Shown: in pieces, positions 1 through 64,000 of the stretch
Position numbering within the stretch: position 1 is the stretch's first letter
How the letters are laid out: each line of letters begins with the position of its first letter
From: a virus
Lineage: Duplodnaviria > Heunggongvirae > Uroviricota > Caudoviricetes
IMG/VR virus record: IMGVR_UViG_3300028666_000024
Span: 1-64,000 of that record
Reading direction: 5' to 3' (one strand)
DNA: 64,000 bases
Notes under the pieces: generated by a model
Databases searched by the model: none
What the model saw: the letters and a program-made list of their open reading frames with translations, nothing else
What the model was told of the DNA's origin: nothing
Program-made: the position numbers and the translations under genes

Positions 1-126
1 TCTTTCAAAGTTCTTTCAAAGTTCTTTCAAAGTTCTTTCAAAGTTCTTTCAAAGTTCTTTCAAAGTTCTTTCAAAGTTCTTTCAAAGTTCTTTCAAAGTT
101 CTTTCAAAGTTCTTTCAAAGTTCTTT
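1..126. repeat. Tandem repeat, 11-bp unit 'ttctttcaaag', ~11.5 copies
   Basis: Read directly; perfect copies from the window edge to ~126. Confidence 0.9.
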
Positions 127-241
127 CTTCTCCTTGATGAAAATGTATAATCCAAAACATATGCCGGGAATGAAGACACAAGCAATGAGAGAACCAGAGA
201 ACTTCAGAAATTGAATATCAAAACAATCAAGATGAATCATT

Positions 242-607
242 TTAAATCTCCCTTTGAAAAAATTTTGAAATCATCTTTGGAATGTTTTCAAATCCTCGTC
301 CCCAATTGTTGACTCCTCCAGTATAATCCTTCTCATCCTTTGCCAGTCTAACAATGAAGGATAAGGATGCAGTATCTTTGTTCGTTCCGCGATAGTCTGA
401 AGTCATTAGATAAACAACCACAGAGTCTATCCGAACAAAGGCTGAACAATAATAATGTCCTTTGTTAAATGTTATCTGAGCGGAGGGAAATGAACGCTTG
501 AGCAATGCTTTGATATTTTTGGATTGTTGAAGAGAGAGAGGACCGTTGATAGTTCCTGATTCGGATTGAACACCAGAAACATAAACTGATTTATCTTTGG
601 AAATCAT
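242..607 (-). CDS. hypothetical protein (121 aa)
   Basis: ORF with AAGGAG RBS upstream of the ATG at 607. Confidence 0.55.
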   Translation of the reverse strand: MISKDKSVYVSGVQSESGTINGPLSLQQSKNIKALLKRSFPSAQITFNKGHYYCSAFVRIDSVVVYLMTSDYRGTNKDTASLSFIVRLAKDEKDYTGGVNNWGRGFENIPKMISKFFQREI

Positions 608-642
608 TTGAAATCTCCTTTGAAACGCGGGCTCCCTCGCTG

Positions 643-843
643 TTATGTGTTATCCTTGGCCATGACGATATCTATGTACATCCGGTTGGCTGTATCGGTA
701 TTTTTGCCGTATCTGCGTTTACAGAGCTTTTCGGCGGCCATGTGCGCCGCGCCCCATGTCGCATACGATCTGGTGTATAGCGTAGCCATTGTCCCCAACT
801 GATCAACTACGTTGCCGATAATCTTTGTCGTCTTGGCTTCCAT
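643..843 (-). CDS. small GC-rich hypothetical protein (66 aa), moron-like
   Basis: ORF in a locally GC-rich island; start lies in the 130-bp promoter/UTR repeat shared with the 10396 gene; GGAGAG RBS. Confidence 0.5.
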   Translation of the reverse strand: MEAKTTKIIGNVVDQLGTMATLYTRSYATWGAAHMAAEKLCKRRYGKNTDTANRMYIDIVMAKDNT

Positions 844-905
844 GTTCTCTCTCCTCGGTTTGATTATTTTCCTTCTTACTGCCTTCCTTTAAAATATACA
901 ACTAA

Positions 906-934
906 AATATACAACATGCCGGGATAAAAGTCAA
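906..934 (-). promoter_or_regulatory. sigma70-like promoter TTGACT-N17-TATATT (minus strand), spacer contains CCCGGCATG
   Basis: Revcomp reads TTGACTtttatcccggcatgttgTATATT; drives the 643..843 gene. Confidence 0.5.
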
Positions 935-960
935 ATGTTTTTAAATCTATTTTAAAATAT

Positions 961-1045
961 CTTTGAAACTCCATATCCTTATATAAGTCTGTACTCTTTG
1001 AAACTCCATATCCTTATATAAGTCTGTACTCTTTCAAACTCTTTA
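961..1045. repeat. Tandem direct repeat, ~35-bp unit x2.4 (ctttgaaactccatatccttatataagtctgtact)
   Basis: Read directly. Confidence 0.8.
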
Positions 1046-1065
1046 GGAATCTACTTTAAAAGTTC

Positions 1066-1094
1066 TTGCATTTAATTGTGCAATGAATTATATT
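1066..1094 (+). promoter_or_regulatory. sigma70-like promoter TTGCAT-N17-TATATT
   Basis: ttgcat ttaattgtgcaatgaat tatatt, ~75 bp upstream of the 1169 gene. Confidence 0.5.
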
Positions 1095-1168
1095 TTAAAT
1101 AACAAAGATTTGAAATTATTTTTAAATCTGTTTTAAATACCCTTCACAACTTTTCAAAGGAATTTAAA

Positions 1169-1501
1169 ATGTCTTCCAAATCCTCAAACAATGTATCACT
1201 TATCCCGGCAGTTGATCCAACAGAGGAAAAGGCACTAACACCACTCAAGGCAAAGAGTATCCCTCCGAAGAAAGTTTATACCTCGGCATGGGTCTCTCTT
1301 TCAACATGGGCGAAACGTAATGGGATCTCTCCCTCCCTTGCAACCCTTCGTATTCCCACCCTCAAGGCAGCTCTGGTTTTGCGTGATCCGGAATCCAAAA
1401 GAATTATTGGTGTCCGTGGTGATGTCAAGACCGTGGCAAATCTCCATAAGGCAAAGGAAGCAAAGACAAAGGCAGCAAAGAAAGTCTCTGTCTCGATATA
1501 A
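1169..1501 (+). CDS. lysine-rich small protein (110 aa), possible DNA-binding/histone-like
   Basis: ORF with AAAGGA RBS; K/A-rich C-terminal tail. Confidence 0.55.
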   Translation: MSSKSSNNVSLIPAVDPTEEKALTPLKAKSIPPKKVYTSAWVSLSTWAKRNGISPSLATLRIPTLKAALVLRDPESKRIIGVRGDVKTVANLHKAKEAKTKAAKKVSVSI

Positions 1502-1593
1502 CAATCATATCCTCTGTCGGGACTTTCAAAGTAATTAATAAAACTTTGAAAGTCCTTTTAAATTAATTTTGAAAATTTGTGAAAGGTTATAAA

Positions 1594-2058
1594 ATGTATG
1601 AAACTCCTTTGAAATTGATTAAAATAACTTCAAACAATTTGATAGTTTGGGAAGTTAATGGTAGAATTATTGATGAAGATACAGCACTTGCTATTTTAAA
1701 AACGGCAGGTGTTGAATACTTTCCAAAAACTTTACAAAATGTTTTTAACCCTTCTGAAAGCTTTACATCTGATTTTAAACCTTCTGAATCTTTTCGTTTC
1801 AAAATTGGAGATGTTGTTATAGTCAATGGAAGATCATCAAATAAAGATGAAATATTTAATGAAAAAGGAATAATTGAAAAAGTTGATAAATATGGTCCGT
1901 GGATATATCTGATAAAACTTATTGCTAGTAATTATATTCCGGGATGGTTTAAGCAGGAGTCTGTATATAGTTTAGAACCAATTCAAAAACCAATTCAAAA
2001 ACCAATTCAAAAACCAATTCAAAAATCTGTAAAAAGAAAATTCTTCTTCAATGATTAA
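1594..2058 (+). CDS. repeat-containing protein with C-terminal KRKFFFND tail
   Basis: ATG at 1594 with GAAAGG RBS (the track start at 1579 is GTG); internal PIQK x4 and PSESF x2 repeats. Confidence 0.6.
   Translation: MYETPLKLIKITSNNLIVWEVNGRIIDEDTALAILKTAGVEYFPKTLQNVFNPSESFTSDFKPSESFRFKIGDVVIVNGRSSNKDEIFNEKGIIEKVDKYGPWIYLIKLIASNYIPGWFKQESVYSLEPIQKPIQKPIQKPIQKSVKRKFFFND
1978..2025. repeat. 12-bp tandem repeat 'ccaattcaaaaa' x4 (encodes PIQK)
   Basis: Read directly. Confidence 0.9.
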
Positions 2059-2071
2059 AAAGGAGTTGTAA

Positions 2072-2248
2072 ATGAAAAGCTTTATATTTGTTTTTGAAAA
2101 TAAAGAAACAAAGAAAGTGTCGGAAAGAAAACCTGTACCTGCAAAAAATCTCAAAGAAGCACAGGAGTTGGCACGAATACTATGTCCTAGATCTAATATA
2201 GTCAAATCAGTTATACAACTATCAAAGGAGAAAACTAAATCTCTTTGA
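2072..2248 (+). CDS. small hypothetical protein (58 aa)
   Basis: AAAAGGAG RBS 8 nt upstream of the ATG; not in the ORF track because it is <60 aa. Confidence 0.5.
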   Translation: MKSFIFVFENKETKKVSERKPVPAKNLKEAQELARILCPRSNIVKSVIQLSKEKTKSL

Positions 2249-2292
2249 AATTTAACTTCGAAAGATTTTGAAAATTCTTTGAAAATAATTCT

Positions 2293-2321
2293 TGACTTTG
2301 ATTGTGAAATGTAGTATATTT
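2293..2321 (+). promoter_or_regulatory. sigma70-like promoter TTGACT-N17-TATATT
   Basis: ttgact ttgattgtgaaatgtag tatatt; no substantial ORF downstream, only a 5-codon MNPPA mini-ORF at ~2405 with a GGAGG RBS. Confidence 0.5.
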
Positions 2322-2580
2322 TAAAGGTAGTTGTTCGGGACCAACCAACCGATGGTTTTATAATACTAATTAAAACTTTATAAATCTATGGAGGATAACA
2401 AGAAATGAATCCACCGGCCTGATAAGAACCCCCTTTAAAATTGTACCCTGAATATTAAACTTGTGATGAATACCCGGAGATGATATACGTCTTCGGGTTT
2501 TTCTTTTTAATCATCTTTCAAACTCTTTCGAAGTCTGCCTTTCAAAGTATCTTTCAAATATTTTTAAATCTAATTTTCAA

Positions 2581-2640
2581 ATCCTTTCAAATCCTTTCAA
2601 ATCCTTTCAAATCCTTTCAAATCCTTTCAAATCCTTTCAA
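2581..2640. repeat. 10-bp tandem repeat 'atcctttcaa' x6
   Basis: Read directly. Confidence 0.9.
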
Positions 2641-2829
2641 ATATTTTAAACCTTTTAAAAGATGTTGCAAACCCTCTAAATCTACTTTGCAAATTTACTT
2701 TTAAAATTTTACAAATAAACAATGGGGCAGATAGAGGGCGGTGTGTAACAGGTGTTACTTGTTAAGTTCTTTAAAATCAAGAGGTTGCAAAGGGATTTTT
2801 CTCACTCTAAAACCAATTTTACAATTCTT

Positions 2830-3025
2830 TTAAATTCAAACAGTTAGGAAGGATTTAAAGTGTTTCAAAATGGAACACTTTAGAAGGATTTAAAAGTGTT
2901 TCAAAATGAAACAGTGTTTCAAAATGGAACACTTTAGAAGGATTTAAAAGTATTGCAGAAGTGTTGCAAACCTTTCTAAAGGATTTAAAGTATTGTAAAC
3001 TGTTTTCAAAATAAAACAGTTACCC
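2830..3025. repeat. Iteron-like cluster of direct repeats and hairpins (agtgtttcaaaatggaacact x2, aggatttaaa(a)g x4, aactgttttcaaaataaaacagtt)
   Basis: Read directly; inside a ~1 kb non-coding stretch, 2330-3340. Confidence 0.6.
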
Positions 3026-3347
3026 GGCGCAACCAATCAACAGAAATGCATTTTGAAATATTAATCCGATAAGTGCTCCGATAAAACATGTTGGGATACA
3101 TATTGAGATTGACAAAGCTTTCCAATATTTTCAATTCTTATTAATTTTCATTTTTAATCCTTAATAAGAAATTATAATCTTTGCAAAAGAACTTAAGGAA
3201 ATCTATTATTAAGATAAATGGTTTCAGACTAATATATTCGAAATCTTTTGAGTTTAAAGCAATTATAATTTTTATTAAATTTAAAATTCTTTACAGGAAT
3301 ACTTTTCAAATATTTTAAAAGGATTTCAAAGTTTTCATTAGAGATAT

Positions 3348-3797
3348 TCATAGACCTGTTCTTTCTTCATCAATTTCTTTTATAGTGTTAAAGAGATTTT
3401 TGGCGAAATTATATTTAGCATCATTTACTTTATTAATATCATTCAAGTCATTGATTTTAAAATATGTAATCCATTTATTCAATCCTGATATTATATTATT
3501 TTGATGAAATGTAAATACAACAGAAGATAATGATGAATTGATAGTAACTTCGGCAATCAGATTACATTTGTAAAAAATCTCCAAATAGTGATTACGATTA
3601 TAAACGGTAAGTGTTTCAGTTTTAAAGATTTTAGAATGATTTAGAGATAAAATCCATTTAAAGAATGTATTTTGAATTTTTTCCAAGAATTCCTTTTCAA
3701 ATTCTTTTTTTCTTCTATCATTTTCTTTTTGTTGATTGATTTTGAATTGACGAGTATTATTTGAAAGTTCTATCAAAAGATTTTCAAGAGTTTTCAT
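3348..3797 (-). CDS. hypothetical protein (~149 aa)
   Basis: ORF; start trimmed to MKTLENL so that ATGA overlaps the upstream gene stop. Confidence 0.45.
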   Translation of the reverse strand: MKTLENLLIELSNNTRQFKINQQKENDRRKKEFEKEFLEKIQNTFFKWILSLNHSKIFKTETLTVYNRNHYLEIFYKCNLIAEVTINSSLSSVVFTFHQNNIISGLNKWITYFKINDLNDINKVNDAKYNFAKNLFNTIKEIDEERTGL

Positions 3798-4048
3798 TCC
3801 AATTCCTTTTTGATTTTGTGAAAGAGGGATGGATGTACTACAGATATTTCTCGATGTGTTGCTTGACATATATCGTTCAGGATATCGGCAAGTTCAGATT
3901 TAGTGAACACCATCAACACATGAACATCTTTTTCGAGTTCATCTTTGATAAATTCTGTTTGTTGGTCTGCACACAATCCGGCGGCATAACCATCATAGTT
4001 TAATTTTTCTTTATAAAATCTTTTCAATAGAAAATTTAAATAATTCAT
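3794..4048 (-). CDS. hypothetical protein (84 aa)
   Basis: ORF with GAAAGGA RBS. Confidence 0.5.
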   Translation of the reverse strand: MNYLNFLLKRFYKEKLNYDGYAAGLCADQQTEFIKDELEKDVHVLMVFTKSELADILNDICQATHREISVVHPSLFHKIKKELE

Positions 4049-4108
4049 TTACAAATCCTTTCAAATTAGTTTCAAGGTTTTCAAGGTTTTCAAATCATTT
4101 TAGAGATA

Positions 4109-5038
4109 TTATTCTCTTATTGCATTAGGGGAGATTGGTACACCATAAGGACTTACCCCTAAGAAGCTGAAAGATATTTGAGTATTGATTGGGAAGAGTG
4201 TTTTGCTATTATCTCTTTCAGTATCCAAGAATCCTCCTCCTACATTGAACTTCACTTGTTTTCCAATCATGTCAGGGGTTCCGCCTTTGACAGATTTGAT
4301 AGTATCATCCCAAGTGAGTTCAACAATCAATCCACCCATTCTACCTTCGTGTTTGCCTTCTCCCGGATATTCACCCACAACAAAACCTTCGTGAGTATAT
4401 TGGGTTTTCCATTTCAAAAGATTTCGAACTCTTTTACATTCATATTTTGAAAGTGGGTTTGCAAACATGAGACCTTCCCAACGTTGTGATTTAGAAAGTT
4501 TTACAGCATTTTGAATATCTTCGATAGAATTTACAGGAGATTGAGTAACATATTTTACGACTGGATTATTCTGTAAATTTGTTATGAAGAGGTGGAAGAG
4601 TTTGATTTGTCTTTTATTCCAATTTTCGTTATTGAAGAAGGGAGATGATAATAATTCAGGAGAAGAGATAGTATCACAAGAGAAAGGTTTATATCCAAAG
4701 ACTTTATATTGGATTTCGTTCCATCTTGAGTCATTGAGGGATTTTTCTTTACCCTGACCACAGATAGACTTAACAATTCCGGTATCATCAGTTTCGTGCC
4801 AGAGTTCACCATCAAGAGGGATTCCTTGCGGGAGATTTTTCAACCACCAATCGGGAGCATTGACAGGTTTTGGTCCTGAATATCTTCCGAGTGTTTCGAG
4901 TTGATATCCATTCCATAGAGTTCTGTGTCCGTTTAATTTTCTGGAATAGAACCAACCGACAAGTTTTTCCATTTGTTCTGTGTTTTTTTCCAGATTGATA
5001 TCAAGACTATGTGCCATCATTGCAGTGAAGGTGCTCAT
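4109..5038 (-). CDS. ATP-dependent polynucleotide ligase-like nucleotidyltransferase (DNA/RNA ligase superfamily)
   Basis: Motif I-like KLNGHR (KxNGxR), motif IV EGLMF, motif V LLKWK; order and spacing match a minimal ligase plus OB domain. Confidence 0.55.
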   Translation of the reverse strand: MSTFTAMMAHSLDINLEKNTEQMEKLVGWFYSRKLNGHRTLWNGYQLETLGRYSGPKPVNAPDWWLKNLPQGIPLDGELWHETDDTGIVKSICGQGKEKSLNDSRWNEIQYKVFGYKPFSCDTISSPELLSSPFFNNENWNKRQIKLFHLFITNLQNNPVVKYVTQSPVNSIEDIQNAVKLSKSQRWEGLMFANPLSKYECKRVRNLLKWKTQYTHEGFVVGEYPGEGKHEGRMGGLIVELTWDDTIKSVKGGTPDMIGKQVKFNVGGGFLDTERDNSKTLFPINTQISFSFLGVSPYGVPISPNAIRE

Positions 5039-5066
5039 GATTTATTTCCTTTCGAGACAAAGAATT

Positions 5067-5231
5067 TTAGTTATCCTCCGGAAAAATACAATAGAGGAAT
5101 GTTATTATCAAACTTATCAGAGATAAAGTTAAAGAAAAAAATAACAAGTCTTTATTATGTGTTAATGCAGTAGCAACCCAAGATCCTGTCAAAAAACCTC
5201 CCCAAATAAATCCAAGAATAACGCTCTTCAT
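5067..5231 (-). CDS. small membrane protein (~54 aa)
   Basis: AAGGAG RBS; hydrophobic segments. Confidence 0.4.
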   Translation of the reverse strand: MKSVILGFIWGGFLTGSWVATALTHNKDLLFFSLTLSLISLIITFLYCIFPEDN

Positions 5232-5435
5232 TTTAAATCTCCTTTGTAAGAATTTCTTCTTTGAAAGTTTTTGTAAATGGACCTTTCCAACCTCGAAGAT
5301 CTGTGAATGTAAACCAGACACAACATATTAAGATACCTTCTTTAGTCAACAATATTTTTTCTATTACCATCCTCGGTCCTCCCTTACTACTACCTTTCAA
5401 TCTAACAATATCACCAACAGCAAGTTTTTTTCATT

Positions 5436-5783
5436 TCAAATCTCCTTTTTCAAATTTTTTTGAAGATATTTTAAAATTGTTTTATGAAGTTTGTTTTGGT
5501 GTTCATTAAGAATTCTTTCATTTCTTGTCTGCCATACCTCATCAATCTTGTTATAAATGTTAAGAACTCTTTGTTGTTGATCTTCTGTTAGTTTTATCCA
5601 AGACGGAAACCAACCATATTTTAAAGAACCCCACACTTTAGTTTTATAACCAATCAAGAAATTACTTCTCCTACCTATTTGAATTTTCTTCCATTTAAAA
5701 TCTCCTTCCTGATTAATTTTGAAGGTTTCTAAAGGAATACTTTCAATCAATTGTAAAATTATTTCTAATTCTTCCTGACTCAT
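5436..5783 (-). CDS. hypothetical protein (115 aa)
   Basis: ORF with AAGGAG RBS; ATGA overlap with the downstream gene. Confidence 0.55.
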   Translation of the reverse strand: MSQEELEIILQLIESIPLETFKINQEGDFKWKKIQIGRRSNFLIGYKTKVWGSLKYGWFPSWIKLTEDQQQRVLNIYNKIDEVWQTRNERILNEHQNKLHKTILKYLQKNLKKEI

Positions 5784-6307
5784 TTTGAAATCTCCTTTAC
5801 AAGAATTTCTTTAAACATCGGCCAAATCTTTTCAAGAAACAACAACAGTTGAAAATTTATTTCCATCACACAGGGAATAGATTCGTAATCATGATACAAA
5901 CATTCACATAATGGACTTTCTACGATACTTTGGCAATAAGTTATTTCTGAATAAAAATCTAAAGAGAATTTAACCCAATTCCAACAATCATATGTTTCTT
6001 CTTTTGTAATTTTTCTTTCCCTGCGATTTCTTATAATATCTTTCAAAATGATTTTTTTAGTTTTATCGGCATTAAATTCTTTTGGAAGATTCATTCCCAA
6101 TTTCTTTATCAAGTAACCTTTATCAAGACTTATCAAGAATCTTTTAATATCTGTTCCCATAAAATTCCAACGATATCTATAATCTCCGTAGTCTGATTGG
6201 ATATCAAGAAATCCATCATCAGAGATTATAATGTTTGCCCACATGGAATATTCTCCACTTCGGATATAATATCTTTCAGAAGATTTCTTTTCAAAGGTAT
6301 AGTTCAT
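5780..6307 (-). CDS. hypothetical protein (175 aa)
   Basis: ORF with overlapping stop/start at both ends. Confidence 0.55.
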   Translation of the reverse strand: MNYTFEKKSSERYYIRSGEYSMWANIIISDDGFLDIQSDYGDYRYRWNFMGTDIKRFLISLDKGYLIKKLGMNLPKEFNADKTKKIILKDIIRNRRERKITKEETYDCWNWVKFSLDFYSEITYCQSIVESPLCECLYHDYESIPCVMEINFQLLLFLEKIWPMFKEILVKEISK

Positions 6308-7314
6308 CAGATCTCTTTCTTTATGAATTGGTTAAAGATTTCAAATTTGTCATATATTAAAATTTCAGATAAACCCACATATCTTATATTTTTAATTTCT
6401 GGAGGGAATATAATTTTCATTTTATTCAATACCTCAGTTGGGATAACAATTTCTTCATCTGCATCGAAAGGAATATTTAAAAACATAGAAAAGAGAGTAA
6501 AAAGAGTAAAAAGATTTTCTTTTTCAATATCTTTTAAATTTAATTTTAAAAACTTTTCAAATAAACACTTTCGAACATCAGAAAGTTTGAAATTATCACC
6601 AAGTTCTTTTTTATAAAGATTATCTCCGGTTTCCTTTATAAAAGAATGAGATTTTCTAAAGTTATAATATTTTGAAGTATTTAGTTGAAGGAAGTTTTCT
6701 TTATCAAAACTATCGAGCCAAACAGTAACATTTTTCTTAATTTCAATTTCATTATGACATCCATCTTTATCCATATATTGATTAATCCGAAGAAGTTGTC
6801 CTTTACCTAGAAAAACCTCTTTATTTGTTATTGATTCATAGATATGTCCGGGTTTGAAATTTTTTATTGGTTTCTCTTTTCTTTTAATATCAACAACACA
6901 TGCATCATTATACAACTTTGAACCAATCAGAATAAGTTTCATCTGTGAGCCAATTATTCCAAAGACAAACTTTCCTTTCAATCTCCCACCTGCATCTATC
7001 CCTTCATTCAGGATAACATCCATCAAGACATCTTCCCGGAGATCATAACGATACTTGTTATTAATCAATATCTTGTATGCTCTTCCACCCTCTCCCCTAT
7101 GTTCTAATGTTTTTATCACAACATCTTCAATCGGAACGTTGTCACAAGGAGTTTGAGCATAGGTATTTTCTTTTCCATTTTTGACCCAACTAAGTGCAGT
7201 TTCAAGGGTTTTGGGATTTGTGGCATCAACCGGGAAAATATCTATTACTTTTTTCCCTTGATAATTTTTATAAATCTTTTCAACGATTATTAATTTCTTT
7301 GGAATTGAGGACAT
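6307..7314 (-). CDS. hypothetical protein (335 aa)
   Basis: Long ORF. Confidence 0.55.
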   Translation of the reverse strand: MSSIPKKLIIVEKIYKNYQGKKVIDIFPVDATNPKTLETALSWVKNGKENTYAQTPCDNVPIEDVVIKTLEHRGEGGRAYKILINNKYRYDLREDVLMDVILNEGIDAGGRLKGKFVFGIIGSQMKLILIGSKLYNDACVVDIKRKEKPIKNFKPGHIYESITNKEVFLGKGQLLRINQYMDKDGCHNEIEIKKNVTVWLDSFDKENFLQLNTSKYYNFRKSHSFIKETGDNLYKKELGDNFKLSDVRKCLFEKFLKLNLKDIEKENLFTLFTLFSMFLNIPFDADEEIVIPTEVLNKMKIIFPPEIKNIRYVGLSEILIYDKFEIFNQFIKKEI

Positions 7315-7389
7315 TTTAAATCTTTTCTTCTTTTAAAAGATTCTTTACAAAGTCTTTAGAATGTTTTGGATTTATAATCATAAAGTTTT

Positions 7390-7674
7390 TCACGATTTAT
7401 TCTTTCTAAACGCAGGAAGTAAAATAATATTACCTAGTTCATCTTTTTTCCAATTGATTTTAAATTTTGAAAGCAACATTTTATAAAGTTTCCAAATTAA
7501 ATCTAACAACAATATTATTGCAAGAATAGGATACGTGATAGGACCGAAGAAAACAAATATTAATAAAATATTTAAGTCACTAGTTGTTAGAGTATCTCCA
7601 CAAATAAGATTGTTTATGATTATAAAACCACCACCACCAATCAAAATCCAAAGTAATATAATTTCAACTATCAT
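7390..7674 (-). CDS. small membrane protein (94 aa)
   Basis: Very hydrophobic ORF. Confidence 0.5.
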   Translation of the reverse strand: MIVEIILLWILIGGGGFIIINNLICGDTLTTSDLNILLIFVFFGPITYPILAIILLLDLIWKLYKMLLSKFKINWKKDELGNIILLPAFRKNKS

Positions 7675-7928
7675 AGAGCAGTCTCCTTTAAATGTTTTGA
7701 GTTTGTTTTGAGCAGAGTAGAATACTTTCTTTTTCTTCGAAGCTCTTTGATATTTTTATAGAACTCAATACTTTGTTTTGTCATTTCATCTTCAAACTCA
7801 AGATTGGAAAGAACTTTTCTACGATTATCTGCAAAGGATGTAGTTATATCTCCAGTTTGAAGCATAGATATTCCATCAAGATAACGATAATGAAACGGCA
7901 GAGAAAATTTGGTTGTTAGGTCAGACAT
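7671..7928 (-). CDS. hypothetical protein (85 aa)
   Basis: ORF with ATGA overlap with the downstream gene. Confidence 0.5.
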   Translation of the reverse strand: MSDLTTKFSLPFHYRYLDGISMLQTGDITTSFADNRRKVLSNLEFEDEMTKQSIEFYKNIKELRRKRKYSTLLKTNSKHLKETAL

Positions 7929-8055
7929 GATACTTTTCTTTGATAAATTGTTTAGAATACCTTTTTTAAATCTCTTTAGAAGCCTTTTAATCCATTTTAA
8001 AGTCTTCAGACGTATCTAAAGAGGTTTAAAGACTTCTGATTGATTATAGAGCCTC

Positions 8056-8562
8056 TTAGGACTGTTTAATTGAAATCTCTTCCTTTTTAACGGCAAAGTG
8101 AGGGAGAAAGAATCCATAACCATTTTTGCAAGGACGAATCAGATTCATTTGATTTTTGAGAAGAGTGTGTTCTGGATAGAGATCATGTCCATGAATAACT
8201 TCTTCATCCCATTCTATTCCGTAAAAGATTTTGCCATAGACACCGAGGATAGTTCCCTTCATTCCCGGTTTAATATTAGGACTTAGACAAGTTTCTTCTA
8301 TACATCTGACACGATCTCCCGGTTGATATATCACTGTGGGGATTTGACAGAGTTTCTTATTGTAATCTATCATCTCATGTGATATTGGATGATTAATAAG
8401 TTTTGGAAATCGTGGAAATCGTGTGAATAAATTCCACAAGATAATCGGCCACAAGAAAGCAACTAAACCAAAATTCTTTTTAACTCCAACCAACCAACAG
8501 AGGATCATCATTACCAATCCGATAATAATATAAATTTCTATAAAATGACAAAAGAAATGCAT
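8056..8562 (-). CDS. membrane-anchored hypothetical protein (~168 aa)
   Basis: Start at MHFFCHF with an AAGGAG RBS; one TM segment plus a soluble domain. Confidence 0.5.
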   Translation of the reverse strand: MHFFCHFIEIYIIIGLVMMILCWLVGVKKNFGLVAFLWPIILWNLFTRFPRFPKLINHPISHEMIDYNKKLCQIPTVIYQPGDRVRCIEETCLSPNIKPGMKGTILGVYGKIFYGIEWDEEVIHGHDLYPEHTLLKNQMNLIRPCKNGYGFFLPHFAVKKEEISIKQS

Positions 8563-8587
8563 TTTAAACTCCTTCTTGTTAAAATTG

Positions 8588-8956
8588 TTAATCTTCGAAA
8601 AAGAACTTCCGTTTCTTTTCAATTTTATCTTTAGAATTTTCAGAAATTATTTTAAATCTTTTCAAATTTAATTCTGATTTGAAATTTGTTTTCTTTATAA
8701 AGTTTAATGACTGTGCTAATAAATCTAACGCCTGTGGATTATCAAATTTAAAGATTACTGTCTTATCTCCTGCAACTTGCAAACCATTTTTAACATCTTT
8801 AATTGATTTTTCTATAGATGTAGATGTTTCTGTTATGATTAAACAAATATCATCTACTCCTCCCTGATTCCTTTTTGCTGTATAGAAACTGATACCATCA
8901 TTTTTATCTGCTTCAAATACAAAGGTGAGGATGTTGTTTTCTTTTTTAATTGTCAT
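8588..8956 (-). CDS. hypothetical protein with C-terminal KRKFFFED tail (122 aa)
   Basis: ORF. Confidence 0.55.
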   Translation of the reverse strand: MTIKKENNILTFVFEADKNDGISFYTAKRNQGGVDDICLIITETSTSIEKSIKDVKNGLQVAGDKTVIFKFDNPQALDLLAQSLNFIKKTNFKSELNLKRFKIISENSKDKIEKKRKFFFED

Positions 8957-8988
8957 AGTTCTGATTCTCTTTGCTTTCTAACTTTCCG

Positions 8989-9933
8989 TTATCCCGGCAT
9001 TCCAACGTAAGGCTCAGGTTTCAAAAGTTTTTCAATTTTATCAAGTTTTTCGAAGACATCTTTTGAACTTATAAATTCATAATCTGTTTGAGAAATTTCA
9101 GAACCCATCTTTTCAAAACTTCCAAAGTGTTCTTCAAGAATCTCCTGCAACAAGATTTTTAAATCTCCCTGTCTTGGGAATTGTGAAAGATTGGATTTAT
9201 TTTTGATTTCTTCAAGATTTGACATTCTCTTTTGAAATTCATTATCAAATCTGTCGAAGTCTCCCCATTCACCTTTCCGCATCAACTTACATTCTTCTTT
9301 GTTTCTTTCAAGGTCAATGTCATTTGTAAGAAGGATCTGTTCGAGTTGGTCAATGAGTCTGAGAGTATGATAGGCCATTTTCACATCATAACCATGTTTA
9401 GCAACCAAATTTTTTCGTTCTTCAGTTTCAGGATTACGCTGTCTGATACGATGCATTTGTCCGTTGGCATATCCCTTAAATGCATGGAAGGTTTTCATTG
9501 ACAAGAACTTCTGACGATTATCACGGAGCATCCATCCCATTTTTGTTCCAACAGTAACCAGAGGACGCTTGACAAAAAGTATCTCAACAAGATTTGGAGA
9601 ACCTTTCAGTCCCGCATGGATAAAGAATTCAATGAGAGAAACCCACTCCGCTTCAAACATCTTTCCATCTATGTTGACTTTTCCGTCTTTTCCTTTGAGT
9701 TCTTTTCTGGAGAATGCTGGAACCTGATCAAATCCTAAAATAAATCCAAACTTCTGAGGGAAAAGATGTTCGGCCTTTGGGAGAATTATTCCGAGCAGGT
9801 CATAATCGGAAGTAGGAGTTTGACAACCATATGCCTGAGAACCACCTATTGTTTCAAGCATCAGGTTATTAACCATCCACTGTTCGGATTTTTCAAACTT
9901 GCCGTGCTGAGAATACCATTGAGTGTAGTTCAA
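8989..9933 (-). CDS. Pol-beta superfamily nucleotidyltransferase (314 aa)
   Basis: GGSQAYGCQTPTSDYDLLG (hG[GS]x9-13DxD) followed by a helical C-domain; TTG start overlaps the upstream stop (TTGA). Confidence 0.5.
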   Translation of the reverse strand: MNYTQWYSQHGKFEKSEQWMVNNLMLETIGGSQAYGCQTPTSDYDLLGIILPKAEHLFPQKFGFILGFDQVPAFSRKELKGKDGKVNIDGKMFEAEWVSLIEFFIHAGLKGSPNLVEILFVKRPLVTVGTKMGWMLRDNRQKFLSMKTFHAFKGYANGQMHRIRQRNPETEERKNLVAKHGYDVKMAYHTLRLIDQLEQILLTNDIDLERNKEECKLMRKGEWGDFDRFDNEFQKRMSNLEEIKNKSNLSQFPRQGDLKILLQEILEEHFGSFEKMGSEISQTDYEFISSKDVFEKLDKIEKLLKPEPYVGMPG

Positions 9934-10079
9934 TTTTTAAAAATTCCCATAAAATATCCATAGGTATAGTTAATAATACATACAACAGCAACAACCCAAA
10001 ATAATTTTGAACCATCTGCTGTGGGATAGATTGCACCTGCAAGAATGAAACTAATAAAATATATAACAAGATTAAGCAT
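9930..10079 (-). CDS. small membrane peptide (~49 aa)
   Basis: Hydrophobic ORF; translationally coupled to the NTase. Confidence 0.35.
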   Translation of the reverse strand: MLNLVIYFISFILAGAIYPTADGSKLFWVVAVVCIINYTYGYFMGIFKN

Positions 10080-10087
10080 TATAATAC

Positions 10088-10192
10088 CTAGCCTGATCGT
10101 GCCGATTCGACAGCTACCGGCAGCCGCTCGGTCATTGACTGGTTGGCGCTGTTTGATCCGTGGCGGTAGATCAGATAGTTTGTGATTTTCAT
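10088..10192 (-). CDS. small GC-rich peptide (34 aa)
   Basis: Strong AAGGAG RBS at 9 nt; GC-rich island. Confidence 0.4.
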   Translation of the reverse strand: MKITNYLIYRHGSNSANQSMTERLPVAVESARSG

Positions 10193-10207
10193 AATTAGTA
10201 ACTCCTT

Positions 10208-10225
10208 GCGGGGATTTCTCCCCGC
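10208..10225. promoter_or_regulatory. GC stem-loop gcgggg-atttct-ccccgc between two small GC-rich genes
   Basis: Perfect 6-bp inverted repeat; no T-run, so not a classical terminator. Confidence 0.4.
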
Positions 10226-10240
10226 CGGTTTAGGATGTGG

Positions 10241-10396
10241 TTATGCTACGATGATCTTAAAATCCGTGCTCGGGCGGTATGCATCTGCCATGGCGCGGCA
10301 GCGTTTGTAGGATGTGCTGCGCGTCTCTGTGAGCCGTCCAGCTGAGCGCCTGCCAAAAGTCGCGACCGCTACATATTCCCTTTTTGCCTTTTCCAT
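10241..10396 (-). CDS. small GC-rich protein (51 aa), moron-like
   Basis: Start and 5'UTR lie in the 130-bp repeat shared with the 643..843 gene. Confidence 0.45.
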   Translation of the reverse strand: MEKAKREYVAVATFGRRSAGRLTETRSTSYKRCRAMADAYRPSTDFKIIVA

Positions 10397-10445
10397 GTTC
10401 TCTCTCCTCGGTTTGATTGTTTTCCTTCTTACTGCCTTCCTTTAA

Positions 10446-10474
10446 AATATACAACATGCCGGGATAAAAGTCAA
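10446..10474 (-). promoter_or_regulatory. sigma70-like promoter TTGACT-N17-TATATT (second copy of the 906-934 promoter)
   Basis: Identical to the 906-934 promoter; sits in the 130-bp repeat 10392-10515. Confidence 0.5.
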
Positions 10475-10653
10475 ATGTTTTTAAATCTATTTTAAAATAT
10501 CTTTGAAACTCCAAAATTCAAACATTTTCAACCCCTTTTTAAAGAATGTTTAATTTCGTTGTATTTAAAATATATTATGGGTGAATCAGAGTCAAGAATT
10601 ATTTGAGGTATTTTTTATTTATTTGATTTTGTTTGAAAATTGCCGGGACATCA

Positions 10654-11292
10654 TTAATCTTCAGTAAAAAAGAATCTTCTACGTTTTAAAATAATCTTTT
10701 CAATTGGAATTTCAACAGATTTTTCAACAGATTTTTCAAGATTTTTAATTTTCTCTTCAAGAATTTTAATTTTCTCTTCAAGATTTCTATTTTCTATTTT
10801 TAAATTATATAAATCCTTTGATTTATTTTCTTCTACTAATTTTTTTAAAAAATCCTCTACATTGGAAGGTATACCATAAGAAGGCATATCATACATAATA
10901 TCACCTGTTTGATTGGAAGGTATACCATAAGAAGGCATATCATACATAATATCACCTGTTTGATTGGAAGGTATACCATAAGAAGGCATATCATACATAA
11001 TATCACCTGTTTGATTGGAAGGTATACCATAATCAGGCATATCATACCTAATATTACCTGTATTGGTTGGTCCTTTTATATTTAAATCATTAAAAAAATT
11101 CTGAATATCTACATTGGAAGGTATACCATAATCAAGCATATTAGAACTCTTCAATTTAATAGCACCTGTTTGCATTGTTAATTGTTCAGAAGATTTTTGT
11201 AACTCATCTAAATCAATGGCAACTTCTGGAAACCTTTTCATTCCTTGAGAACCATACTTTTGAAGTTCTTGAAAACTTTTTGGTGTTGTCAT
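10654..11292 (-). CDS. repeat protein (17-aa unit x4, YDMPSYGIPSNQTGDIM) with C-terminal KRRRFFFTED tail
   Basis: ORF with a 51-bp DNA tandem repeat at 10862-11040. Confidence 0.6.
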   Translation of the reverse strand: MTTPKSFQELQKYGSQGMKRFPEVAIDLDELQKSSEQLTMQTGAIKLKSSNMLDYGIPSNVDIQNFFNDLNIKGPTNTGNIRYDMPDYGIPSNQTGDIMYDMPSYGIPSNQTGDIMYDMPSYGIPSNQTGDIMYDMPSYGIPSNVEDFLKKLVEENKSKDLYNLKIENRNLEEKIKILEEKIKNLEKSVEKSVEIPIEKIILKRRRFFFTED

Positions 11293-11324
11293 TTGTATTT
11301 CATCCCTCCCAAATAAAGCTGACG

Positions 11325-12116
11325 TTATCCTATCATAAAATCATTAGGGGCACTTTCCATTTTGCAATCATCAAGAGCAGATTCATATTCCTGCTTGCCG
11401 TCTTCATAGATTGCATCACCGTTAAGAGACAATCCATCAGGAAGTGAACCAGAATATTTACCAAGAATATAACGACCCCAAAGCATTTTTGTCCGACCAG
11501 TACACATCTTCTTAACTGTTGGATGATTATATAACTCACAATCATCTAATCTTCGATATGTAATAAGAACTCCTGTGTATTGTTGATCTGGAGTTGGAGT
11601 TATTCGAATGATTTCTTTACCGGGAATATATTTAGCTCGGAATTGTTTACCAAAAATCTCATCAATATTTTTTATATATTGTTGAGCTATTGTATAATTT
11701 GTAAGTGTCAAACCATCATTAACTCCCATAGCACCACCCGGACCACCCGGATAATTACCCTGAACCACCCAACTGTCATGCAGCAACATATGTGTAGGAG
11801 TGAATAATGTATTAATTCCATCAAGTCCAACTGCAACCGAAAAATCATATATTGCTTCAACCCCACTTAATGTATTTCCATTTGAATCTTTAACAGCAGA
11901 TAAAGGATAATCCGTCTGTCCAACAGTTGTGGTAAACGTAATATATTCTGTGCATGTTCCATCCTCATATGCATACCTACTAAAAGTCTGACAACAATCT
12001 ATCACACATTGAGAAATTGTATCTTCTGGAAGTTCAACGTTGATAGCAGGAGCACCGAGCATAGTCTGAATATAACTTACCATATCACCACTTGTTGTTA
12101 TTGTCTTAAAAACCAT
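11325..12116 (-). CDS. hypothetical protein (264 aa), possibly structural
   Basis: ATG at 12116 with a GGAG RBS (the track start is TTG at 12128). Confidence 0.5.
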   Translation of the reverse strand: MVFKTITTSGDMVSYIQTMLGAPAINVELPEDTISQCVIDCCQTFSRYAYEDGTCTEYITFTTTVGQTDYPLSAVKDSNGNTLSGVEAIYDFSVAVGLDGINTLFTPTHMLLHDSWVVQGNYPGGPGGAMGVNDGLTLTNYTIAQQYIKNIDEIFGKQFRAKYIPGKEIIRITPTPDQQYTGVLITYRRLDDCELYNHPTVKKMCTGRTKMLWGRYILGKYSGSLPDGLSLNGDAIYEDGKQEYESALDDCKMESAPNDFMIG

Positions 12117-12274
12117 ATTTATCTCCAATTGTTTATTTCAATAACTATTTATAATTCTTTCAAACCTTTCATAAAAACTTCTCAACCCTCCTTTTAAAAA
12201 TTTATTTGTAAAGATTTGATTTAAAATATTTTACAAAAGATTTTAAAATTCTTTCTCTATGAAATAATATCTAT

Positions 12275-12544
12275 TTATTCTAACAATAGTTCTGCTTCTT
12301 CTTTAAGTTTCTTAGCACAATACGACATAACATACCAATCATACCATTTAATTTGTGTATCTCCCGGTTTATGTTCTTCTGGTGTTCCGTTCCACTCATT
12401 AGCTTTCTTGTTGATTTCTTCCCATTGTTCTTCCGTTAATGAGTTTCTAATTTCTTTTGGAAGATCATTACAACAATGTCTTGCAAAAGATTCAGAAGCA
12501 ATTTTCAATAGTTTGGATGCTAGAAGCAGTTCATGTTTTTTCAT
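12275..12544 (-). CDS. hypothetical protein (89 aa)
   Basis: ORF. Confidence 0.5.
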   Translation of the reverse strand: MKKHELLLASKLLKIASESFARHCCNDLPKEIRNSLTEEQWEEINKKANEWNGTPEEHKPGDTQIKWYDWYVMSYCAKKLKEEAELLLE

Positions 12545-12546
12545 TG

Positions 12547-13305
12547 TTATTTACTCCTCTTATCATTTTTGATTGTCAGTTTGGAGGTATTACAACTCCC
12601 GACATATCCACCAGATAATGTATTGATTGTCAGTTTGGAGGTCTCATAACTCCGGACATCTCCACTAGACACTGTATTGATTGTCAGTTTGGAGGTATCA
12701 AAACTCCGGACATCTCCACTAGACACTGTATTGATTGTCAGTTTGGAGGTATTATAACTCCCGACATCTCCACCAGACACTGTATCGATTGTCACTTTGG
12801 AGGTATCATAACTCCAGACATTTTCACCAGATAATGTATTGATTGTCAGTTTGGTGGTATCATAACTCAGGACATATCCACCAGATAATGTATTGATTGT
12901 CAGTTTGGATTTATTATAACTCCTGACATATCCAGCAGACACTGTATTGATTTTAACATTACCGGATAAAATAATCAAATTCAATTTGGTGAACTCAATT
13001 GGAATTTTTGTATCTTTTCGAATGATATGAGTTTTCGCCCATTCGTTCATTTTATCTCGACAAGCAATTTCTGCTTCTTTGATATTAAACCATTCCGGCA
13101 GAAAATCCTGATCTGTTTTAAATATCCAATTCTCTATAGGAGTTCGATAATCATTATCCTTTGGAGAAATTTCTATTCGAACAAAATCAGGTTTCTTTGT
13201 TTTGTCGTTCAATTTATTTTCCGATATGATATCCTCATGACTATCAGAATATTTGGAAAATAAAACATCATTCTGAGTTACGATGAAAGAGGCTGAGTTA
13301 CACAT
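12547..13305 (-). CDS. paralog family member 1: MCNSASF N-domain plus 7 x 18-aa repeats
   Basis: Conserved N-terminal ~125 aa, 18-aa repeats (KLTINTVSGGDVRSYDTS-like), C-terminal TIKNDKRSK; conserved AAAGGACATTAATTAAT-ATG upstream. Confidence 0.8.
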   Translation of the reverse strand: MCNSASFIVTQNDVLFSKYSDSHEDIISENKLNDKTKKPDFVRIEISPKDNDYRTPIENWIFKTDQDFLPEWFNIKEAEIACRDKMNEWAKTHIIRKDTKIPIEFTKLNLIILSGNVKINTVSAGYVRSYNKSKLTINTLSGGYVLSYDTTKLTINTLSGENVWSYDTSKVTIDTVSGGDVGSYNTSKLTINTVSSGDVRSFDTSKLTINTVSSGDVRSYETSKLTINTLSGGYVGSCNTSKLTIKNDKRSK

Positions 13306-13332
13306 ATTAATTAATGTCCTTTAGATATAAGT

Positions 13333-13479
13333 TTATATTTCAAAATCTTCAAAATTCATTTCTAAATCGTTCATTGCCTGTATCTTTGCTGCTTCTTCAC
13401 TAATAATAATTGAACCACATTCAGGACAGGTGAAATCAAATTCATTAACCAACACACCACAGAAAGGACATTCGTTCAT
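13333..13479 (-). CDS. zinc-ribbon peptide (48 aa; CPFCG...CPECG)
   Basis: AAGGAG RBS; two CPxCG motifs. Confidence 0.5.
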   Translation of the reverse strand: MNECPFCGVLVNEFDFTCPECGSIIISEEAAKIQAMNDLEMNFEDFEI

Positions 13480-13509
13480 GATACCTTCTCCTTTGTCTCA
13501 GGTTCGAAG

Positions 13510-14196
13510 TTAAGTTTCTAAATCCTTTTCAAAGTTGTCAAGATTTTCAAGCATACCCTGTAAATGTTCTGCTTTTGATTTTGCTTTTGCTATTGCAGGA
13601 TTATAATCAGGTAGAGATTTTTGAATTGCTTTACGTTTGTTAGGTTTAATTCTTTTTCCTTTCAATGCTCCAGTCATATCAGGTTTAATTTGACCATTGG
13701 AATATCTTGATTCCTCGACAACTAAAGATTCTTTCATTGTTCTGTCCTTCTCAAGTTTTTCCAATTGTTCAGAAGATTGTCTTTCTTCAAAAAATTTTTC
13801 AACTGGTTCAGAAGGTTTTGTTAAAATATTTGTAAGTTCTTGAGAAGTCATTCTGGTAGGTTTTGTTATCAATGGTTTTGACAAGGGAATTTCTTTTTCA
13901 ATTTCTTCTTTGAGTTCTTCTCTTGTCACATCAACTAACTCAACTTCGGGAAAATTTATAAGATTATTAATAGATTCAGAAACAATCTTTACATTTGTTT
14001 CAACAACCTTTGGAGGATTTTGTTGAAGTTTAAAATTATTAAAAATCTTTACCATGCTGCTTTTCTCTAATGCTTCTGCAAGTTCATCTGGCAACTCATA
14101 TACTTTACCATCTCTAGGTATAGCATATTTATTACCCCTCCATATTGTTCTTATTATAGTATTTACTTCCCACACATTCATCACAAACATAGACAT
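13510..14196 (-). CDS. hypothetical protein (228 aa)
   Basis: ORF. Confidence 0.55.
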   Translation of the reverse strand: MSMFVMNVWEVNTIIRTIWRGNKYAIPRDGKVYELPDELAEALEKSSMVKIFNNFKLQQNPPKVVETNVKIVSESINNLINFPEVELVDVTREELKEEIEKEIPLSKPLITKPTRMTSQELTNILTKPSEPVEKFFEERQSSEQLEKLEKDRTMKESLVVEESRYSNGQIKPDMTGALKGKRIKPNKRKAIQKSLPDYNPAIAKAKSKAEHLQGMLENLDNFEKDLET

Positions 14197-14561
14197 TATG
14201 CAACCTCCGGGACTTCAAATTCAGTTTTGGTTTCATCAATCTTATCAACCAAGACATCGTTCAGGGCTTCAACATAAAGTTCCTTATTACGAATACCAAC
14301 GAGTTCTTTAACCATAATACCTTTGTTAAATATTTGAATTGTAGGGAGAGCACATATATTCTGCTTCTCTGTTACTACACTATTCAAATCTATATCAATT
14401 TTTAAAAACTTTACTTTGTCTTTAAAACCTTCTTCAACATTTTCAAGTGTAGAAGTTGCAACACGACAGGGACCACACCATGAAGCGTAAAAATCAACAA
14501 CTACAGGAACTTCAGACTTTAAAACATTATTTTCAAAATTTACATCATTTGTTGAATTCAT
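14196..14561 (-). CDS. trx: thioredoxin
   Basis: WCGPC active-site motif (FYASWCGPCRV). Confidence 0.85.
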   Translation of the reverse strand: MNSTNDVNFENNVLKSEVPVVVDFYASWCGPCRVATSTLENVEEGFKDKVKFLKIDIDLNSVVTEKQNICALPTIQIFNKGIMVKELVGIRNKELYVEALNDVLVDKIDETKTEFEVPEVA

Positions 14562-14664
14562 TTACAAATCCTTTCATATAATATTTTCATTGATAAATTT
14601 TAAAGTTCTTTATAACTTCTGGTTCAAACATTTAAAATAATCCTTTTCAGATTATATTTATAGA

Positions 14665-14795
14665 AAGAGAAGGAAGGATTCGAACCCACGGACACCGCGC
14701 TGTATACACACGGAGTCAACTCTACAGGTTTTGATAGTATACATACCATAATACACCTGATAGTTTGCCTTAAACCTCTCGACCACATCTCTTTC
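14665..14795 (-). ncRNA. tRNA-like element (~128 nt) with an internal ~40-nt insertion
   Basis: Acceptor AGAGATG/CTTCTCT (6 of 7 bp), U8, 3-bp D-stem with GG loop, T-arm GTGGG-TTCGAAT-CCTTC contiguous with the acceptor; the core is ~40 nt too long for any standard tRNA. Confidence 0.4.
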
Positions 14796-14802
14796 CTTTT
14801 AA

Positions 14803-14922
14803 TTACTTAACGATAAGACTAAGCTGACCACACGCTGCACCGGCATTAATTTCGGCCTGAGTTGCAAATGCTACAGCATAATCATATCCCGCTGCTTCCA
14901 ACTGATTAACAATTGCTTCCAT
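14803..14922 (-). CDS. small peptide (39 aa) downstream of the radical-SAM gene
   Basis: GAAAGGA RBS; Ala/Gly-rich (MEAIVNQLEAAGYDYAVAFATQAEINAGAACGQLSLIVK). Confidence 0.35.
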   Translation of the reverse strand: MEAIVNQLEAAGYDYAVAFATQAEINAGAACGQLSLIVK

Positions 14923-14950
14923 GTTGCTCTATCCTTTCTATGGTTACGTG

Positions 14951-15736
14951 TTAGAGTAAATTCTTTCCCTTGATAATTCCTGTATCATAACCATTTCCTA
15001 TAGATACATCGTTGATATTTATAGGTGAGAGTTTAATGAAAAAAAACTCAGGGTCGAAATACTTCTTTAACTTTACAATATCAAAATCCTTTTCGTCTGC
15101 AAGTGTAAGATTGACAGTGGTTTTCAGGTTACTATTGGTTCGAATCTGTCCCAATTCTTTAATCGACATCTTGTTTTGAATAGGAATCAGATTGTTTCTT
15201 CGCTCCTCATCCAGACTATGTAAACTAATCTGGAGAGATATATTACCCTTAATCCAAGAAAAATCAGAATCCTTGATACCAATTGTGGAAAGATAATGGT
15301 GGGTTCCGGGAAAAAGATTTTCAAGTTTCCAAATTGCAGTTCTTACTTCATCAATGTTTAGAAACGGTTCTCCCATCCTTGTATAATTAATCTTATGTTC
15401 CGCCGCCGATTCAAACGGTTGACTATACTTCTCCTGAATAAATAAAACTTGTTGAACTATTTCATCCCAATCAAGAGAAGCACAAGTATCAAGCTTGCCT
15501 GTTGCACATATTTTACAACCAACAGGACAACCAGACATACAAGATACACCAATCATCCAACGTTCGGATCTACTCCCACAGTTACCAGACTCAAGAGTGT
15601 TTTGTTTCCTACCCACTGCATCCTTTGTATAAAATGGTAGATAGGTATCCGTTGTTTCAATAGGCAAACCATCAATAGTTTCCAATTTATAAACTACACC
15701 ATTCCCGAAAGATTTACTATCTACCATTCGTAACAT
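14951..15736 (-). CDS. radical SAM enzyme, RlmN/Cfr-like (261 aa)
   Basis: GCPVGCKICATG (CxxxCxxC as in RlmN GCxxxCxFCxTG), MGEPFLN (GGE motif), ISLHSLDEERRNNLIP (like RlmN ISLHAxxDxxRxxLxP). Confidence 0.65.
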   Translation of the reverse strand: MLRMVDSKSFGNGVVYKLETIDGLPIETTDTYLPFYTKDAVGRKQNTLESGNCGSRSERWMIGVSCMSGCPVGCKICATGKLDTCASLDWDEIVQQVLFIQEKYSQPFESAAEHKINYTRMGEPFLNIDEVRTAIWKLENLFPGTHHYLSTIGIKDSDFSWIKGNISLQISLHSLDEERRNNLIPIQNKMSIKELGQIRTNSNLKTTVNLTLADEKDFDIVKLKKYFDPEFFFIKLSPININDVSIGNGYDTGIIKGKNLL

Positions 15737-15738
15737 AA

Positions 15739-16557
15739 TTATTTACTCCTCCTATCATTTTTGATTGTCAGTTTGGAGGTCTCATAACTCTGGACATATC
15801 CACCAGCACCAGACACTGTATCGATTGTTAGTTTGGAGGTATCACGACTCTGGACAACTCCACCAGATAATGTATCGATTGTCACATTGGAGGTCTCATA
15901 CCTCCTGACATATCCACCAGACACTGTATCGATTGTCACATTGGAGGTATCATAACTCCGGACATCTCCACTAGACACTGTATTGATTGTCAGTTTGGAG
16001 GTATTATAACTCCTAACATCTCTACCAGACACTGTATCGATTGTCACTTTGGAGGTATTATAACTCCAGAGATCTCCACCAGACACTGTATCGATTGTCA
16101 CTTTGGAGGTATCATAACTCCCGACATATCCACCAGATATTGTATTGATTATCAGTTTGGAGGTATTATAACTCCGGACATCTCCACCAGATAATGTATC
16201 AATTGTCACATTACCAGATAAAATAATCAAATTCAGTTTGGTTAACTCAATTGGAATTTTTGTATCTTTTCGAATGATATGAGTTTTCGCCCATTCGTTT
16301 ATTTTATCTCGACAAGCAATTTCTGCTTCTTTGTTGTTAAACCATTCCGGCAGAAAATCCTGATCTGTTTTAAATATCCAATTCTCCATAGGAGTTCGAT
16401 AATCATTATCCTTTGGAAAAATTTCTATTCGAACAAAATCCGGTTTCTTTGTTTTATCGTTTAATTTATTTTCCGATATGATATCTTCATGACTATCTGA
16501 ATATTTGGAAAAGAAAACATCATTTTGAGTTACGATGAACGAGGCTGAGTTACACAT
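15739..16557 (-). CDS. paralog family member 2 (8 repeats)
   Basis: Same architecture as member 1. Confidence 0.8.
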   Translation of the reverse strand: MCNSASFIVTQNDVFFSKYSDSHEDIISENKLNDKTKKPDFVRIEIFPKDNDYRTPMENWIFKTDQDFLPEWFNNKEAEIACRDKINEWAKTHIIRKDTKIPIELTKLNLIILSGNVTIDTLSGGDVRSYNTSKLIINTISGGYVGSYDTSKVTIDTVSGGDLWSYNTSKVTIDTVSGRDVRSYNTSKLTINTVSSGDVRSYDTSNVTIDTVSGGYVRRYETSNVTIDTLSGGVVQSRDTSKLTIDTVSGAGGYVQSYETSKLTIKNDRRSK

Positions 16558-16559
16558 AT

Positions 16560-16685
16560 TAATTAATGTCCTTTTTTTTAGAACTTGTAATTAAAATCTT
16601 TTCATTTACCAATACCTTGTCTATTGATTCATAAACAAGCTTTGGAGAATTTTTTTCAATCTTTTTAATTCTTCTTCCGAAAGTC
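16560..16685 (-). CDS. small basic peptide (~41 aa)
   Basis: AAGGAG RBS; its stop abuts the start of family member 2. Confidence 0.35.
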
Positions 16686-16844
16686 ATTTTGAAATCTCCT
16701 TCTTTTGAAATAGGTTTATTAATCTTTATCTTTGATTATCATGGTGATTATGATAGCACCGATGATTAACATTCCAAAAATACAGACTATAGCTCCAAGA
16801 ATCTCACCTAACATTCATTTTCTCCTTGATTAAATTTAAAGAGA

Positions 16845-16918
16845 GATGGGAAGGATTTGAACCTCGCCGTCTTAGGATATATCTCCCGGCCTTACCACTT
16901 GGCTACATCTCTCATAGG
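16845..16918 (-). ncRNA. tRNA-like element (~73 nt) with no canonical anticodon stem
   Basis: Perfect 7-bp acceptor AGAGATG/CATCTCT, U8, GCC/GGC D-stem with GG loop, TTCAAAT T-loop; the anticodon arm cannot be folded; lies immediately 3' of the NAMPT stop. Confidence 0.35.
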
Positions 16919-18307
16919 TTACTTAGTTGAATTCTCCCGCACCTGATCAAAGGTCATATCCCTAATCAACTTTCCATTTTCAAATACAACTTCGAGAATG
17001 TCAACACCTTCAGAAGATTCAGAAACAGTTTTAAAACCTTCGGAAGTTTTGATAAGTTTCAGACGACCTCTTTTGCTTGCCTTCGTCTTATCCTTCGGGT
17101 CTTTGTAAATATCATACCAGATTCCATTACGACATTGAGCGGAAGACTTGAAAGCAAAACGCATAGTGTCCCTGTTGATCTTCTGAAGAAGTCCACCACC
17201 CATACCATAGGGATAAACACATTCGACAGACCATCCATTTACAACCAGAGCATCAAGAATCTCATTAATCTTTTCAATATCAAGACCATCACCCCAAAGA
17301 ATACCTATCTTCTGGTTAATGACTTTGAAACCTTTCTTGTTGACAAAACCTCCAAAGTTCTTGTAAACTGAATCGAGAATCTTCAGAATGCCAGTAACAG
17401 GGTCTCCACTATCAGGACGGATAACAAACCTACCGGGACGAGCAAGAATTTCATCTTTTAAAATTTTTCCATAATATTCATCAACACATCTGTCAATGTC
17501 ATAAGAATCACTTACAACACTAAGAATACCACTTGGAAATTTTTTAATAAGATTTTTGATTATTTCAAGTTCCCCTGCCGGACCAAATGCTGTCATAACA
17601 CTATGCTCGGCAGCAACAACAGAAAATGCAAGAGTGTTAAGATTTGCTTTATAATACTCCATTGCATAGTCTATTGCAGCTATTGTATCTGTCCCTTTAA
17701 AATTAACTAGGTGAGCCATACCACCCATACCGGCAGACTCAACAGAAGACACCCCCCTAAAACCAAAATCATGCAACATAAAATCCAACCCACCAAAATT
17801 ATCACCATCTTCACAAGTTACATTAAGATAACTCTTCAACATCTTTTTCACTTCAAAAGAGAGAGTTGATACTGTTGAAGAAAACCACACATGAGAAATC
17901 AAACTTTCTAGGTGGTTAGTCAACCACGCACATTTAGGATCTGTATTCTCAACTGTTAAGAGAACATTAGAAACAGGAACAACTAATCCTTCGGGAATAG
18001 CTTTAATTTTTATTGGTAATCTTCCACTATATTTTTCAAGAATATAATCCCATCGTTCCCGACAAAAAATACTACTATCTCCAAAATGAATTGCTGCTAT
18101 CTTTTCAGCAATATTAATTTTTTCTTTTGTAATAACAACACCTTCGAGATATTTCTTAATAATTGCTTGAAGACCAAAGAATAATACAGAGTCCCATTTT
18201 GATCCTTTTCTCGACTCAAAGTAACTATAAACATATTCAGTGTTTTTGGGATATTGAAGATGATGACTCCATTTATAAGAGTCAGATAAATTAATAATAT
18301 TTTCCAT
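16919..18307 (-). CDS. nadV: nicotinamide phosphoribosyltransferase (NAMPT/NadV)
   Basis: Family-typical length and motifs (FGFRGVSS, KGTDTIAAIDYAMEYY). Confidence 0.8.
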   Translation of the reverse strand: MENIINLSDSYKWSHHLQYPKNTEYVYSYFESRKGSKWDSVLFFGLQAIIKKYLEGVVITKEKINIAEKIAAIHFGDSSIFCRERWDYILEKYSGRLPIKIKAIPEGLVVPVSNVLLTVENTDPKCAWLTNHLESLISHVWFSSTVSTLSFEVKKMLKSYLNVTCEDGDNFGGLDFMLHDFGFRGVSSVESAGMGGMAHLVNFKGTDTIAAIDYAMEYYKANLNTLAFSVVAAEHSVMTAFGPAGELEIIKNLIKKFPSGILSVVSDSYDIDRCVDEYYGKILKDEILARPGRFVIRPDSGDPVTGILKILDSVYKNFGGFVNKKGFKVINQKIGILWGDGLDIEKINEILDALVVNGWSVECVYPYGMGGGLLQKINRDTMRFAFKSSAQCRNGIWYDIYKDPKDKTKASKRGRLKLIKTSEGFKTVSESSEGVDILEVVFENGKLIRDMTFDQVRENSTK

Positions 18308-18382
18308 AATTCACCTCTTTCTTAAAAGTTGTTTATATTATATAACTTTATTAACCACTTTTTCCAATCTTCAATTGACATT

Positions 18383-19456
18383 TCAAGTATACCTAAGAAA
18401 ATAATTCAAAATGTGAACGTGATCATCATGGAATTGTTCTTCATTGTTGTAAATATCATTGAACGGCATCCAGAAAGCTTCACTTGCATCATCAGCACCT
18501 TTAACATTAGGAAGAGGTCTGTCTCCGTCAAGTTCAATAAAATATGCATGAGTAATAGAACGACCAAGTACAGAACGGTTTGGATGATCAAAAACCTTAG
18601 AACTTCTTATCTTGCTTCGGAGATAGTCATGTTGCTCTACAATTTGAGTTTCTTCATAAAGTTCCCGAAGCATACTATCTTCAATGGTTTCTGTAATACC
18701 AAGATATCCTCCCGGCAGTGCAAGTTTTCCATTACCAATAACACCACCGCGCCTGACAACAAGAAGATGTCCAGCCTGAACCACGATAGCATCAGTTGTT
18801 ACAAGAGTAGGAGCGAAAGGAGCACTGGTCCACTTCGCTTTGTAATCTTTGATATATGCATACTCTTGACAAAGTTTAGAATATTCCGAAGTTTTAGAAA
18901 AATCTTCAAGAAATTTTAAAACAGGTTTTGAAACAAGTTTAGAATCTTCAATCTCTTTAATCTTAACACAACCAGTTGGAGAGAGTTCAAAATATAAATC
19001 CCTAACATCAGTTGCATTGACAATCTTACCATCAACCTTTACTGCTAATTGTTCATTAAGATAATATTGAGGAAACCATTTCAAATATCGGGAACTCTGA
19101 TCTTTAAAGTGACCGATAAGTACAACCTTTGAATTATTACCAGTAACTCTACGAATCTCATTCTGAAGAGAGGAGATCCAGCAATTATCATCATAAGGAC
19201 TATCTCTCAGGGGAACAGTGATTAGATCAAACAAATTTTTATCAATCTCCTTCAGTTGTTCATTCATTGCATTACGGAGCATCTGAACACGATCCACATA
19301 ACTCCAAGGGTTCTTGATTGTCTTGGATGCTTTATGAGAACCAAAAACAACTATAACCTTGTTAGCTAACTTGAAACCTTCCATGATAAGTTTCTCATGT
19401 GCAACAGTCAAAGGTTCTGCACGAAGGATGAATACTGTGTAGTCTGCCTTACTCAT
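18383..19456 (-). CDS. natV: bifunctional NMN adenylyltransferase / Nudix ADP-ribose pyrophosphatase (NadM/NatV-like)
   Basis: N-terminal cytidylyltransferase-like domain (VFILRAEPLTVAHEK) plus C-terminal Nudix box (GGYLGITETIEDSMLRELYEETQI). Confidence 0.75.
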   Translation of the reverse strand: MSKADYTVFILRAEPLTVAHEKLIMEGFKLANKVIVVFGSHKASKTIKNPWSYVDRVQMLRNAMNEQLKEIDKNLFDLITVPLRDSPYDDNCWISSLQNEIRRVTGNNSKVVLIGHFKDQSSRYLKWFPQYYLNEQLAVKVDGKIVNATDVRDLYFELSPTGCVKIKEIEDSKLVSKPVLKFLEDFSKTSEYSKLCQEYAYIKDYKAKWTSAPFAPTLVTTDAIVVQAGHLLVVRRGGVIGNGKLALPGGYLGITETIEDSMLRELYEETQIVEQHDYLRSKIRSSKVFDHPNRSVLGRSITHAYFIELDGDRPLPNVKGADDASEAFWMPFNDIYNNEEQFHDDHVHILNYFLRYT

Positions 19457-19517
19457 TAGATTTATGCTCCCTTAGAAAAAATTCAGCTTCAGCTAGTTTA
19501 CTTCTACTTATTCTCCT

Positions 19518-19787
19518 TTAAGGTTTTTCTATTATAACCCAATAACCAACAATAAATCTATTTTCCCCATTCTCTTTACCACACTCACAAACAGCCTTTA
19601 TTTTAAAGTCTGGATGTTGATAGAGCCAATGTGAAAGAGAAATTCCAAAATCATCTCTAAAACAATTTGAAAATAAATAAACTCCACAACCATAATCAAT
19701 AGGTTTTGTAAAGTCTGTTTCAGCAAAGATACTGGTAAACAACACAACAAGAATAATTAATACTTTATGTATTAGAGACATCGACAT
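19518..19787 (-). CDS. small secreted Cys-containing protein
   Basis: N-terminal signal-peptide-like hydrophobic segment. Confidence 0.4.
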   Translation of the reverse strand: MSMSLIHKVLIILVVLFTSIFAETDFTKPIDYGCGVYLFSNCFRDDFGISLSHWLYQHPDFKIKAVCECGKENGENRFIVGYWVIIEKP

Positions 19788-20940
19788 ACTCCTCATCGTT
19801 AAGTTTCAAAGCATTCATAATATACTTTTCAAGATACTTTCGACCTTTTTGAATCTCCATCATTTTAAAATAGTCTTGAAGCATTTTGATTTTTCCTTCA
19901 TAAATCAAAAACATCAAGGAAGGAAGAGTCCAGTCTTTTGCACCCGCAGCGAAAGATTTCTTATCCAAATCAAAATTTGCCGCAATACATTCATTTTGAA
20001 TCTTTGAGCAAAAATCCTTATACTTCCGTTCAATCAGACTTATCTTCTCACCAAACTCCGGGAAATACCCCTTAAACTCATCCTGCTCCCCGGAATGTAC
20101 TAAACCAACCAAAGCACGGAGAGAACGGCTTCCTGAGTCTTTGAGATGTGCTATCGAAACATACGTCGGATTCTTAATTTTAATCCGTCTGAAACTTAAT
20201 CCATCAACCTCATAGTGATTATAATCGACAGCAACATATCCCTCTTCAAGTTGCTGTAAAAGTTTAATTCTTTCAAATAGATTATTTTCAGAATTAATTT
20301 TAAAAGATTCAGGATATTTTACATCAAGAATAGACCGTGCAATATACCAAACAAAATTCTTACTACATTCAATATATGTTCCGGCATGACGCACAGTCAA
20401 TAGTGTTAATGATCTTTCTTTGTATGGTGTGATTACTTTATTATCAGGAGAAGTCAATTCAAAAACATATGTGAAATTTTTTGAAATAAACTTCCAAAAA
20501 TTTTTATACTGTTCAGAAGTTTTATAAAATAATTCTTTGAAAGTTAATTCTGAGAACGGCATCTTGGAATTATTTTCAATTACCTGTCTTGTTGCAAAGA
20601 ACCAACGATCCCGATACCAAAAAACATTAATCATACTTCCATCAATCTTCTGGAGAGCATAGGAGTTCTTATAATCAAAATCTTCTGTCTCTTGAAGAAC
20701 TTCTCCTTTGTTATAAAACCTTCGAAAAGGATATGCTATAACATTCCATGTATCAAGTTCAAGAACAATACCACGACATTCATTTACTATAGGATGATTC
20801 TTTGGTGACTCTGTTTGAGAATAATTCAAAATCACCAGAGGATAGATGGCATCTCTGTATGGATTTGCTTTGACTCCAAATTCAATTTCTAAATCTTTTA
20901 AAGTCTTACCTGAGCGAAGATATTCTTGAATTTTAAACAT
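19765..20940 (-). CDS. rnlA: RNA ligase 1 (T4 RnlA-like)
   Basis: NECRGIVLE (like T4 ALECRGIMFE) and motif I KIDGSM (like T4 KEDGSL); 391 aa. Confidence 0.8.
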   Translation of the reverse strand: MFKIQEYLRSGKTLKDLEIEFGVKANPYRDAIYPLVILNYSQTESPKNHPIVNECRGIVLELDTWNVIAYPFRRFYNKGEVLQETEDFDYKNSYALQKIDGSMINVFWYRDRWFFATRQVIENNSKMPFSELTFKELFYKTSEQYKNFWKFISKNFTYVFELTSPDNKVITPYKERSLTLLTVRHAGTYIECSKNFVWYIARSILDVKYPESFKINSENNLFERIKLLQQLEEGYVAVDYNHYEVDGLSFRRIKIKNPTYVSIAHLKDSGSRSLRALVGLVHSGEQDEFKGYFPEFGEKISLIERKYKDFCSKIQNECIAANFDLDKKSFAAGAKDWTLPSLMFLIYEGKIKMLQDYFKMMEIQKGRKYLEKYIMNALKLNDEEYVDVSNT

Positions 20941-21038
20941 TTATATGCTCCTATTTTCAAAATTAATTTTATAACATTTATAATGTCTTGAAGTTGTCAA
21001 CTTTTGCAACTGTTCTAAAGATAATTTTGAAATTTTAT

Positions 21039-21959
21039 TTACTCCAACCTATTGTCATTTTTGATTGTCAGTTTGGAGGTATCACGACTCTGGACATCTC
21101 CACCAGATAATGTATCGATTGTTAGTTTGGAGCTATGATAACTCCTGACAACTCCACCAAACACTGTATCGATTGTCAGTTTGGAGGTATCACAACTCTG
21201 GACATATCCACTAGATAATGTATTGATTGTCATTTTGGAGGTCTCAAAACTCCAGACATCTCCACCAGACAATATATCAATTGTTAGTTTGGAGGAATGA
21301 TAACTCAGGACATCTCCACCAGACAATATATCAATTGTCAGTTTGGAGGTATGATGACTCAGGACACATCCACTATATAATGTATTGATTGTCACATTGG
21401 AGGTATCAAAACTCCGGACATTTCCACCAGATAATGTATTAATTGTCAGTTTGGAGGTCTCATAACTCAGGACATCTCCACCAGACATTTTATCGATTGT
21501 CACATTGGAGGTATCATAACTCCGGACATATCCACCAGACACTGTATTGATTGTCAGTTTGGAGGTATCATAACTCCGGACATATCCACCAGATAATGTA
21601 TCAATTGTCACATTACCAGATAAAATAATCAAATTCAATTTGGTGAACTCAGCCGGAATTTTTGTATCTTTTCGAATGATATGAGTTTTCGCCCATTCGT
21701 TCATTTTATCTTGACAGGCGATTTCTGCTTCTTTGATATTAAACCATTCCGGCAGAAAATTCTGATCTGTTTTAAATATCCAATTCTCCATAGGAGTTCG
21801 ATAATCAGTATCCTTTGGAGAAATTTCTATTCGAACAAAATCAGGTGTATCTGTTTTGTCATTCAATTTATTTTCCGATATGATATCTTCATGACTATCT
21901 GAATATTTGGAAAACAAAACATCATTTTGAGTTACGATGAAAGAGGCAGAGTTACACAT
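21039..21959 (-). CDS. paralog family member 3 (11 repeats)
   Basis: Same architecture; C-terminus is NDNRLE. Confidence 0.8.
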   Translation of the reverse strand: MCNSASFIVTQNDVLFSKYSDSHEDIISENKLNDKTDTPDFVRIEISPKDTDYRTPMENWIFKTDQNFLPEWFNIKEAEIACQDKMNEWAKTHIIRKDTKIPAEFTKLNLIILSGNVTIDTLSGGYVRSYDTSKLTINTVSGGYVRSYDTSNVTIDKMSGGDVLSYETSKLTINTLSGGNVRSFDTSNVTINTLYSGCVLSHHTSKLTIDILSGGDVLSYHSSKLTIDILSGGDVWSFETSKMTINTLSSGYVQSCDTSKLTIDTVFGGVVRSYHSSKLTIDTLSGGDVQSRDTSKLTIKNDNRLE

Positions 21960-22061
21960 ATTGATTAATGTCCTTTTAAATAATAACCTGCTCCGAGTTG
22001 TGAGGAATCCTGATCACATTCGTAACTCAGGAGTAAAACCTCAGAGCAGGTTATTTGTTCT

Positions 22062-23723
22062 TTACTCTTCCTTCTTAGACAGACCACTGAATTGACTTGA
22101 CTTCTTGATGGGTTTCGTTATCGCCGACGCAGTTTTGAAAGCATCTGCATTGTAAACATAAACCCCACCATTGTTTGCCGAAAGATACTTCCCGCTTGCT
22201 GACTGCCGAAGAGCTGTAATCTTTTCAGCATAGGTCTTACTGATCGGAACGATATAGTTTTCACCGGCATCCTTCGGCGTGAATGGGTCTATCTCACTAT
22301 CCAATCGGTTGGCGATGTCACATGCATTTCTTATTTCTGCACCTGTCCAACCTTCATCATCAGGACGAACATCCTTGACGTTTGGATATTTCTTCAACCA
22401 TATCTCCCATATCTTTGCCCGCTCTGCTGCATTGGGAAGGTCAAAGAACCACTGCCCGAAAGTAAACCGGCGCTGGAGTTCGGGAGGAATTGCAGCAGCA
22501 CTATTACAGGAAGCAATCCAGAAGGTATTTTTTCCGGCCAAAGCCTTGATGATTGACAGGGCACGTTTAGTTCTCTCCCCGGTTTCACCGACCAAACTTC
22601 CCTTGAGAGCAGACAGGTCAAGAGTAATCGTTGGAACACCACCATAGGCACCGAGAGCAACCGAAGAAAGAGATTTTCCAGAACCAGCAGGACCGATTGC
22701 AATAGTCCCGGAACACTGCTCCTCTTCCATAAAGGTAAGCATTGCACCGAGTATCTCTTGTGAAGTACCACTGGTATCACCAACACCACCGTTTGCATAA
22801 CCGGCACCGGCGATTGACTTCTCGATTTCTTCAATCCGGATAACGGCATTGGGAGGATTTTTTCCAGTCATGATGCGCCGAGCAAATTCCTTGAAAGGAT
22901 CAAGTCCTCCGATATCTTCGGGTCTCATTCCGGACATATCGACCGTCAGACCTGCAACGCTGTTGATGGTTTGAGTCCAACGCTTGCGGAGAATCTCAGG
23001 TTCAAAACCCTTATCAGGACTGATTGACAGAGACACACTCTGTTCCGTTGCATAGGCAGACAGACCGCGAGTTGACTGAAGGGATGTCTTCGTTGCATCT
23101 GCATCAATCGTAACACCAATCTTTTCCAATTCCGCGCGAGCATCGTTCAGCGTACTGTTAATTATCTTTTCCCTTGCTTCATCATTGGGAACACCATCAT
23201 CGATTTGAAAAAGATCTTGTGAAAGAGATGGAGGAATCGTTGTTCCCTGTGCTGTGAGAAGGATAAGCAGTTTTCCACTCTGTTTGAAAATATCGCGAAG
23301 GTTTGCTATTGCCTGTTCAACCGCGACTTCCTTGAGTATACGCTGTGCTCCAAGAATACAAACAACGATTTTTGCAGGGTCGAAAGAACCCTCATCACTC
23401 TCAACCATGGTCCATTTCTTTTCGTCAAGCAGGACGTTCAGTGCATCAACCGGCTGGAGCAACATTGCCGGGATAGGAATCATTGGAGGATTGGGATCAA
23501 AGGAACCGGGATCTTTAAAGAGGATTAATTTTTCCACAACGGGTTTGCCTGATTCATTAACCGACTGATAACCCCTCACCATATCCCATGCAATGATCGG
23601 GGTTTTTGCCGACAAATTTTCGGCTATGTCCTTCAGACTGGCAAAATCATCTGAAGTATTAACTATTGCCAGCGGAACACCAACCAACCTTGCCCGTTTA
23701 ATCTCATCAATAAGGATACTCAT
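22062..23723 (-). CDS. AAA-type ATPase (553 aa), GC-rich, with atypical Walker B
   Basis: Walker A GPAGSGKS; SRH-like CNSAAAIPPELQRRF; no canonical hhhhDE motif; local GC clearly above the genome background. Confidence 0.6.
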   Translation of the reverse strand: MSILIDEIKRARLVGVPLAIVNTSDDFASLKDIAENLSAKTPIIAWDMVRGYQSVNESGKPVVEKLILFKDPGSFDPNPPMIPIPAMLLQPVDALNVLLDEKKWTMVESDEGSFDPAKIVVCILGAQRILKEVAVEQAIANLRDIFKQSGKLLILLTAQGTTIPPSLSQDLFQIDDGVPNDEAREKIINSTLNDARAELEKIGVTIDADATKTSLQSTRGLSAYATEQSVSLSISPDKGFEPEILRKRWTQTINSVAGLTVDMSGMRPEDIGGLDPFKEFARRIMTGKNPPNAVIRIEEIEKSIAGAGYANGGVGDTSGTSQEILGAMLTFMEEEQCSGTIAIGPAGSGKSLSSVALGAYGGVPTITLDLSALKGSLVGETGERTKRALSIIKALAGKNTFWIASCNSAAAIPPELQRRFTFGQWFFDLPNAAERAKIWEIWLKKYPNVKDVRPDDEGWTGAEIRNACDIANRLDSEIDPFTPKDAGENYIVPISKTYAEKITALRQSASGKYLSANNGGVYVYNADAFKTASAITKPIKKSSQFSGLSKKEE

Positions 23724-23890
23724 AACAACCTCCTGATTTTGTTTTAGTGGTGATCAATTCCTCACCCCCTTAAAATACAACATCCCGGAACTAAATGCAA
23801 GTATTTTTAAAAGAAAATTTCAAAATGTTGTGAATCTTTTTTAAAAGTTCTAACATCTTGAATTTCAAAGACTTACAAAAACTATGAATT

Positions 23891-24325
23891 TTACTGTCTG
23901 TGAGGACGAGTTTTGAAAATCTTCTTATAGAGTACACGATTCAATTTTGCGCACCAGAGTTTATCCGAGGAGATTTTTCGTTCAATCTTTGGAATGTCTT
24001 TAAGGAGTGCAAAGTAAATATCAACGAGCCAGTCATGATAGGCGATGTTATCATCAATCCTTTTTGATGCAGCATTACGCCATGTTAAGAGATCTTCCTT
24101 ATCGTGTTGGATGAGAGTCTTGTCCCTCTTATCATCAACATTTTTTTCAAGGATCTCTGGATAAGGTTTACTGAGTTCTTCATGTAAAGCAGCCATTGGT
24201 GGATTAACATTCATAGCATAAATTTCTGGATAAGGTTTACTGAGTTCTTCATGTAAAGCAGCCATTGTGACCGACCGATTATCAAATGTCTTCTTAACTA
24301 CTGTCTTGATTTTCTTCTTCGTCAT
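23891..24325 (-). CDS. hypothetical protein with duplicated 17-aa segment (PPMAALHEELSKPYPEI x2)
   Basis: ORF plus a DNA tandem duplication. Confidence 0.5.
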   Translation of the reverse strand: MTKKKIKTVVKKTFDNRSVTMAALHEELSKPYPEIYAMNVNPPMAALHEELSKPYPEILEKNVDDKRDKTLIQHDKEDLLTWRNAASKRIDDNIAYHDWLVDIYFALLKDIPKIERKISSDKLWCAKLNRVLYKKIFKTRPHRQ

Positions 24326-24362
24326 AATTGTTTACCTTTCTTAAAGTTTAAAGTGTTTGAAA

Positions 24363-25511
24363 TTAAATTTTATCTTCTGATTTTGAATCTTCTGCATCTT
24401 GTTTTAAAAGATACTCAGGGTTTACTGCCTTAAAACTAATGCTTTGATCATAAGTTCTCCACACAATGCCTTCTCTTTGGCGCTTTAACAACTTACTATC
24501 TCCAACACTCCATTTGATAATATCATCAACAGTGTCAGGAATTTGAACCTCAGTACCAAGCACAGGAACCATTTTTAAATTAAGTTGGAAGCAAATATTT
24601 CTCAACTGATCTAAGGAGTATCGTTCCCCGGTCTTGATGTTAATAATATTAAAGATGTAAAAATCCAATTGAGAAAGTTTATAAATATTTTTTTGAATTC
24701 CCGGCCCGATAACCTCTCCCTGAATTGCTAACTGAATTTTTGTCTTCTTGTAATAATCTTTCAAAATCTGTTTTAAATTATAAATCTTTGCAACCTGCGA
24801 CCAGTTAGAATTATCCCTTTCAGATTTTCTAACGTTATGAGAACAGATTCCAAATTCACTTACAAACCAGCCGAGTTTTTTAAACCACCAAGTACCGGAC
24901 TGTCCTTCTAACTTCTCAGTGAGATAATATAACTTTGACTTATCTTTGACAAGGAAAGGAAGATTCTGAATTCTCTCCTCATCTGTGCGTTTGATAAATC
25001 CCGGCCATCCTTTTGTGTTTCTGTTGCAATAATTTCTATACCATTTAAAACGTTTCAAATACTTATAGTGCCATGCTCTCTTTTTAGGAGTTGTTGTATT
25101 ACTCTCCCTATCAGATTGAGATTCATACTTTACAATTCCCATAAGTTCTGTGAGATCATCACCCTCTTTGTAAGACTTTGGAATTTTATTTCCAATCTGT
25201 TTTAAACAGTTTTCAACATTGGGAAGGGAAATAAGAAGTCCCTCACTGATTTGCTTCTTCAGTTTTATAATCTTAACACGATACTTACGAGACAACATAA
25301 AGGCAAAGTATTCAATTTTTGGAACAATGCTATCTGTTTCAATATAGAGAGCAAGATCACCAACTTTAAATTCATCCTTATTCACCACGCAGTGCCATCC
25401 CAACACTGTAACAACTTCAATTTTATCTGCACCGGGAATTGTATCAAGAGAAATAATCTTCTCAACATGTGCTAATACTCTTCCAGACTTCTCGATTATT
25501 TCTTCGCTCAT
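24363..25511 (-). CDS. RNA ligase, DraRnl/Rnl5-like, with N-terminal tRNA-binding-type OB fold
   Basis: N-terminal GADKIEVVTVLGWHCVVNKDEFKVGDLALYIE (Myf/Trbp111-like OB pattern); motif I TEKLEGQSG, motif IV EGIVWR, motif V FKAVN..LLK. Confidence 0.55.
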   Translation of the reverse strand: MSEEIIEKSGRVLAHVEKIISLDTIPGADKIEVVTVLGWHCVVNKDEFKVGDLALYIETDSIVPKIEYFAFMLSRKYRVKIIKLKKQISEGLLISLPNVENCLKQIGNKIPKSYKEGDDLTELMGIVKYESQSDRESNTTTPKKRAWHYKYLKRFKWYRNYCNRNTKGWPGFIKRTDEERIQNLPFLVKDKSKLYYLTEKLEGQSGTWWFKKLGWFVSEFGICSHNVRKSERDNSNWSQVAKIYNLKQILKDYYKKTKIQLAIQGEVIGPGIQKNIYKLSQLDFYIFNIINIKTGERYSLDQLRNICFQLNLKMVPVLGTEVQIPDTVDDIIKWSVGDSKLLKRQREGIVWRTYDQSISFKAVNPEYLLKQDAEDSKSEDKI

Positions 25512-25530
25512 AAATTCAATCCTTTCTTAT

Positions 25531-25914
25531 TTAATCGTAAAAGAAAAACTTTCTACGCTTTATAATTAATTCTTGTTTCGGTTGAATTAATTCTTGTTTC
25601 GGTTGAATTATCTTCCTGAAATATTCACTTGTATTATTATTAATCGATAACATATTCATTGTATATAGTTTAACATCAGGTAATATATTATAATATTTTC
25701 CTAATAGTGTCATTGAATAATTAAAAACTACTTGTTTATCAAATTGAATTACTGCATATGTATCATATTGAAAACGATATTCATCTTTAAGTATTCCAAC
25801 AATCATTCCAATCATTCCAACTTCAAATATTATTCTACCTCCAATTTTATTTATATTCTCGTTGTAATTTTTTATTACTTCAAGTTTATCTCCAAGGTTA
25901 TATTTATTAATCAT
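25531..25914 (-). CDS. hypothetical protein with C-terminal RRKFFFYD tail (127 aa)
   Basis: ORF; IQPKQEL x2 repeat before the tail. Confidence 0.55.
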   Translation of the reverse strand: MINKYNLGDKLEVIKNYNENINKIGGRIIFEVGMIGMIVGILKDEYRFQYDTYAVIQFDKQVVFNYSMTLLGKYYNILPDVKLYTMNMLSINNNTSEYFRKIIQPKQELIQPKQELIIKRRKFFFYD

Positions 25915-26047
25915 TTTAAATTACTTTCTGAAGTTTTTTCAATTACTTTCTGAAGTTTTTCAATTGTAATAATATAATTCATGGTAAAATCAAAAATCAA
26001 GAACTATTTGCTAAGAATTATAAATACTTTTAAAGGACTTTCAAACT

Positions 26048-26713
26048 ATGAATTTTGACGATTATCTTTCAAAAACTTTAATAAAAGAAGAATTTTATAT
26101 TGATATGAATTGGAAAAATTTAGATCATTTGCTTATGACTAATGATGCTCCGGTTGCATATAACAAACATATTCCTGTTGCTGTTAATCCTACCAAACCT
26201 GAATTTATAAAGATTGCAAAAGATTCGAGAAGTGCTTACTATCTTGATAATCGTTTGTTTCATGGTGTTCGAATTGGTGTTATTAATTTCTGGCAAAAAG
26301 ATTCCGTACCTGATATTTATGTATGGCCCGGAAGTCTTTTTCATATATCGATTTATATACATCTTAGAAATGAAAAGATTATCAGTTATAAATCTCCATT
26401 CAATTGTGATCATGCATGGGATTTCTATTTGTCATGGGATGATTCACAACCAAATACAATCTTCACTGAATATCTTGATGATGTTGAATTTTTAAATCTT
26501 CAAAATAAATCTGCTGGTGGTGATTTATATTACAAAAAATTTCAAAAGATGTTCGAAAGATTATTTCCTATACAACATATTAAATTACAATCTACTCTTG
26601 AAAATGTTCTGGTGTTTCCAAAAACTCAAACTGTAGATAATGGAATTGAATCATCAGACCTTAACGAGCCTAAGTATGCAAGTTCGATAAGAGATTTTCA
26701 TTCTGAGTATTAG
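26048..26713 (+). CDS. hypothetical protein (221 aa), opposite strand to its neighbours
   Basis: ORF. Confidence 0.5.
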   Translation: MNFDDYLSKTLIKEEFYIDMNWKNLDHLLMTNDAPVAYNKHIPVAVNPTKPEFIKIAKDSRSAYYLDNRLFHGVRIGVINFWQKDSVPDIYVWPGSLFHISIYIHLRNEKIISYKSPFNCDHAWDFYLSWDDSQPNTIFTEYLDDVEFLNLQNKSAGGDLYYKKFQKMFERLFPIQHIKLQSTLENVLVFPKTQTVDNGIESSDLNEPKYASSIRDFHSEY

Positions 26714-26912
26714 AATCATAAACATATTTAAACGAAAATATAGATTTAGTTGGTATAGTTATTGGTTGAACTCCAACTATTTCATTTGCTATTAAACAAG
26801 GATATCTTTTGTATAGGAAACATTTTTTCTCAACAGCGTAAATTAGACTGGCAAGACTATATCCTGTTATGTATTCTTTCCAAAATTTTAAAATTTTAAA
26901 TTTAAAATCCAT
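26670..26912 (-). CDS. hypothetical small protein (80 aa)
   Basis: ORF, convergent overlap with the 26048 gene. Confidence 0.3.
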   Translation of the reverse strand: MDFKFKILKFWKEYITGYSLASLIYAVEKKCFLYKRYPCLIANEIVGVQPITIPTKSIFSFKYVYDSNTQNENLLSNLHT

Positions 26913-27432
26913 ATCTCTCTTTCAATATTCCAATAGTTTTCAAAGCATCTTTATGAAGTATTCCAATCCCACCTGCTTCACGAAACTTTTCAATGTTGAA
27001 AGACATATCGTCAATTAGAATTGCTCTATCGTCAGCATATCTTTCCTTATCTTCATCAAAAATAAAAGGGATAGCAGGACCAAGATGATTAGTAACCCAA
27101 AGTTCTTTACCTTGATAACATTCTTCCATATCCTTTATTGGTTTTGAAAGAATGACAGGATGATACTTTTCAAGGAAGTTCCATAGTAATTTACCATCAG
27201 GCATCCAATTCATCTTTGACCAGAAATCTACACCACCCTTTTTAATTATATCAACAAAGATTTCTCTGCCGTATATCCGTTCATATTCACGAGGAGATTC
27301 ACATTCATAATTTGTAAGAGTTTGAAATTGTAAATTGAAATCACATATCACACCATCCATATCAAGATAGACTGTATGTCTTGTGTTAAAATAATAATCT
27401 CCGAACTTATTTGACTGTGCTATATCCATCAA
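26902..27432 (-). CDS. HAD-superfamily 5'(3')-deoxyribonucleotidase-like phosphatase
   Basis: Motif I VYLDMDGVICDF (DxDGV). Confidence 0.6.
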   Translation of the reverse strand: MMDIAQSNKFGDYYFNTRHTVYLDMDGVICDFNLQFQTLTNYECESPREYERIYGREIFVDIIKKGGVDFWSKMNWMPDGKLLWNFLEKYHPVILSKPIKDMEECYQGKELWVTNHLGPAIPFIFDEDKERYADDRAILIDDMSFNIEKFREAGGIGILHKDALKTIGILKERYGF

Positions 27433-27639
27433 TTATTCCCCTCCACAGGCATCATCCCAATCAGCCTGAAGTTCTCTATAAGTTTCTTCTGAATCAGAAC
27501 ATATATCATCATAACATGCCTGACAGATTCTTTCACCAACAAGAAAAATATTCAACTCTTCTCCCGGCAAAAGATTTACTTCAACACAACTATCACACTG
27601 AGAACATCTATATGACACTATAGATATATTATTTTCCAT
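27433..27639 (-). CDS. Cys-rich zinc-finger-like small protein
   Basis: CSQCDSC...CQAC; AAGGA RBS at the trimmed start. Confidence 0.45.
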   Translation of the reverse strand: MENNISIVSYRCSQCDSCVEVNLLPGEELNIFLVGERICQACYDDICSDSEETYRELQADWDDACGGE

Positions 27640-28048
27640 TTTTATTTCCTTTAACTTTGATAAATAAACTTCTTTTGTATTCAGATCTATGTTCTTCACA
27701 AAATTGTGGATATATAAAAACCCTTGGAAGAACTAAAATCTCAAACGTTTCGTTACATCCTTTAAGTTGACATGTCTGAATAATAACTTTAGGCTCTGAA
27801 AAGGAATGCTTTATTGTTTGATTAGGATTGTTATCAGTCTGTATCTTCCTCTTCAGATCATTCTTTTCTTTATCTATAACCTTTCTGTATACTGGTTTGC
27901 GGTGTTCATCACAAAATTTTCCCTTTGCTGTAGAATAAAATGTTTCTTCACAATCGGGGAATTGACAACTCTTTTTAAATTTTTTATAATGTGTTTTCTC
28001 TTCTGAATGTTTATTTGAAACTTTATTAAGACTAATAATTGTATTCAT
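27629..28048 (-). CDS. duplicated Cys/His zinc-binding motif protein (139 aa)
   Basis: CQFPDC..FCDEHR and CQLKGC..FCEEHR. Confidence 0.5.
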   Translation of the reverse strand: MNTIISLNKVSNKHSEEKTHYKKFKKSCQFPDCEETFYSTAKGKFCDEHRKPVYRKVIDKEKNDLKRKIQTDNNPNQTIKHSFSEPKVIIQTCQLKGCNETFEILVLPRVFIYPQFCEEHRSEYKRSLFIKVKGNKNGK

Positions 28049-28091
28049 TGATCTCCTGTTTAGCAGTCTGAAATTTAAAAATCTTTAAATC

Positions 28092-28334
28092 TTAATACAA
28101 TTCAATATTTTTACAATCTGTTTTAAAAATTTCTTTACAATTTTTTATTTTAAAACAAGTTTTACAAACTGATTCATCCCACTCTTTTCTAAACTGAGCG
28201 GCATTCTTTTGAACCCACTCCAACATATATTTATCTCCGGGATCTTCATGAATCCGCTCTCCCTCATAATACTTATCAAGTTCAATCTTATTCTTTTCAA
28301 CTTCATTAAAATTTCTAAACTCTCGTTCTGTCAT
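28092..28334 (-). CDS. hypothetical protein (~80 aa)
   Basis: GGAGG RBS at the trimmed start. Confidence 0.45.
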   Translation of the reverse strand: MTEREFRNFNEVEKNKIELDKYYEGERIHEDPGDKYMLEWVQKNAAQFRKEWDESVCKTCFKIKNCKEIFKTDCKNIELY

Positions 28335-28412
28335 GGCACTTATCCTCCACAACAACTATTTATGAAGTTTGTGTCAATTTATTAAATAATAGTTCTGGTA
28401 ATAGGATTTCTC

Positions 28413-28625
28413 CTAAACCATCACCTCCGGAACATAATTGTGTTTCTTATCCTTCTTGATATCATTCATCTTGATCCTCGACCATGTAACGGTATTTGCT
28501 GAAACATGACGACTCTTGTTGTGTTGCTTGCTAAGAGTTTGTCCCTTTATAATCTTCTTTGTTATTGAATGTCTCCTACCCTTGATATGTTTCTCTCTCC
28601 TTGCAACCTCTTGTAAATTTACCAC
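28413..28625 (-). CDS. small basic protein (70 aa)
   Basis: GTG start with a GAAGGAGG RBS; K/R/H-rich. Confidence 0.45.
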   Translation of the reverse strand: MVNLQEVARREKHIKGRRHSITKKIIKGQTLSKQHNKSRHVSANTVTWSRIKMNDIKKDKKHNYVPEVMV

Positions 28626-28669
28626 AACTCCTCCTTCGTAAGAATTTTTAAAGTGATTTGAAATTAATT

Positions 28670-28717
28670 TAAAATTGGTAGACTTTTTGAATTGAGATTA
28701 ACGTGACAGGTTATCGT
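28670..28717. repeat. Direct repeat, copy 1 (taaaattggtagactttttgaattgagattaacgtgacaggttatcgt)
   Basis: Copy 2 at 29081-29142 carries an internal 14-bp duplication; an inverted partial copy (aaaagtctacc) is at 29189-29199. Confidence 0.8.
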
Positions 28718-29028
28718 CCACCTCCTTTAATTAGTTTTCCACAAAATGGGCAAAACCTCATACCCTCAGTGTGTAGCAACTTTTCAAAAAGTCCATCGCA
28801 CGCGGTCCTATAAAAAGCAATATCCTTTACGGCAGTTAATTGCCACTCGCACACATCGACAGGAGCGAGGCGTGGACAACACTCCTGATTGTATTTGGCT
28901 GTTTTAGTATAATCAATGATGGTTTTGTTATCACTATTTCCGCACCGTAATTTTTTGCCTTGATGCTTATTTGCTATCCAATAGCACTGGTTTTTAAACT
29001 CCTCCCACTCCTCATTGACCCGAAGCAT
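28711..29028 (-). CDS. Cys-rich GC-rich protein (105 aa) flanked by ~47-bp direct repeats
   Basis: AAGGGG RBS; CPFCGK and several other Cys; GC higher than the surroundings. Confidence 0.5.
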   Translation of the reverse strand: MLRVNEEWEEFKNQCYWIANKHQGKKLRCGNSDNKTIIDYTKTAKYNQECCPRLAPVDVCEWQLTAVKDIAFYRTACDGLFEKLLHTEGMRFCPFCGKLIKGGGR

Positions 29029-29080
29029 CTTCTACCCCTTTCGCGAGTCGTTCAGCGGCAAGGCAGGCTGAACAACGATG

Positions 29081-29142
29081 AAAATTGGTAGACTTTTTGA
29101 ATTGAGATTAACGTGACATAATTAACGTGACAGGTTATCGTA
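29081..29142. repeat. Direct repeat, copy 2
   Basis: See copy 1. Confidence 0.8.
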
Positions 29143-29238
29143 GTTCACCTGCACAATGCTCCGTTGTGTTTCAATTCCAGTTACGTTTCTGTTTAAAAGT
29201 CTACCAAAAGATTTACTGTAAGTCTTTACTGTAAGTCT

Positions 29239-30081
29239 TTACTGCTTAACAGGAATCTGCAACATCATTCCACCACTAGAACCCTCAACCTGTGGTCGGG
29301 CACCATTCCACTTATCAATAGCTGCCCTCTGAATCTTGAGTTGTTCCCATTGAATAAGTTGTGGAGTAAGAGAAGAAGTAAGAATATTATTTGCTTTTGC
29401 TTCACCTTCTGCAATAGCAATCTTCTTCTGTGCCTCTGCCTGTGCCGTTATGATTTCATTCTGAACCTGTCCTGCCATTTGTGTAGCAGTAATCTTTGCG
29501 TTCAGAGCATTAACAACTTGCTCAGGAAGACGAAGAGCACCGATGAAACCGAACTGGACTATACTATCTCCGTATGTATTAATCTTATTGTTGATACGAA
29601 TAACTACAGAATCAAGTAGTTCTTCCTTCTTCGGCCCGTAAATTTCATCAACTGTATACTTTGAGGCAACATCCGAGAAAGCATCCCTTGCTACGTTATG
29701 CAGGAATCCATTTGTATACATAGTCAAATCATCACTTCGAAACTGCACATAGAAGGAAGGAATCTTTGACTTGATAAGTTGGTGACTGAGATTGATATCT
29801 GCATTAATCACCATACCTTCTTTGGAGTTGAAAGTAATATCCTCTCCTGATTCCTTTGTCCATACCGTTGTCTGAACAAAAGTTGGATATTCAACAATCT
29901 GTTTTGCAATTGGGTTGAACCAAATCCAACCTGTCTGCAAAGGAATCTGATCTGCTCCCCGATTGTCTCCGAGTTTGTTAATTACAATACCCTCATGTCC
30001 CGGCCCGATTGTGGTACAACCCGCGAAAAGAATTGCGGCGAACGAAAGAAGAACTGTAAGATTGATAAATCTCCGACTCAT
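29239..30081 (-). CDS. SPFH/band-7 (prohibitin/HflKC-like) lipoprotein
   Basis: Lipobox ILFAGC after a basic N-terminus; band-7 domain with a coiled-coil AQAEAQKKIAIAEGEAKA. Confidence 0.7.
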   Translation of the reverse strand: MSRRFINLTVLLSFAAILFAGCTTIGPGHEGIVINKLGDNRGADQIPLQTGWIWFNPIAKQIVEYPTFVQTTVWTKESGEDITFNSKEGMVINADINLSHQLIKSKIPSFYVQFRSDDLTMYTNGFLHNVARDAFSDVASKYTVDEIYGPKKEELLDSVVIRINNKINTYGDSIVQFGFIGALRLPEQVVNALNAKITATQMAGQVQNEIITAQAEAQKKIAIAEGEAKANNILTSSLTPQLIQWEQLKIQRAAIDKWNGARPQVEGSSGGMMLQIPVKQ

Positions 30082-30302
30082 ATTATAGAGTCTCCTTCTT
30101 AGTTGATGTGAAAACTTTGAGAGTAAATTTAAAAATCCATTCTGCTGAAAAAACTCCACCGATAATCAAAACAAAACCTATGATAAGTCCTATAATATTT
30201 GCTACCGTATTAGACATATCTGCAAGGTTTGCTCCAATCTGAAATACAACACCACCAACAAACAACCACACTAACCAAAGAGAAACAGCAACAACATTCA
30301 TA
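29870..30302. repeat. 433-bp direct repeat copy A (flanks the MTase insertion)
   Basis: Near-identical to 32180-32612. Confidence 0.85.
30083..30301 (-). CDS. small membrane protein (NfeD-like partner of SPFH), duplicated copy A, no RBS
   Basis: Identical to 32393..32611 except near the start, but lacks that copy's RBS. Confidence 0.4.
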   Translation of the reverse strand: MNVVAVSLWLVWLFVGGVVFQIGANLADMSNTVANIIGLIIGFVLIIGGVFSAEWIFKFTLKVFTSTKKETL

Positions 30303-30474
30303 TTGCCGAAAGGTTTTTGAGGGAAATTGATATTTGATTTCAGCATAAACATGTTTATCAAAAGGCTCACCCGCAGCGTGTCCAGATAGTGTCCCAGATA
30401 ATGGTTCTGGCACACTGGAATTTATTACAGCTCTTTTTAGGGCAGAATAATCTACGAACATTAAGAAGCTCTTT

Positions 30475-32091
30475 TCAGATAAATAATTTATCGAGGTTTA
30501 TTTGAATTTGTTCTAAGATGCTAATATCTTTTGATTCAATATACCTTTGTGTTAGTTTGGATATTAAATTATGCAATTCGACTTCAGCAGTTAAATCAAA
30601 ATTAATTTTTCTAAAGGGAATATTTGCTATTGGCTTTTCTGAAAATTCAACAATACTGCCTTTGACTATCCCATTGTGTCTTAACCAATCAAAAACATAT
30701 TTACTATTTAAAAATGCCAATATATAGAAAATACTTTCTTTCGTTTCTTCTTTTTTAAATATTGCTGTGACATCTTGAGTTGGAAAAATCCCTTTATTAA
30801 CCATAGCAAATCGAAAGTATTTTTTGCTGGAGATTCTTTCCTTGCACGGTACAAATATTCTTTCAACTTCTTTATTAAATAAATTAAAACTTCTTAAAAA
30901 TACCCATTCCCAATAATTAGCTTTTTGTTTGTACTGATAACGTTCATTTAAAAGTTTTTTATAAGGTTGCAATTGCTTATAAAAATTTGGAAACAATACC
31001 TGAAATTGTTCTTCCGTAAGAAGCTCATCTTTTATAAAAAGGTAATTAGTAATTTCATTGTGGTAAAAGGGAACAAGATTTTTTGCTTTTACAACTTTTA
31101 AAATATGTTTATTTTCATTTTCATTTAAATCAAAATTGCTTATCTGAAATGCTTTATCTAAACCGCTAACCATACCATTTCCAATATCACAAAATTCTTT
31201 AATCAAATACAATTCATGGGAATTTGGATTCGCAGTTTTTTCTTCAAAAAGACTGAGAACTTCGGTTAAATTTGAATTAATATTTGGTTTTTTACATTTT
31301 TCTTCAAAAAGAGTGAGTTCCTTTATTATGTCTGCATGAGCGAGTATCCAATTTTGATTTTTCTCAAATTGTGGAATATTAAGATATTCAGTCTTTTCTT
31401 GCTGCACTCTTCCTTTTAGGTTAATCAAAATGCTATTATTCAACTTTTGAGTTGAATAATATTTTGCTATCTTTATTTTATTGTTTTTTATGTTTTGTGA
31501 TTTAACAAATTTAAATATAATTGTTGATACAGCTGCATTCTCAAAAATAGGAGTTTCGTTAAAGTGGTAAATATCCACAAAATAACCTTTTTTTATCATA
31601 TAATTGCGGAGCGTTATTGAATTTGTTGTATTTAGCCAATATTCAGGCGTAATAAAAATCAATTGCCCATTTTCCTTTAATAATTCTATGGATTTAATTA
31701 TAAATATTGAAGAGTAATCACATAGGGAATTGCAATATTTATTCCATAAAATATTATTTGATAATTCATCTTTTAATTCTGTTTCAAGATTTTTCCAGCG
31801 GATATACGGAGGATTTCCTATAATAAGATCAAATTTATTTTCAATATCATCTGAGATAAAACTCCGATTTTTAACAAAGCTTATGTAAGAGGGCTTGATG
31901 ATTGATTTATCTATCTCATAGGCAGTTATATTATTAAATCCTTTTTCTTTTATGATGTCCAAAAAAACACCTTCACCACAGCAAGGCTCAAGTATTTTAG
32001 AATCTTTATCTAATTCAGCTAAAGAAACCATAAATCGTGCAACAATTTCTGGAGTCATATATTGACCAAACCTATTTTTATCATTAGCCAT
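30475..32091 (-). CDS. N6-adenine DNA methyltransferase (gamma-class, NPPY)
   Basis: Motif I ILEPCCGEGVF and motif IV IIGNPPYIRW; C-terminal target-recognition region. Confidence 0.75.
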   Translation of the reverse strand: MANDKNRFGQYMTPEIVARFMVSLAELDKDSKILEPCCGEGVFLDIIKEKGFNNITAYEIDKSIIKPSYISFVKNRSFISDDIENKFDLIIGNPPYIRWKNLETELKDELSNNILWNKYCNSLCDYSSIFIIKSIELLKENGQLIFITPEYWLNTTNSITLRNYMIKKGYFVDIYHFNETPIFENAAVSTIIFKFVKSQNIKNNKIKIAKYYSTQKLNNSILINLKGRVQQEKTEYLNIPQFEKNQNWILAHADIIKELTLFEEKCKKPNINSNLTEVLSLFEEKTANPNSHELYLIKEFCDIGNGMVSGLDKAFQISNFDLNENENKHILKVVKAKNLVPFYHNEITNYLFIKDELLTEEQFQVLFPNFYKQLQPYKKLLNERYQYKQKANYWEWVFLRSFNLFNKEVERIFVPCKERISSKKYFRFAMVNKGIFPTQDVTAIFKKEETKESIFYILAFLNSKYVFDWLRHNGIVKGSIVEFSEKPIANIPFRKINFDLTAEVELHNLISKLTQRYIESKDISILEQIQINLDKLFI

Positions 32092-32169
32092 ATTTTATCC
32101 AATTTAAGAAATTATATTTAATGGACATACGAGTCTTTTATAAATGATCTCAATGCCTAAACCATTAAA

Positions 32170-32469
32170 TTATTCTAAGGTCTGAACAAAAGTTGGATAT
32201 TCAACAATCTGTTTTGCAATTGGGTTGAACCAAATCCAACCTGTCTGCAAAGGAATCTGATCTGCTCCCCGATTGTCTCCGAGTTTGTTAATTACAATAC
32301 CCTCATGTCCCGGCCCGATTGTGGTACAACCCGCGAAAAGAATTGCGGCGAACGAAAGAAGAACTGTAAGATTGATAAATCTCCGACTCATATTATAGAG
32401 TCTCCTTCTTAGTTGATGTGAAAACTTTGAGAGTAAATTTAAAAATCCATTCTGCTGAAAAAACTCCAC
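32170..32469 (-). pseudogene. truncated 5' fragment of the SPFH gene (first ~97 codons), duplicated copy B
   Basis: Identical to the N-terminus of 29239..30159, then diverges and stops. Confidence 0.7.
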
Positions 32470-32612
32470 CGATAATCAAAACAAAACCTATGATAAGTCC
32501 TATAATATTTGCTACCGTATTAGACATATCTGCAAGGTTTGCTCCAATCTGAAATACAACACCACCAACAAACAACCACACTAACCAAAGAGAAACAGCA
32601 ACAACCTTCATA
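32180..32612. repeat. 433-bp direct repeat copy B
   Basis: See copy A. Confidence 0.85.
32393..32611 (-). CDS. small membrane protein (72 aa), copy B with AAGGAG RBS
   Basis: RBS AACAAGAAGGAGTATCAAT-ATG. Confidence 0.55.
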   Translation of the reverse strand: MKVVAVSLWLVWLFVGGVVFQIGANLADMSNTVANIIGLIIGFVLIIGGVFSAEWIFKFTLKVFTSTKKETL

Positions 32613-32628
32613 TTGATACTCCTTCTTG

Positions 32629-33084
32629 TTAATAGTTTAGTCCGTTAAAATATTTTGCAAACAATTTCAAACTATTTTTAATCTTTTCCAAATCTCTCTT
32701 TTGGAATTCTTTATACTTTTCATAACCAAAATTTTCAAGATTATCAATTATATTTTCAGTTTCTTTTGACAAATAATCATTACAAACCATTTCAAATCCT
32801 TCAATGATTATTTCTAAATCTCTTTTAAAAATATTTATCCCTTCTTTATAATTATCTGTTCCTACCGATACAGGAGGATAGGACTGAGTAATTTTTTTAA
32901 AATATTTCAGACGAGGTATAATAAACTTTGCTATTGTTCTATCCAAATTCCAAACCTCAACATCAGAATATCCTCTTGTTATCTTTTGAAATATCTGCTT
33001 GCAATTAAATAAAGTTAAGTGCCAACGAAACAACCGATAGATCCAGTAATAAATATTTAAAATTGATTTAAAGAAGTTTTTCAT
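32629..33084 (-). CDS. hypothetical protein (151 aa)
   Basis: ORF. Confidence 0.5.
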   Translation of the reverse strand: MKNFFKSILNIYYWIYRLFRWHLTLFNCKQIFQKITRGYSDVEVWNLDRTIAKFIIPRLKYFKKITQSYPPVSVGTDNYKEGINIFKRDLEIIIEGFEMVCNDYLSKETENIIDNLENFGYEKYKEFQKRDLEKIKNSLKLFAKYFNGLNY

Positions 33085-33086
33085 CT

Positions 33087-33557
33087 TTAGAAAACTTTAT
33101 ACTCTCTTTCCAGAATTTTGATTGCATATTCTACTTCTTTATCACCAAGACCTAACATATCGTTACAAAGAACAAGTCTATCCATCAGATGAGCCATATC
33201 CGAACAATCATCAAGAATAACGAAGGAAGTTATCTTTTGATTTGTTACATATTCAAATTTTGGTTTATCGATGAATGCTTGAATCTCATATCCCCTATCA
33301 ATATTACTTTTGAATACAGGAGTTATGCCAACAACCTTTCCTTTGAAACCCTGAAGCGCGAGAAATCTATGCATTACTCTTGCAGATATTTCTTTTCTCC
33401 AATCACTTGAAAGAACAACAACTGCTCCTGTTGCTTCTATAATTTTGTTTAATTTCTCAACATGATACCGGGAGGGAATATCATGAAATTGATCCTGTGT
33501 ATCATCAGGGATAGCATTCATCACACCATCTATATCAAGGAATATTATTTTACACAT
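33087..33557 (-). CDS. HAD-superfamily phosphatase (156 aa)
   Basis: Motif I IIFLDIDGVMN. Confidence 0.55.
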   Translation of the reverse strand: MCKIIFLDIDGVMNAIPDDTQDQFHDIPSRYHVEKLNKIIEATGAVVVLSSDWRKEISARVMHRFLALQGFKGKVVGITPVFKSNIDRGYEIQAFIDKPKFEYVTNQKITSFVILDDCSDMAHLMDRLVLCNDMLGLGDKEVEYAIKILEREYKVF

Positions 33558-33585
33558 TTTTAAATTTTCTCCTTTTAAAACTATT

Positions 33586-33786
33586 TCAATTTTTCAAAAC
33601 TAATTTAAAATTTTCACCATCTTTTTCAAGTTCTGTTGCCGCATACAAATGAACAACTTCACCCTTCTCCGTTATGCAATATGAATACATTCCATCTATA
33701 TGTTCAAAAATTATAAAGGTTGAACCATCAGACACTTCACAATTAATTCTTGAACCTTTTTTCAAATCACAAAGCAACATTTTTAA
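33586..33786 (-). CDS. hypothetical small protein
   Basis: AAGGAG RBS before the internal ATG. Confidence 0.35.
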   Translation of the reverse strand, partial: LKMLLCDLKKGSRINCEVSDGSTFIIFEHIDGMYSYCITEKGEVVHLYAATELEKDGENFKLVLKN

Positions 33787-33982
33787 TTCTCCTTGCATAT
33801 AAATATCCAACGGTGAAGAACCAAAGAAAATCTACCTGAGATACTATTACTGTATTAGATGTAGCATATGATGAATACCAGAATTTTTTCCTCGGATAAG
33901 GTTGTAATCCTATAATTAAAATTAGATACTTTATTTTTATTGTTAGAATTGAACCTTTGATTTTTACTTTCATGTCATTCAA
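33767..33982 (-). CDS. hypothetical small hydrophobic protein
   Basis: ORF. Confidence 0.25.
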   Translation of the reverse strand: MNDMKVKIKGSILTIKIKYLILIIGLQPYPRKKFWYSSYATSNTVIVSQVDFLWFFTVGYLYARRIKNVAL

Positions 33983-34019
33983 AATATATCATGGCAAAAT
34001 GAAAGTCAAGATATTTAAT

Positions 34020-34751
34020 TTATAAATTTTTCAAATCATTTATGAAAAGTTTATAACACTCTTTCCAAGTTTCAAACTGCTTTATATCAGAGAAGTCAAC
34101 AGGAGATTGAATGTTATTTTCATCTATATAAATAACATTACATCCACACAAATAGGCTTCATATGTAAGAACAGTTAATTTATCAAAAGTGTATAAAATA
34201 TTTGTTTGATTTAAAAATTCTGCCAAAGATATTCTTGTTGCAGGGAAATCTTTTGTTATCTCAATTGTGTTAGGTTGAAATATTATTGGTTTATTTCTTT
34301 TTTCGAGAATTGCCTTATAAACCCAACAAGCATTATAAAGTCGGGTTTTATTATAATTTTTAAAAAAACTTTCTGTCGTTGGAATTGCTAAATATTTTCC
34401 TGAACTTAAATAAGAATGTTTTAAATTATAAGCAATTGTATATTCATTTGTTCCAAAATCTTTCAAAGTTAAATTAAAAAATTCAGGAACATTTAATAAA
34501 TATCTTACAACTTTATTAGCTTGTAAAGGATTTCCTTTTATATTTTCACAATAGATTACAATATCATTTTTACCAATTACTCTGTTTTTTATATAATGAT
34601 CTATAAACCCATGTGTGAGAATAATACAGTCGAACCCACTCCGTATAAGAAGATTTTGAAGTTTATAAAGAACTCTTGTGCCATTACTCAGATGTGTATA
34701 TGGATATGCCAAAATAAAAACCTTAAAGGTATTATCTTGTATCATATTCAA
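34020..34751 (-). CDS. hypothetical protein (243 aa)
   Basis: ORF. Confidence 0.5.
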   Translation of the reverse strand: MNMIQDNTFKVFILAYPYTHLSNGTRVLYKLQNLLIRSGFDCIILTHGFIDHYIKNRVIGKNDIVIYCENIKGNPLQANKVVRYLLNVPEFFNLTLKDFGTNEYTIAYNLKHSYLSSGKYLAIPTTESFFKNYNKTRLYNACWVYKAILEKRNKPIIFQPNTIEITKDFPATRISLAEFLNQTNILYTFDKLTVLTYEAYLCGCNVIYIDENNIQSPVDFSDIKQFETWKECYKLFINDLKNL

Positions 34752-34770
34752 AGTTTGATTTGTATCATTG

Positions 34771-35394
34771 TCAAGATACTCCGTTGATTAAATCCTCAAT
34801 AGAACACATACTGCTTATCTTTGTTTGAGCATATAACAATAGCAGTGTATTATTTAAAGATTTATCAACCATCTCTTCAGGATAGAAGGCAGGTTTGATA
34901 TAGGTCATGGTTCCTTTTTCTTTGTCAATATATACTGAGGGATCAAGGATTTTCCATAGACCGACAGGCATCTTCTTCATAACAAAAATTCTCAACTCTT
35001 TAGAATCATTACAAACGAAGATTGCAGCTTTTGCAGAGGCTTCCTTATACTTAACATGGATTGTATAGAGAGAATACTTGCTTTTGGTTTTTAATTCGAA
35101 GGCAATACTATAATCATCTTTGTCACGGTCTTTGCAATATTGCTGAACATAATCCAAAACATCTATCAAATTCATTTCATATTCTATTGTTTGTGAATAC
35201 CAAACACACATCAGTTCTTCATATATCCCTGCCTGTGATGGATCTCTTTCCAAACCATATTCCATGATAAGTCTAATCTGTTGAAAGATTTCTTCTTTGA
35301 ACTTTCCACCGGCCTGCACCAAATCTTTAATAGGATTTTCACTCTCATAATCCGGAAGGTCTGGTGCTTCATAACTATTTTCAAAATCAGACAT
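34771..35394 (-). CDS. hypothetical protein (207 aa)
   Basis: ORF. Confidence 0.5.
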   Translation of the reverse strand: MSDFENSYEAPDLPDYESENPIKDLVQAGGKFKEEIFQQIRLIMEYGLERDPSQAGIYEELMCVWYSQTIEYEMNLIDVLDYVQQYCKDRDKDDYSIAFELKTKSKYSLYTIHVKYKEASAKAAIFVCNDSKELRIFVMKKMPVGLWKILDPSVYIDKEKGTMTYIKPAFYPEEMVDKSLNNTLLLLYAQTKISSMCSIEDLINGVS

Positions 35395-35519
35395 TTGAAA
35401 GTTCCTTTGTTAAATTCTTTAAGAATTTTTATAAATTGAAAAAACTTTCCAAAGTTTTAAATTCATTTTGTAAATCCTTTAAAAGAAATGTCGGGAACGA
35501 TGCTTTATACCAACATCAA

Positions 35520-35598
35520 TGGCAGTGCCGATGGGATTTCAACCCACGATAACCACAGTGACAGTGTGGTGCATTAAAGCAGACTATGCTACGGCACT
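35520..35598 (-). tRNA. tRNA-Asp (GTC), CCA encoded
   Basis: Hand-folded: acceptor AGTGCCG/CGGCACT, anticodon stem CCACA/TGTGG, loop CTGTCAC, T-arm GTGGG-TTGAAAT-CCCAT. Confidence 0.7.
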
Positions 35599-35612
35599 AA
35601 ATTTAAAATTGG

Positions 35613-35686
35613 CTGGCAAGGCAGGGATCGAACCTGCGACAACCAAATTAACAGTTTGGTGTTCATACCAACTGAACTACTTGCCA
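35613..35686 (-). tRNA. tRNA-Asn (GTT)
   Basis: Acceptor TGGCAAG/CTTGCCA, D GTTC/GAAC, anticodon loop CTGTTAA, T-arm GCAGG-TTCGATC-CCTGC. Confidence 0.7.
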
Positions 35687-35689
35687 ATA

Positions 35690-35764
35690 TCTAACTGACA
35701 GGATTTGAACCTGTGTTGACTTGCTCCCAAAGCAAGTGCCTCAACCAAACTAGGCTACAGTTAG
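35690..35764 (-). tRNA. tRNA-Pro (TGG)
   Basis: Acceptor CTAACTG/CAGTTAG, D GCCT/AGGC, anticodon loop TTTGGGA, T-arm ACAGG-TTCAAAT-CCTGT. Confidence 0.7.
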
Positions 35765-35770
35765 TTTATA

Positions 35771-35844
35771 TAGCGGGAGTCAGATTCGAACTGACGATAG
35801 GGAGCTTATGAGGCTCCTGTCTTAGACCACTAGACAACCCCGCA
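35771..35844 (-). tRNA. tRNA-Met or Ile2 (CAT) with a 1:72 mismatch
   Basis: Anticodon loop CTCATAA, D GTCT/AGAC, T-arm GTCAG-TTCGAAT-CTGAC; position 1 T and 72 T are unpaired. Confidence 0.6.
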
Positions 35845-35857
35845 GTCAATATCAAAA

Positions 35858-35934
35858 TGGAGCAGCAAGTGGGATTTCAACCCACGTAATTTCGCTTGGA
35901 AGGCGAACACATGAAGCATCTATGTTATTGCTGC
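35858..35934 (-). tRNA. tRNA-Gly (TCC), CCA encoded
   Basis: Acceptor GCAGCAA/TTGCTGC, anticodon loop CTTCCAA, T-arm GTGGG-TTGAAAT-CCCAC. Confidence 0.65.
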
Positions 35935-36021
35935 AATTTCAAATTTATTTCAAATCCCTTTTAAAATAATTCATGGGAATATCAAAGTCAAGTCTTTTAT
36001 TCTCATTCAATAGTTTTTCTT

Positions 36022-36612
36022 TTAAGGCTTTCGAGGAGTCTTCGGCCTTGTTGGTTCAGTCCTTCGGACAATATTTTTATTTTGTTTTGGAACTTCAACA
36101 GGTTTTTTAGGATTAATTGTTATAGTCGGTGCATTATCCTGTGCTAAATAATTCTTTGCTATAGTATATAGATGTTTGCACAAAAATAGTTTTCCCATAG
36201 GATTTGTGATTTTTGTCCATTGCCTGTTATGGGTTTTAATCTCTGCACTTCTTCTGGCAGCATCCTGAGCATACTTTGGTTCAAGATTGAAGGTAGCTAA
36301 CCCCTTCTTCACGAACGGAGCGTAGAGGCGTGTGTAGAAGTCTAAACAGTCACAATAGACCTGATAGATTTTTAAATTTTTAGGATCATATAAAACATAT
36401 CCTTTGTGTGGTTGATCCACATCAGGTTCAGTATGTTCTATGGATCTGGTAGAAAATTCAATCTTATCCAGTTTCATTTTCTTACCTTCAATTTCAAAGA
36501 TCTGATTTCTAACTTGTCGAATTTTCATACCTCTAATAGTTCTGCCGGGATCTGTGTTCCTTAAAAGACTATCCCGCGCAACCCATTCAACTAAAAATTC
36601 AACAAAATTCAT
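36022..36612 (-). CDS. SWIM zinc-finger protein (196 aa)
   Basis: CxCxnCxH: YCDCLDF....LCKHLY. Confidence 0.5.
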   Translation of the reverse strand: MNFVEFLVEWVARDSLLRNTDPGRTIRGMKIRQVRNQIFEIEGKKMKLDKIEFSTRSIEHTEPDVDQPHKGYVLYDPKNLKIYQVYCDCLDFYTRLYAPFVKKGLATFNLEPKYAQDAARRSAEIKTHNRQWTKITNPMGKLFLCKHLYTIAKNYLAQDNAPTITINPKKPVEVPKQNKNIVRRTEPTRPKTPRKP

Positions 36613-36772
36613 TTAAAACTCCGATTCAAAAGGCTTCAAAAGTATTTATAATGCTTGCAGAATTCTTCTGAAATAAGTTTTTAAATACTCCTTGCATATT
36701 CAATCGGCAGGAATTATATTAACAATGTTTCAAAACAATATTTAAAATAATTCTCAATCTTGAAAATAGTTC

Positions 36773-36802
36773 TTGACTTCGATATTTTCAATGAAGTATT
36801 TT
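36773..36802 (+). promoter_or_regulatory. sigma70-like promoter TTGACT-N18-TATTTT
   Basis: Upstream of the 36848 gene. Confidence 0.4.
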
Positions 36803-36847
36803 AAAACTGTTTCAAACACTTTCAAACAATCTTTGTGAGGAGGATCT

Positions 36848-37465
36848 ATGAAATACCGTTGCACTTTTATTGAAGAATGTTTGGGGACTCTTGCCAACGA
36901 TCCCAAAATAACAGAACTTTATATTGCGTCTCTGGCACCGGATGCAATAAGTCGGGAAGAGGAAGTTGCTGCTATTGGTGTTGATGCAGTTGTTAAAAAA
37001 GCAATGACTGTTTTTCCAAGAGAGAATGGAAGAATTTTCATATGGGATTATCAAATCAAGGGGATGTTCAAGGGTGCATGTGGAGCACTGCGCAAGAGTG
37101 ATGGTGATTATCTCTCAAAGGAAGTTACCGCTCATAAACAACTTATCAACCAACTTATTTTTCCCAAACCTCGAAAAATCTTTATTAATATTCCCGAAGG
37201 GTTGAGTATCGGAAACTGCCAACGGCCTCTTCGTGGACAAACTGCACAAGGAGAAACAATCTCTCTTGCAAATTCAGAAACTGTTCCTGCCGGTTCTTTT
37301 TTTGAATTCACAGTTAAAAGTTATACAACCGAATATGAATCCAAGAAAAAGAAACTCAATGTCAAAACTCTGGTTGAGGAGTGGTTGTCCTACGTTGAAG
37401 ATAGTGGGTTCCTTCAATGGCGGAATGCAGGAAAGGGAAGATTTGTTTGGGAAGAAATAAAGTAG
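36848..37465 (+). CDS. hypothetical protein (205 aa)
   Basis: ORF with a GAGGAGGA RBS. Confidence 0.55.
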   Translation: MKYRCTFIEECLGTLANDPKITELYIASLAPDAISREEEVAAIGVDAVVKKAMTVFPRENGRIFIWDYQIKGMFKGACGALRKSDGDYLSKEVTAHKQLINQLIFPKPRKIFINIPEGLSIGNCQRPLRGQTAQGETISLANSETVPAGSFFEFTVKSYTTEYESKKKKLNVKTLVEEWLSYVEDSGFLQWRNAGKGRFVWEEIK

Positions 37466-37492
37466 TACAACCGGCACGATGTTTGTGCATAC

Positions 37493-37814
37493 TGTGATGG
37501 TTAAGTGATGTCAAGTGAAGTGTTGGTGAGGTAGAGGGTAGTGAGGTGATGGTAAGGTAACGTGAAGTATAGTGGAGTATAGTGATGGTTAAGTGCAGTA
37601 ATGTTTAGTCTAGTAATGGTAAAGTGCAGTAATGTTTAGTTTAGTAATGGTATGGTGAAGTTATGTTTAGTTTAGTAATGGTAAGGTGACGTGATGTTTA
37701 GTAGTGGTAAAGTAATGTACTGTGGTGTTTAGTTTAGTAATGGTAAGGTGACGTGATGTTTAGTAGTGGTAAAGTAATGTACTGTGGTGTTTAGTAATGG
37801 TGTGGTGAAGTGTT
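37493..37814 (+). repeat. Cytosine-depleted G/T/A-only tandem array, ~31-bp period (gtttagtttagtaatggtaaggtgacgtgat and variants), ~10 units
   Basis: Only ~9 C in ~320 nt of the plus strand; units repeated, the last two pairs near-identical. Confidence 0.85.
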
Positions 37815-37869
37815 CAAACACTTTTCAAAGGAGTTTATGATGCATATCCTGTAGTTTAACAATCTAACT

Positions 37870-37952
37870 GGCCGGATGGTGGAAAGGTAGACACAAGGGA
37901 CTTAAAATCCCTCGGAAGCAATTCTGTGAGAGTTCAAATCTCTCTTCGGCCA
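37870..37952 (+). tRNA. tRNA-Leu (TAA), type II
   Basis: Acceptor GGCCGGA/TTCGGCC, D GTG/CAC with GG loop, anticodon stem AGGGA/TCCCT, loop CTTAAAA, long variable arm, T-arm GAGAG-TTCAAAT-CTCTC. Confidence 0.7.
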
Positions 37953-38083
37953 CTTTCAAACTTCTTTCAAAGAAAACTTTAAAATGCCTGAAATTCTTTT
38001 AAAAATAAATTGTAAAGAACAAACATGCAGTCTGTGTGATTGGTTTGATTATACTTGTTTAAAATCACAAAAGGAGATTTCAA

Positions 38084-38419
38084 ATGAAAATTCTAATTCT
38101 TGAAGACAGTTTGGAAAGAGTTAAAAAGTTCCGAGAAAAATTCATCGGTCATGAAGTTGTGGTAACTGAGTTTTCAAAAGAATGTATCAAACTTCTTTCT
38201 GAAAATACATATGATGCAATCTTTCTTGACCATGATCTTGGTGGAGCAATAATGGTTTCATCTGGAGAAAATACAGGATATGAGGTTGCTGAATGGTTAT
38301 CTAAAAATCCTGTATATCAACCAAGAACAATCATTATCCATTCGTTTAATCCTTCGGGTGCTAAAAATATGAAGGCAGTATTATCTAACGCAATAATCAA
38401 TCCGGGAGCATGGTTGTGA
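38084..38419 (+). CDS. stand-alone CheY-like receiver (REC)-domain protein (111 aa)
   Basis: ILILEDS ... AIFLDHDLGG ... IIIHSFN pattern matches the REC fold acidic pocket; AAGGAG RBS. Confidence 0.45.
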   Translation: MKILILEDSLERVKKFREKFIGHEVVVTEFSKECIKLLSENTYDAIFLDHDLGGAIMVSSGENTGYEVAEWLSKNPVYQPRTIIIHSFNPSGAKNMKAVLSNAIINPGAWL

Positions 38420-38907
38420 TATTTTGTAATGATAAAATCAAATTCCGCTCAGAAGAACTTGCTCTGAACTATGCGGAAATGATGAAGAGAAAAGGAATCT
38501 TCATTCATCCATATCATTGTGCTATTCATAACTGTTGGCATCTCGGTCACGCTCAAAAAGAATTTAAAAGTATTGATGAAAGAATTCATAATATTTTTAA
38601 ACTTATAAATAACGACTTAACGGAAAATCGTTCCTTTATAAGAATGAAAAATTTACTTAATAATATTTTCAAGAGAATTGATTTAAAAGAAATTCCAAGA
38701 TTTGCAATCGATATTAATAAAAACTTTACAATTAAATGGAATAAGTCTTTTTATTTCAATGCTTATGTTCCCGGTAATCCAAATCAAAAAATCAATTTCA
38801 GTTATGGAAAGTTAAACGAATCTCATCATAAATATGGAGCGGGAGCATCTGATAGACAAGTAGCGGAAATTCTTATTAACAATTTGAAAAGGGATGGTGT
38901 TATATGA
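38410..38907 (+). CDS. hypothetical protein (165 aa)
   Basis: ORF, overlaps its neighbours by 8-10 nt. Confidence 0.5.
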   Translation: MVVIFCNDKIKFRSEELALNYAEMMKRKGIFIHPYHCAIHNCWHLGHAQKEFKSIDERIHNIFKLINNDLTENRSFIRMKNLLNNIFKRIDLKEIPRFAIDINKNFTIKWNKSFYFNAYVPGNPNQKINFSYGKLNESHHKYGAGASDRQVAEILINNLKRDGVI

Positions 38908-39149
38908 CAATTTTAAAATCTGACATTGAAAAGAAATTAACTGAGAAAGAGGAACAGGAATTCAAAGAGTTAGAAAAGAGTATTGATGAATTTTTGTATG
39001 AAAATTATGTTGGTAATTTTTTATTGTACTATCCCGATAAACCTATCAACTTAAAACTTCAACGTAAAATAGTTGATAAATATAGCGCCGCTGGATGGAA
39101 AGTAAGGTTTGGTACTCATATGGATGGAATTTTTGTAATATTTTCTTAA
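38904..39149 (+). CDS. hypothetical protein (81 aa)
   Basis: ORF. Confidence 0.5.
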   Translation: MTILKSDIEKKLTEKEEQEFKELEKSIDEFLYENYVGNFLLYYPDKPINLKLQRKIVDKYSAAGWKVRFGTHMDGIFVIFS

Positions 39150-39164
39150 CAAGGAGATTTCAAA

Positions 39165-40340
39165 ATGATTGTTAAATATGAACAAGGTTTACAAAGAATT
39201 CCTATTAAAAGATGGTTGGAAGATGTTGAAGATTCTGCATGGCAACAAGCTTTAAATCTTTCAAACCTTCCCTTTACCTTCAGTCACATTGCCCTCATGC
39301 CCGACTGTCACAGCGGATATGGAATGCCTATTGGTGGAGTTATGGCAACCAAAGGAGTTATTGTTCCTAATGCTGTAGGTGTAGATGTTGGTTGTGGTAT
39401 GTGTGCTGTCAAGACTCCTTGGAAAATAGAAGAGATTGACAAAGTAGTTCTCAAAAAGATTATGGGCATCATTAGAAAAGTTATCCCTGTTGGTTTTAAT
39501 AAACATAAAGAACCACAAAACAAAAAATATATGCCTGACCCCTTCTGTTCTCTTGTTGTAGAAAAAGAATATGATAACGCTCTATGTAGTCTCGGAACGC
39601 TCGGTGGGGGCAATCACTTCCTAGAAATTCAGAAAGATACTGAAGGTTTTGTTTGGATAATGATTCACTCAGGTAGTCGTAATCTCGGAAAGAAAGTTGC
39701 TGAATATTATAACAAACTTGCTATAATTCTCAATGAAAAATATCATTCTAGTGTTCCTACAAACTTTCAACTTGCTTTCCTTCCAATGGATACTAATATT
39801 GGAATGGACTACGAGATGGATATGAATTTTTGTGTTGAGTTTGCATTGAAGAATCGTATGCTCATGATAGAAAGAATAGCAGAAACCTTTGACAAAGTTA
39901 TGAGTTCAAATAAAATTGATTTGTCTCAGGTGATTAACATTGCACACAACTATGCCCGGATGGAACACCACTTCGGGGAAAATGTTATGGTTCATCGAAA
40001 AGGAGCAACATCTGCCCGTAAGGATGAAATTGGAATCATTCCCGGTTCTCAAGGTTCTAAATCTTACATTGTAAAAGGTTTAGGAAATGTTCAAAGTTTT
40101 ACAAGTTGTTCTCATGGTGCCGGAAGAAAAATGTCAAGAAAATCCGCTTCCGAAAATCTTAACCTCGAAGAAGAAATTAAAAAACTTGATGACCAAGGAA
40201 TCATTCATAGTATCAGACATAAAAATGATCTTGATGAAGCAGATGGAGCATATAAAGATATCAAAACCGTTATGGAAAATCAATCTGACCTTGTTGAAAT
40301 TGTAACAGAACTATCACCATTAGCAGTTGTGAAAGGATAA
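39165..40340 (+). CDS. rtcB: RtcB RNA ligase (3'-phosphate/5'-hydroxyl)
   Basis: Metal-site His/Cys pattern; C-terminal SCSHGAGR (GMP-His site); 391 aa. Confidence 0.85.
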   Translation: MIVKYEQGLQRIPIKRWLEDVEDSAWQQALNLSNLPFTFSHIALMPDCHSGYGMPIGGVMATKGVIVPNAVGVDVGCGMCAVKTPWKIEEIDKVVLKKIMGIIRKVIPVGFNKHKEPQNKKYMPDPFCSLVVEKEYDNALCSLGTLGGGNHFLEIQKDTEGFVWIMIHSGSRNLGKKVAEYYNKLAIILNEKYHSSVPTNFQLAFLPMDTNIGMDYEMDMNFCVEFALKNRMLMIERIAETFDKVMSSNKIDLSQVINIAHNYARMEHHFGENVMVHRKGATSARKDEIGIIPGSQGSKSYIVKGLGNVQSFTSCSHGAGRKMSRKSASENLNLEEEIKKLDDQGIIHSIRHKNDLDEADGAYKDIKTVMENQSDLVEIVTELSPLAVVKG

Positions 40341-40344
40341 CTCA

Positions 40345-41109
40345 ATGTGTAAATCTGCCTCTTTCATCGTAACTCAGAATGATGTTTTATTTTCCAAATA
40401 TTCTGATAGTCATGAGGATATCATATCGGAAAATAAATTGAATGACGAAACAAATACACCTGATTTTGTTCGAATAGAAATTTTTCCAAAGGATAATGAT
40501 TATCGAACTCCTATGGAGAATTGGATATTTAAAACAGATCAGGATTTTCTGCCGGAATGGTTTAATATCAAAGAAGCAGAAATCGCCTGTCGAGATAAAA
40601 TAAACGAATGGGCGAAAACTCATATCATTCGAAAAGATACAAGAATTCCGACTGAGTTCACCAAACTAAATTTGATTATTTTATCCGGTAATGTGAAAAT
40701 CGATACAGTGTCTGGTGGAGATGTCTGGAGTTATAATAAATCCAAACTGACAATCAATACATTATCTGGTGGATATGTCCTGAGTTATGATACCTCCAAT
40801 GTGACAATCGATACAGTGTCTGGTGGAGATGTTAGGAGTTGTGATACCTCCAAACTGACAATCAATACAGTGTCTAGTGGAGATGTCCGGAGTTATGATA
40901 CCTCCAAACTGACAATCAATACATTATCTAGTGGAGTTGTCCAGAGTCGTGATACCTCCAAACTAACAATCAATACAGTGTCTGGTGCTGGTGGATATGT
41001 CTGGAGTTATAATACCTCCAAACTAACAATCGATACATTATCTGGTGGATATGTTATGAGTCGTGATACCTCCAAACTAACAATCAAAAATGATAAGAGG
41101 AGTAAATAA
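40345..41109 (+). CDS. paralog family member 4 (7 repeats; starts MCKSASF)
   Basis: Conserved AAAGGATAACTCA-ATG upstream. Confidence 0.8.
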   Translation: MCKSASFIVTQNDVLFSKYSDSHEDIISENKLNDETNTPDFVRIEIFPKDNDYRTPMENWIFKTDQDFLPEWFNIKEAEIACRDKINEWAKTHIIRKDTRIPTEFTKLNLIILSGNVKIDTVSGGDVWSYNKSKLTINTLSGGYVLSYDTSNVTIDTVSGGDVRSCDTSKLTINTVSSGDVRSYDTSKLTINTLSSGVVQSRDTSKLTINTVSGAGGYVWSYNTSKLTIDTLSGGYVMSRDTSKLTIKNDKRSK

Positions 41110-41437
41110 ATGAGACAATCTCTTTATTGGGATAATTTTAATAAACGAGCAATTGAAACTGCCGACTGTATAAAGAATGGGAAAAAATACCAGTCCGGAG
41201 AGTTTCTTGTTTCATAACAAACTTCATGATATTCGGAAGTGAATCAATTGATTTCACGTGTGTTTCTGCCATCAGGAGAGATGTTTGGATGTAGTCATTT
41301 AATTAGGGATGGTATAATGGTTCCTCCGGGTGAAATGTCAAAAGAATGCCTCTATGGATGTAACAGGAGACTTGTTAGTTTCAACGAAGAGGTTTCAAGA
41401 CTGTTGAAAATTTAAAATAGATTTTAAAAGAAAATAT

Positions 41438-41466
41438 TTGACTTCTTTCCCGGCATGAATTATATT
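41438..41466 (+). promoter_or_regulatory. sigma70-like promoter TTGACT-N17-TATATT with CCCGGCATG in the spacer
   Basis: ttgact tctttcccggcatgaat tatatt. Confidence 0.5.
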
Positions 41467-41502
41467 TTGAATGTAGGAAGAATTTGAAACAATTATCAAA
41501 GG

Positions 41503-41733
41503 ATGGAAGATATGGCAATAGATTCGAGTCTCAATCGTATCACAACGGAATGGATTGGAGATACCCTGAAAATAACAACGAATAAGTTTTCTCCGGCAAT
41601 TCATAGCACGGCTGAAAATATGATTGGGGATATCTGCAAGGATGTTGGTCAGGGTAATCCTGTTAGTCGGCAGCATAAGGCAGGAGTCCCGGCACATACT
41701 CACACACACGATGGGATTACACACTCACATTAA
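41503..41733 (+). CDS. small protein with His-rich C-terminus (HTHTHDGITHSH)
   Basis: Preceded by a promoter and RBS on the plus strand. Confidence 0.5.
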   Translation: MEDMAIDSSLNRITTEWIGDTLKITTNKFSPAIHSTAENMIGDICKDVGQGNPVSRQHKAGVPAHTHTHDGITHSH

Positions 41734-41745
41734 TCAGGAGAAGTT

Positions 41746-42285
41746 ATGAAAGTTCTCTATTATCTGATTGTAACCATCGACATCTTTACTGACAACGAAA
41801 CAATTCTCTCTGTCAAACCTGATTGGTTGAAGAATAGAAAAACTTTCAAAGTCACGGAAGACACCGGGGACGAGCAGATTAAAAAACATCGGAAGTATGT
41901 CGGGGAAGTTGATGCTCTGACACTTGCAAAGATTTGGGAAGATGGTTGGGAGACTTGTCAAACGATGGGTTCAATTTCCGAGATGGGATTCCTACCGGCT
42001 GTTGCTTGGGATTACACCGGGGATTATTACAACATCAATATCTATGTCAGTCCTAACCCAAGTCTTTCACCCGAAGAATTTAAAATCTATAACAACCTTT
42101 CCAAAGAAGAAAAGGAAATTAAAAATAATATTATCAATAATGAGATTTCAAAGATTTTGAAACTTCTTGATAAAGAAGATTTTAAATCAACTTCTGAAAA
42201 TGAAGATGGAGAAGAAATTTCAAATTACCCTTCAGAAGTTTCAGTATCGATGGAACAATGTGAACTCATCCTCAAACAAACGTGA
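41746..42285 (+). CDS. hypothetical acidic protein (179 aa)
   Basis: ORF. Confidence 0.5.
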   Translation: MKVLYYLIVTIDIFTDNETILSVKPDWLKNRKTFKVTEDTGDEQIKKHRKYVGEVDALTLAKIWEDGWETCQTMGSISEMGFLPAVAWDYTGDYYNINIYVSPNPSLSPEEFKIYNNLSKEEKEIKNNIINNEISKILKLLDKEDFKSTSENEDGEEISNYPSEVSVSMEQCELILKQT

Positions 42286-42292
42286 GGTTATT

Positions 42293-42604
42293 ATGGAAAA
42301 TGTAAAACCCAAAAGTGACAAAATTCCAAGAGTGAGTATGAAAGATTTCTTGGAAAAGTTTGAACCGGAAATCAGACCTGCTATTCTTGATGTACGGAAA
42401 AGGGATGGTGTTGCTGGTGTCGCTGGATTGAAATGTGAAGTTATGAATTCATCACGTTTTGGACTACTCACGGCCCTGATATATGGTCCGGGTTGCACAT
42501 TCAAAACTCTGGAAGAAATGACTGAGCGCAATGGAGGTGTTTACATTACTGGTCTTCCGAGTTCAGCAAGTTTTGTTTATTTCTATACGGAAGATAAGGA
42601 GTAA
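42293..42604 (+). CDS. hypothetical protein (~104 aa)
   Basis: GAGG RBS before the internal ATG. Confidence 0.45.
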   Translation: MENVKPKSDKIPRVSMKDFLEKFEPEIRPAILDVRKRDGVAGVAGLKCEVMNSSRFGLLTALIYGPGCTFKTLEEMTERNGGVYITGLPSSASFVYFYTEDKE

Positions 42605-42605
42605 T

Positions 42606-42672
42606 ATTCATAACGGCCCCTATGTCCGGAGTTGTGATACCTCCAAACTGACAATCAAAAATGATAAAAGGA
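42606..42672 (+). pseudogene. orphan 3' fragment of a family gene (last repeat plus KNDKR codons) fused upstream of member 5
   Basis: tatgtccggagttgtgatacctccaaactgacaatcaaaaatgataaaagg matches the family C-terminal coding sequence. Confidence 0.6.
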
Positions 42673-42679
42673 TAACTCA

Positions 42680-43501
42680 ATGTGTAACTCAGCCTCGTTC
42701 ATCGTAACTCAAAATGATGTTTTCTTTTCCAAATATTCCGATAGTCATGAAGATATCATATCGGAAAATAAATTGAATGACAAAACAGATACACCTGATT
42801 TTGTTCGAATAGAAATCTCTCCAAAGGATAATGATTATCGAACTCCTATAGAGAGTTGGATATTTAAAACAGATCAGGATTTTCTGCCGGAATGGTTTAA
42901 TATCCAAGAAGCAGAAATCGCCTGTCGAGATAAAATAAACGAATGGGCGAAAACTCATATCATTCGAAAAGATACAAAAATTCCGGCTGAGTTCACCAAA
43001 TTGAATTTGATTATTTTATCCGGTAATGTGACAATCGATACATTATCTGATGGATGTGTCCAGAGTTATGAGACCACCAAACTGACAATCAATACATTAT
43101 CTGGTGGAGATGTCCGGAGTTATGATACCACCAAACTGACAATCAATACAGTGTCTAGTGGAGATGTCCGGAGTTATAATACCTCCAAAGTGACAATCAA
43201 TACAGTGTCTAGTGGATATGTCCGGAGTTATGATACCTCCAAAGTGACAATCAATACATTATCTGGTGGAGATGTCCGGAGTCATCATACCTCCAATGTG
43301 ACAATCGATAAAATGTCTGGTGGAGATGTCTGGAGTTATAATAAATCCAAAGTGACAATCGATAAAATGTCTGGTGGAGATGTCTGGAGTTATAATAAAT
43401 CCAAAGTGACAATCGATACAGTGTTTGGTGGAGATGTCCAGAGTCGTGATACCTCCAAACTGACAATCAAAAATGATAAAAGGATAACTCAAAATGTGTA
43501 A
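42680..43501 (+). CDS. paralog family member 5 (8 repeats); C-terminus reads through into the next copy's RBS region
   Basis: Ends KNDKRITQNV, overlapping the start of member 6. Confidence 0.8.
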   Translation: MCNSASFIVTQNDVFFSKYSDSHEDIISENKLNDKTDTPDFVRIEISPKDNDYRTPIESWIFKTDQDFLPEWFNIQEAEIACRDKINEWAKTHIIRKDTKIPAEFTKLNLIILSGNVTIDTLSDGCVQSYETTKLTINTLSGGDVRSYDTTKLTINTVSSGDVRSYNTSKVTINTVSSGYVRSYDTSKVTINTLSGGDVRSHHTSNVTIDKMSGGDVWSYNKSKVTIDKMSGGDVWSYNKSKVTIDTVFGGDVQSRDTSKLTIKNDKRITQNV

Positions 43502-44306
43502 CTCAGCCTCTTTCATCGTAACTCAAAATGATGTTTTGTTTTCCAAATATTCAGATAGTCATGAAGATATCATATCGGAAAATAAATTGAATGACAAAAC
43601 AAAGAAACCGGATTTTGTTCGAATAGAAATTTCTCCAAAGGATAATGATTATCGAACTCCTATGGAGAATTGGATATTTAAAACAGATCAGGATTTTCTG
43701 CCGGAATGGTTTAATATCCAAGAAGCAGAAATCGCCTGTCGAGATAAAATAAACGAATGGGCGAAAACTCATATCATTCGAAAAGATACAAGAATTCCGA
43801 CTGAGTTCACCAAACTAAATTTGATTATTTTATCCGGTAATGTGACAATCGATACAGTGTCTGCTGGATATGTCCGGAGTTATAATACCTCCAAAATAAC
43901 AATCAATACATTATCTGGTGGATATGTCCTGAGTTATGATACCTCCAATGTGACAATCGATACAGTGTCTGGTGGAGATGTTAGGAGTTGTGATACCTCC
44001 AATGTGACAATCGATACAGTGTCTGGTGGAGATGTTAGGAGTTGTGATACCTCCAAACTGACAATCAATACAGTGTCTGGTGGAGATGTTAGGAGTTGTG
44101 ATACCTCCAAACTGACAATCGATAAAATGTCTGGTGGATATGTCTGGAGTTTTGATACCTCCAAAGTGACAATCGATACAGTGTCTGGTGGATATGTCCG
44201 GAGTTATCATACATCCAATGTGACAATCGATACAGTGTCTGGTGGAGATGTTTGGAGTTTAAATACCTCCAAACTGACAATCAAAAATGATAAGAGGAGT
44301 AAATAA
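43494..44306 (+). CDS. paralog family member 6 (8 repeats)
   Basis: Tandem with member 5. Confidence 0.8.
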   Translation: MCNSASFIVTQNDVLFSKYSDSHEDIISENKLNDKTKKPDFVRIEISPKDNDYRTPMENWIFKTDQDFLPEWFNIQEAEIACRDKINEWAKTHIIRKDTRIPTEFTKLNLIILSGNVTIDTVSAGYVRSYNTSKITINTLSGGYVLSYDTSNVTIDTVSGGDVRSCDTSNVTIDTVSGGDVRSCDTSKLTINTVSGGDVRSCDTSKLTIDKMSGGYVWSFDTSKVTIDTVSGGYVRSYHTSNVTIDTVSGGDVWSLNTSKLTIKNDKRSK

Positions 44307-44570
44307 ACTACAGACTATTTATCAACCTTTAATCTTTCAAATCTTTTCAAAGGAGTTTTCAAATGAGTATCGGTCTTGGTGGAATTCTGTTTGTTGTTTT
44401 TTTGATTCTGAAGTTGGTGTAATTTCATGTTCATGGTGGTTTGTGTTTATGCCGCTTTATGCAGGATTTGTGTTAGCAATCTTATTTTGGATTTTTGCAC
44501 TATGTCTTACAGGAATAGCAGAGGTATTGTTTCCTAGGAAGTGGTAGAAAGTCTTTCAAACAATTTTAAA

Positions 44571-44617
44571 AGAAAAGCTTGATAAGTATTGTAAACCTTA
44601 TCAAGCTTTCTTTATTT
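44571..44617. terminator. Bidirectional intrinsic terminator hairpin (gaaaagcttgataag / cttatcaagctttc)
   Basis: 15-bp stem, with T-runs on both sides, between convergent genes. Confidence 0.6.
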
Positions 44618-44630
44618 TAAAACTAATTAA

Positions 44631-46313
44631 TTATACTTTCTTCAAATTCTTAATCTTCGAGGTAGGTTTCTTAACAGGTAGAATTTTCTGTTGAGTTTTT
44701 CCATTACCCTTCTCAGACCAAGTATTTTTACTCAAACCCTTCTTTTTAACACTTGGAAGTTTAACTGATAGATGAACCTGATTTGGTTTTTCAACCTTAC
44801 CGGCAGGACCACCAGATTGAGTTTTAGAAGATATAACCGGCTTCTTCACATCCAAAATCTTCTTAGGTGGTTTAGAAGGTTTAGCAGTTAGTGCGGCAGA
44901 CGGTGGTGCTTTCTTCGCAACGGCGGGTGCTTTATTTGTATTTAGAATCTTCTGCATTGTCTTCATTCCACTTTGATGAGTCCATTTATTAGTTGGTCCC
45001 TTTTTCGGTTTAGCAGACTCTGGTTTTGATGCTGCACCCTTACCAGTAAACAACTTTGCCTTCTTCAACCAATTTTTACACTTTTTACAATCCTCATCAA
45101 GAAGATTTTCAACTTCAGAAATTAATTCCAAAGCTTCTAAATCTTTCAAATCACCATTTTGAAGTGCATAAAGTTCTCCAATTTGATCTTCGGAAAGGAC
45201 AGTTCTAAATTCTTTGACAACATCTTCAGAAAGTTCAGATGTATCAATAGGTAATTCCTGTTCAAATTCTTCAATATCAGAAATCTTCAGTGATAATAAG
45301 TTACCTGATTCATCAAGAACATTAATTGCTTCTGGATCATTTTCAACTTCTTCGACAACAGAATACCATTTGCCTTTAGAACAAACCAACTTTCCAATCA
45401 TCTTTTCAATTTCAAAATTTACAATCTCTGGAAGAATTCCATCAATACTTTGAAAGTCTTCAGAAAGGATTTGGGAAAATTTTAATTTGAAAGATTCTTC
45501 AAAACCTTCTTCCTTTTCTTTATCTTCCTCTTCAGGAGATTCATCTTTCTCTTCTTTCTCCTTACCTTCCTTCTCTTCCTTTTCCTTGTCTTCGTCTTTA
45601 TCCTTCTCTTCTTTATCTTTCTTTTCATCCTCATCAGCAAGAATTTCATCCAGACCTTCGAGAGTAACAGTATAATCATGTTGAGAATAAAAGTCCTGCA
45701 TGAACTCAACTACAGTCTTGATGGTTTCCTTATCGGAGATTTCCATTCTTTCAAGTTCCTCTTCATTGTTTTCTGTAACAGTAAGCAACTCTTCTTCCTC
45801 ATCATACTTGATAGTTACAGTCTGCTCTTCATCTTCAGAGGTTGGTTCAGTCTCTACCTTGTTGGGTTGGTCGTTAATCATTCCATCACCTTCACCCGGA
45901 GTCTTATCAGATGGTTCACCAATAGCATCACCAATAGCATCTCCCTCTTCCTCAATAGTTTTCTTACCCTTCTTTTTCTTCGAAGATTCAGTTGTGATTG
46001 TTGGTTCGGAACCTTTAGAAGCATTATTAATTACAATCTTAATCTGACCTTCTGTCAAATTTTCAATCTTATTTACAAGATAATCAATATTCTCTTTGAC
46101 AAATTGAACATCAATATTTTTAGGGGCTGTCTTAGGATCAGAGAGTTCGGTTCTAATCTTCTCAATAGCTTGTTCTTTGTCAGCATATATCTCATTGAAC
46201 GCCTCACACAAAACTGGTACGGCAAGTTTCCATTTGTTTAAAATAAGATCTTTGGCCTCTTTAAGATTTTCATTTCGATAAATAGACAGATAATCAGCAA
46301 AACTAAAACTCAT
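44631..46313 (-). CDS. highly acidic protein with low-complexity E/D/K core and basic K/P-rich C-terminus (560 aa)
   Basis: ORF; composition resembles scaffold or internal virion proteins. Confidence 0.55.
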   Translation of the reverse strand: MSFSFADYLSIYRNENLKEAKDLILNKWKLAVPVLCEAFNEIYADKEQAIEKIRTELSDPKTAPKNIDVQFVKENIDYLVNKIENLTEGQIKIVINNASKGSEPTITTESSKKKKGKKTIEEEGDAIGDAIGEPSDKTPGEGDGMINDQPNKVETEPTSEDEEQTVTIKYDEEEELLTVTENNEEELERMEISDKETIKTVVEFMQDFYSQHDYTVTLEGLDEILADEDEKKDKEEKDKDEDKEKEEKEGKEKEEKDESPEEEDKEKEEGFEESFKLKFSQILSEDFQSIDGILPEIVNFEIEKMIGKLVCSKGKWYSVVEEVENDPEAINVLDESGNLLSLKISDIEEFEQELPIDTSELSEDVVKEFRTVLSEDQIGELYALQNGDLKDLEALELISEVENLLDEDCKKCKNWLKKAKLFTGKGAASKPESAKPKKGPTNKWTHQSGMKTMQKILNTNKAPAVAKKAPPSAALTAKPSKPPKKILDVKKPVISSKTQSGGPAGKVEKPNQVHLSVKLPSVKKKGLSKNTWSEKGNGKTQQKILPVKKPTSKIKNLKKV

Positions 46314-46333
46314 ATAATACCCCTTTGTTTATA

Positions 46334-46448
46334 TTTAAAATTTTAACTCTTGAATTTCATCACCATTATCAGGATCTTCTATATTGTAATAATCCTGAAA
46401 AGATTGGAAGTCTTCTAAAACATCATCAATTTCTTCTTCCAAATTCAT
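46334..46448 (-). CDS. small acidic peptide (37 aa)
   Basis: GGAG RBS. Confidence 0.3.
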
Positions 46449-46552
46449 TCTTAATCTCCTGAAAAGACTTCGTAAAGACTTCGTAAAAGACTTCGTAAAG
46501 TATTTATAATGCAATTAGATAACTAAATTTATACAAGATAACATACACAGAG

Positions 46553-47116
46553 TTATATTCCTGCGTTAATATCAATAGTGTGATACTCCATCAATCTAAA
46601 TTTTAAATTAGATGTCCAAGTAACTTCATTTGAACTTCCATATTCTAAAGCAAGACTACTAATCATAGTCGGTAAACAATCTTTAAAACTTATAGTTGCT
46701 ATTGTTTTTTTTGCAGCATTAAGGAAATTTACATCTACAGAATTTATAAAATATTTTGAAATAAGATTTGAATTTGTTGTATCAATATCTCCGTAACGCA
46801 AACTTCTAATCCAGTCTAAAAAATTTAAATAATTAATTGCATTTTGTGAAAGAACAAATGTAATCTGAAATTCAGAAAGTGTGTCGTTAATTTTAGAAAA
46901 AGGATGATTTATGGTCACACCGCTGAAGTTACTTGGAATTGTTTGAATATTATAATCTGGAATTACTATTGATTTAATGTAGTTATCATAATATCTTTTA
47001 TCTATCTTGATATGACTTGGAAGGTTTGAAAACACAACTGAAAAAAAATCATTCTTTATCGTGTTTGGAAAATTATCCGTCACTACACTTAAATTAAAAT
47101 CTGCTTCTGTTTCCAT
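46553..47116 (-). CDS. hypothetical protein (187 aa)
   Basis: ORF. Confidence 0.5.
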   Translation of the reverse strand: METEADFNLSVVTDNFPNTIKNDFFSVVFSNLPSHIKIDKRYYDNYIKSIVIPDYNIQTIPSNFSGVTINHPFSKINDTLSEFQITFVLSQNAINYLNFLDWIRSLRYGDIDTTNSNLISKYFINSVDVNFLNAAKKTIATISFKDCLPTMISSLALEYGSSNEVTWTSNLKFRLMEYHTIDINAGI

Positions 47117-47172
47117 TTTTAAATCCTCTGAAAATCCTTGTAAAAGTATTTATAACTCTTTCAAAATTCTTC

Positions 47173-47201
47173 TTGCATTCTTTCCCGGCATGATATATAT
47201 T
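47173..47201 (+). promoter_or_regulatory. sigma70-like promoter TTGCAT-N17-TATATT with CCCGGCATG in the spacer
   Basis: ttgcat tctttcccggcatgata tatatt. Confidence 0.5.
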
Positions 47202-47249
47202 TAAAAGGTGAACCATATTTCAAACTGATTTTAAAAACTTCTCAAAGGA

Positions 47250-47750
47250 TTGAAAATTATGAAAACACTTTTAAAACTCTTTTCAATCATTCTTATTTGT
47301 TTTTGTGTTGGTTACTCACAAGACAGTTCTTCTCATAAAGACTTTCATTTTTTGAAACTCACATACTATTTGACTTTAGGAGTGCTACCAGAATATAATC
47401 AATCTGTTGCTACAGGTGTTAATAATTATGGAAGTGAATTTAAACCAATTGTTGCTCCTGTTGAAACAAACCTTGGGACAGATTTTATATTTTTTAACCA
47501 TTTTAAAATTTTTTTTAATATTAATAATTATGAATATTTGACTAATTATGATATTACTGCCGCTTATCCGTTTCAAATTACATATATTATTGGAACTGAA
47601 ATTATTTTAAATAAAAACATAACATTAGGATTTAATCATGAATGTACTCATCCTGTAATTTACAATTCTACTCTTCAAATGTCTTCAAATTATTATTATC
47701 ATAATCAAACAAACATATTTATAACATTTTCAAATACAAGTTATTTTTAA
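47250..47750 (+). CDS. small outer-membrane beta-barrel protein (Lom/OmpX/Ail-like)
   Basis: Signal peptide MKIMKTLLKLFSIILICFCVGYSQ, alternating beta-strand pattern, C-terminal ...TSYF; ~166 aa; adjacent to the tail fiber gene, as lom is in lambda. Confidence 0.5.
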   Translation: MKIMKTLLKLFSIILICFCVGYSQDSSSHKDFHFLKLTYYLTLGVLPEYNQSVATGVNNYGSEFKPIVAPVETNLGTDFIFFNHFKIFFNINNYEYLTNYDITAAYPFQITYIIGTEIILNKNITLGFNHECTHPVIYNSTLQMSSNYYYHNQTNIFITFSNTSYF

Positions 47751-50011
47751 TCTGTTTCATAAGTTAATGTAAAATTTAAAAAATCTCCATTTGAAATTCC
47801 TGTTGGATAGTTAATTACAAGATATGATGTTGTTCCCCAATAAATTTTATGACTTAATGTAAATGTTGCTGGACCAGAACCATTACCATTATATAAATAA
47901 AAAGGAAGCCATGATTGTGCTTGATAAAATATTGAAGATGGAGCATATAATGATGTAAATAAAGAATTTGCCGATAAAGAAATAGTTAAAAATGATCCTG
48001 AAGGTGATCCCGGACAAATTATTTTTCCATACATTATAACAGTTTTACCTATTTTTGTTGCTCTTAAAAATCCTCCAGTAAAACTAAACCCATTAGTAAG
48101 TGTAACTCCAGAACTTAAATTAACCCATTGTCCAATATAATTTGTATTACCATTTTCAAAGTAATGTCCTGTCGCGCTCACACTTGTTGCACTCAAATTA
48201 TTTAAAGTTGTGTTTCCATTCGCGCTCAAGGTTCCATTAATTACAGCATCCTCTCCATAATAACTACCATTCCATATATTTACTCCACCATTATCAAGAT
48301 ATAGATTTTTAAACGTTTTACCAGTTGATTGTCCTATATCCAAATCGTTCATAAGACCCTGATCTGGAATCAAAGTATCTGATATTTTTAAAAATCCATC
48401 TGTAGAACCATGTATATAATTTACATATAGATTTCCATAGTGTTTGCTTGTAGTTCCTAAATCAAATGAATTGTCTGATACAGGAACAAGTGATTTAGCA
48501 ATACTAATAAACGGGCTTTCTGTAGTTAAAATATTAAAATCTCCTGTGACAGCATGAACACTTGCAAAAGATGGTCCGGGAAAAGTTCCAAGATTTGAAA
48601 CTCCATTTTTTGGAAGAATATCTCCGCTCAGATAAATATCATTAAATTGACTTAAATTACTTCCTAAATCTATTTCATTACTTCCCGGCACTATAGTAGT
48701 TTCAAGAGTGATTTCACCACCACTAGCAGAGGTTATATAATCTACGTTGAGAGATGAGTTATATATGTTTTGAAATGGTTTATCTGAAGTTCCTAATGAT
48801 CTCATAGCACTATCTGGAACAATTGTAGAGTTTAGAATTATTTCACCATTACCATCTACACCACCATTGTTTCCAATAACGTTTGTATTCAGTCCACCAC
48901 TCAGGATAGTTATACCATCATTCCCCACTTGAAGATAGGCTGTAGAGGCTCCTGAAGCGTTTTGTGAGATATATAGAGTTCCATCGCTTCCAACATTCAT
49001 AGTTTGAAAATTATCATTACCGAGCGAGCCTGAAGTATCTAATCTCAATGTATCAGCAGAGGTTAGATTATTTAATGAAATTGAACCATCTAACGGACGA
49101 AGGTGAAGAGCTGCGAGAAGATCATTACCACCAGCTAGAGCACCAACACCAACGGCAGTATCAGTATAAAGACCGTTTACTGTTCTGTCCCAATATTCAC
49201 TGGAAGGTTGATATACAATGTTACTAAAATCTCCGGCACTTGTTTGAAACTCTAAATCAATATCACAAACAAAATCATCGAAACCAATCTCCGAAACATC
49301 TGAAATAACAATAGGATAATTTGAAACAAAAGCATCAGCAAAATAGACAGGATCACCAATTTCATTTCCATTTGAAGAAACAGCAACTGCATAAAGAGCA
49401 ATTCTATTAAATTTAAAATTTCCATTTGAAGAATTAAGATGTATTTTAAAACGTCCTCTTGTTTTTCCCATATCATCTATAACAGGATAAAATTGATTAA
49501 CTTTCCAAAATAAAGATTCATCGAGTGAATTATTATTAGCATAAAAATTTGAACTAACTAATCCATCATGTGAAACTCCTTGATTTCCCCATGAAGTATC
49601 TGCTGAGGTTGGAGGTGTCATTGGTGGTTGTCCAGAAGCAGATAGAATATTATAATCACTCAGAGGAAGATTAGTTGTTCCATTAAAAAATGTATTAATA
49701 CCAATACCAACTGAATCAGTAATAGTTCTATTATTTTGACTTACAATAAAAGAATCATCAACATTAAAATAACCGGGAAGATTCCATATCATTTCACATG
49801 AATTTGGAGGGCAATTTGGTGTTCTTGAAAATATTTCTCCTGATAGACTTGAATAAGCTGAAGTATTAACAGCAACCCCGGTACAAACATCCTTATCGAG
49901 TCTATAGTCATAAACAGGGACAAAGTATTTAATATTGATAAGTGGACCTTCAGGTGATGATTCATTTATCTTGTTTAATCCAGCACTTGTTATTACGATA
50001 TTTATTGCCAC
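47747..50011 (-). CDS. tail fiber protein (754 aa)
   Basis: Long G/S/T/N-rich ORF at the distal end of the baseplate module. Confidence 0.55.
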   Translation of the reverse strand: MAINIVITSAGLNKINESSPEGPLINIKYFVPVYDYRLDKDVCTGVAVNTSAYSSLSGEIFSRTPNCPPNSCEMIWNLPGYFNVDDSFIVSQNNRTITDSVGIGINTFFNGTTNLPLSDYNILSASGQPPMTPPTSADTSWGNQGVSHDGLVSSNFYANNNSLDESLFWKVNQFYPVIDDMGKTRGRFKIHLNSSNGNFKFNRIALYAVAVSSNGNEIGDPVYFADAFVSNYPIVISDVSEIGFDDFVCDIDLEFQTSAGDFSNIVYQPSSEYWDRTVNGLYTDTAVGVGALAGGNDLLAALHLRPLDGSISLNNLTSADTLRLDTSGSLGNDNFQTMNVGSDGTLYISQNASGASTAYLQVGNDGITILSGGLNTNVIGNNGGVDGNGEIILNSTIVPDSAMRSLGTSDKPFQNIYNSSLNVDYITSASGGEITLETTIVPGSNEIDLGSNLSQFNDIYLSGDILPKNGVSNLGTFPGPSFASVHAVTGDFNILTTESPFISIAKSLVPVSDNSFDLGTTSKHYGNLYVNYIHGSTDGFLKISDTLIPDQGLMNDLDIGQSTGKTFKNLYLDNGGVNIWNGSYYGEDAVINGTLSANGNTTLNNLSATSVSATGHYFENGNTNYIGQWVNLSSGVTLTNGFSFTGGFLRATKIGKTVIMYGKIICPGSPSGSFLTISLSANSLFTSLYAPSSIFYQAQSWLPFYLYNGNGSGPATFTLSHKIYWGTTSYLVINYPTGISNGDFLNFTLTYETD

Positions 50012-50080
50012 GTTTAAAACTCCTTTAAAATCTTCTTCTCAAATATTTATAATTCTTTATGAAACTCTTTATGAAACTCT

Positions 50081-51559
50081 TTAAACTATTTGATTAACTT
50101 CGCCGGTTAAATTATTTTGTAAAATAACCCCAATAGTATCATTTTTTATTTTTTCGATATAATTTCCAATTCTCATATATCTTCTGTATCGAATAATTCC
50201 TTTGACATAAAAACCTAAATTTCTTTCAATATATCCTGAAAGTTGTTTGAATACACAATTGATAGGTCTGATTGAGTCAATTGCTCTTATCACTGCTGCT
50301 CTACGTGTAATGTCTGAAACTATATCAACAGATGAATCAATATCTATCTTCAAAGCAAAATGAGGAGTTGAATATGAGTTTTGTGGAACATCTTGTAATT
50401 GTTTTGAATAATCTAAATACCAACTCCATTTTTGATTAGAATTCATATCTGTATAATATTTTATTAAATCACCAACAAGACCGAAAGAATAAAGCATAAC
50501 CTGCACTGCTGATTCTGTTGTTTTAATTTTATACCACATCGGTAAATTAGAAACCATAAATCTAAGATACTTATTAATATCTCCTTGATTTAAAATATTT
50601 TCTGTTGTTCCGAAATTTCCAAGTTCACTTCCAACATCATCTCTGTAAACATTTAAACTATATCCTAAGTTCTTTGCAAAGTATTGAATGAAATCTATAT
50701 CAATTAAATCTGGATCATGTGTTTCTGATAATCTAAAAATCTTTTCAAGAATAGAAAATTTAGTTGTTGTTAGTTCATCTTCAATCATATATCTTTCATT
50801 TTGAGAAGAACCTAAATTATAACCATTAGTAAAACCAGAAAACCCTTCATTTGAATATCCATCAACTCCATCAAACATATTATTTAAAAAATCTTCAAAA
50901 AACTTTAGAAAACTTGCAACATCTGTTTCTAAATAGTTGCTCGGAAGATATTTCAAAAGACTTAGATTTCTATTTTGAGAATATCTATTTGGAATATCAT
51001 TTGATAATATTGTAAAATAAGTCCTATTAAAATATTTTAAACATTTAAAAGATTCAATCTCTTGAGAACTATTTATAAAATCATTTGAAATAATGTTATA
51101 AGAATTATCAAGTTCAATAAGTTCTCCCTCAAGATCATTTTCAAAAATAAATTGATTGTCTGTTGTTGGAAAACTCATTTGAAAATTTATTGTAAGATTT
51201 AATTTATTTACAAAATTTAAAATAGTTGGATCATTCTCGTCAATAGAAAAAGAATCAAACCACGCAGATAAAGATGGTTGACTTGACAAATTTTCTAATA
51301 ACTTTTGAACAATTGTTATTTCTGAATCTGCTGATGTTGCTGTTGCTGAAATATAAAGTCCATTATCAATACCTAATGTATATGTTCCTATTAAAATAGA
51401 TGTCACTTTAAATGATGCGGAATAAATATCTCCATCTCTTAGTGAATCTAATACAGAATAATTCAGAGAAAATCTTCCATTAGAATTTCTTATTGTAATT
51501 CCTGAAAGATCAGTCTCTGAAAAATTTCCCTGAATTGGTATTAAGATAGTATTGATCAT
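50081..51559 (-). CDS. baseplate/tail fiber-associated protein (492 aa)
   Basis: Position in the module. Confidence 0.45.
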   Translation of the reverse strand: MINTILIPIQGNFSETDLSGITIRNSNGRFSLNYSVLDSLRDGDIYSASFKVTSILIGTYTLGIDNGLYISATATSADSEITIVQKLLENLSSQPSLSAWFDSFSIDENDPTILNFVNKLNLTINFQMSFPTTDNQFIFENDLEGELIELDNSYNIISNDFINSSQEIESFKCLKYFNRTYFTILSNDIPNRYSQNRNLSLLKYLPSNYLETDVASFLKFFEDFLNNMFDGVDGYSNEGFSGFTNGYNLGSSQNERYMIEDELTTTKFSILEKIFRLSETHDPDLIDIDFIQYFAKNLGYSLNVYRDDVGSELGNFGTTENILNQGDINKYLRFMVSNLPMWYKIKTTESAVQVMLYSFGLVGDLIKYYTDMNSNQKWSWYLDYSKQLQDVPQNSYSTPHFALKIDIDSSVDIVSDITRRAAVIRAIDSIRPINCVFKQLSGYIERNLGFYVKGIIRYRRYMRIGNYIEKIKNDTIGVILQNNLTGEVNQIV

Positions 51560-52155
51560 TATTTTTTCTGTTCAATTGGAGTTTTTCTAATAAATTGTAA
51601 ATCTCCGTTTGGTAATTTTCCGACCTTGGCATTTAATGTTGATATATGAGTCCATTTATTATTTTTTAAATTTTTTGTAAAGGACAAATTATGATGAACA
51701 AAATATCCCTTTGGAATAACTTTAATAAGATTTGTTTTGATAGCATTTCTTATTTCTGTTTGCATCCATCCGGGTTTTGATGCACTTGTATATGTTGCAG
51801 CGATAGTTTTTAAAATAGTATTTGGTCCTGTTGTTATAATAACTTCACCACAATTTCCACTAGGTTCTGTGTCAACATAAACAGTTCCATCCAAAACTTC
51901 AGGAAGCCAAAATCCTTTATCTACAACAACATCAGAGTCTGCATAAATTCTTATTTCGTTTGCACTACAATTTCCACAATAATCCAATCTAAGTAAATCT
52001 GATTGAAGTGCGGGACCATACCCAACAGGATAAGCAGACAAATTAGTAATGAGTTTATAATTTGCTCCACTTGGTACTTTAGATTGAAAATTAGTCATAT
52101 CTTCTTGATAAAGTTTATTTGGATCTCCAACCCATGTCTGTATAATATTAACCAT
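51559..52155 (-). CDS. baseplate protein (198 aa)
   Basis: Position; overlapping stop/start. Confidence 0.4.
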   Translation of the reverse strand: MVNIIQTWVGDPNKLYQEDMTNFQSKVPSGANYKLITNLSAYPVGYGPALQSDLLRLDYCGNCSANEIRIYADSDVVVDKGFWLPEVLDGTVYVDTEPSGNCGEVIITTGPNTILKTIAATYTSASKPGWMQTEIRNAIKTNLIKVIPKGYFVHHNLSFTKNLKNNKWTHISTLNAKVGKLPNGDLQFIRKTPIEQKK

Positions 52156-52762
52156 TTGAACCTCCTAAAAATGACATTTGTATAAGCACATTAACTGCAA
52201 AACCACATCCGTTATATAAATTTAAAACACTATTACCATCAGAATCATTTTCTATATCAAAATTAATGTAGTTATCTCCATATCCACTAGATAGAAATAT
52301 CACATTTCCATTTCCAACACTGCTTCCACCTACATCATATAAATCGTCATCTACTAATAATATGGGGGAAAAATAACCAGATCCATCAGTAACAGTTGTT
52401 CCCATAAAACTTCCTGCTCCACATCGAGCACCACCACCATTTTGATTTACTATAACATTTCCCTTCATAACACTAGATTTATTATCTCTAGTTGCCAATA
52501 TACCCAAAGTTATAATATCATTAGGATCCATATTGATAAGAGTTTCAGGTTGTAAAAATTTATAAATTCCTGTATATCCATCACTTGAATCTGTTGTAAA
52601 AGAAAACTTATCATATTTTATATCACCACTCAAAATTTTTGGTTCATCAAGCATAATAGATGTTCGACAAGGACCAAGATTATTTATAATATCATCTTTG
52701 GTCATATTTCTTTCAATTATATTTTTTGATACTGCACCAGATTCTGTATAAATATTACTCAT
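52148..52762 (-). CDS. baseplate protein (gpI-like position, 204 aa)
   Basis: Position. Confidence 0.4.
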   Translation of the reverse strand: MSNIYTESGAVSKNIIERNMTKDDIINNLGPCRTSIMLDEPKILSGDIKYDKFSFTTDSSDGYTGIYKFLQPETLINMDPNDIITLGILATRDNKSSVMKGNVIVNQNGGGARCGAGSFMGTTVTDGSGYFSPILLVDDDLYDVGGSSVGNGNVIFLSSGYGDNYINFDIENDSDGNSVLNLYNGCGFAVNVLIQMSFLGGSNG

Positions 52763-52778
52763 TGTTTAGACTCCCTTT

Positions 52779-55385
52779 TTAATTTTTATATTGAAACTTT
52801 AAATCACAACTTACTCTTGGAATTTCAGTTCCTATAGAATATCCATATAAGTATTTATTGTTTGTAAAAACACTTTGTCCTATATCTCCATTTGTGTTTA
52901 TTAAACTCTGTCTGATAAATCTTGTATAGTCTTTATGAAGTGCTCCTATTATTCTTAAAAAATTATTAGATTTCAAAAAAGGATTTCCAATTAATTTTTG
53001 AGTTTCTAAATATTTTTTTATTACATTGAAAAAATCTCTCTCTGTTAAAATTCCATAATTTCCTGCCATCGTACTATTTAGTAGAAATGGTAAACCTGAT
53101 AATGATAATGAAGAAGGCCAATTGATATTAACCCACCCTGCTAACAATCCATTTACAAAATCATCATAATAAAAATTTCCACCAGTTGCAGAAGTTAAAG
53201 GATTTATAGGATAATCTGGAACAAAATTAACATCAGAATATTTTACACCATTAACACTTTGAATCAGTTTGATAATATTACTTAAATAAATAGGAGTATT
53301 AAAATCTGATTGATCGTCTAAAAATTTATAAATAGAATTTGTTATAGAATTCTTCACGGTTCCTACATCAAATAAAGGATTTATATAAATTGTTCCTGAT
53401 AAACTAAAATCTTGAATAATAGGACTAACGTAAATATTATTAACAGTTATTTCAGATCTTTGATTAAGACTATTAACAACATCAAGAATATTTTGAGATA
53501 TACTTCCATTTATATTGAAAAGAGTTTTTGTTGGAGATCCACTAAGATGCATGTTGTTAATTAAACCACCATTAACATCAACAAGACTTTTAACATAACA
53601 CACACTATTTGGATCGGAGGATAGATTAAACGTGTTGTTTGCTGATGTATAATAAAAATTTAAACCAGTGAAAGCAGAATTTCCATAATTACTATTTAAT
53701 AAATTATTTCCACCGCGTTGGTCTGTTATTGTCCCTATTGAAGTATTAATCATAGAGGTTATTGAATTCATATCTATAGGGAGAGTTATATCCGACCAAT
53801 CAAGATTAAAAATATAAGATGCAGATAAATCAGGATTATTATCTGATGTATAGCAAATTTTAACAGTCATTATAGTGCTTGTTGGATTTGAACTTAAAAC
53901 ATCATTATAAAATGTACTTGCTAAGGGAGTTCCAAATATATTCCAATTACCACTAGAAGTTTGATAAGTTTTCAACTGTCCTATCTGGTCTTGAGCAACA
54001 TAAATATTTAAATAACTTTGCATAGGAACACTATTTATATCATAATCTGCATCCAACACAACCTGAGATAAATCATCCTTCGGAGAGTATGGTGAATTAT
54101 CTGTTTGATAAAGACTTCCTAAACAAGTAAATAATGCAATATTAAACATCTTAGGATCAAATGGAAGATTTTGATTATTAATCTCTTCTTGTTCTCCCCA
54201 AGCAAGTGCATTTTTTATAACTATTGGAGTTGTTAAAGTTTTTAAATAATTTTGATAATCCTGTGCTGTAACAACTCGATCAAGAGAATAATATATTGCA
54301 GGAGCATTTATCTTGATAGAATCTAAACTTTCCATATCCGCTCCACCGGAAGGATTAGTTATAAAATTAAATGTTAAAAGACTACTATCGACAGTAGTAT
54401 TATTGTTCAAGAGAATGGAAGAATTTGCTCCGTTAAAATTAACCAACTCACCTATCAATCCTGTTTGATTTCCTTTTGAACCTATTGTAGAAAGATACTG
54501 AACATAAATATTATCATAAGAAGTTTGAGCACCACCAGCAACAATATCATTATTTACCTTAGCACCAAGACTTGCAAAGTTAGCATCACCAAAAAGCAAT
54601 TCAACCCCCTCATCAATTGCCGAACGAATCACACACATATTGATTGTTTGATTTTGTGCCAACGCCTGAATTGTTTTAATATTAATAAGAGATCTTGAAT
54701 CTATTTGAAACTCTGTTGTTGAATTTTGTTCGTTGGGATCTGTGCAAACCCATACTCTTGTCATAGGATTATCAAAATCATTTTCCCCGTAACAATTACT
54801 AAATGTTGGATCACTGATTCTATATGACTGAAATTTCTGACCACAAAGAGGATTTGTTGAACCGTTTATAGTTTGAGTCTTTTTCAATCCTTCAATCAAA
54901 GTAATATCTTTTCCAAACTCATCTGTAGTAAAAGTATATGGTTCTCCACTATTAAGAATATCATCTGTAATAAGCAAAGATACTGTGTTTTTCAAAATAT
55001 AATTAAAATTACTATATGAAAATTGAGTGTATTGAGGAATTTGTAAAATAGTATTTGAATTTTGAATCATATTTAAAATATCTGTTGATAATGTAATTGA
55101 AATGTTTGCAGAGGAAGGGATAGGTCTTTGAACAGAATATCCAAGACTTCGAGCGTTTACAATACCTGAACCTCTTAGTTTAGAAGTATCCAACCATGAT
55201 TCTTCCGTGCGCCGTTCCATATAATGCATAAGGAATTCAGCAACCCCACCAAAAATTTCATTAATCATTACTCCAACATCAGACTCCCTAATATTTACAA
55301 ATCTTGAATCATTCTTCATTGTTTGAATAATTTGAGATACTATACCGTTATATGATATATCATTATATTTTAAAAGATTATTCAT
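52779..55385 (-). CDS. baseplate wedge protein (gpJ/gp6-like, 868 aa)
   Basis: Large ORF immediately downstream of the gp25-like gene. Confidence 0.5.
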   Translation of the reverse strand: MNNLLKYNDISYNGIVSQIIQTMKNDSRFVNIRESDVGVMINEIFGGVAEFLMHYMERRTEESWLDTSKLRGSGIVNARSLGYSVQRPIPSSANISITLSTDILNMIQNSNTILQIPQYTQFSYSNFNYILKNTVSLLITDDILNSGEPYTFTTDEFGKDITLIEGLKKTQTINGSTNPLCGQKFQSYRISDPTFSNCYGENDFDNPMTRVWVCTDPNEQNSTTEFQIDSRSLINIKTIQALAQNQTINMCVIRSAIDEGVELLFGDANFASLGAKVNNDIVAGGAQTSYDNIYVQYLSTIGSKGNQTGLIGELVNFNGANSSILLNNNTTVDSSLLTFNFITNPSGGADMESLDSIKINAPAIYYSLDRVVTAQDYQNYLKTLTTPIVIKNALAWGEQEEINNQNLPFDPKMFNIALFTCLGSLYQTDNSPYSPKDDLSQVVLDADYDINSVPMQSYLNIYVAQDQIGQLKTYQTSSGNWNIFGTPLASTFYNDVLSSNPTSTIMTVKICYTSDNNPDLSASYIFNLDWSDITLPIDMNSITSMINTSIGTITDQRGGNNLLNSNYGNSAFTGLNFYYTSANNTFNLSSDPNSVCYVKSLVDVNGGLINNMHLSGSPTKTLFNINGSISQNILDVVNSLNQRSEITVNNIYVSPIIQDFSLSGTIYINPLFDVGTVKNSITNSIYKFLDDQSDFNTPIYLSNIIKLIQSVNGVKYSDVNFVPDYPINPLTSATGGNFYYDDFVNGLLAGWVNINWPSSLSLSGLPFLLNSTMAGNYGILTERDFFNVIKKYLETQKLIGNPFLKSNNFLRIIGALHKDYTRFIRQSLINTNGDIGQSVFTNNKYLYGYSIGTEIPRVSCDLKFQYKN

Positions 55386-55396
55386 TTATAAATTCC

Positions 55397-55783
55397 TTAT
55401 TGTATAATTATTTTGTAAAAATTTCCCTTTAATCCAGTAGCATTGATAATATATGGAATACTGATAGATGCAGAATGATTATCACTATTAATATTCAATC
55501 TTACTTGTGATTCAATTACACTAACTCTATTATCCCACATTTCGATTGCTTTTACAATATCATCTATAAGTTGATTACCCGCCTTTGTATCACCTATTTC
55601 AAAAACTCTCAACATCAAAGGACTTCCAAAGGAAAGATTAAAAAGTCTTTCTCCAATCATTGTTCCTAAAATACTTTCAATAGATTGATTTAAAACTCCT
55701 TCATTTACAACTTCACCTTTAGAAATTAGATTGAATGAAATATCATAAGCATAGTTATTTATTTGAAAATTATTTATAGACAT
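55397..55783 (-). CDS. baseplate wedge protein gp25/gpW-like (128 aa)
   Basis: ILGTMIGERLFNLSFGSPL matches the GPW_gp25 signature; typical size. Confidence 0.6.
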   Translation of the reverse strand: MSINNFQINNYAYDISFNLISKGEVVNEGVLNQSIESILGTMIGERLFNLSFGSPLMLRVFEIGDTKAGNQLIDDIVKAIEMWDNRVSVIESQVRLNINSDNHSASISIPYIINATGLKGNFYKIIIQ

Positions 55784-55803
55784 TTAGAACCCTTTAAAAG
55801 TAT

Positions 55804-56313
55804 TTATAATATTGACAACATAACTGCACCCGGAGAAGAAATATATATACCATGAGATCCGGTAAGCACAGTTGTGTTATCAATCATAGTCTTCACATAT
55901 ATAATAATCTGTGTTGCTAAATTTAACATTGCTATATCCTGTGTCGTTGCAAAACTCTTAACTAAAATAAAAGGTGTTACTAATTTTAATTTTCCCAATG
56001 TAAGAGAGAATGATGAATCAACTGGTTTTATCTCTCCTTTTAATAACTCATTAGTAATCAATGAACCAAACAATATAAAAGACTTTGGATTTATAATATT
56101 AAAATCATTCCATGAAATTTTTGCTGTGAATGATACTATTGGATCTGTAGTTGGTATTGATGATATTCCGACCCAACTATAAGTAATTATCATATTGTTT
56201 TCAAGATAATCTTTCAAAGTTGAAGAAAAAACTTTCAAAGCATTTTTAGGATTATCAATTGATTTTAAATTTTTAACCCAAGCATTTTTTAAATCTTCAG
56301 GAACCATTGCCAT
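55804..56313 (-). CDS. baseplate-associated protein (169 aa)
   Basis: Position. Confidence 0.4.
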   Translation of the reverse strand: MAMVPEDLKNAWVKNLKSIDNPKNALKVFSSTLKDYLENNMIITYSWVGISSIPTTDPIVSFTAKISWNDFNIINPKSFILFGSLITNELLKGEIKPVDSSFSLTLGKLKLVTPFILVKSFATTQDIAMLNLATQIIIYVKTMIDNTTVLTGSHGIYISSPGAVMLSIL

Positions 56314-56922
56314 TTAACTTACCATATCCCCTGTATGTGAAGTTCCTGTAAATAAACAAAAAGGTAAAGCACAAAATCCACCTGATCCTGTTGGTGTTAC
56401 CATATTCATTTTTCCATCTATTTGAACTGTTCCTGCATTACCATCAATTATAACCTTTGCAGTTCCAACATTAAAAGTAATCTTTTTAGAATTAACAACA
56501 ACTGATCCATCACTTCTATCAACTGTGAAATAATCTCCCTTAGATGTTTGAAAGAAAACCATTGTATCTGGATAGTTTGTAAGTCTCTGACTCGGTAAGT
56601 TATTTCTATCTACTACCTTTGTTGTATAGATGGGACAATAAATATCTCCTCTATCAAATCTAACATTAACAATTGCACCTATAGGAGGAACAACAAAGGA
56701 ACCATCAAAGAGAGTATTTTCAGGTAGACTCCAAGGTAAATCTGAATCTGGAATAGAATCAGTGAATAGATTATATACCCTGACCTTACATCTTCCTATC
56801 TTCTCAGGATCATTATTATCAACTACAATACCCTGATAATCATAAGAATAATCATCTTTATAATCTCTTGTCAAAATTTCTTTTTGAAGTTCTGAAATAT
56901 CTCTGTTGAAATCTTTTCTCAT
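56314..56922 (-). CDS. baseplate spike/hub protein, gpV-like (202 aa)
   Basis: VVDNNDPEKIGRCKVRV, OB-fold spike N-terminal signature. Confidence 0.55.
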   Translation of the reverse strand: MRKDFNRDISELQKEILTRDYKDDYSYDYQGIVVDNNDPEKIGRCKVRVYNLFTDSIPDSDLPWSLPENTLFDGSFVVPPIGAIVNVRFDRGDIYCPIYTTKVVDRNNLPSQRLTNYPDTMVFFQTSKGDYFTVDRSDGSVVVNSKKITFNVGTAKVIIDGNAGTVQIDGKMNMVTPTGSGGFCALPFCLFTGTSHTGDMVS

Positions 56923-56923
56923 A

Positions 56924-58117
56924 TTATCCTTTTACTAAATCTGAATCTCCATATCCATTTCTATGTAGTGAAAGTTCTTTTTCAAACAATCCACCTTTCG
57001 AAGCCTTATACATGATTCCACACACCAACCAATCACCAGAATATATTTCCTGAATCTCATTTGTTTTTATCAAACTTGGAATCATTACATTTACTTTATC
57101 AAATAATCTAACATCACTTATTGAATTAATCCTAAGAACCATTCTCTGACTCATATTAACTGCTTGTAAATATTTATTATTAATCATACTTTGATAATAA
57201 TCTGGATATAATTCAAGTGGTAAATATCCACCGTTATATGAATCAACAACTGATGCCGTCTGATTGATATTCTTCGCAAGAGGATTTTTAGAAGTATTAA
57301 AAAGACTCCTTTGAAAACCTTTTGAAAGATTGTAATGAATTTCCTGCATACCATAACCTATCTTTTTGTTATAATATCCCTGAATATTCTCCACTTTATA
57401 ACCAACATACCAAAGAATATTTGCATCTGCTTGATTTTGAAAGACATCCGCTGTTCCATTTTTAACACTATATTGTGCTGTCTTTGAATCTGATTGATTT
57501 GCTTTGTTTAAAAAACTGGTTATGTTGAAATTTCCATACACATCTGCATAGGAAAACAAAATATCATCTTTAATGTTCGAACGATCTAAAACATGTTGAA
57601 TCATATCAAAATTTGTAGAATTGATTTGAAGCCATTTCATAGCGTCCTGAGTGCTCAAATTTTGGGTTTGTTGCACTTTCAATCCCAACTCTGTTCCAAT
57701 TTGTGATAAAACCGACCTAGAAGGTTGTTTGGAGAAGGATCTTGTTTTGATAGGGTAGAACGCTGTCGGTGCCTTCAAGATGCCGTTAATCGTAAATATA
57801 ACCCCTCCATTACCTGCAAGAACATCAACCGTATAATTATCCAGTAAAAATTTGGAGATTATATGTTTATCGTCCCTATTTTTTCCAATCTCTATAAAAA
57901 TTTCTGTCTCATCTTTAAGATTAAACACCTCAAAAAGGGTTCCATCATCTGTAATTGTCAGTTCAATTCTAGGAAAAATGTCAAAAATCCACTCACGAAT
58001 CACTATCAAACTGACCGCAGAAGGTGAAATATCAGCGTTTCCGATTCTTAATTTGAGGAAATAGTTCTCATTTCCGGTAAGATCTATCGGTGTTTGGCCT
58101 GTTGGTGTTTGTGACAT
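56924..58117 (-). CDS. baseplate hub, late control protein D-like (397 aa)
   Basis: Size and position between gpX-like and gpV-like. Confidence 0.45.
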   Translation of the reverse strand: MSQTPTGQTPIDLTGNENYFLKLRIGNADISPSAVSLIVIREWIFDIFPRIELTITDDGTLFEVFNLKDETEIFIEIGKNRDDKHIISKFLLDNYTVDVLAGNGGVIFTINGILKAPTAFYPIKTRSFSKQPSRSVLSQIGTELGLKVQQTQNLSTQDAMKWLQINSTNFDMIQHVLDRSNIKDDILFSYADVYGNFNITSFLNKANQSDSKTAQYSVKNGTADVFQNQADANILWYVGYKVENIQGYYNKKIGYGMQEIHYNLSKGFQRSLFNTSKNPLAKNINQTASVVDSYNGGYLPLELYPDYYQSMINNKYLQAVNMSQRMVLRINSISDVRLFDKVNVMIPSLIKTNEIQEIYSGDWLVCGIMYKASKGGLFEKELSLHRNGYGDSDLVKG

Positions 58118-58185
58118 ATCAAATTTATCCTGTTTATTAAACTATTATGAACTATTTATAAAATTTGAAATGATTGGCATAGGTC

Positions 58186-58213
58186 TTGCAATAGTTTTAA
58201 ATGCTTCTAAAAT
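58186..58213 (+). promoter_or_regulatory. putative promoter TTGCAA-N16-TAAAAT for the moron
   Basis: Read directly. Confidence 0.35.
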
Positions 58214-58240
58214 ATTATCAATCTTTCACAGGAGGTCTTT

Positions 58241-58477
58241 ATGGCCCGTACAAAGTTTGACACCACCAAAATCAGTATCGGTGAATTGCAGGAAGCACTT
58301 GATTTTCTCCGTTGGCAACATGAACGTGGTCGTGAGACTCCGTTCGTTCCTCAGCAGTTCGGTATCAAGAGGAGTTATGTTCATTCCGGCAAATACTCCA
58401 AACAACATATCGCCGCGAAAGAAACTGCAAAACGCAAACCCAAAATTGTTCATATCCCGGTTGCAGCGAAAGTATAA
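58241..58477 (+). CDS. GC-rich moron protein (78 aa) on the opposite strand inside the tail module
   Basis: AGGAGG RBS; own promoter and downstream terminator; GC well above the surroundings. Confidence 0.55.
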   Translation: MARTKFDTTKISIGELQEALDFLRWQHERGRETPFVPQQFGIKRSYVHSGKYSKQHIAAKETAKRKPKIVHIPVAAKV

Positions 58478-58494
58478 CTTTAACCACTTTCAAA

Positions 58495-58538
58495 AGACTT
58501 GATAAGGAAATTTAAAACCTTATCAAGTCTTTTTTAAT
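58495..58538 (+). terminator. Intrinsic terminator (agacttgataagg / ccttatcaagtct followed by TTTTT)
   Basis: 13-bp stem plus T-run; same cttgataag core as the 44571 terminator. Confidence 0.65.
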
Positions 58539-58547
58539 AAAACTTCG

Positions 58548-58886
58548 TTAATTTTGTAATCCTCTACTCGATATATAAAAATCTTCAATATCCTGTCTAT
58601 CCGGAACTGCAATTATCTGACCTATCTCCATATCATTCCATACATCATCTATATTGTTATATTTAAATATAATCCACCAGAGACTTGTATCACCGTAAAG
58701 TTTATAACTCAATAAATCTGGTCTTCCTAAATCCTGTTCTCGAATCTGATAATATGATAATGGTCTTTTGATTTGAAAAGAAAGATTGTAAAAATTATTC
58801 AAAATGTCTAGTTCTAAAGAATTATCAATCAGATTTGAAAAGTAAAAGTTTGTTCGGTCGAAACGTGCCATTATCTTTGTACCCAC
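58548..58886 (-). CDS. LysM-like tail protein (gpX-like, 112 aa)
   Basis: GDTSLWWIIFKYNNIDDVWNDMEIGQIIAVP LysM pattern; position between TMP and gpD. Confidence 0.5.
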   Translation of the reverse strand: MGTKIMARFDRTNFYFSNLIDNSLELDILNNFYNLSFQIKRPLSYYQIREQDLGRPDLLSYKLYGDTSLWWIIFKYNNIDDVWNDMEIGQIIAVPDRQDIEDFYISSRGLQN

Positions 58887-59992
58887 TTTCCATCTACTAA
58901 TTTTACTTTTACAGGACCATTAGTATTACCCATTGCACCATAACCAGAACCAAAACTAATAGCAGACGACATAGGATTTGATTTTGTAGCTGGAGAAGCA
59001 GGGGTTGATGGTGCTTTTGGTGCAACTTCTAAACTATCATTCTTAACCGGAGAAGGTGGGGGAAGTTTATTAAAAGTTCCTGAGTATGTTCCGTCACCTA
59101 CTCCTTGAAATCCATTTGTAGAACTGAAAGAAACTCTATTCCCTACATTCATACCACCGTTTATTCTTGCCTGTGAAAGTTCTCCATTTTTATCTAACAT
59201 CAAAGCCTCTCTTGATTTTAAAGATAATTGGAAGTCTGCATAAAGTGGTCCCGCTGCTGTCATTTCATATGAAAAATTTGTAGTTACATTAATTAACACC
59301 ATATCAGTAAGAGTCAACCAATTTCCAATTTCAACATCAATAGTATCTGGAGAGTTTGACCAATTAATTGTTGTTCCATTTATTCCGTTTGCTGCCCCTG
59401 TTGTGAGATTATTAAGTCCATATCCTGCTGTTGCTGCGTTTTTCTCACCTATCAGTGGAGTAAGAAGATCTCTTGCTGTTCCTCCAACTCTACTTCCTGC
59501 ATTGTCTATTTGTTCTTTTGTCATATTAATAGTAAACAATGAATCTGCTTGTTTAGGAATACAAAGGGAAGCGAAAATCATTGCCGCTTGAAGTGGTAGT
59601 CCATTATTATTGAAATCAAATACTCTCATCTTCGGCATAATTTCTAAGTAACCAGAATTTTTATAAAACAGTCTTGTAAAGAGTCCTGTATTTTCAAAAC
59701 TTCTTCCACCAAGTTCATTTCCAACATTTATTACTCCGTTTATTCCTTCAAGAATAGGATTACTTCCCACAACAGAAGTTATGAGATTATCTAATCCTAT
59801 AACATCCCAAGTCGCTGTAACATTAAAACTAATATTATCATTCAAGATACCGTAAATATCAGAAGTGTTATGAAGTTCTTTTTTACCAGTAGGATTACAT
59901 TTTATATGAATACCATATTGACCTCCTTTATCTGGATCAATAGTATTAGCAAACGTTACCGCTGAGAAAAGTGTTCTTGGAATTGGTGCCAT
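58871..59992 (-). CDS. tail/baseplate protein (gpU- or DNA-circularisation-like position, 373 aa)
   Basis: Position. Confidence 0.4.
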   Translation of the reverse strand: MAPIPRTLFSAVTFANTIDPDKGGQYGIHIKCNPTGKKELHNTSDIYGILNDNISFNVTATWDVIGLDNLITSVVGSNPILEGINGVINVGNELGGRSFENTGLFTRLFYKNSGYLEIMPKMRVFDFNNNGLPLQAAMIFASLCIPKQADSLFTINMTKEQIDNAGSRVGGTARDLLTPLIGEKNAATAGYGLNNLTTGAANGINGTTINWSNSPDTIDVEIGNWLTLTDMVLINVTTNFSYEMTAAGPLYADFQLSLKSREALMLDKNGELSQARINGGMNVGNRVSFSSTNGFQGVGDGTYSGTFNKLPPPSPVKNDSLEVAPKAPSTPASPATKSNPMSSAISFGSGYGAMGNTNGPVKVKLVDGKWVQR

Positions 59993-59994
59993 GA

Positions 59995-62418
59995 TTAACC
60001 TGCGTTCGAAATTGAAACTGTTGAAGAATTTTTCATCTTTATACCTAATATAGCTTTCTGAATTAAATCACCATTTTCTTTTGTAACTCTTATTAAATCT
60101 TTTATAGAATCTCCATCTATTGCTCCGGGTTTCAATTTTGAAATAGTATTCATATAATCTTCTTTATTGATAGCATCCTTGTTAATAATATCTATAGCAG
60201 CATCACCTATACCTGAACCAATACTCGGAGTTGTCATAGGAGATGGAGATGAAGTCGGAGTTGTCATAGGAGATGGAGATGAAGCATGAGAAATATTAGA
60301 ACGACTACCCTTCTGTTCAATATGCCAACTTTCTGCTGTTGAAGGAGTAGAAAAAGATCCACCAAGTTTCAACGGCCTCCACATTCCCCATTTATCAAGC
60401 AAACCACTATTCTCAAGGTAATCACCATCTTGAACATCAATTGCCTTTCCAAAATTATGCATACTATGTCCGGGCTTTGCAACCATTCCAAGTTTACCTT
60501 CACGGATAGATTTTTCATAAAGAGCCTGTTGTTTTCCTATATCTCTATATCCACTATTGATTTGTAGTGGTTTGCCCGTAGCATCAAAATAATCTTTTGC
60601 CAATCCTTGTAAATTATTCATAAGACTTGGTTGTAAATCTTTCACATCAACATCAGGACTTGCTAACCGGAATGCATTTTTCAAAAATGTTCCAACACTT
60701 CCAGAAGCAGATTTCAAAACATTTACACCACTTGAAAAGGACTTCTTTACAAAATTTTTAACTTTTGACACTGGTGATTTATTACCCATATCAATTGGAA
60801 CATCACCAACTCCCTTACCAATACCAACTGGAGATGGAGAACCAGAAGACGTTGCTGAATGGTTGCTACCGGAAGAACTACCTACTGAAGTGTTTCCTCC
60901 AATAGATTTCATAATATCCTTAACAATAGTAATCATTGCAAATATAGGATTATCTTGTAGACCAAATTTTCCTAAATCCAACAACCCACCTAAGATATCT
61001 CCACTTGAAAACTTTTTAAAAGCATCTTTAATGGAATTTATAGGTTTCATAATAGAATCTTTCAAACCATTTCCAAAACCTTTTAAAGTCTTCTTTCCAA
61101 ATGAAGCAGCACCATTTGATAGATTATTAACTGCTGGAATCTTATTCAATAAATTGAAAATATCAACTGTATTAACCATCAACGGACCAAGGAAGGGAAC
61201 GCAACTTGCGACACCATAAGCAAGACTTCCAAATGCTTTTAATGGTTTACCTGCTTTAAACTCTGAAATTGCTGTGAAGATAGATGCAAGTGGTTGAAAG
61301 ATAGGACCAATGAAAGGAATTTTAGCAAGACCTTCTATCCCATGCACAAGACCTTTACCAACATTCATAATACCTTTACCAACACCTTTAACAGCACCTT
61401 TGATAGCAGCATCTGGTTTGATAATCTTTGCATCTCGTAACATCAAGAAAGCATCCATAGCCAACGAGAGGGGAATACCTACACCCGGAATCATCGAAAG
61501 AGTTCCAGAAGCAAGTTCACCAAATGCTCCTATCCAATCACCCTTCTTTGCTCTATCATATGCAAAATATAATCCTAATGCTGGACCTAAGATAAGTGAT
61601 AAGAAAGGAACCTTCTGAAGTGCTTTTAAACCACCTTTACCAACTAACTTTGAAATTCCTTTTATACCTGATTTTTCACCTACTTTTAATGCCTCTTCTC
61701 CACCTTTACCAACTAACTTTGAAATTCCTTTTATACCTGATTTTTCACCTACTTTTAATGCCTCTTCTCCACCTTTGACAAGTCCTTTATTACCAACTTT
61801 TTCTAATTTACCACCTATATCATAAAACTTTGAACCAAACTTTTCAAAAGTCTTTCCAAACTTTCCAAACTTTGAACCAGCATCCAAAAGTTTAGAACCA
61901 ATCTTTTCAAATTGTTTAGAAAATCCCTTGGCAATATTTGGAAATATCTTTTCAAATTCCTTTGCAAACTTTGGAACACTCTTAGCGGCTCCCATGATAA
62001 ACTTATCAAATAACTTTGCAACTGGAAGAAGGAACATTTTATCGAATGCCTTTACCATACTGTTGAGAAATTCACCCTTACCTGTCAGAAGGAAACCTAA
62101 TAACCCTCCCAAAAGTAATAGTTTTCCAAGACCCATTGTTGTACCTTTGAGCATATTTTTCAACATGTCTTTGGAAGTCTTGACTAAATCTTTTAATTGA
62201 ATGAGAGATTCTTTTTGATACTTCTTTGTAAAGTCTTCAGAACGAGTATAGTCTTTGGTTCCGTTGAGCATTCCAGTAGGAGATTTGGCAACAGTTTTCA
62301 TTGTATCTTTCGGAAGACTCTTTACCAATCCTGAAAAATTAGAATTTAGTTGAGAAAGTTCCTTCGAAAGTTTCTGAATATCATTAGAAAGAGATTTTAA
62401 ATCTTGTTCACCAGCCAT
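59995..62418 (-). CDS. tape measure protein with C-terminal peptidase M15 (LAS) domain
   Basis: Long K/G-rich helical repeat protein; C-terminal SGYRD...HSMHNFGKAIDV...WHIEQ; 25-aa tandem duplication. Confidence 0.65.
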   Translation of the reverse strand: MAGEQDLKSLSNDIQKLSKELSQLNSNFSGLVKSLPKDTMKTVAKSPTGMLNGTKDYTRSEDFTKKYQKESLIQLKDLVKTSKDMLKNMLKGTTMGLGKLLLLGGLLGFLLTGKGEFLNSMVKAFDKMFLLPVAKLFDKFIMGAAKSVPKFAKEFEKIFPNIAKGFSKQFEKIGSKLLDAGSKFGKFGKTFEKFGSKFYDIGGKLEKVGNKGLVKGGEEALKVGEKSGIKGISKLVGKGGEEALKVGEKSGIKGISKLVGKGGLKALQKVPFLSLILGPALGLYFAYDRAKKGDWIGAFGELASGTLSMIPGVGIPLSLAMDAFLMLRDAKIIKPDAAIKGAVKGVGKGIMNVGKGLVHGIEGLAKIPFIGPIFQPLASIFTAISEFKAGKPLKAFGSLAYGVASCVPFLGPLMVNTVDIFNLLNKIPAVNNLSNGAASFGKKTLKGFGNGLKDSIMKPINSIKDAFKKFSSGDILGGLLDLGKFGLQDNPIFAMITIVKDIMKSIGGNTSVGSSSGSNHSATSSGSPSPVGIGKGVGDVPIDMGNKSPVSKVKNFVKKSFSSGVNVLKSASGSVGTFLKNAFRLASPDVDVKDLQPSLMNNLQGLAKDYFDATGKPLQINSGYRDIGKQQALYEKSIREGKLGMVAKPGHSMHNFGKAIDVQDGDYLENSGLLDKWGMWRPLKLGGSFSTPSTAESWHIEQKGSRSNISHASSPSPMTTPTSSPSPMTTPSIGSGIGDAAIDIINKDAINKEDYMNTISKLKPGAIDGDSIKDLIRVTKENGDLIQKAILGIKMKNSSTVSISNAG
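61620..61770. repeat. 75-bp tandem duplication inside the TMP (encodes GGEEALKVGEKSGIKGISKLVGKGG x2)
   Basis: Read directly. Confidence 0.85.
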
Positions 62419-62640
62419 TGTTTATTACCTTATGAAAATCTTTACAAGTATTTATAATCCTACTTTCCAACTCCGAAAAGACTTTCAAGATTCATACCAC
62501 CTTGTCCATCCTGTTTTGCTTTTTGCTCTGCTGCTTTCTGCTCCCCTAAACGTTTAAAGAGAAGTTGAAATTCAAAAAAGTCACAATTTTCAAAACTTGT
62601 AGGGTTACAATGAAAATTATAACCCATTTGAAACTGCATC

Positions 62641-63465
62641 TCAATTAGATCTTGCAAATTCAACTGTGGGAATAAAGAAGTCTGGTGATCCAAGAAACGT
62701 GATTGCCATAGGCTGTTCACCTCCACATTCAGAACACTGAGCAATAACCACAGGACGAATGCCGAAAGAATAATGTTCAATATATGAAACAAAGAAAGCA
62801 TAGTCATATGGAATCATGTTTGCAATATAAGAATACTTTTCCAAAATATTCATCTCTTTGTCGTTTATTGTTTGAATAAGAACTGCTTGTGAAATAACAT
62901 CAGAATCAGCATCTTTCATAACCTTTGTTGAATTTTTAAAATTTTCTGCTGTTCTTTCATCTCTTACCCTTGGATATTCAAACCTGATAACATCACCACT
63001 ATTAGGAAGTTTAACCGTAAGTTTATCTGTAGTAAAACTCTCATCAAGATATTTAATATCAAGTTTGTCAATAAAAAGGTCATACGAAAATTCCTTATCA
63101 CACAAACTACATTTTCCTTTAAGTGTGTATCCTGAATTGGGGTAGGTGTTCGCTCGCTCCCAAAAAATAAGGAAAAGTTTGTCTGCGCTCATTACACTAT
63201 CAATATCAATCCCCTTTATAACTCTTTTCAAAACTGAATTTATAATATTGTCAGCATTTTCAGAATTGATATTACAAAGTTGTTTCAATTCTAAAATCTT
63301 CATAGGACGACCAAAAATCTTAGTTTCTTCAGGATAAAATTGTCCTCTACTCGGCAAACCATTAATCTCATAAAAATTAGGATCTGTCGTCTGCACTACT
63401 ACAGGTTGCTCTACAGAAGTTGGTTGATTGGATGAAACAGTTGTATCATCTACAAACTTAGGCAT
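62641..63465 (-). CDS. tail assembly chaperone (gpG/gpE-like position, 274 aa)
   Basis: Immediately upstream of the TMP; an overlapping ORF (62460..62807) in the +1 frame suggests a G/GT-type frameshift product. Confidence 0.45.
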   Translation of the reverse strand: MPKFVDDTTVSSNQPTSVEQPVVVQTTDPNFYEINGLPSRGQFYPEETKIFGRPMKILELKQLCNINSENADNIINSVLKRVIKGIDIDSVMSADKLFLIFWERANTYPNSGYTLKGKCSLCDKEFSYDLFIDKLDIKYLDESFTTDKLTVKLPNSGDVIRFEYPRVRDERTAENFKNSTKVMKDADSDVISQAVLIQTINDKEMNILEKYSYIANMIPYDYAFFVSYIEHYSFGIRPVVIAQCSECGGEQPMAITFLGSPDFFIPTVEFARSN

Positions 63466-63610
63466 TGAATTCTCCTTTGAAAATATTTTTATTAAAATCT
63501 TTATCTGAATTATATTCTATTGGTGTTGTACTAATATTTGATTCTTTAAATTGATTATTCATACATGTTTTACAAACATCTGTTCCGACCATTTGACAAC
63601 AGCAAACCAT
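63460..63610 (-). CDS. small Cys-rich protein (50 aa; MVCCCQ...C..C)
   Basis: GGAGG RBS; its stop overlaps the chaperone start (ATGCCTAA). Confidence 0.4.
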
Positions 63611-63712
63611 AATTATCCTCCTATTCAATACTCTTTCAAAATATTTAAAATTTTGTTTTAAATTATCGGCAACTTTTTAAATCATTGCCGATAATTTGCT
63701 GAGGTTTAAAAT

Positions 63713-63973
63713 TTACTGATTTTCAATTTCTTTTAAAAGCAATTCAGAAGCTTTTAAAATTATTGGTTTTAAAGCATTTGAAATTTTTCCATCATTATCT
63801 AACTTGTTGATAGATGTAGATGCACACTCAATTGCTCTTCTCAAATTTTCCTGCTTCAGAACTGTTTCATTCATATGACTTTGAACTGTTTTTTCCTCAA
63901 GTTCAAGTTTCATCTTATCAAGTTCAAAAGCACAACAAGCATCTTCAAAATCTTTCTGCACATTCTCTTCCAT
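63713..63973 (-). CDS. hypothetical protein (86 aa)
   Basis: ORF near the window edge. Confidence 0.45.
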   Translation of the reverse strand: MEENVQKDFEDACCAFELDKMKLELEEKTVQSHMNETVLKQENLRRAIECASTSINKLDNDGKISNALKPIILKASELLLKEIENQ

Positions 63974-64000
63974 ACGATTCTCCGTTTCCCCACGAATTTA

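What the first reader, a model, noticed from the sequence alone, without database searches (positions are those of the whole stretch)
37493..37814. Cytosine-free G/T-rich 31-bp tandem array beside tRNA-Leu
About 320 bp of the plus strand contain only ~9 C (under 3%, against roughly 16-17% expected). The stretch is built from ~10 tandem units of ~31 bp (gtttagtttagtaatggtaaggtgacgtgat and variants); the last two unit pairs are nearly identical, a sign of recent duplication. It lies between a protein gene and tRNA-Leu, on the same strand as the flanking plus-strand genes. The extreme strand asymmetry (G/U/A-only RNA if transcribed, C/A-only complement) is not explained by coding or by ordinary AT bias. 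Candidate roles: iteron or centromere-like protein-binding array (ori or par site), packaging signal, or a structured or sponge RNA carrying many GGU/GGA motifs.
Basis: seen in the sequence. Interest (0 to 1): 0.7.

Follow-up and report, generated by a model that had tools for sequence, protein, structure and literature searches.

The report
Phage VIPR guide-RNA repeat array
The cytosine-poor G/T-rich repeat is most likely the guide-RNA array of a VIPR system, a recently described phage-encoded relative of CRISPR, and the "protein gene" just upstream encodes its Cas7-like RNA-binding protein.

Summary
Window 37493-37814 has 9 C in 322 nt, the lowest count in the 64 kb. It is tandemly repeated with periods 31 and 62.

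The deeper signal is a GT dinucleotide every 5 nt, with one 6-nt step (GTNNNG) about every sixth repeat. That gives 26/31/36-nt units and a mean period of 5.19 nt.

A search of IMG/VR with that GT skeleton alone found 31 loci. 17 of the 23 non-microsatellite loci carry a homolog of the window's upstream 205-aa gene beside the array.

The reverse test agrees. 26 of 27 loci found through the protein have a G-anchored 5-nt-periodic tract abutting the gene.

The predicted structure of the protein is a Cas7/Csm3-like RAMP. There is no CRISPR array or other cas gene nearby.

This matches VIPR, described in 2026 bioRxiv preprints from the Doudna lab. In VIPR, a ~20 kDa Vipr RAMP polymerises, one protomer per pentanucleotide repeat, on a vrRNA. 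The variable bases guide binding to the DNA of competing phages. The preprint lists YNNNG repeats, as found here (UNNNG), as a variant.

Iteron, centromere, packaging and structured-RNA readings are not supported. The adjacent tRNA-Leu/RtcB genes look incidental. Cytosine loss is a lineage extreme, not the defining feature.

Verdict: a new member of a recently described kind. Expression, targets and the decoding rule are untested.

The parts
36625..36748 (+). Two sigma-70-like promoter matches (36625-36652 TTCAAA-16-TATAAT; 36719-36748 TTAACA-18-TAAAAT). They lie in the divergent intergenic region upstream of the vipr gene and are candidate start points of a vipr + array transcript.
   Evidence: Consensus scan only. 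12 sites were found in the region against 8.2 expected, so this is weak evidence.
36848..37465 (+). vipr gene: a 205-aa stand-alone Cas7-like RAMP protein (RRM core, long beta-hairpin thumb at about residues 122-146, C-terminal G-loop GFLQWRNAGKGRF).
   Evidence: AF2 model pLDDT 85, pTM 0.78. The Foldseek PDB top 50 are all subunits of type VII and type III CRISPR effector complexes, led by the type VII complexes (9j9e, 8yhe, 8yhd; E about 1e-6, TM 0.54-0.58) and Csm complexes. BFVD hit A0A8S5R426 'Cas system-associated RAMP superfamily protein', 48% identity, TM 0.89. G-loop match to Csm4 and to type VII Cas7. 2052 homologs, no Pfam or PHROG family. Homologs sit next to GT-periodic arrays in 17 independent IMG/VR loci.
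37494..37551 (+). Degenerate 5' part of the repeat tract. GT spacing is still mostly 5 nt, but the units are irregular.
   Evidence: rows GTGATG / GTTAA GTGAT GTCAA GTGAA GTGTTG / GTGAG ... GTGATG.
37552..37811 (+). Regular vrRNA-like repeat tract. Nine units of 4-7 pentamers (GUNNN), each closed by a hexamer GU(A/G)(A/G)UG, plus a final partial unit. It includes a recent 62/57-nt duplication (37681-37742 and 37743-37799).
   Evidence: The near-identical contig L028 lacks exactly 62 nt here.
37807..37828 (+). Weak 7-bp hairpin (AAGUGUU-CAAA-AACACUU) followed by UUUC at the end of the array. It is a possible 3' end or weak terminator.
   Evidence: -5.4 kcal/mol centroid; not better than shuffles, z = -0.42. 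It was not called by the terminator scan. Speculative.
37813..37841 (+). Sigma-70-like promoter match (TTCAAA-17-TATGAT) between the array and tRNA-Leu. It suggests that the tRNA/RtcB genes form a separate transcription unit.
   Evidence: Consensus scan only.
37870..37953 (+). tRNA-Leu(UAA). This is a neighbour, probably not part of the module. If it is co-transcribed, RNase P cleavage would define the 3' end of the array transcript.
   Evidence: ARAGORN and Rfam tRNA at 56.6 bits. tRNAs are absent near most other arrays.

Best explanation
The region, together with the gene just upstream, is a VIPR (Viral Interference Programmable Repeat) locus. The 205-aa gene at 36848-37465 encodes a Vipr protein, a minimal stand-alone Cas7-like RAMP. 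The G/T-rich tract at 37494-37811 encodes its vrRNA array.

Inferred mechanism, by homology with the SUSP1 and P. fulva systems described in bioRxiv 10.64898/2026.04.26.720920 and 10.64898/2026.04.26.720927:
1. The tract is transcribed on the + strand, most simply from the vipr promoter.
2. Vipr protomers polymerise along the RNA, one protomer per 5-nt repeat. They clamp the invariant G-U of each repeat with the G-loop and thumb and expose the variable bases.
3. The variable bases of successive repeats pair discontinuously with double-stranded DNA of a competing phage, satellite or prophage. The filament then silences transcription there.

This locus uses the variant repeat U-N-N-N-G, the 'YNNNG' class mentioned in the preprint's methods, rather than YNNGG.

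The near absence of C follows from three things: two of every five bases are fixed as G and U, the genome is AT-rich, and this lineage avoids C 3-fold at the variable positions. A plausible reason is that C would pair with the many scaffold G residues and fold the RNA.

Shown here: the periodic anatomy, the RAMP fold and the conserved gene-array linkage. Inferred: transcription, filament formation, DNA targeting and the biological role.
For: 1. Anatomy. GT recurs at spacings 5,5,5,5,5,6 over about 320 nt. The GT columns are invariant while the three bases between them vary.

2. DNA-first test. The skeleton pattern (GTNNN)x5-GTNNNN-(GTNNN)x5-GT has 24 specified bases, so the chance expectation is about 0. 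It found 31 IMG/VR loci. 23 of them are not simple microsatellites, and they hold arrays of 100 to over 1000 nt with a 5:6 step ratio of about 4-5:1. 17 of these encode a homolog of the window's 205-aa protein, usually immediately upstream on the same strand (phmmer E 1.6e-55 to 1e-5; profile E down to 2e-86). The other 6 are second arrays on a contig that has a vipr locus, or are truncated loci.

3. Protein-first test. 26 of 27 IMG/VR loci found through the protein (about 50% identity) have a 5.0-5.35-nt G-periodic tract abutting the gene, and in 25 of these none further off in about 10 kb (L026 also has tracts about 3 kb downstream). The anchor dinucleotide differs by clade: GC or GA there, GT here.

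4. Fold. The AF2 model has pLDDT 85. All 50 top PDB matches are subunits of type III and type VII CRISPR effector complexes, mostly the ~200-aa Cas7/Csm3 backbone, and the profile matches the RAMP G-loop.

5. Link to the characterised system. I located the SUSP1 VIPR locus in KT454805.2: vipr 28474-29061, whose residues match the 11 of the 12 functional residues named in the structure preprint (T175 reads V), with GGYNN arrays in both flanks. hhalign aligns the window family end to end with it (E 0.0048). A broader profile scores it at E 4.9e-5 in a targeted test.

6. G-loop. W178 and R179 of SUSP1 hold G2 and Y3. They align with W191 and R192 in the window protein. D177 reads G1 and aligns with Q190. 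This fits NGU here in place of GGY.

7. Context. The genome is a phage (baseplate, tape measure). No cas gene or CRISPR array lies nearby.

8. RNA structure. The RNA is predicted to be unstructured, as expected for a scaffold threaded through a protein filament.

9. The published description of VIPR matches point by point.
Against: - There is no expression data for this phage.
- Sequence similarity to the experimentally studied Vipr is marginal: about 10 bits, and an hhalign probability of 7%.
- No vap accessory gene could be recognised in the window or as a conserved neighbour in the GT-type loci.
- No conserved structured 3' tail was found, unlike type II vrRNAs.
- The units between hexamers hold only 4-7 repeats, against 9-16 in SUSP1. 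Several units share the same last repeats (GUUUA GUUUA GUAAUG), so the number of distinct 'words' is small, and part of the array may be decayed or redundant.
- No target was found. A gapped k-mer search of 0.7 Mb of local sequence gave no signal under any pairing rule.
- I could not see the preprint's supplementary figures. The VIPR type, and whether the hexamer punctuation corresponds to their 'staggered arrays', remain unassigned.
Confidence: 0.86

Rival explanations
1. A Vipr-RNA filament with a job other than silencing rival phages. It could regulate the phage's own genes. It could act as a decoy that ties up host Cas7-containing CRISPR complexes or another RNA-directed defence. Or it could be linked to the adjacent tRNA-Leu/cREC/RtcB RNA-repair genes.
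For: The protein-RNA pairing is well supported, but the downstream function here is only inferred from other VIPR types. The variable words are few and partly duplicated. No target was found. The locus sits beside an RNA-repair operon.
Against: The preprint reports no self-targeting hits and shows DNA targeting of competing elements for several types. tRNA or RtcB neighbours are absent from most other arrays. The local self-search gave no signal.
Confidence: 0.06
2. A decaying or neutral minisatellite. On this view a pentanucleotide microsatellite expanded and was re-duplicated as 31- and 62-nt blocks in a genome prone to tandem repeats, and it has no present function.
For: The window is full of other tandem arrays, many of them perfect. 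Unit lengths differ by 5-nt slippage steps. The last 62 nt are a recent duplication, and one strain lacks 62 nt.
Against: GT columns are invariant while neighbouring columns vary (P = 9e-4). The same skeleton lies next to homologous genes in dozens of unrelated phages whose sequences are otherwise unalignable. The sixth base of the 6-nt step is G in 89% of 245 cases across 19 arrays.
Confidence: 0.04
3. A double-stranded DNA protein-binding array (iterons of an origin, a partition centromere, a packaging site, or an upstream activating array for the tRNA/RtcB promoter).
For: 31 bp is three helical turns, and 5.19 bp is half a turn. The array lies about 1 kb from a strand-switch and a local cumulative GC-skew minimum and directly upstream of a promoter-like site.
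Against: Unit lengths of 26, 31 and 36 bp would flip the binding face by half a turn. The GC-skew change simply follows gene orientation. The array is always on the same strand as a gene for an RNA-binding RAMP protein. No second copy of the motif exists in the 64 kb. No replication, partition or terminase gene is adjacent in the window.
Confidence: 0.03
4. [quoted passage not shown]
For: Phages are known to carry and expand ToxI-like tandem repeats of about 36 nt (papers listed). The period here is 31 nt.
Against: Units vary in length by 5-nt modules and are only 66-86% alike. Type III antitoxin repeats must each fold into a defined pseudoknot. No fold signal was found, and there is no ToxN-like gene. 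This reading explains neither the 5-nt GT skeleton nor the RAMP gene linkage.
Confidence: 0.01

Closest known systems
VIPR systems (Vipr protein + vrRNA), type II of Escherichia phage SUSP1 and a Pseudomonas fulva prophage (bioRxiv 10.64898/2026.04.26.720920 and 10.64898/2026.04.26.720927, 2026)
   Same: Phage-encoded, stand-alone ~20 kDa RAMP with a G-loop and thumb. Long intergenic tracts flank the gene on the same strand and are made of tandem pentanucleotide repeats, with invariant G-anchored positions alternating with hypervariable ones. There is no CRISPR array and no other cas gene. The W and R residues of the G-loop that hold G2 and Y3 are conserved.
   Different: The repeat consensus is UNNNG (three variable bases, first G not conserved) rather than YNNGG. 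The residue aligned with D177 is Q. The array is one continuous tract punctuated by GUNNNG hexamers every 4-7 repeats, rather than discrete ~100-nt vrRNAs each ending in a structured tail or pseudoknot. No vap gene was recognised. The pairing rule and the targets are unknown.
Class 1 CRISPR backbone: Cas7 (Csm3, Cmr4, type VII Cas7) filament on crRNA
   Same: Same protein fold (top structural matches). One subunit binds per short RNA segment, and a thumb breaks the guide into short words.
   Different: CRISPR Cas7 binds any sequence with a 6-nt register, needs a repeat-derived handle plus Cas5/Cas6 and a large subunit, and its spacers are contiguous. Here the register is 5 nt, an invariant GU is read in every segment, the protein stands alone, and there are no repeat-spacer units.
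TRAP and its (G/U)AG-repeat RNA in the Bacillus trp leader
   Same: An unstructured, C-poor RNA with a short motif repeated every 5-6 nt, each copy bound by one subunit of an oligomer.
   Different: TRAP is a 75-aa ring protein, unrelated in fold, that binds 11 triplets to control attenuation. This is an analogy of geometry only.
ToxI and pseudo-ToxI tandem RNA repeats (type III toxin-antitoxin systems)
   Same: A phage-borne tandem repeat RNA of about 30-36 nt per unit that works by binding a protein. Copy number changes by unit duplication.
   Different: ToxI units are near-identical, fold into pseudoknots, and are cut out by the toxin they inhibit. The units here are heterogeneous, unstructured and built from pentamers.

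Membership tests
VIPR system | Small stand-alone RAMP protein (single RRM core, G-loop, thumb) | tested here: met
   AF2 pLDDT 85. All 50 top PDB matches are subunits of type III and type VII CRISPR effector complexes, mostly the ~200-aa Cas7/Csm3 backbone. G-loop profile match. Long beta-hairpin at residues 122-146 and G-loop at 187-198 in the model.
VIPR system | Homology to an experimentally characterised Vipr (SUSP1) | tested here: inconclusive
   hhalign gives an end-to-end alignment with E 0.0048 but a probability of only 7%. A broader profile gives E 4.9e-5 and 10 bits in a two-sequence test. tblastn does not reach SUSP1. The preprint itself says that RAMPs share little sequence similarity.
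VIPR system | Gene flanked by tandem pentanucleotide repeats in which conserved G-anchored positions alternate with hypervariable ones | tested here: met
   The consensus is UNNNG, not the canonical YNNGG. The preprint's methods list YNNNG as an alternative vrRNA repeat.
VIPR system | Gene-array linkage conserved across homologs | tested here: met
   26 of 27 protein-defined loci. 17 of 23 pattern-defined loci.
VIPR system | Not in a CRISPR context (no repeat-spacer array, no other cas genes); mostly viral | tested here: met
   Only one vipr-like ORF is present in the window.
VIPR system | Accessory vap gene next to vipr ('typically' present) | tested here: not met
   No conserved neighbour is shared with other GT-type loci. 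The only other recurrent neighbour is the terminase large subunit. The divergent 196-aa gene and the downstream ORFs have no informative hits. The preprint says 'typically', so this feature is not strictly defining.
VIPR system | Conserved structured 3' tail capping each vrRNA (described for type II) | tested here: not met
   Only a weak hairpin lies at the array end, and it is not better than shuffles. There is no internal constant structured element. The preprint reports other array architectures (staggered, ribozyme-interspersed), so this feature is type-specific.
VIPR system | vrRNA expressed and bound by Vipr; variable bases match DNA targets under a fixed skip rule | not testable with these tools
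   There is no transcript or binding data. The local gapped k-mer target search was uninformative.
CRISPR array | Identical repeats of 25-40 nt separated by unique spacers of similar length | tested here: not met
   Units abut without spacers and are built from pentamers.
Iteron or centromere DNA array | Repeats in constant helical phase, next to a cognate initiator or partition gene | tested here: not met
   Unit lengths are 26, 31 and 36 bp. The neighbour is a RAMP protein. No Rep or Par gene was found nearby.
Type III antitoxin RNA | Near-identical units that each fold into a pseudoknot, followed by a terminator and a toxin gene | tested here: not met
   66-86% identity between units, variable unit length, fold z-score +0.96. 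No ToxN-like gene.
Rfam RNA families | Match to a curated covariance model | tested here: not met
   Only tRNAs were found in 35000-40000 at E <= 1, apart from chance-level matches elsewhere.

The most novel reading that the evidence does not exclude
The UNNNG arrays may use a recognition code different from the published GGY/NN '1-nt skip' rule. Three features suggest this:
- There are three variable bases per repeat, so units of only 4-7 repeats could still specify 12-21 nt.
- A G-specific extra nucleotide (GUNNNG) occurs about once per six protomers. Six protomers is one turn of the published binary filament. The extra G could act as a register or as a processing mark that divides a continuous array into many short guides.
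- The D177-to-Q change in the G-loop could be what frees the first position to vary.

Kilobase-long arrays of this kind in large phages (up to about 2.7 kb in L058) would then be dense guide libraries.
Probability: 0.3. Interest if true: 0.7.

Novelty: new member of a known kind. Interest (0 to 1): 0.5.

Why it matters
VIPR was first reported in preprints in April-June 2026. It is proposed there as an ancestor of CRISPR effector complexes and as a very small programmable DNA-binding platform.

This locus adds a member from a poorly sampled large phage, about 169 kb with no close relatives in the databases searched. It uses the little-described UNNNG repeat.

The work also gives a purely DNA-level signature: GT every 5 nt, with a G-terminated 6-nt step about every sixth repeat. 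That signature recovers such arrays from raw sequence, including kilobase-scale ones.

It also offers a testable residue-to-base correspondence (G-loop D to Q, GGY to NGU).

For the scan itself, the result shows that an extreme base-composition anomaly can point to a guide-RNA array.

Tried and rejected
Searches that found nothing:
- Megablast of 35000-41000 against GenBank phages: no match.
- Exact 20-mer of the unit in IMG/VR: none.
- Rfam: only tRNAs.
- Homologs of the downstream 165-aa ORF: none beyond itself, so it is an orphan.
- Other copies of the unit in the window: only chance matches of 12 nt or fewer.
- afdb50 fold search: the library was unavailable.
- Supplementary tables of the preprint: only the methods PDF was held, so the VIPR type could not be assigned.

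Ideas tested and dropped:
- RtcB-linked RNA element. 11 RtcB loci from IMG/VR had no comparable array. Their low-C stretches are purine-rich coding sequence.
- Structured RNA. Fold z-scores are +0.96 on the + strand and +2.47 on the - strand.
- Other low-C intergenic stretches of the window. They show no GT periodicity.
- Replication origin from GC skew. The skew follows gene orientation.
- The C-free tract in L022. It is a coding KDKE repeat.
- vap search by clustering neighbours. The only recurrent neighbour is the terminase large subunit.

Ideas considered on reasoning alone, with no supporting evidence found:
- A Shine-Dalgarno 'sponge' or tandem mini-ORFs.
- An R-loop or G-quadruplex element.
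- A Rho-loading site on the antisense transcript.
- Dense T4-type primase sites.
- Telomere-like repeats.

All of these were made unnecessary by the gene-array linkage.

Target prediction: gapped k-mer matching of the variable bases was run under 12 rule and word-length combinations against 0.7 Mb of local sequence. It showed no excess over shuffled controls. Residual hits came from simple repeats and unmasked arrays.

Full report
**1. The observation**

The stretch 37493-37814 of the + strand has 117 T, 110 G, 86 A and 9 C. No other 322-nt window of the 64 kb comes close (mean 58 C, sd 12; nothing else at or below 22). Intergenic regions of this genome otherwise carry 10-27% C.

Tandem Repeats Finder reports periods of 31, 62 and 93 nt. 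The repeat finder lists seven in-register copies spaced 31, 31, 31, 31, 31, 26.

No ORF of 40 aa or more crosses the stretch on either strand. tRNA-Leu(UAA) follows at 37870-37953. The description is therefore correct.

**2.

The units are not all 31 nt. They are 26, 31 or 36 nt and differ by whole 5-nt modules.

Beneath the 31-nt period lies a GT dinucleotide every 5 nt:
- 69 GT are present, and 45 of the 68 spacings are exactly 5. In 2000 shuffles the mean was 3.7 and the maximum 10.
- Eight more spacings are 6.
- Fourier peaks lie at 5.19 nt.

From 37546 to 37701 the spacing reads 6,5,5,5,5,5 five times over, even though those units are only about 70-85% alike. In four registered units, all 11 variable columns fall outside the 12 GT columns (P = 9e-4).

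The tract is thus (GTNNN)n with a hexamer, always GT(A/G)(A/G)TG here, closing each group of 4-7 pentamers.

**3. Surroundings**

Genes run leftward up to 36612 and rightward from 36848. The cumulative GC skew turns at the same place and simply follows gene orientation.

The rightward block contains, in order:
- a 205-aa ORF (36848-37465) with no Pfam or PHROG hit;
- the array;
- a sigma-70-like promoter match (37813-37841);
- tRNA-Leu;
- a cREC receiver-domain protein, two small ORFs and RtcB RNA ligase.

The genome is a large tailed phage (baseplate wedge, tape measure, NAMPT). Its own contig is 169 kb.

Only near-identical copies exist elsewhere. ENA contig L028 is identical over the aligned 650-nt stretch (the end of vipr to the start of the cREC gene) except that it lacks exactly 62 nt of the array. 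Two Logan contigs (L029, L030) flank this region: L029 breaks inside the array and L030 begins inside tRNA-Leu.

**4. Early dead ends**

- There was no GenBank phage match, no Rfam family, and no second copy of the unit in the window.
- Neither strand folds better than shuffled sequence (z = +0.96 and +2.47).
- RtcB loci of other phages have no such array.

**5. The turning point: a DNA-first search**

I searched IMG/VR with the bare skeleton (GTNNN)x5-GTNNNN-(GTNNN)x5-GT. It has 24 specified bases, so essentially no chance hits are expected. 31 loci came back.

About eight are simple microsatellites. The other 23 are complex:
- the three bases between the GTs differ from repeat to repeat;
- the arrays run from about 100 nt to 1 kb, and in clusters to 2.7 kb or more;
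- the ratio of 5-nt to 6-nt steps is about 4-5:1 everywhere;
- several arrays can occur in one genome, and many contigs are over 100 kb.

Across 19 arrays, the sixth base of the 6-nt step is G in 89% of 245 cases and is never C.

In these other arrays C is not rare at the variable positions. The median ratio to background is 0.76. The window and L072 are the extremes at 0.31. The conserved feature is therefore the GT skeleton, not cytosine loss.

**6. A conserved gene-array module**

The ORF just upstream of these arrays, on the same strand, is a homolog of the window's 205-aa protein in locus after locus. phmmer E-values run from 1.6e-55 to 1e-5. With a profile, 17 of the 23 loci hold a homolog. 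The remaining 6 are second arrays on contigs that have a vipr locus, or are short or truncated loci.

The reverse test used 27 IMG/VR loci that I had fetched earlier through the protein alone (about 50% identity, mostly 38-kb phages of higher GC). In 26 of them a tract with strong 5.0-5.35-nt periodicity of G abuts the gene. In 25 of these it is the only such tract in about 10 kb (L026 also has tracts about 3 kb downstream).

There the anchor is GC or GA rather than GT, with the same grammar, including hexamers ending in G. Gene and array are thus a conserved module whose RNA 'alphabet' shifts with the protein clade.

**7. The protein**

An AlphaFold model built on 53 homologs (pLDDT 85, pTM 0.78) matches subunits of CRISPR effector complexes in all 50 top PDB hits. 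These are the type VII complexes (E about 1e-6, TM 0.54-0.58) and type III Csm and Cmr complexes.

A profile search of PDB sequences picks up the RAMP glycine-rich loop of Csm4 and of type VII Cas7. BFVD holds a 48%-identical viral protein annotated as a RAMP.

The window has no CRISPR array, no other cas gene, and only this one RAMP ORF.

**8. Comparison with what is known**

A literature search found two 2026 bioRxiv preprints from the Doudna laboratory on VIPR systems. VIPR is described as follows:
- It is mostly phage-encoded.
- It comprises a ~20 kDa ancestral RAMP (Vipr) and vrRNAs made of 9-16 tandem pentanucleotide repeats, YNNGG.
- One Vipr protomer binds each repeat, six per helical turn in the binary complex, and clamps GGY.
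- The NN bases pair with double-stranded DNA, skipping every third target base.
- The complex silences competing phages, satellites and prophages.
- Seven types are described. Array architectures include 'staggered' arrays of overlapping vrRNAs.
- The methods mention alternative repeats NNNGG, YNNNG and NNNNG.

The window's UNNNG repeat is a YNNNG repeat.

I then located the SUSP1 locus in KT454805.2:
- vipr lies at 28474-29061. The 11 of the 12 functional residues named in the structure preprint match this ORF (the twelfth, T175, reads V).
- vap lies at 28031-28471.
- GGYNN arrays occupy both flanking intergenic regions.

Sequence similarity between the window family and SUSP1 Vipr is weak but collinear. 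hhalign gives an end-to-end alignment with E 0.0048. A broader profile gives E 4.9e-5 in a targeted test.

In the G-loop, W178 and R179 of SUSP1 hold G2 and Y3, and they align with W191 and R192 of the window protein. D177 reads G1 and aligns with Q190, which is nearly invariant in this family. This fits the loss of the first G from the repeat. It is an inference, not a demonstration.

**9. Most likely mechanism**

The array is probably transcribed rightward, most simply with vipr. No terminator is predicted between them, and the promoter matches lie upstream of vipr. Vipr would coat the RNA one protomer per pentamer and hold each GU. The exposed variable bases would then direct the filament to foreign DNA.

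This is inferred by homology. Transcription, binding, the targets and the pairing rule for three-base words are all untested here.

The low C content has three sources:
- 40% of positions are fixed as G or U.
- The genome is AT-rich.
- This lineage avoids C 3-fold at the variable positions.

The third point is plausibly explained by a need to keep a G-rich scaffold RNA unfolded, which agrees with the fold results. This too is inference.

**10. What does not fit neatly**

- No vap gene could be recognised.
- There is no structured tail, only a weak hairpin and U-run at 37807-37828.
- Units hold just 4-7 repeats, and several share the same last repeats, so the set of distinct words is small.
- My local search for targets under 12 rule and word-length combinations was uninformative.
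- I could not view the preprint's supplementary figures. The VIPR type is unassigned, and I cannot say whether the hexamer punctuation equals their staggered arrays.

**11. Rivals**

- A DNA iteron, centromere or packaging array is disfavoured. The unit lengths change by 5 bp, the partner has an RNA-binding fold, and no replication or partition gene is nearby.
- A neutral minisatellite is disfavoured. The GT columns are invariant, and the skeleton recurs beside homologous genes in unrelated phages.
- A type III antitoxin mimic does not fit the heterogeneous, unstructured units.
- A Vipr-RNA filament with a different job (self-regulation or a decoy) cannot be excluded.

**12. Verdict**

It is best filed as a new member of the recently described VIPR kind, of the UNNNG (YNNNG) repeat variant. 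The tRNA-Leu/RtcB neighbourhood is probably incidental.

Interest is moderate. The system is already described, but it is very new, and this variant's decoding rule and punctuation remain open and testable.

Noticed in passing
window 37870-40340: tRNA-Leu(UAA) is followed by a cREC receiver-domain protein (38084-38419), a 165-aa ORF with no homolog in 5.8 billion proteins (38410-38907), an 81-aa ORF, and RtcB RNA ligase (39165-40340). This looks like a phage RNA-repair or tRNA-rescue operon with its own promoter-like site.
   Followed up: partly
window 35520-35934 (- strand): A cluster of five tRNA genes (Asp, Asn, Pro, Met, Gly) lies just left of the divergent switch region.
   Followed up: no
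window 1-127, 1976-2025, 2575-2642, also 36810-36828 and 37960-37975: Perfect intergenic tandem arrays of 10-12 nt units are built around TTTCAAA / CTTTCAAAG (for example TCTTTCAAAGT x11.5). The same motif sits just upstream of several start codons and around the tRNA-Leu gene. It could be a phage promoter or operator motif, or simply a slippage-prone sequence.
   Followed up: partly
window 12569-12952, 15763-16209, 21063-21610, 40694-41087, 43028-43470, 43842-44282: The same 54-nt (18-aa) coding repeat, in 7-10 copies, occurs in at least six different genes on both strands. This is a paralogous family of repeat proteins, with one weak DUF2807/adhesin-like hit at 40345-41109.
   Followed up: no
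L028 5255 vs window 37694-37755: The ENA contig from another sample is identical over the aligned 650-nt stretch (the end of vipr to the start of the cREC gene) but lacks exactly one 62-nt double unit of the array. Of the Logan contigs of a third sample, L029 breaks inside the array and L030 begins inside tRNA-Leu. This is either real copy-number variation or assembly collapse.
   Followed up: partly
L058 3682-6366; L068 1963-4865; L070 3147-5590; L060 2-3870; L065 4152-5137: Some large IMG/VR phages carry GT-periodic arrays spread over 1 to nearly 4 kb of otherwise noncoding DNA, and several separate arrays per genome. These are far longer than the ~100-nt vrRNAs described for SUSP1.
   Followed up: partly
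L001-L027 (e.g. L006 5603-5717, L018 5534-5669, L023 4691-4811, L027 5660-5735): In relatives of the protein, the anchor dinucleotide of the pentamer repeat is GC (L001-L018, L025) or GA (L019-L024, L027) instead of GT. The array can lie upstream of the gene (L020-L024). The anchor appears to co-vary with the protein clade.
   Followed up: partly
L047 3329-5200, L054 3381-5351, L055 2719-5661, L065 5177-6646: In four GT-type loci the vipr/array module sits next to the terminase large subunit gene. In L055 the terminase carries an intein with a LAGLIDADG domain.
   Followed up: partly
L073 (Escherichia phage SUSP1, KT454805.2) 27500-29511: In the SUSP1 arrays, the last repeat before each constant tail is a 6-nt step, GGTATG or GGTGTG, followed by GGT. 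This resembles the GTAATG|GT punctuation of the window array.
   Followed up: no
window 37829-37856: A strong Shine-Dalgarno sequence (AAAGGAG) is followed by a five-codon mini-ORF (ATG ATG CAT ATC CTG TAG). It overlaps the promoter-like site just before tRNA-Leu and may be chance.
   Followed up: no
L060 7938-8298: A tmRNA gene lies about 4 kb from the vipr/array locus in a 117-kb viral contig.
   Followed up: no
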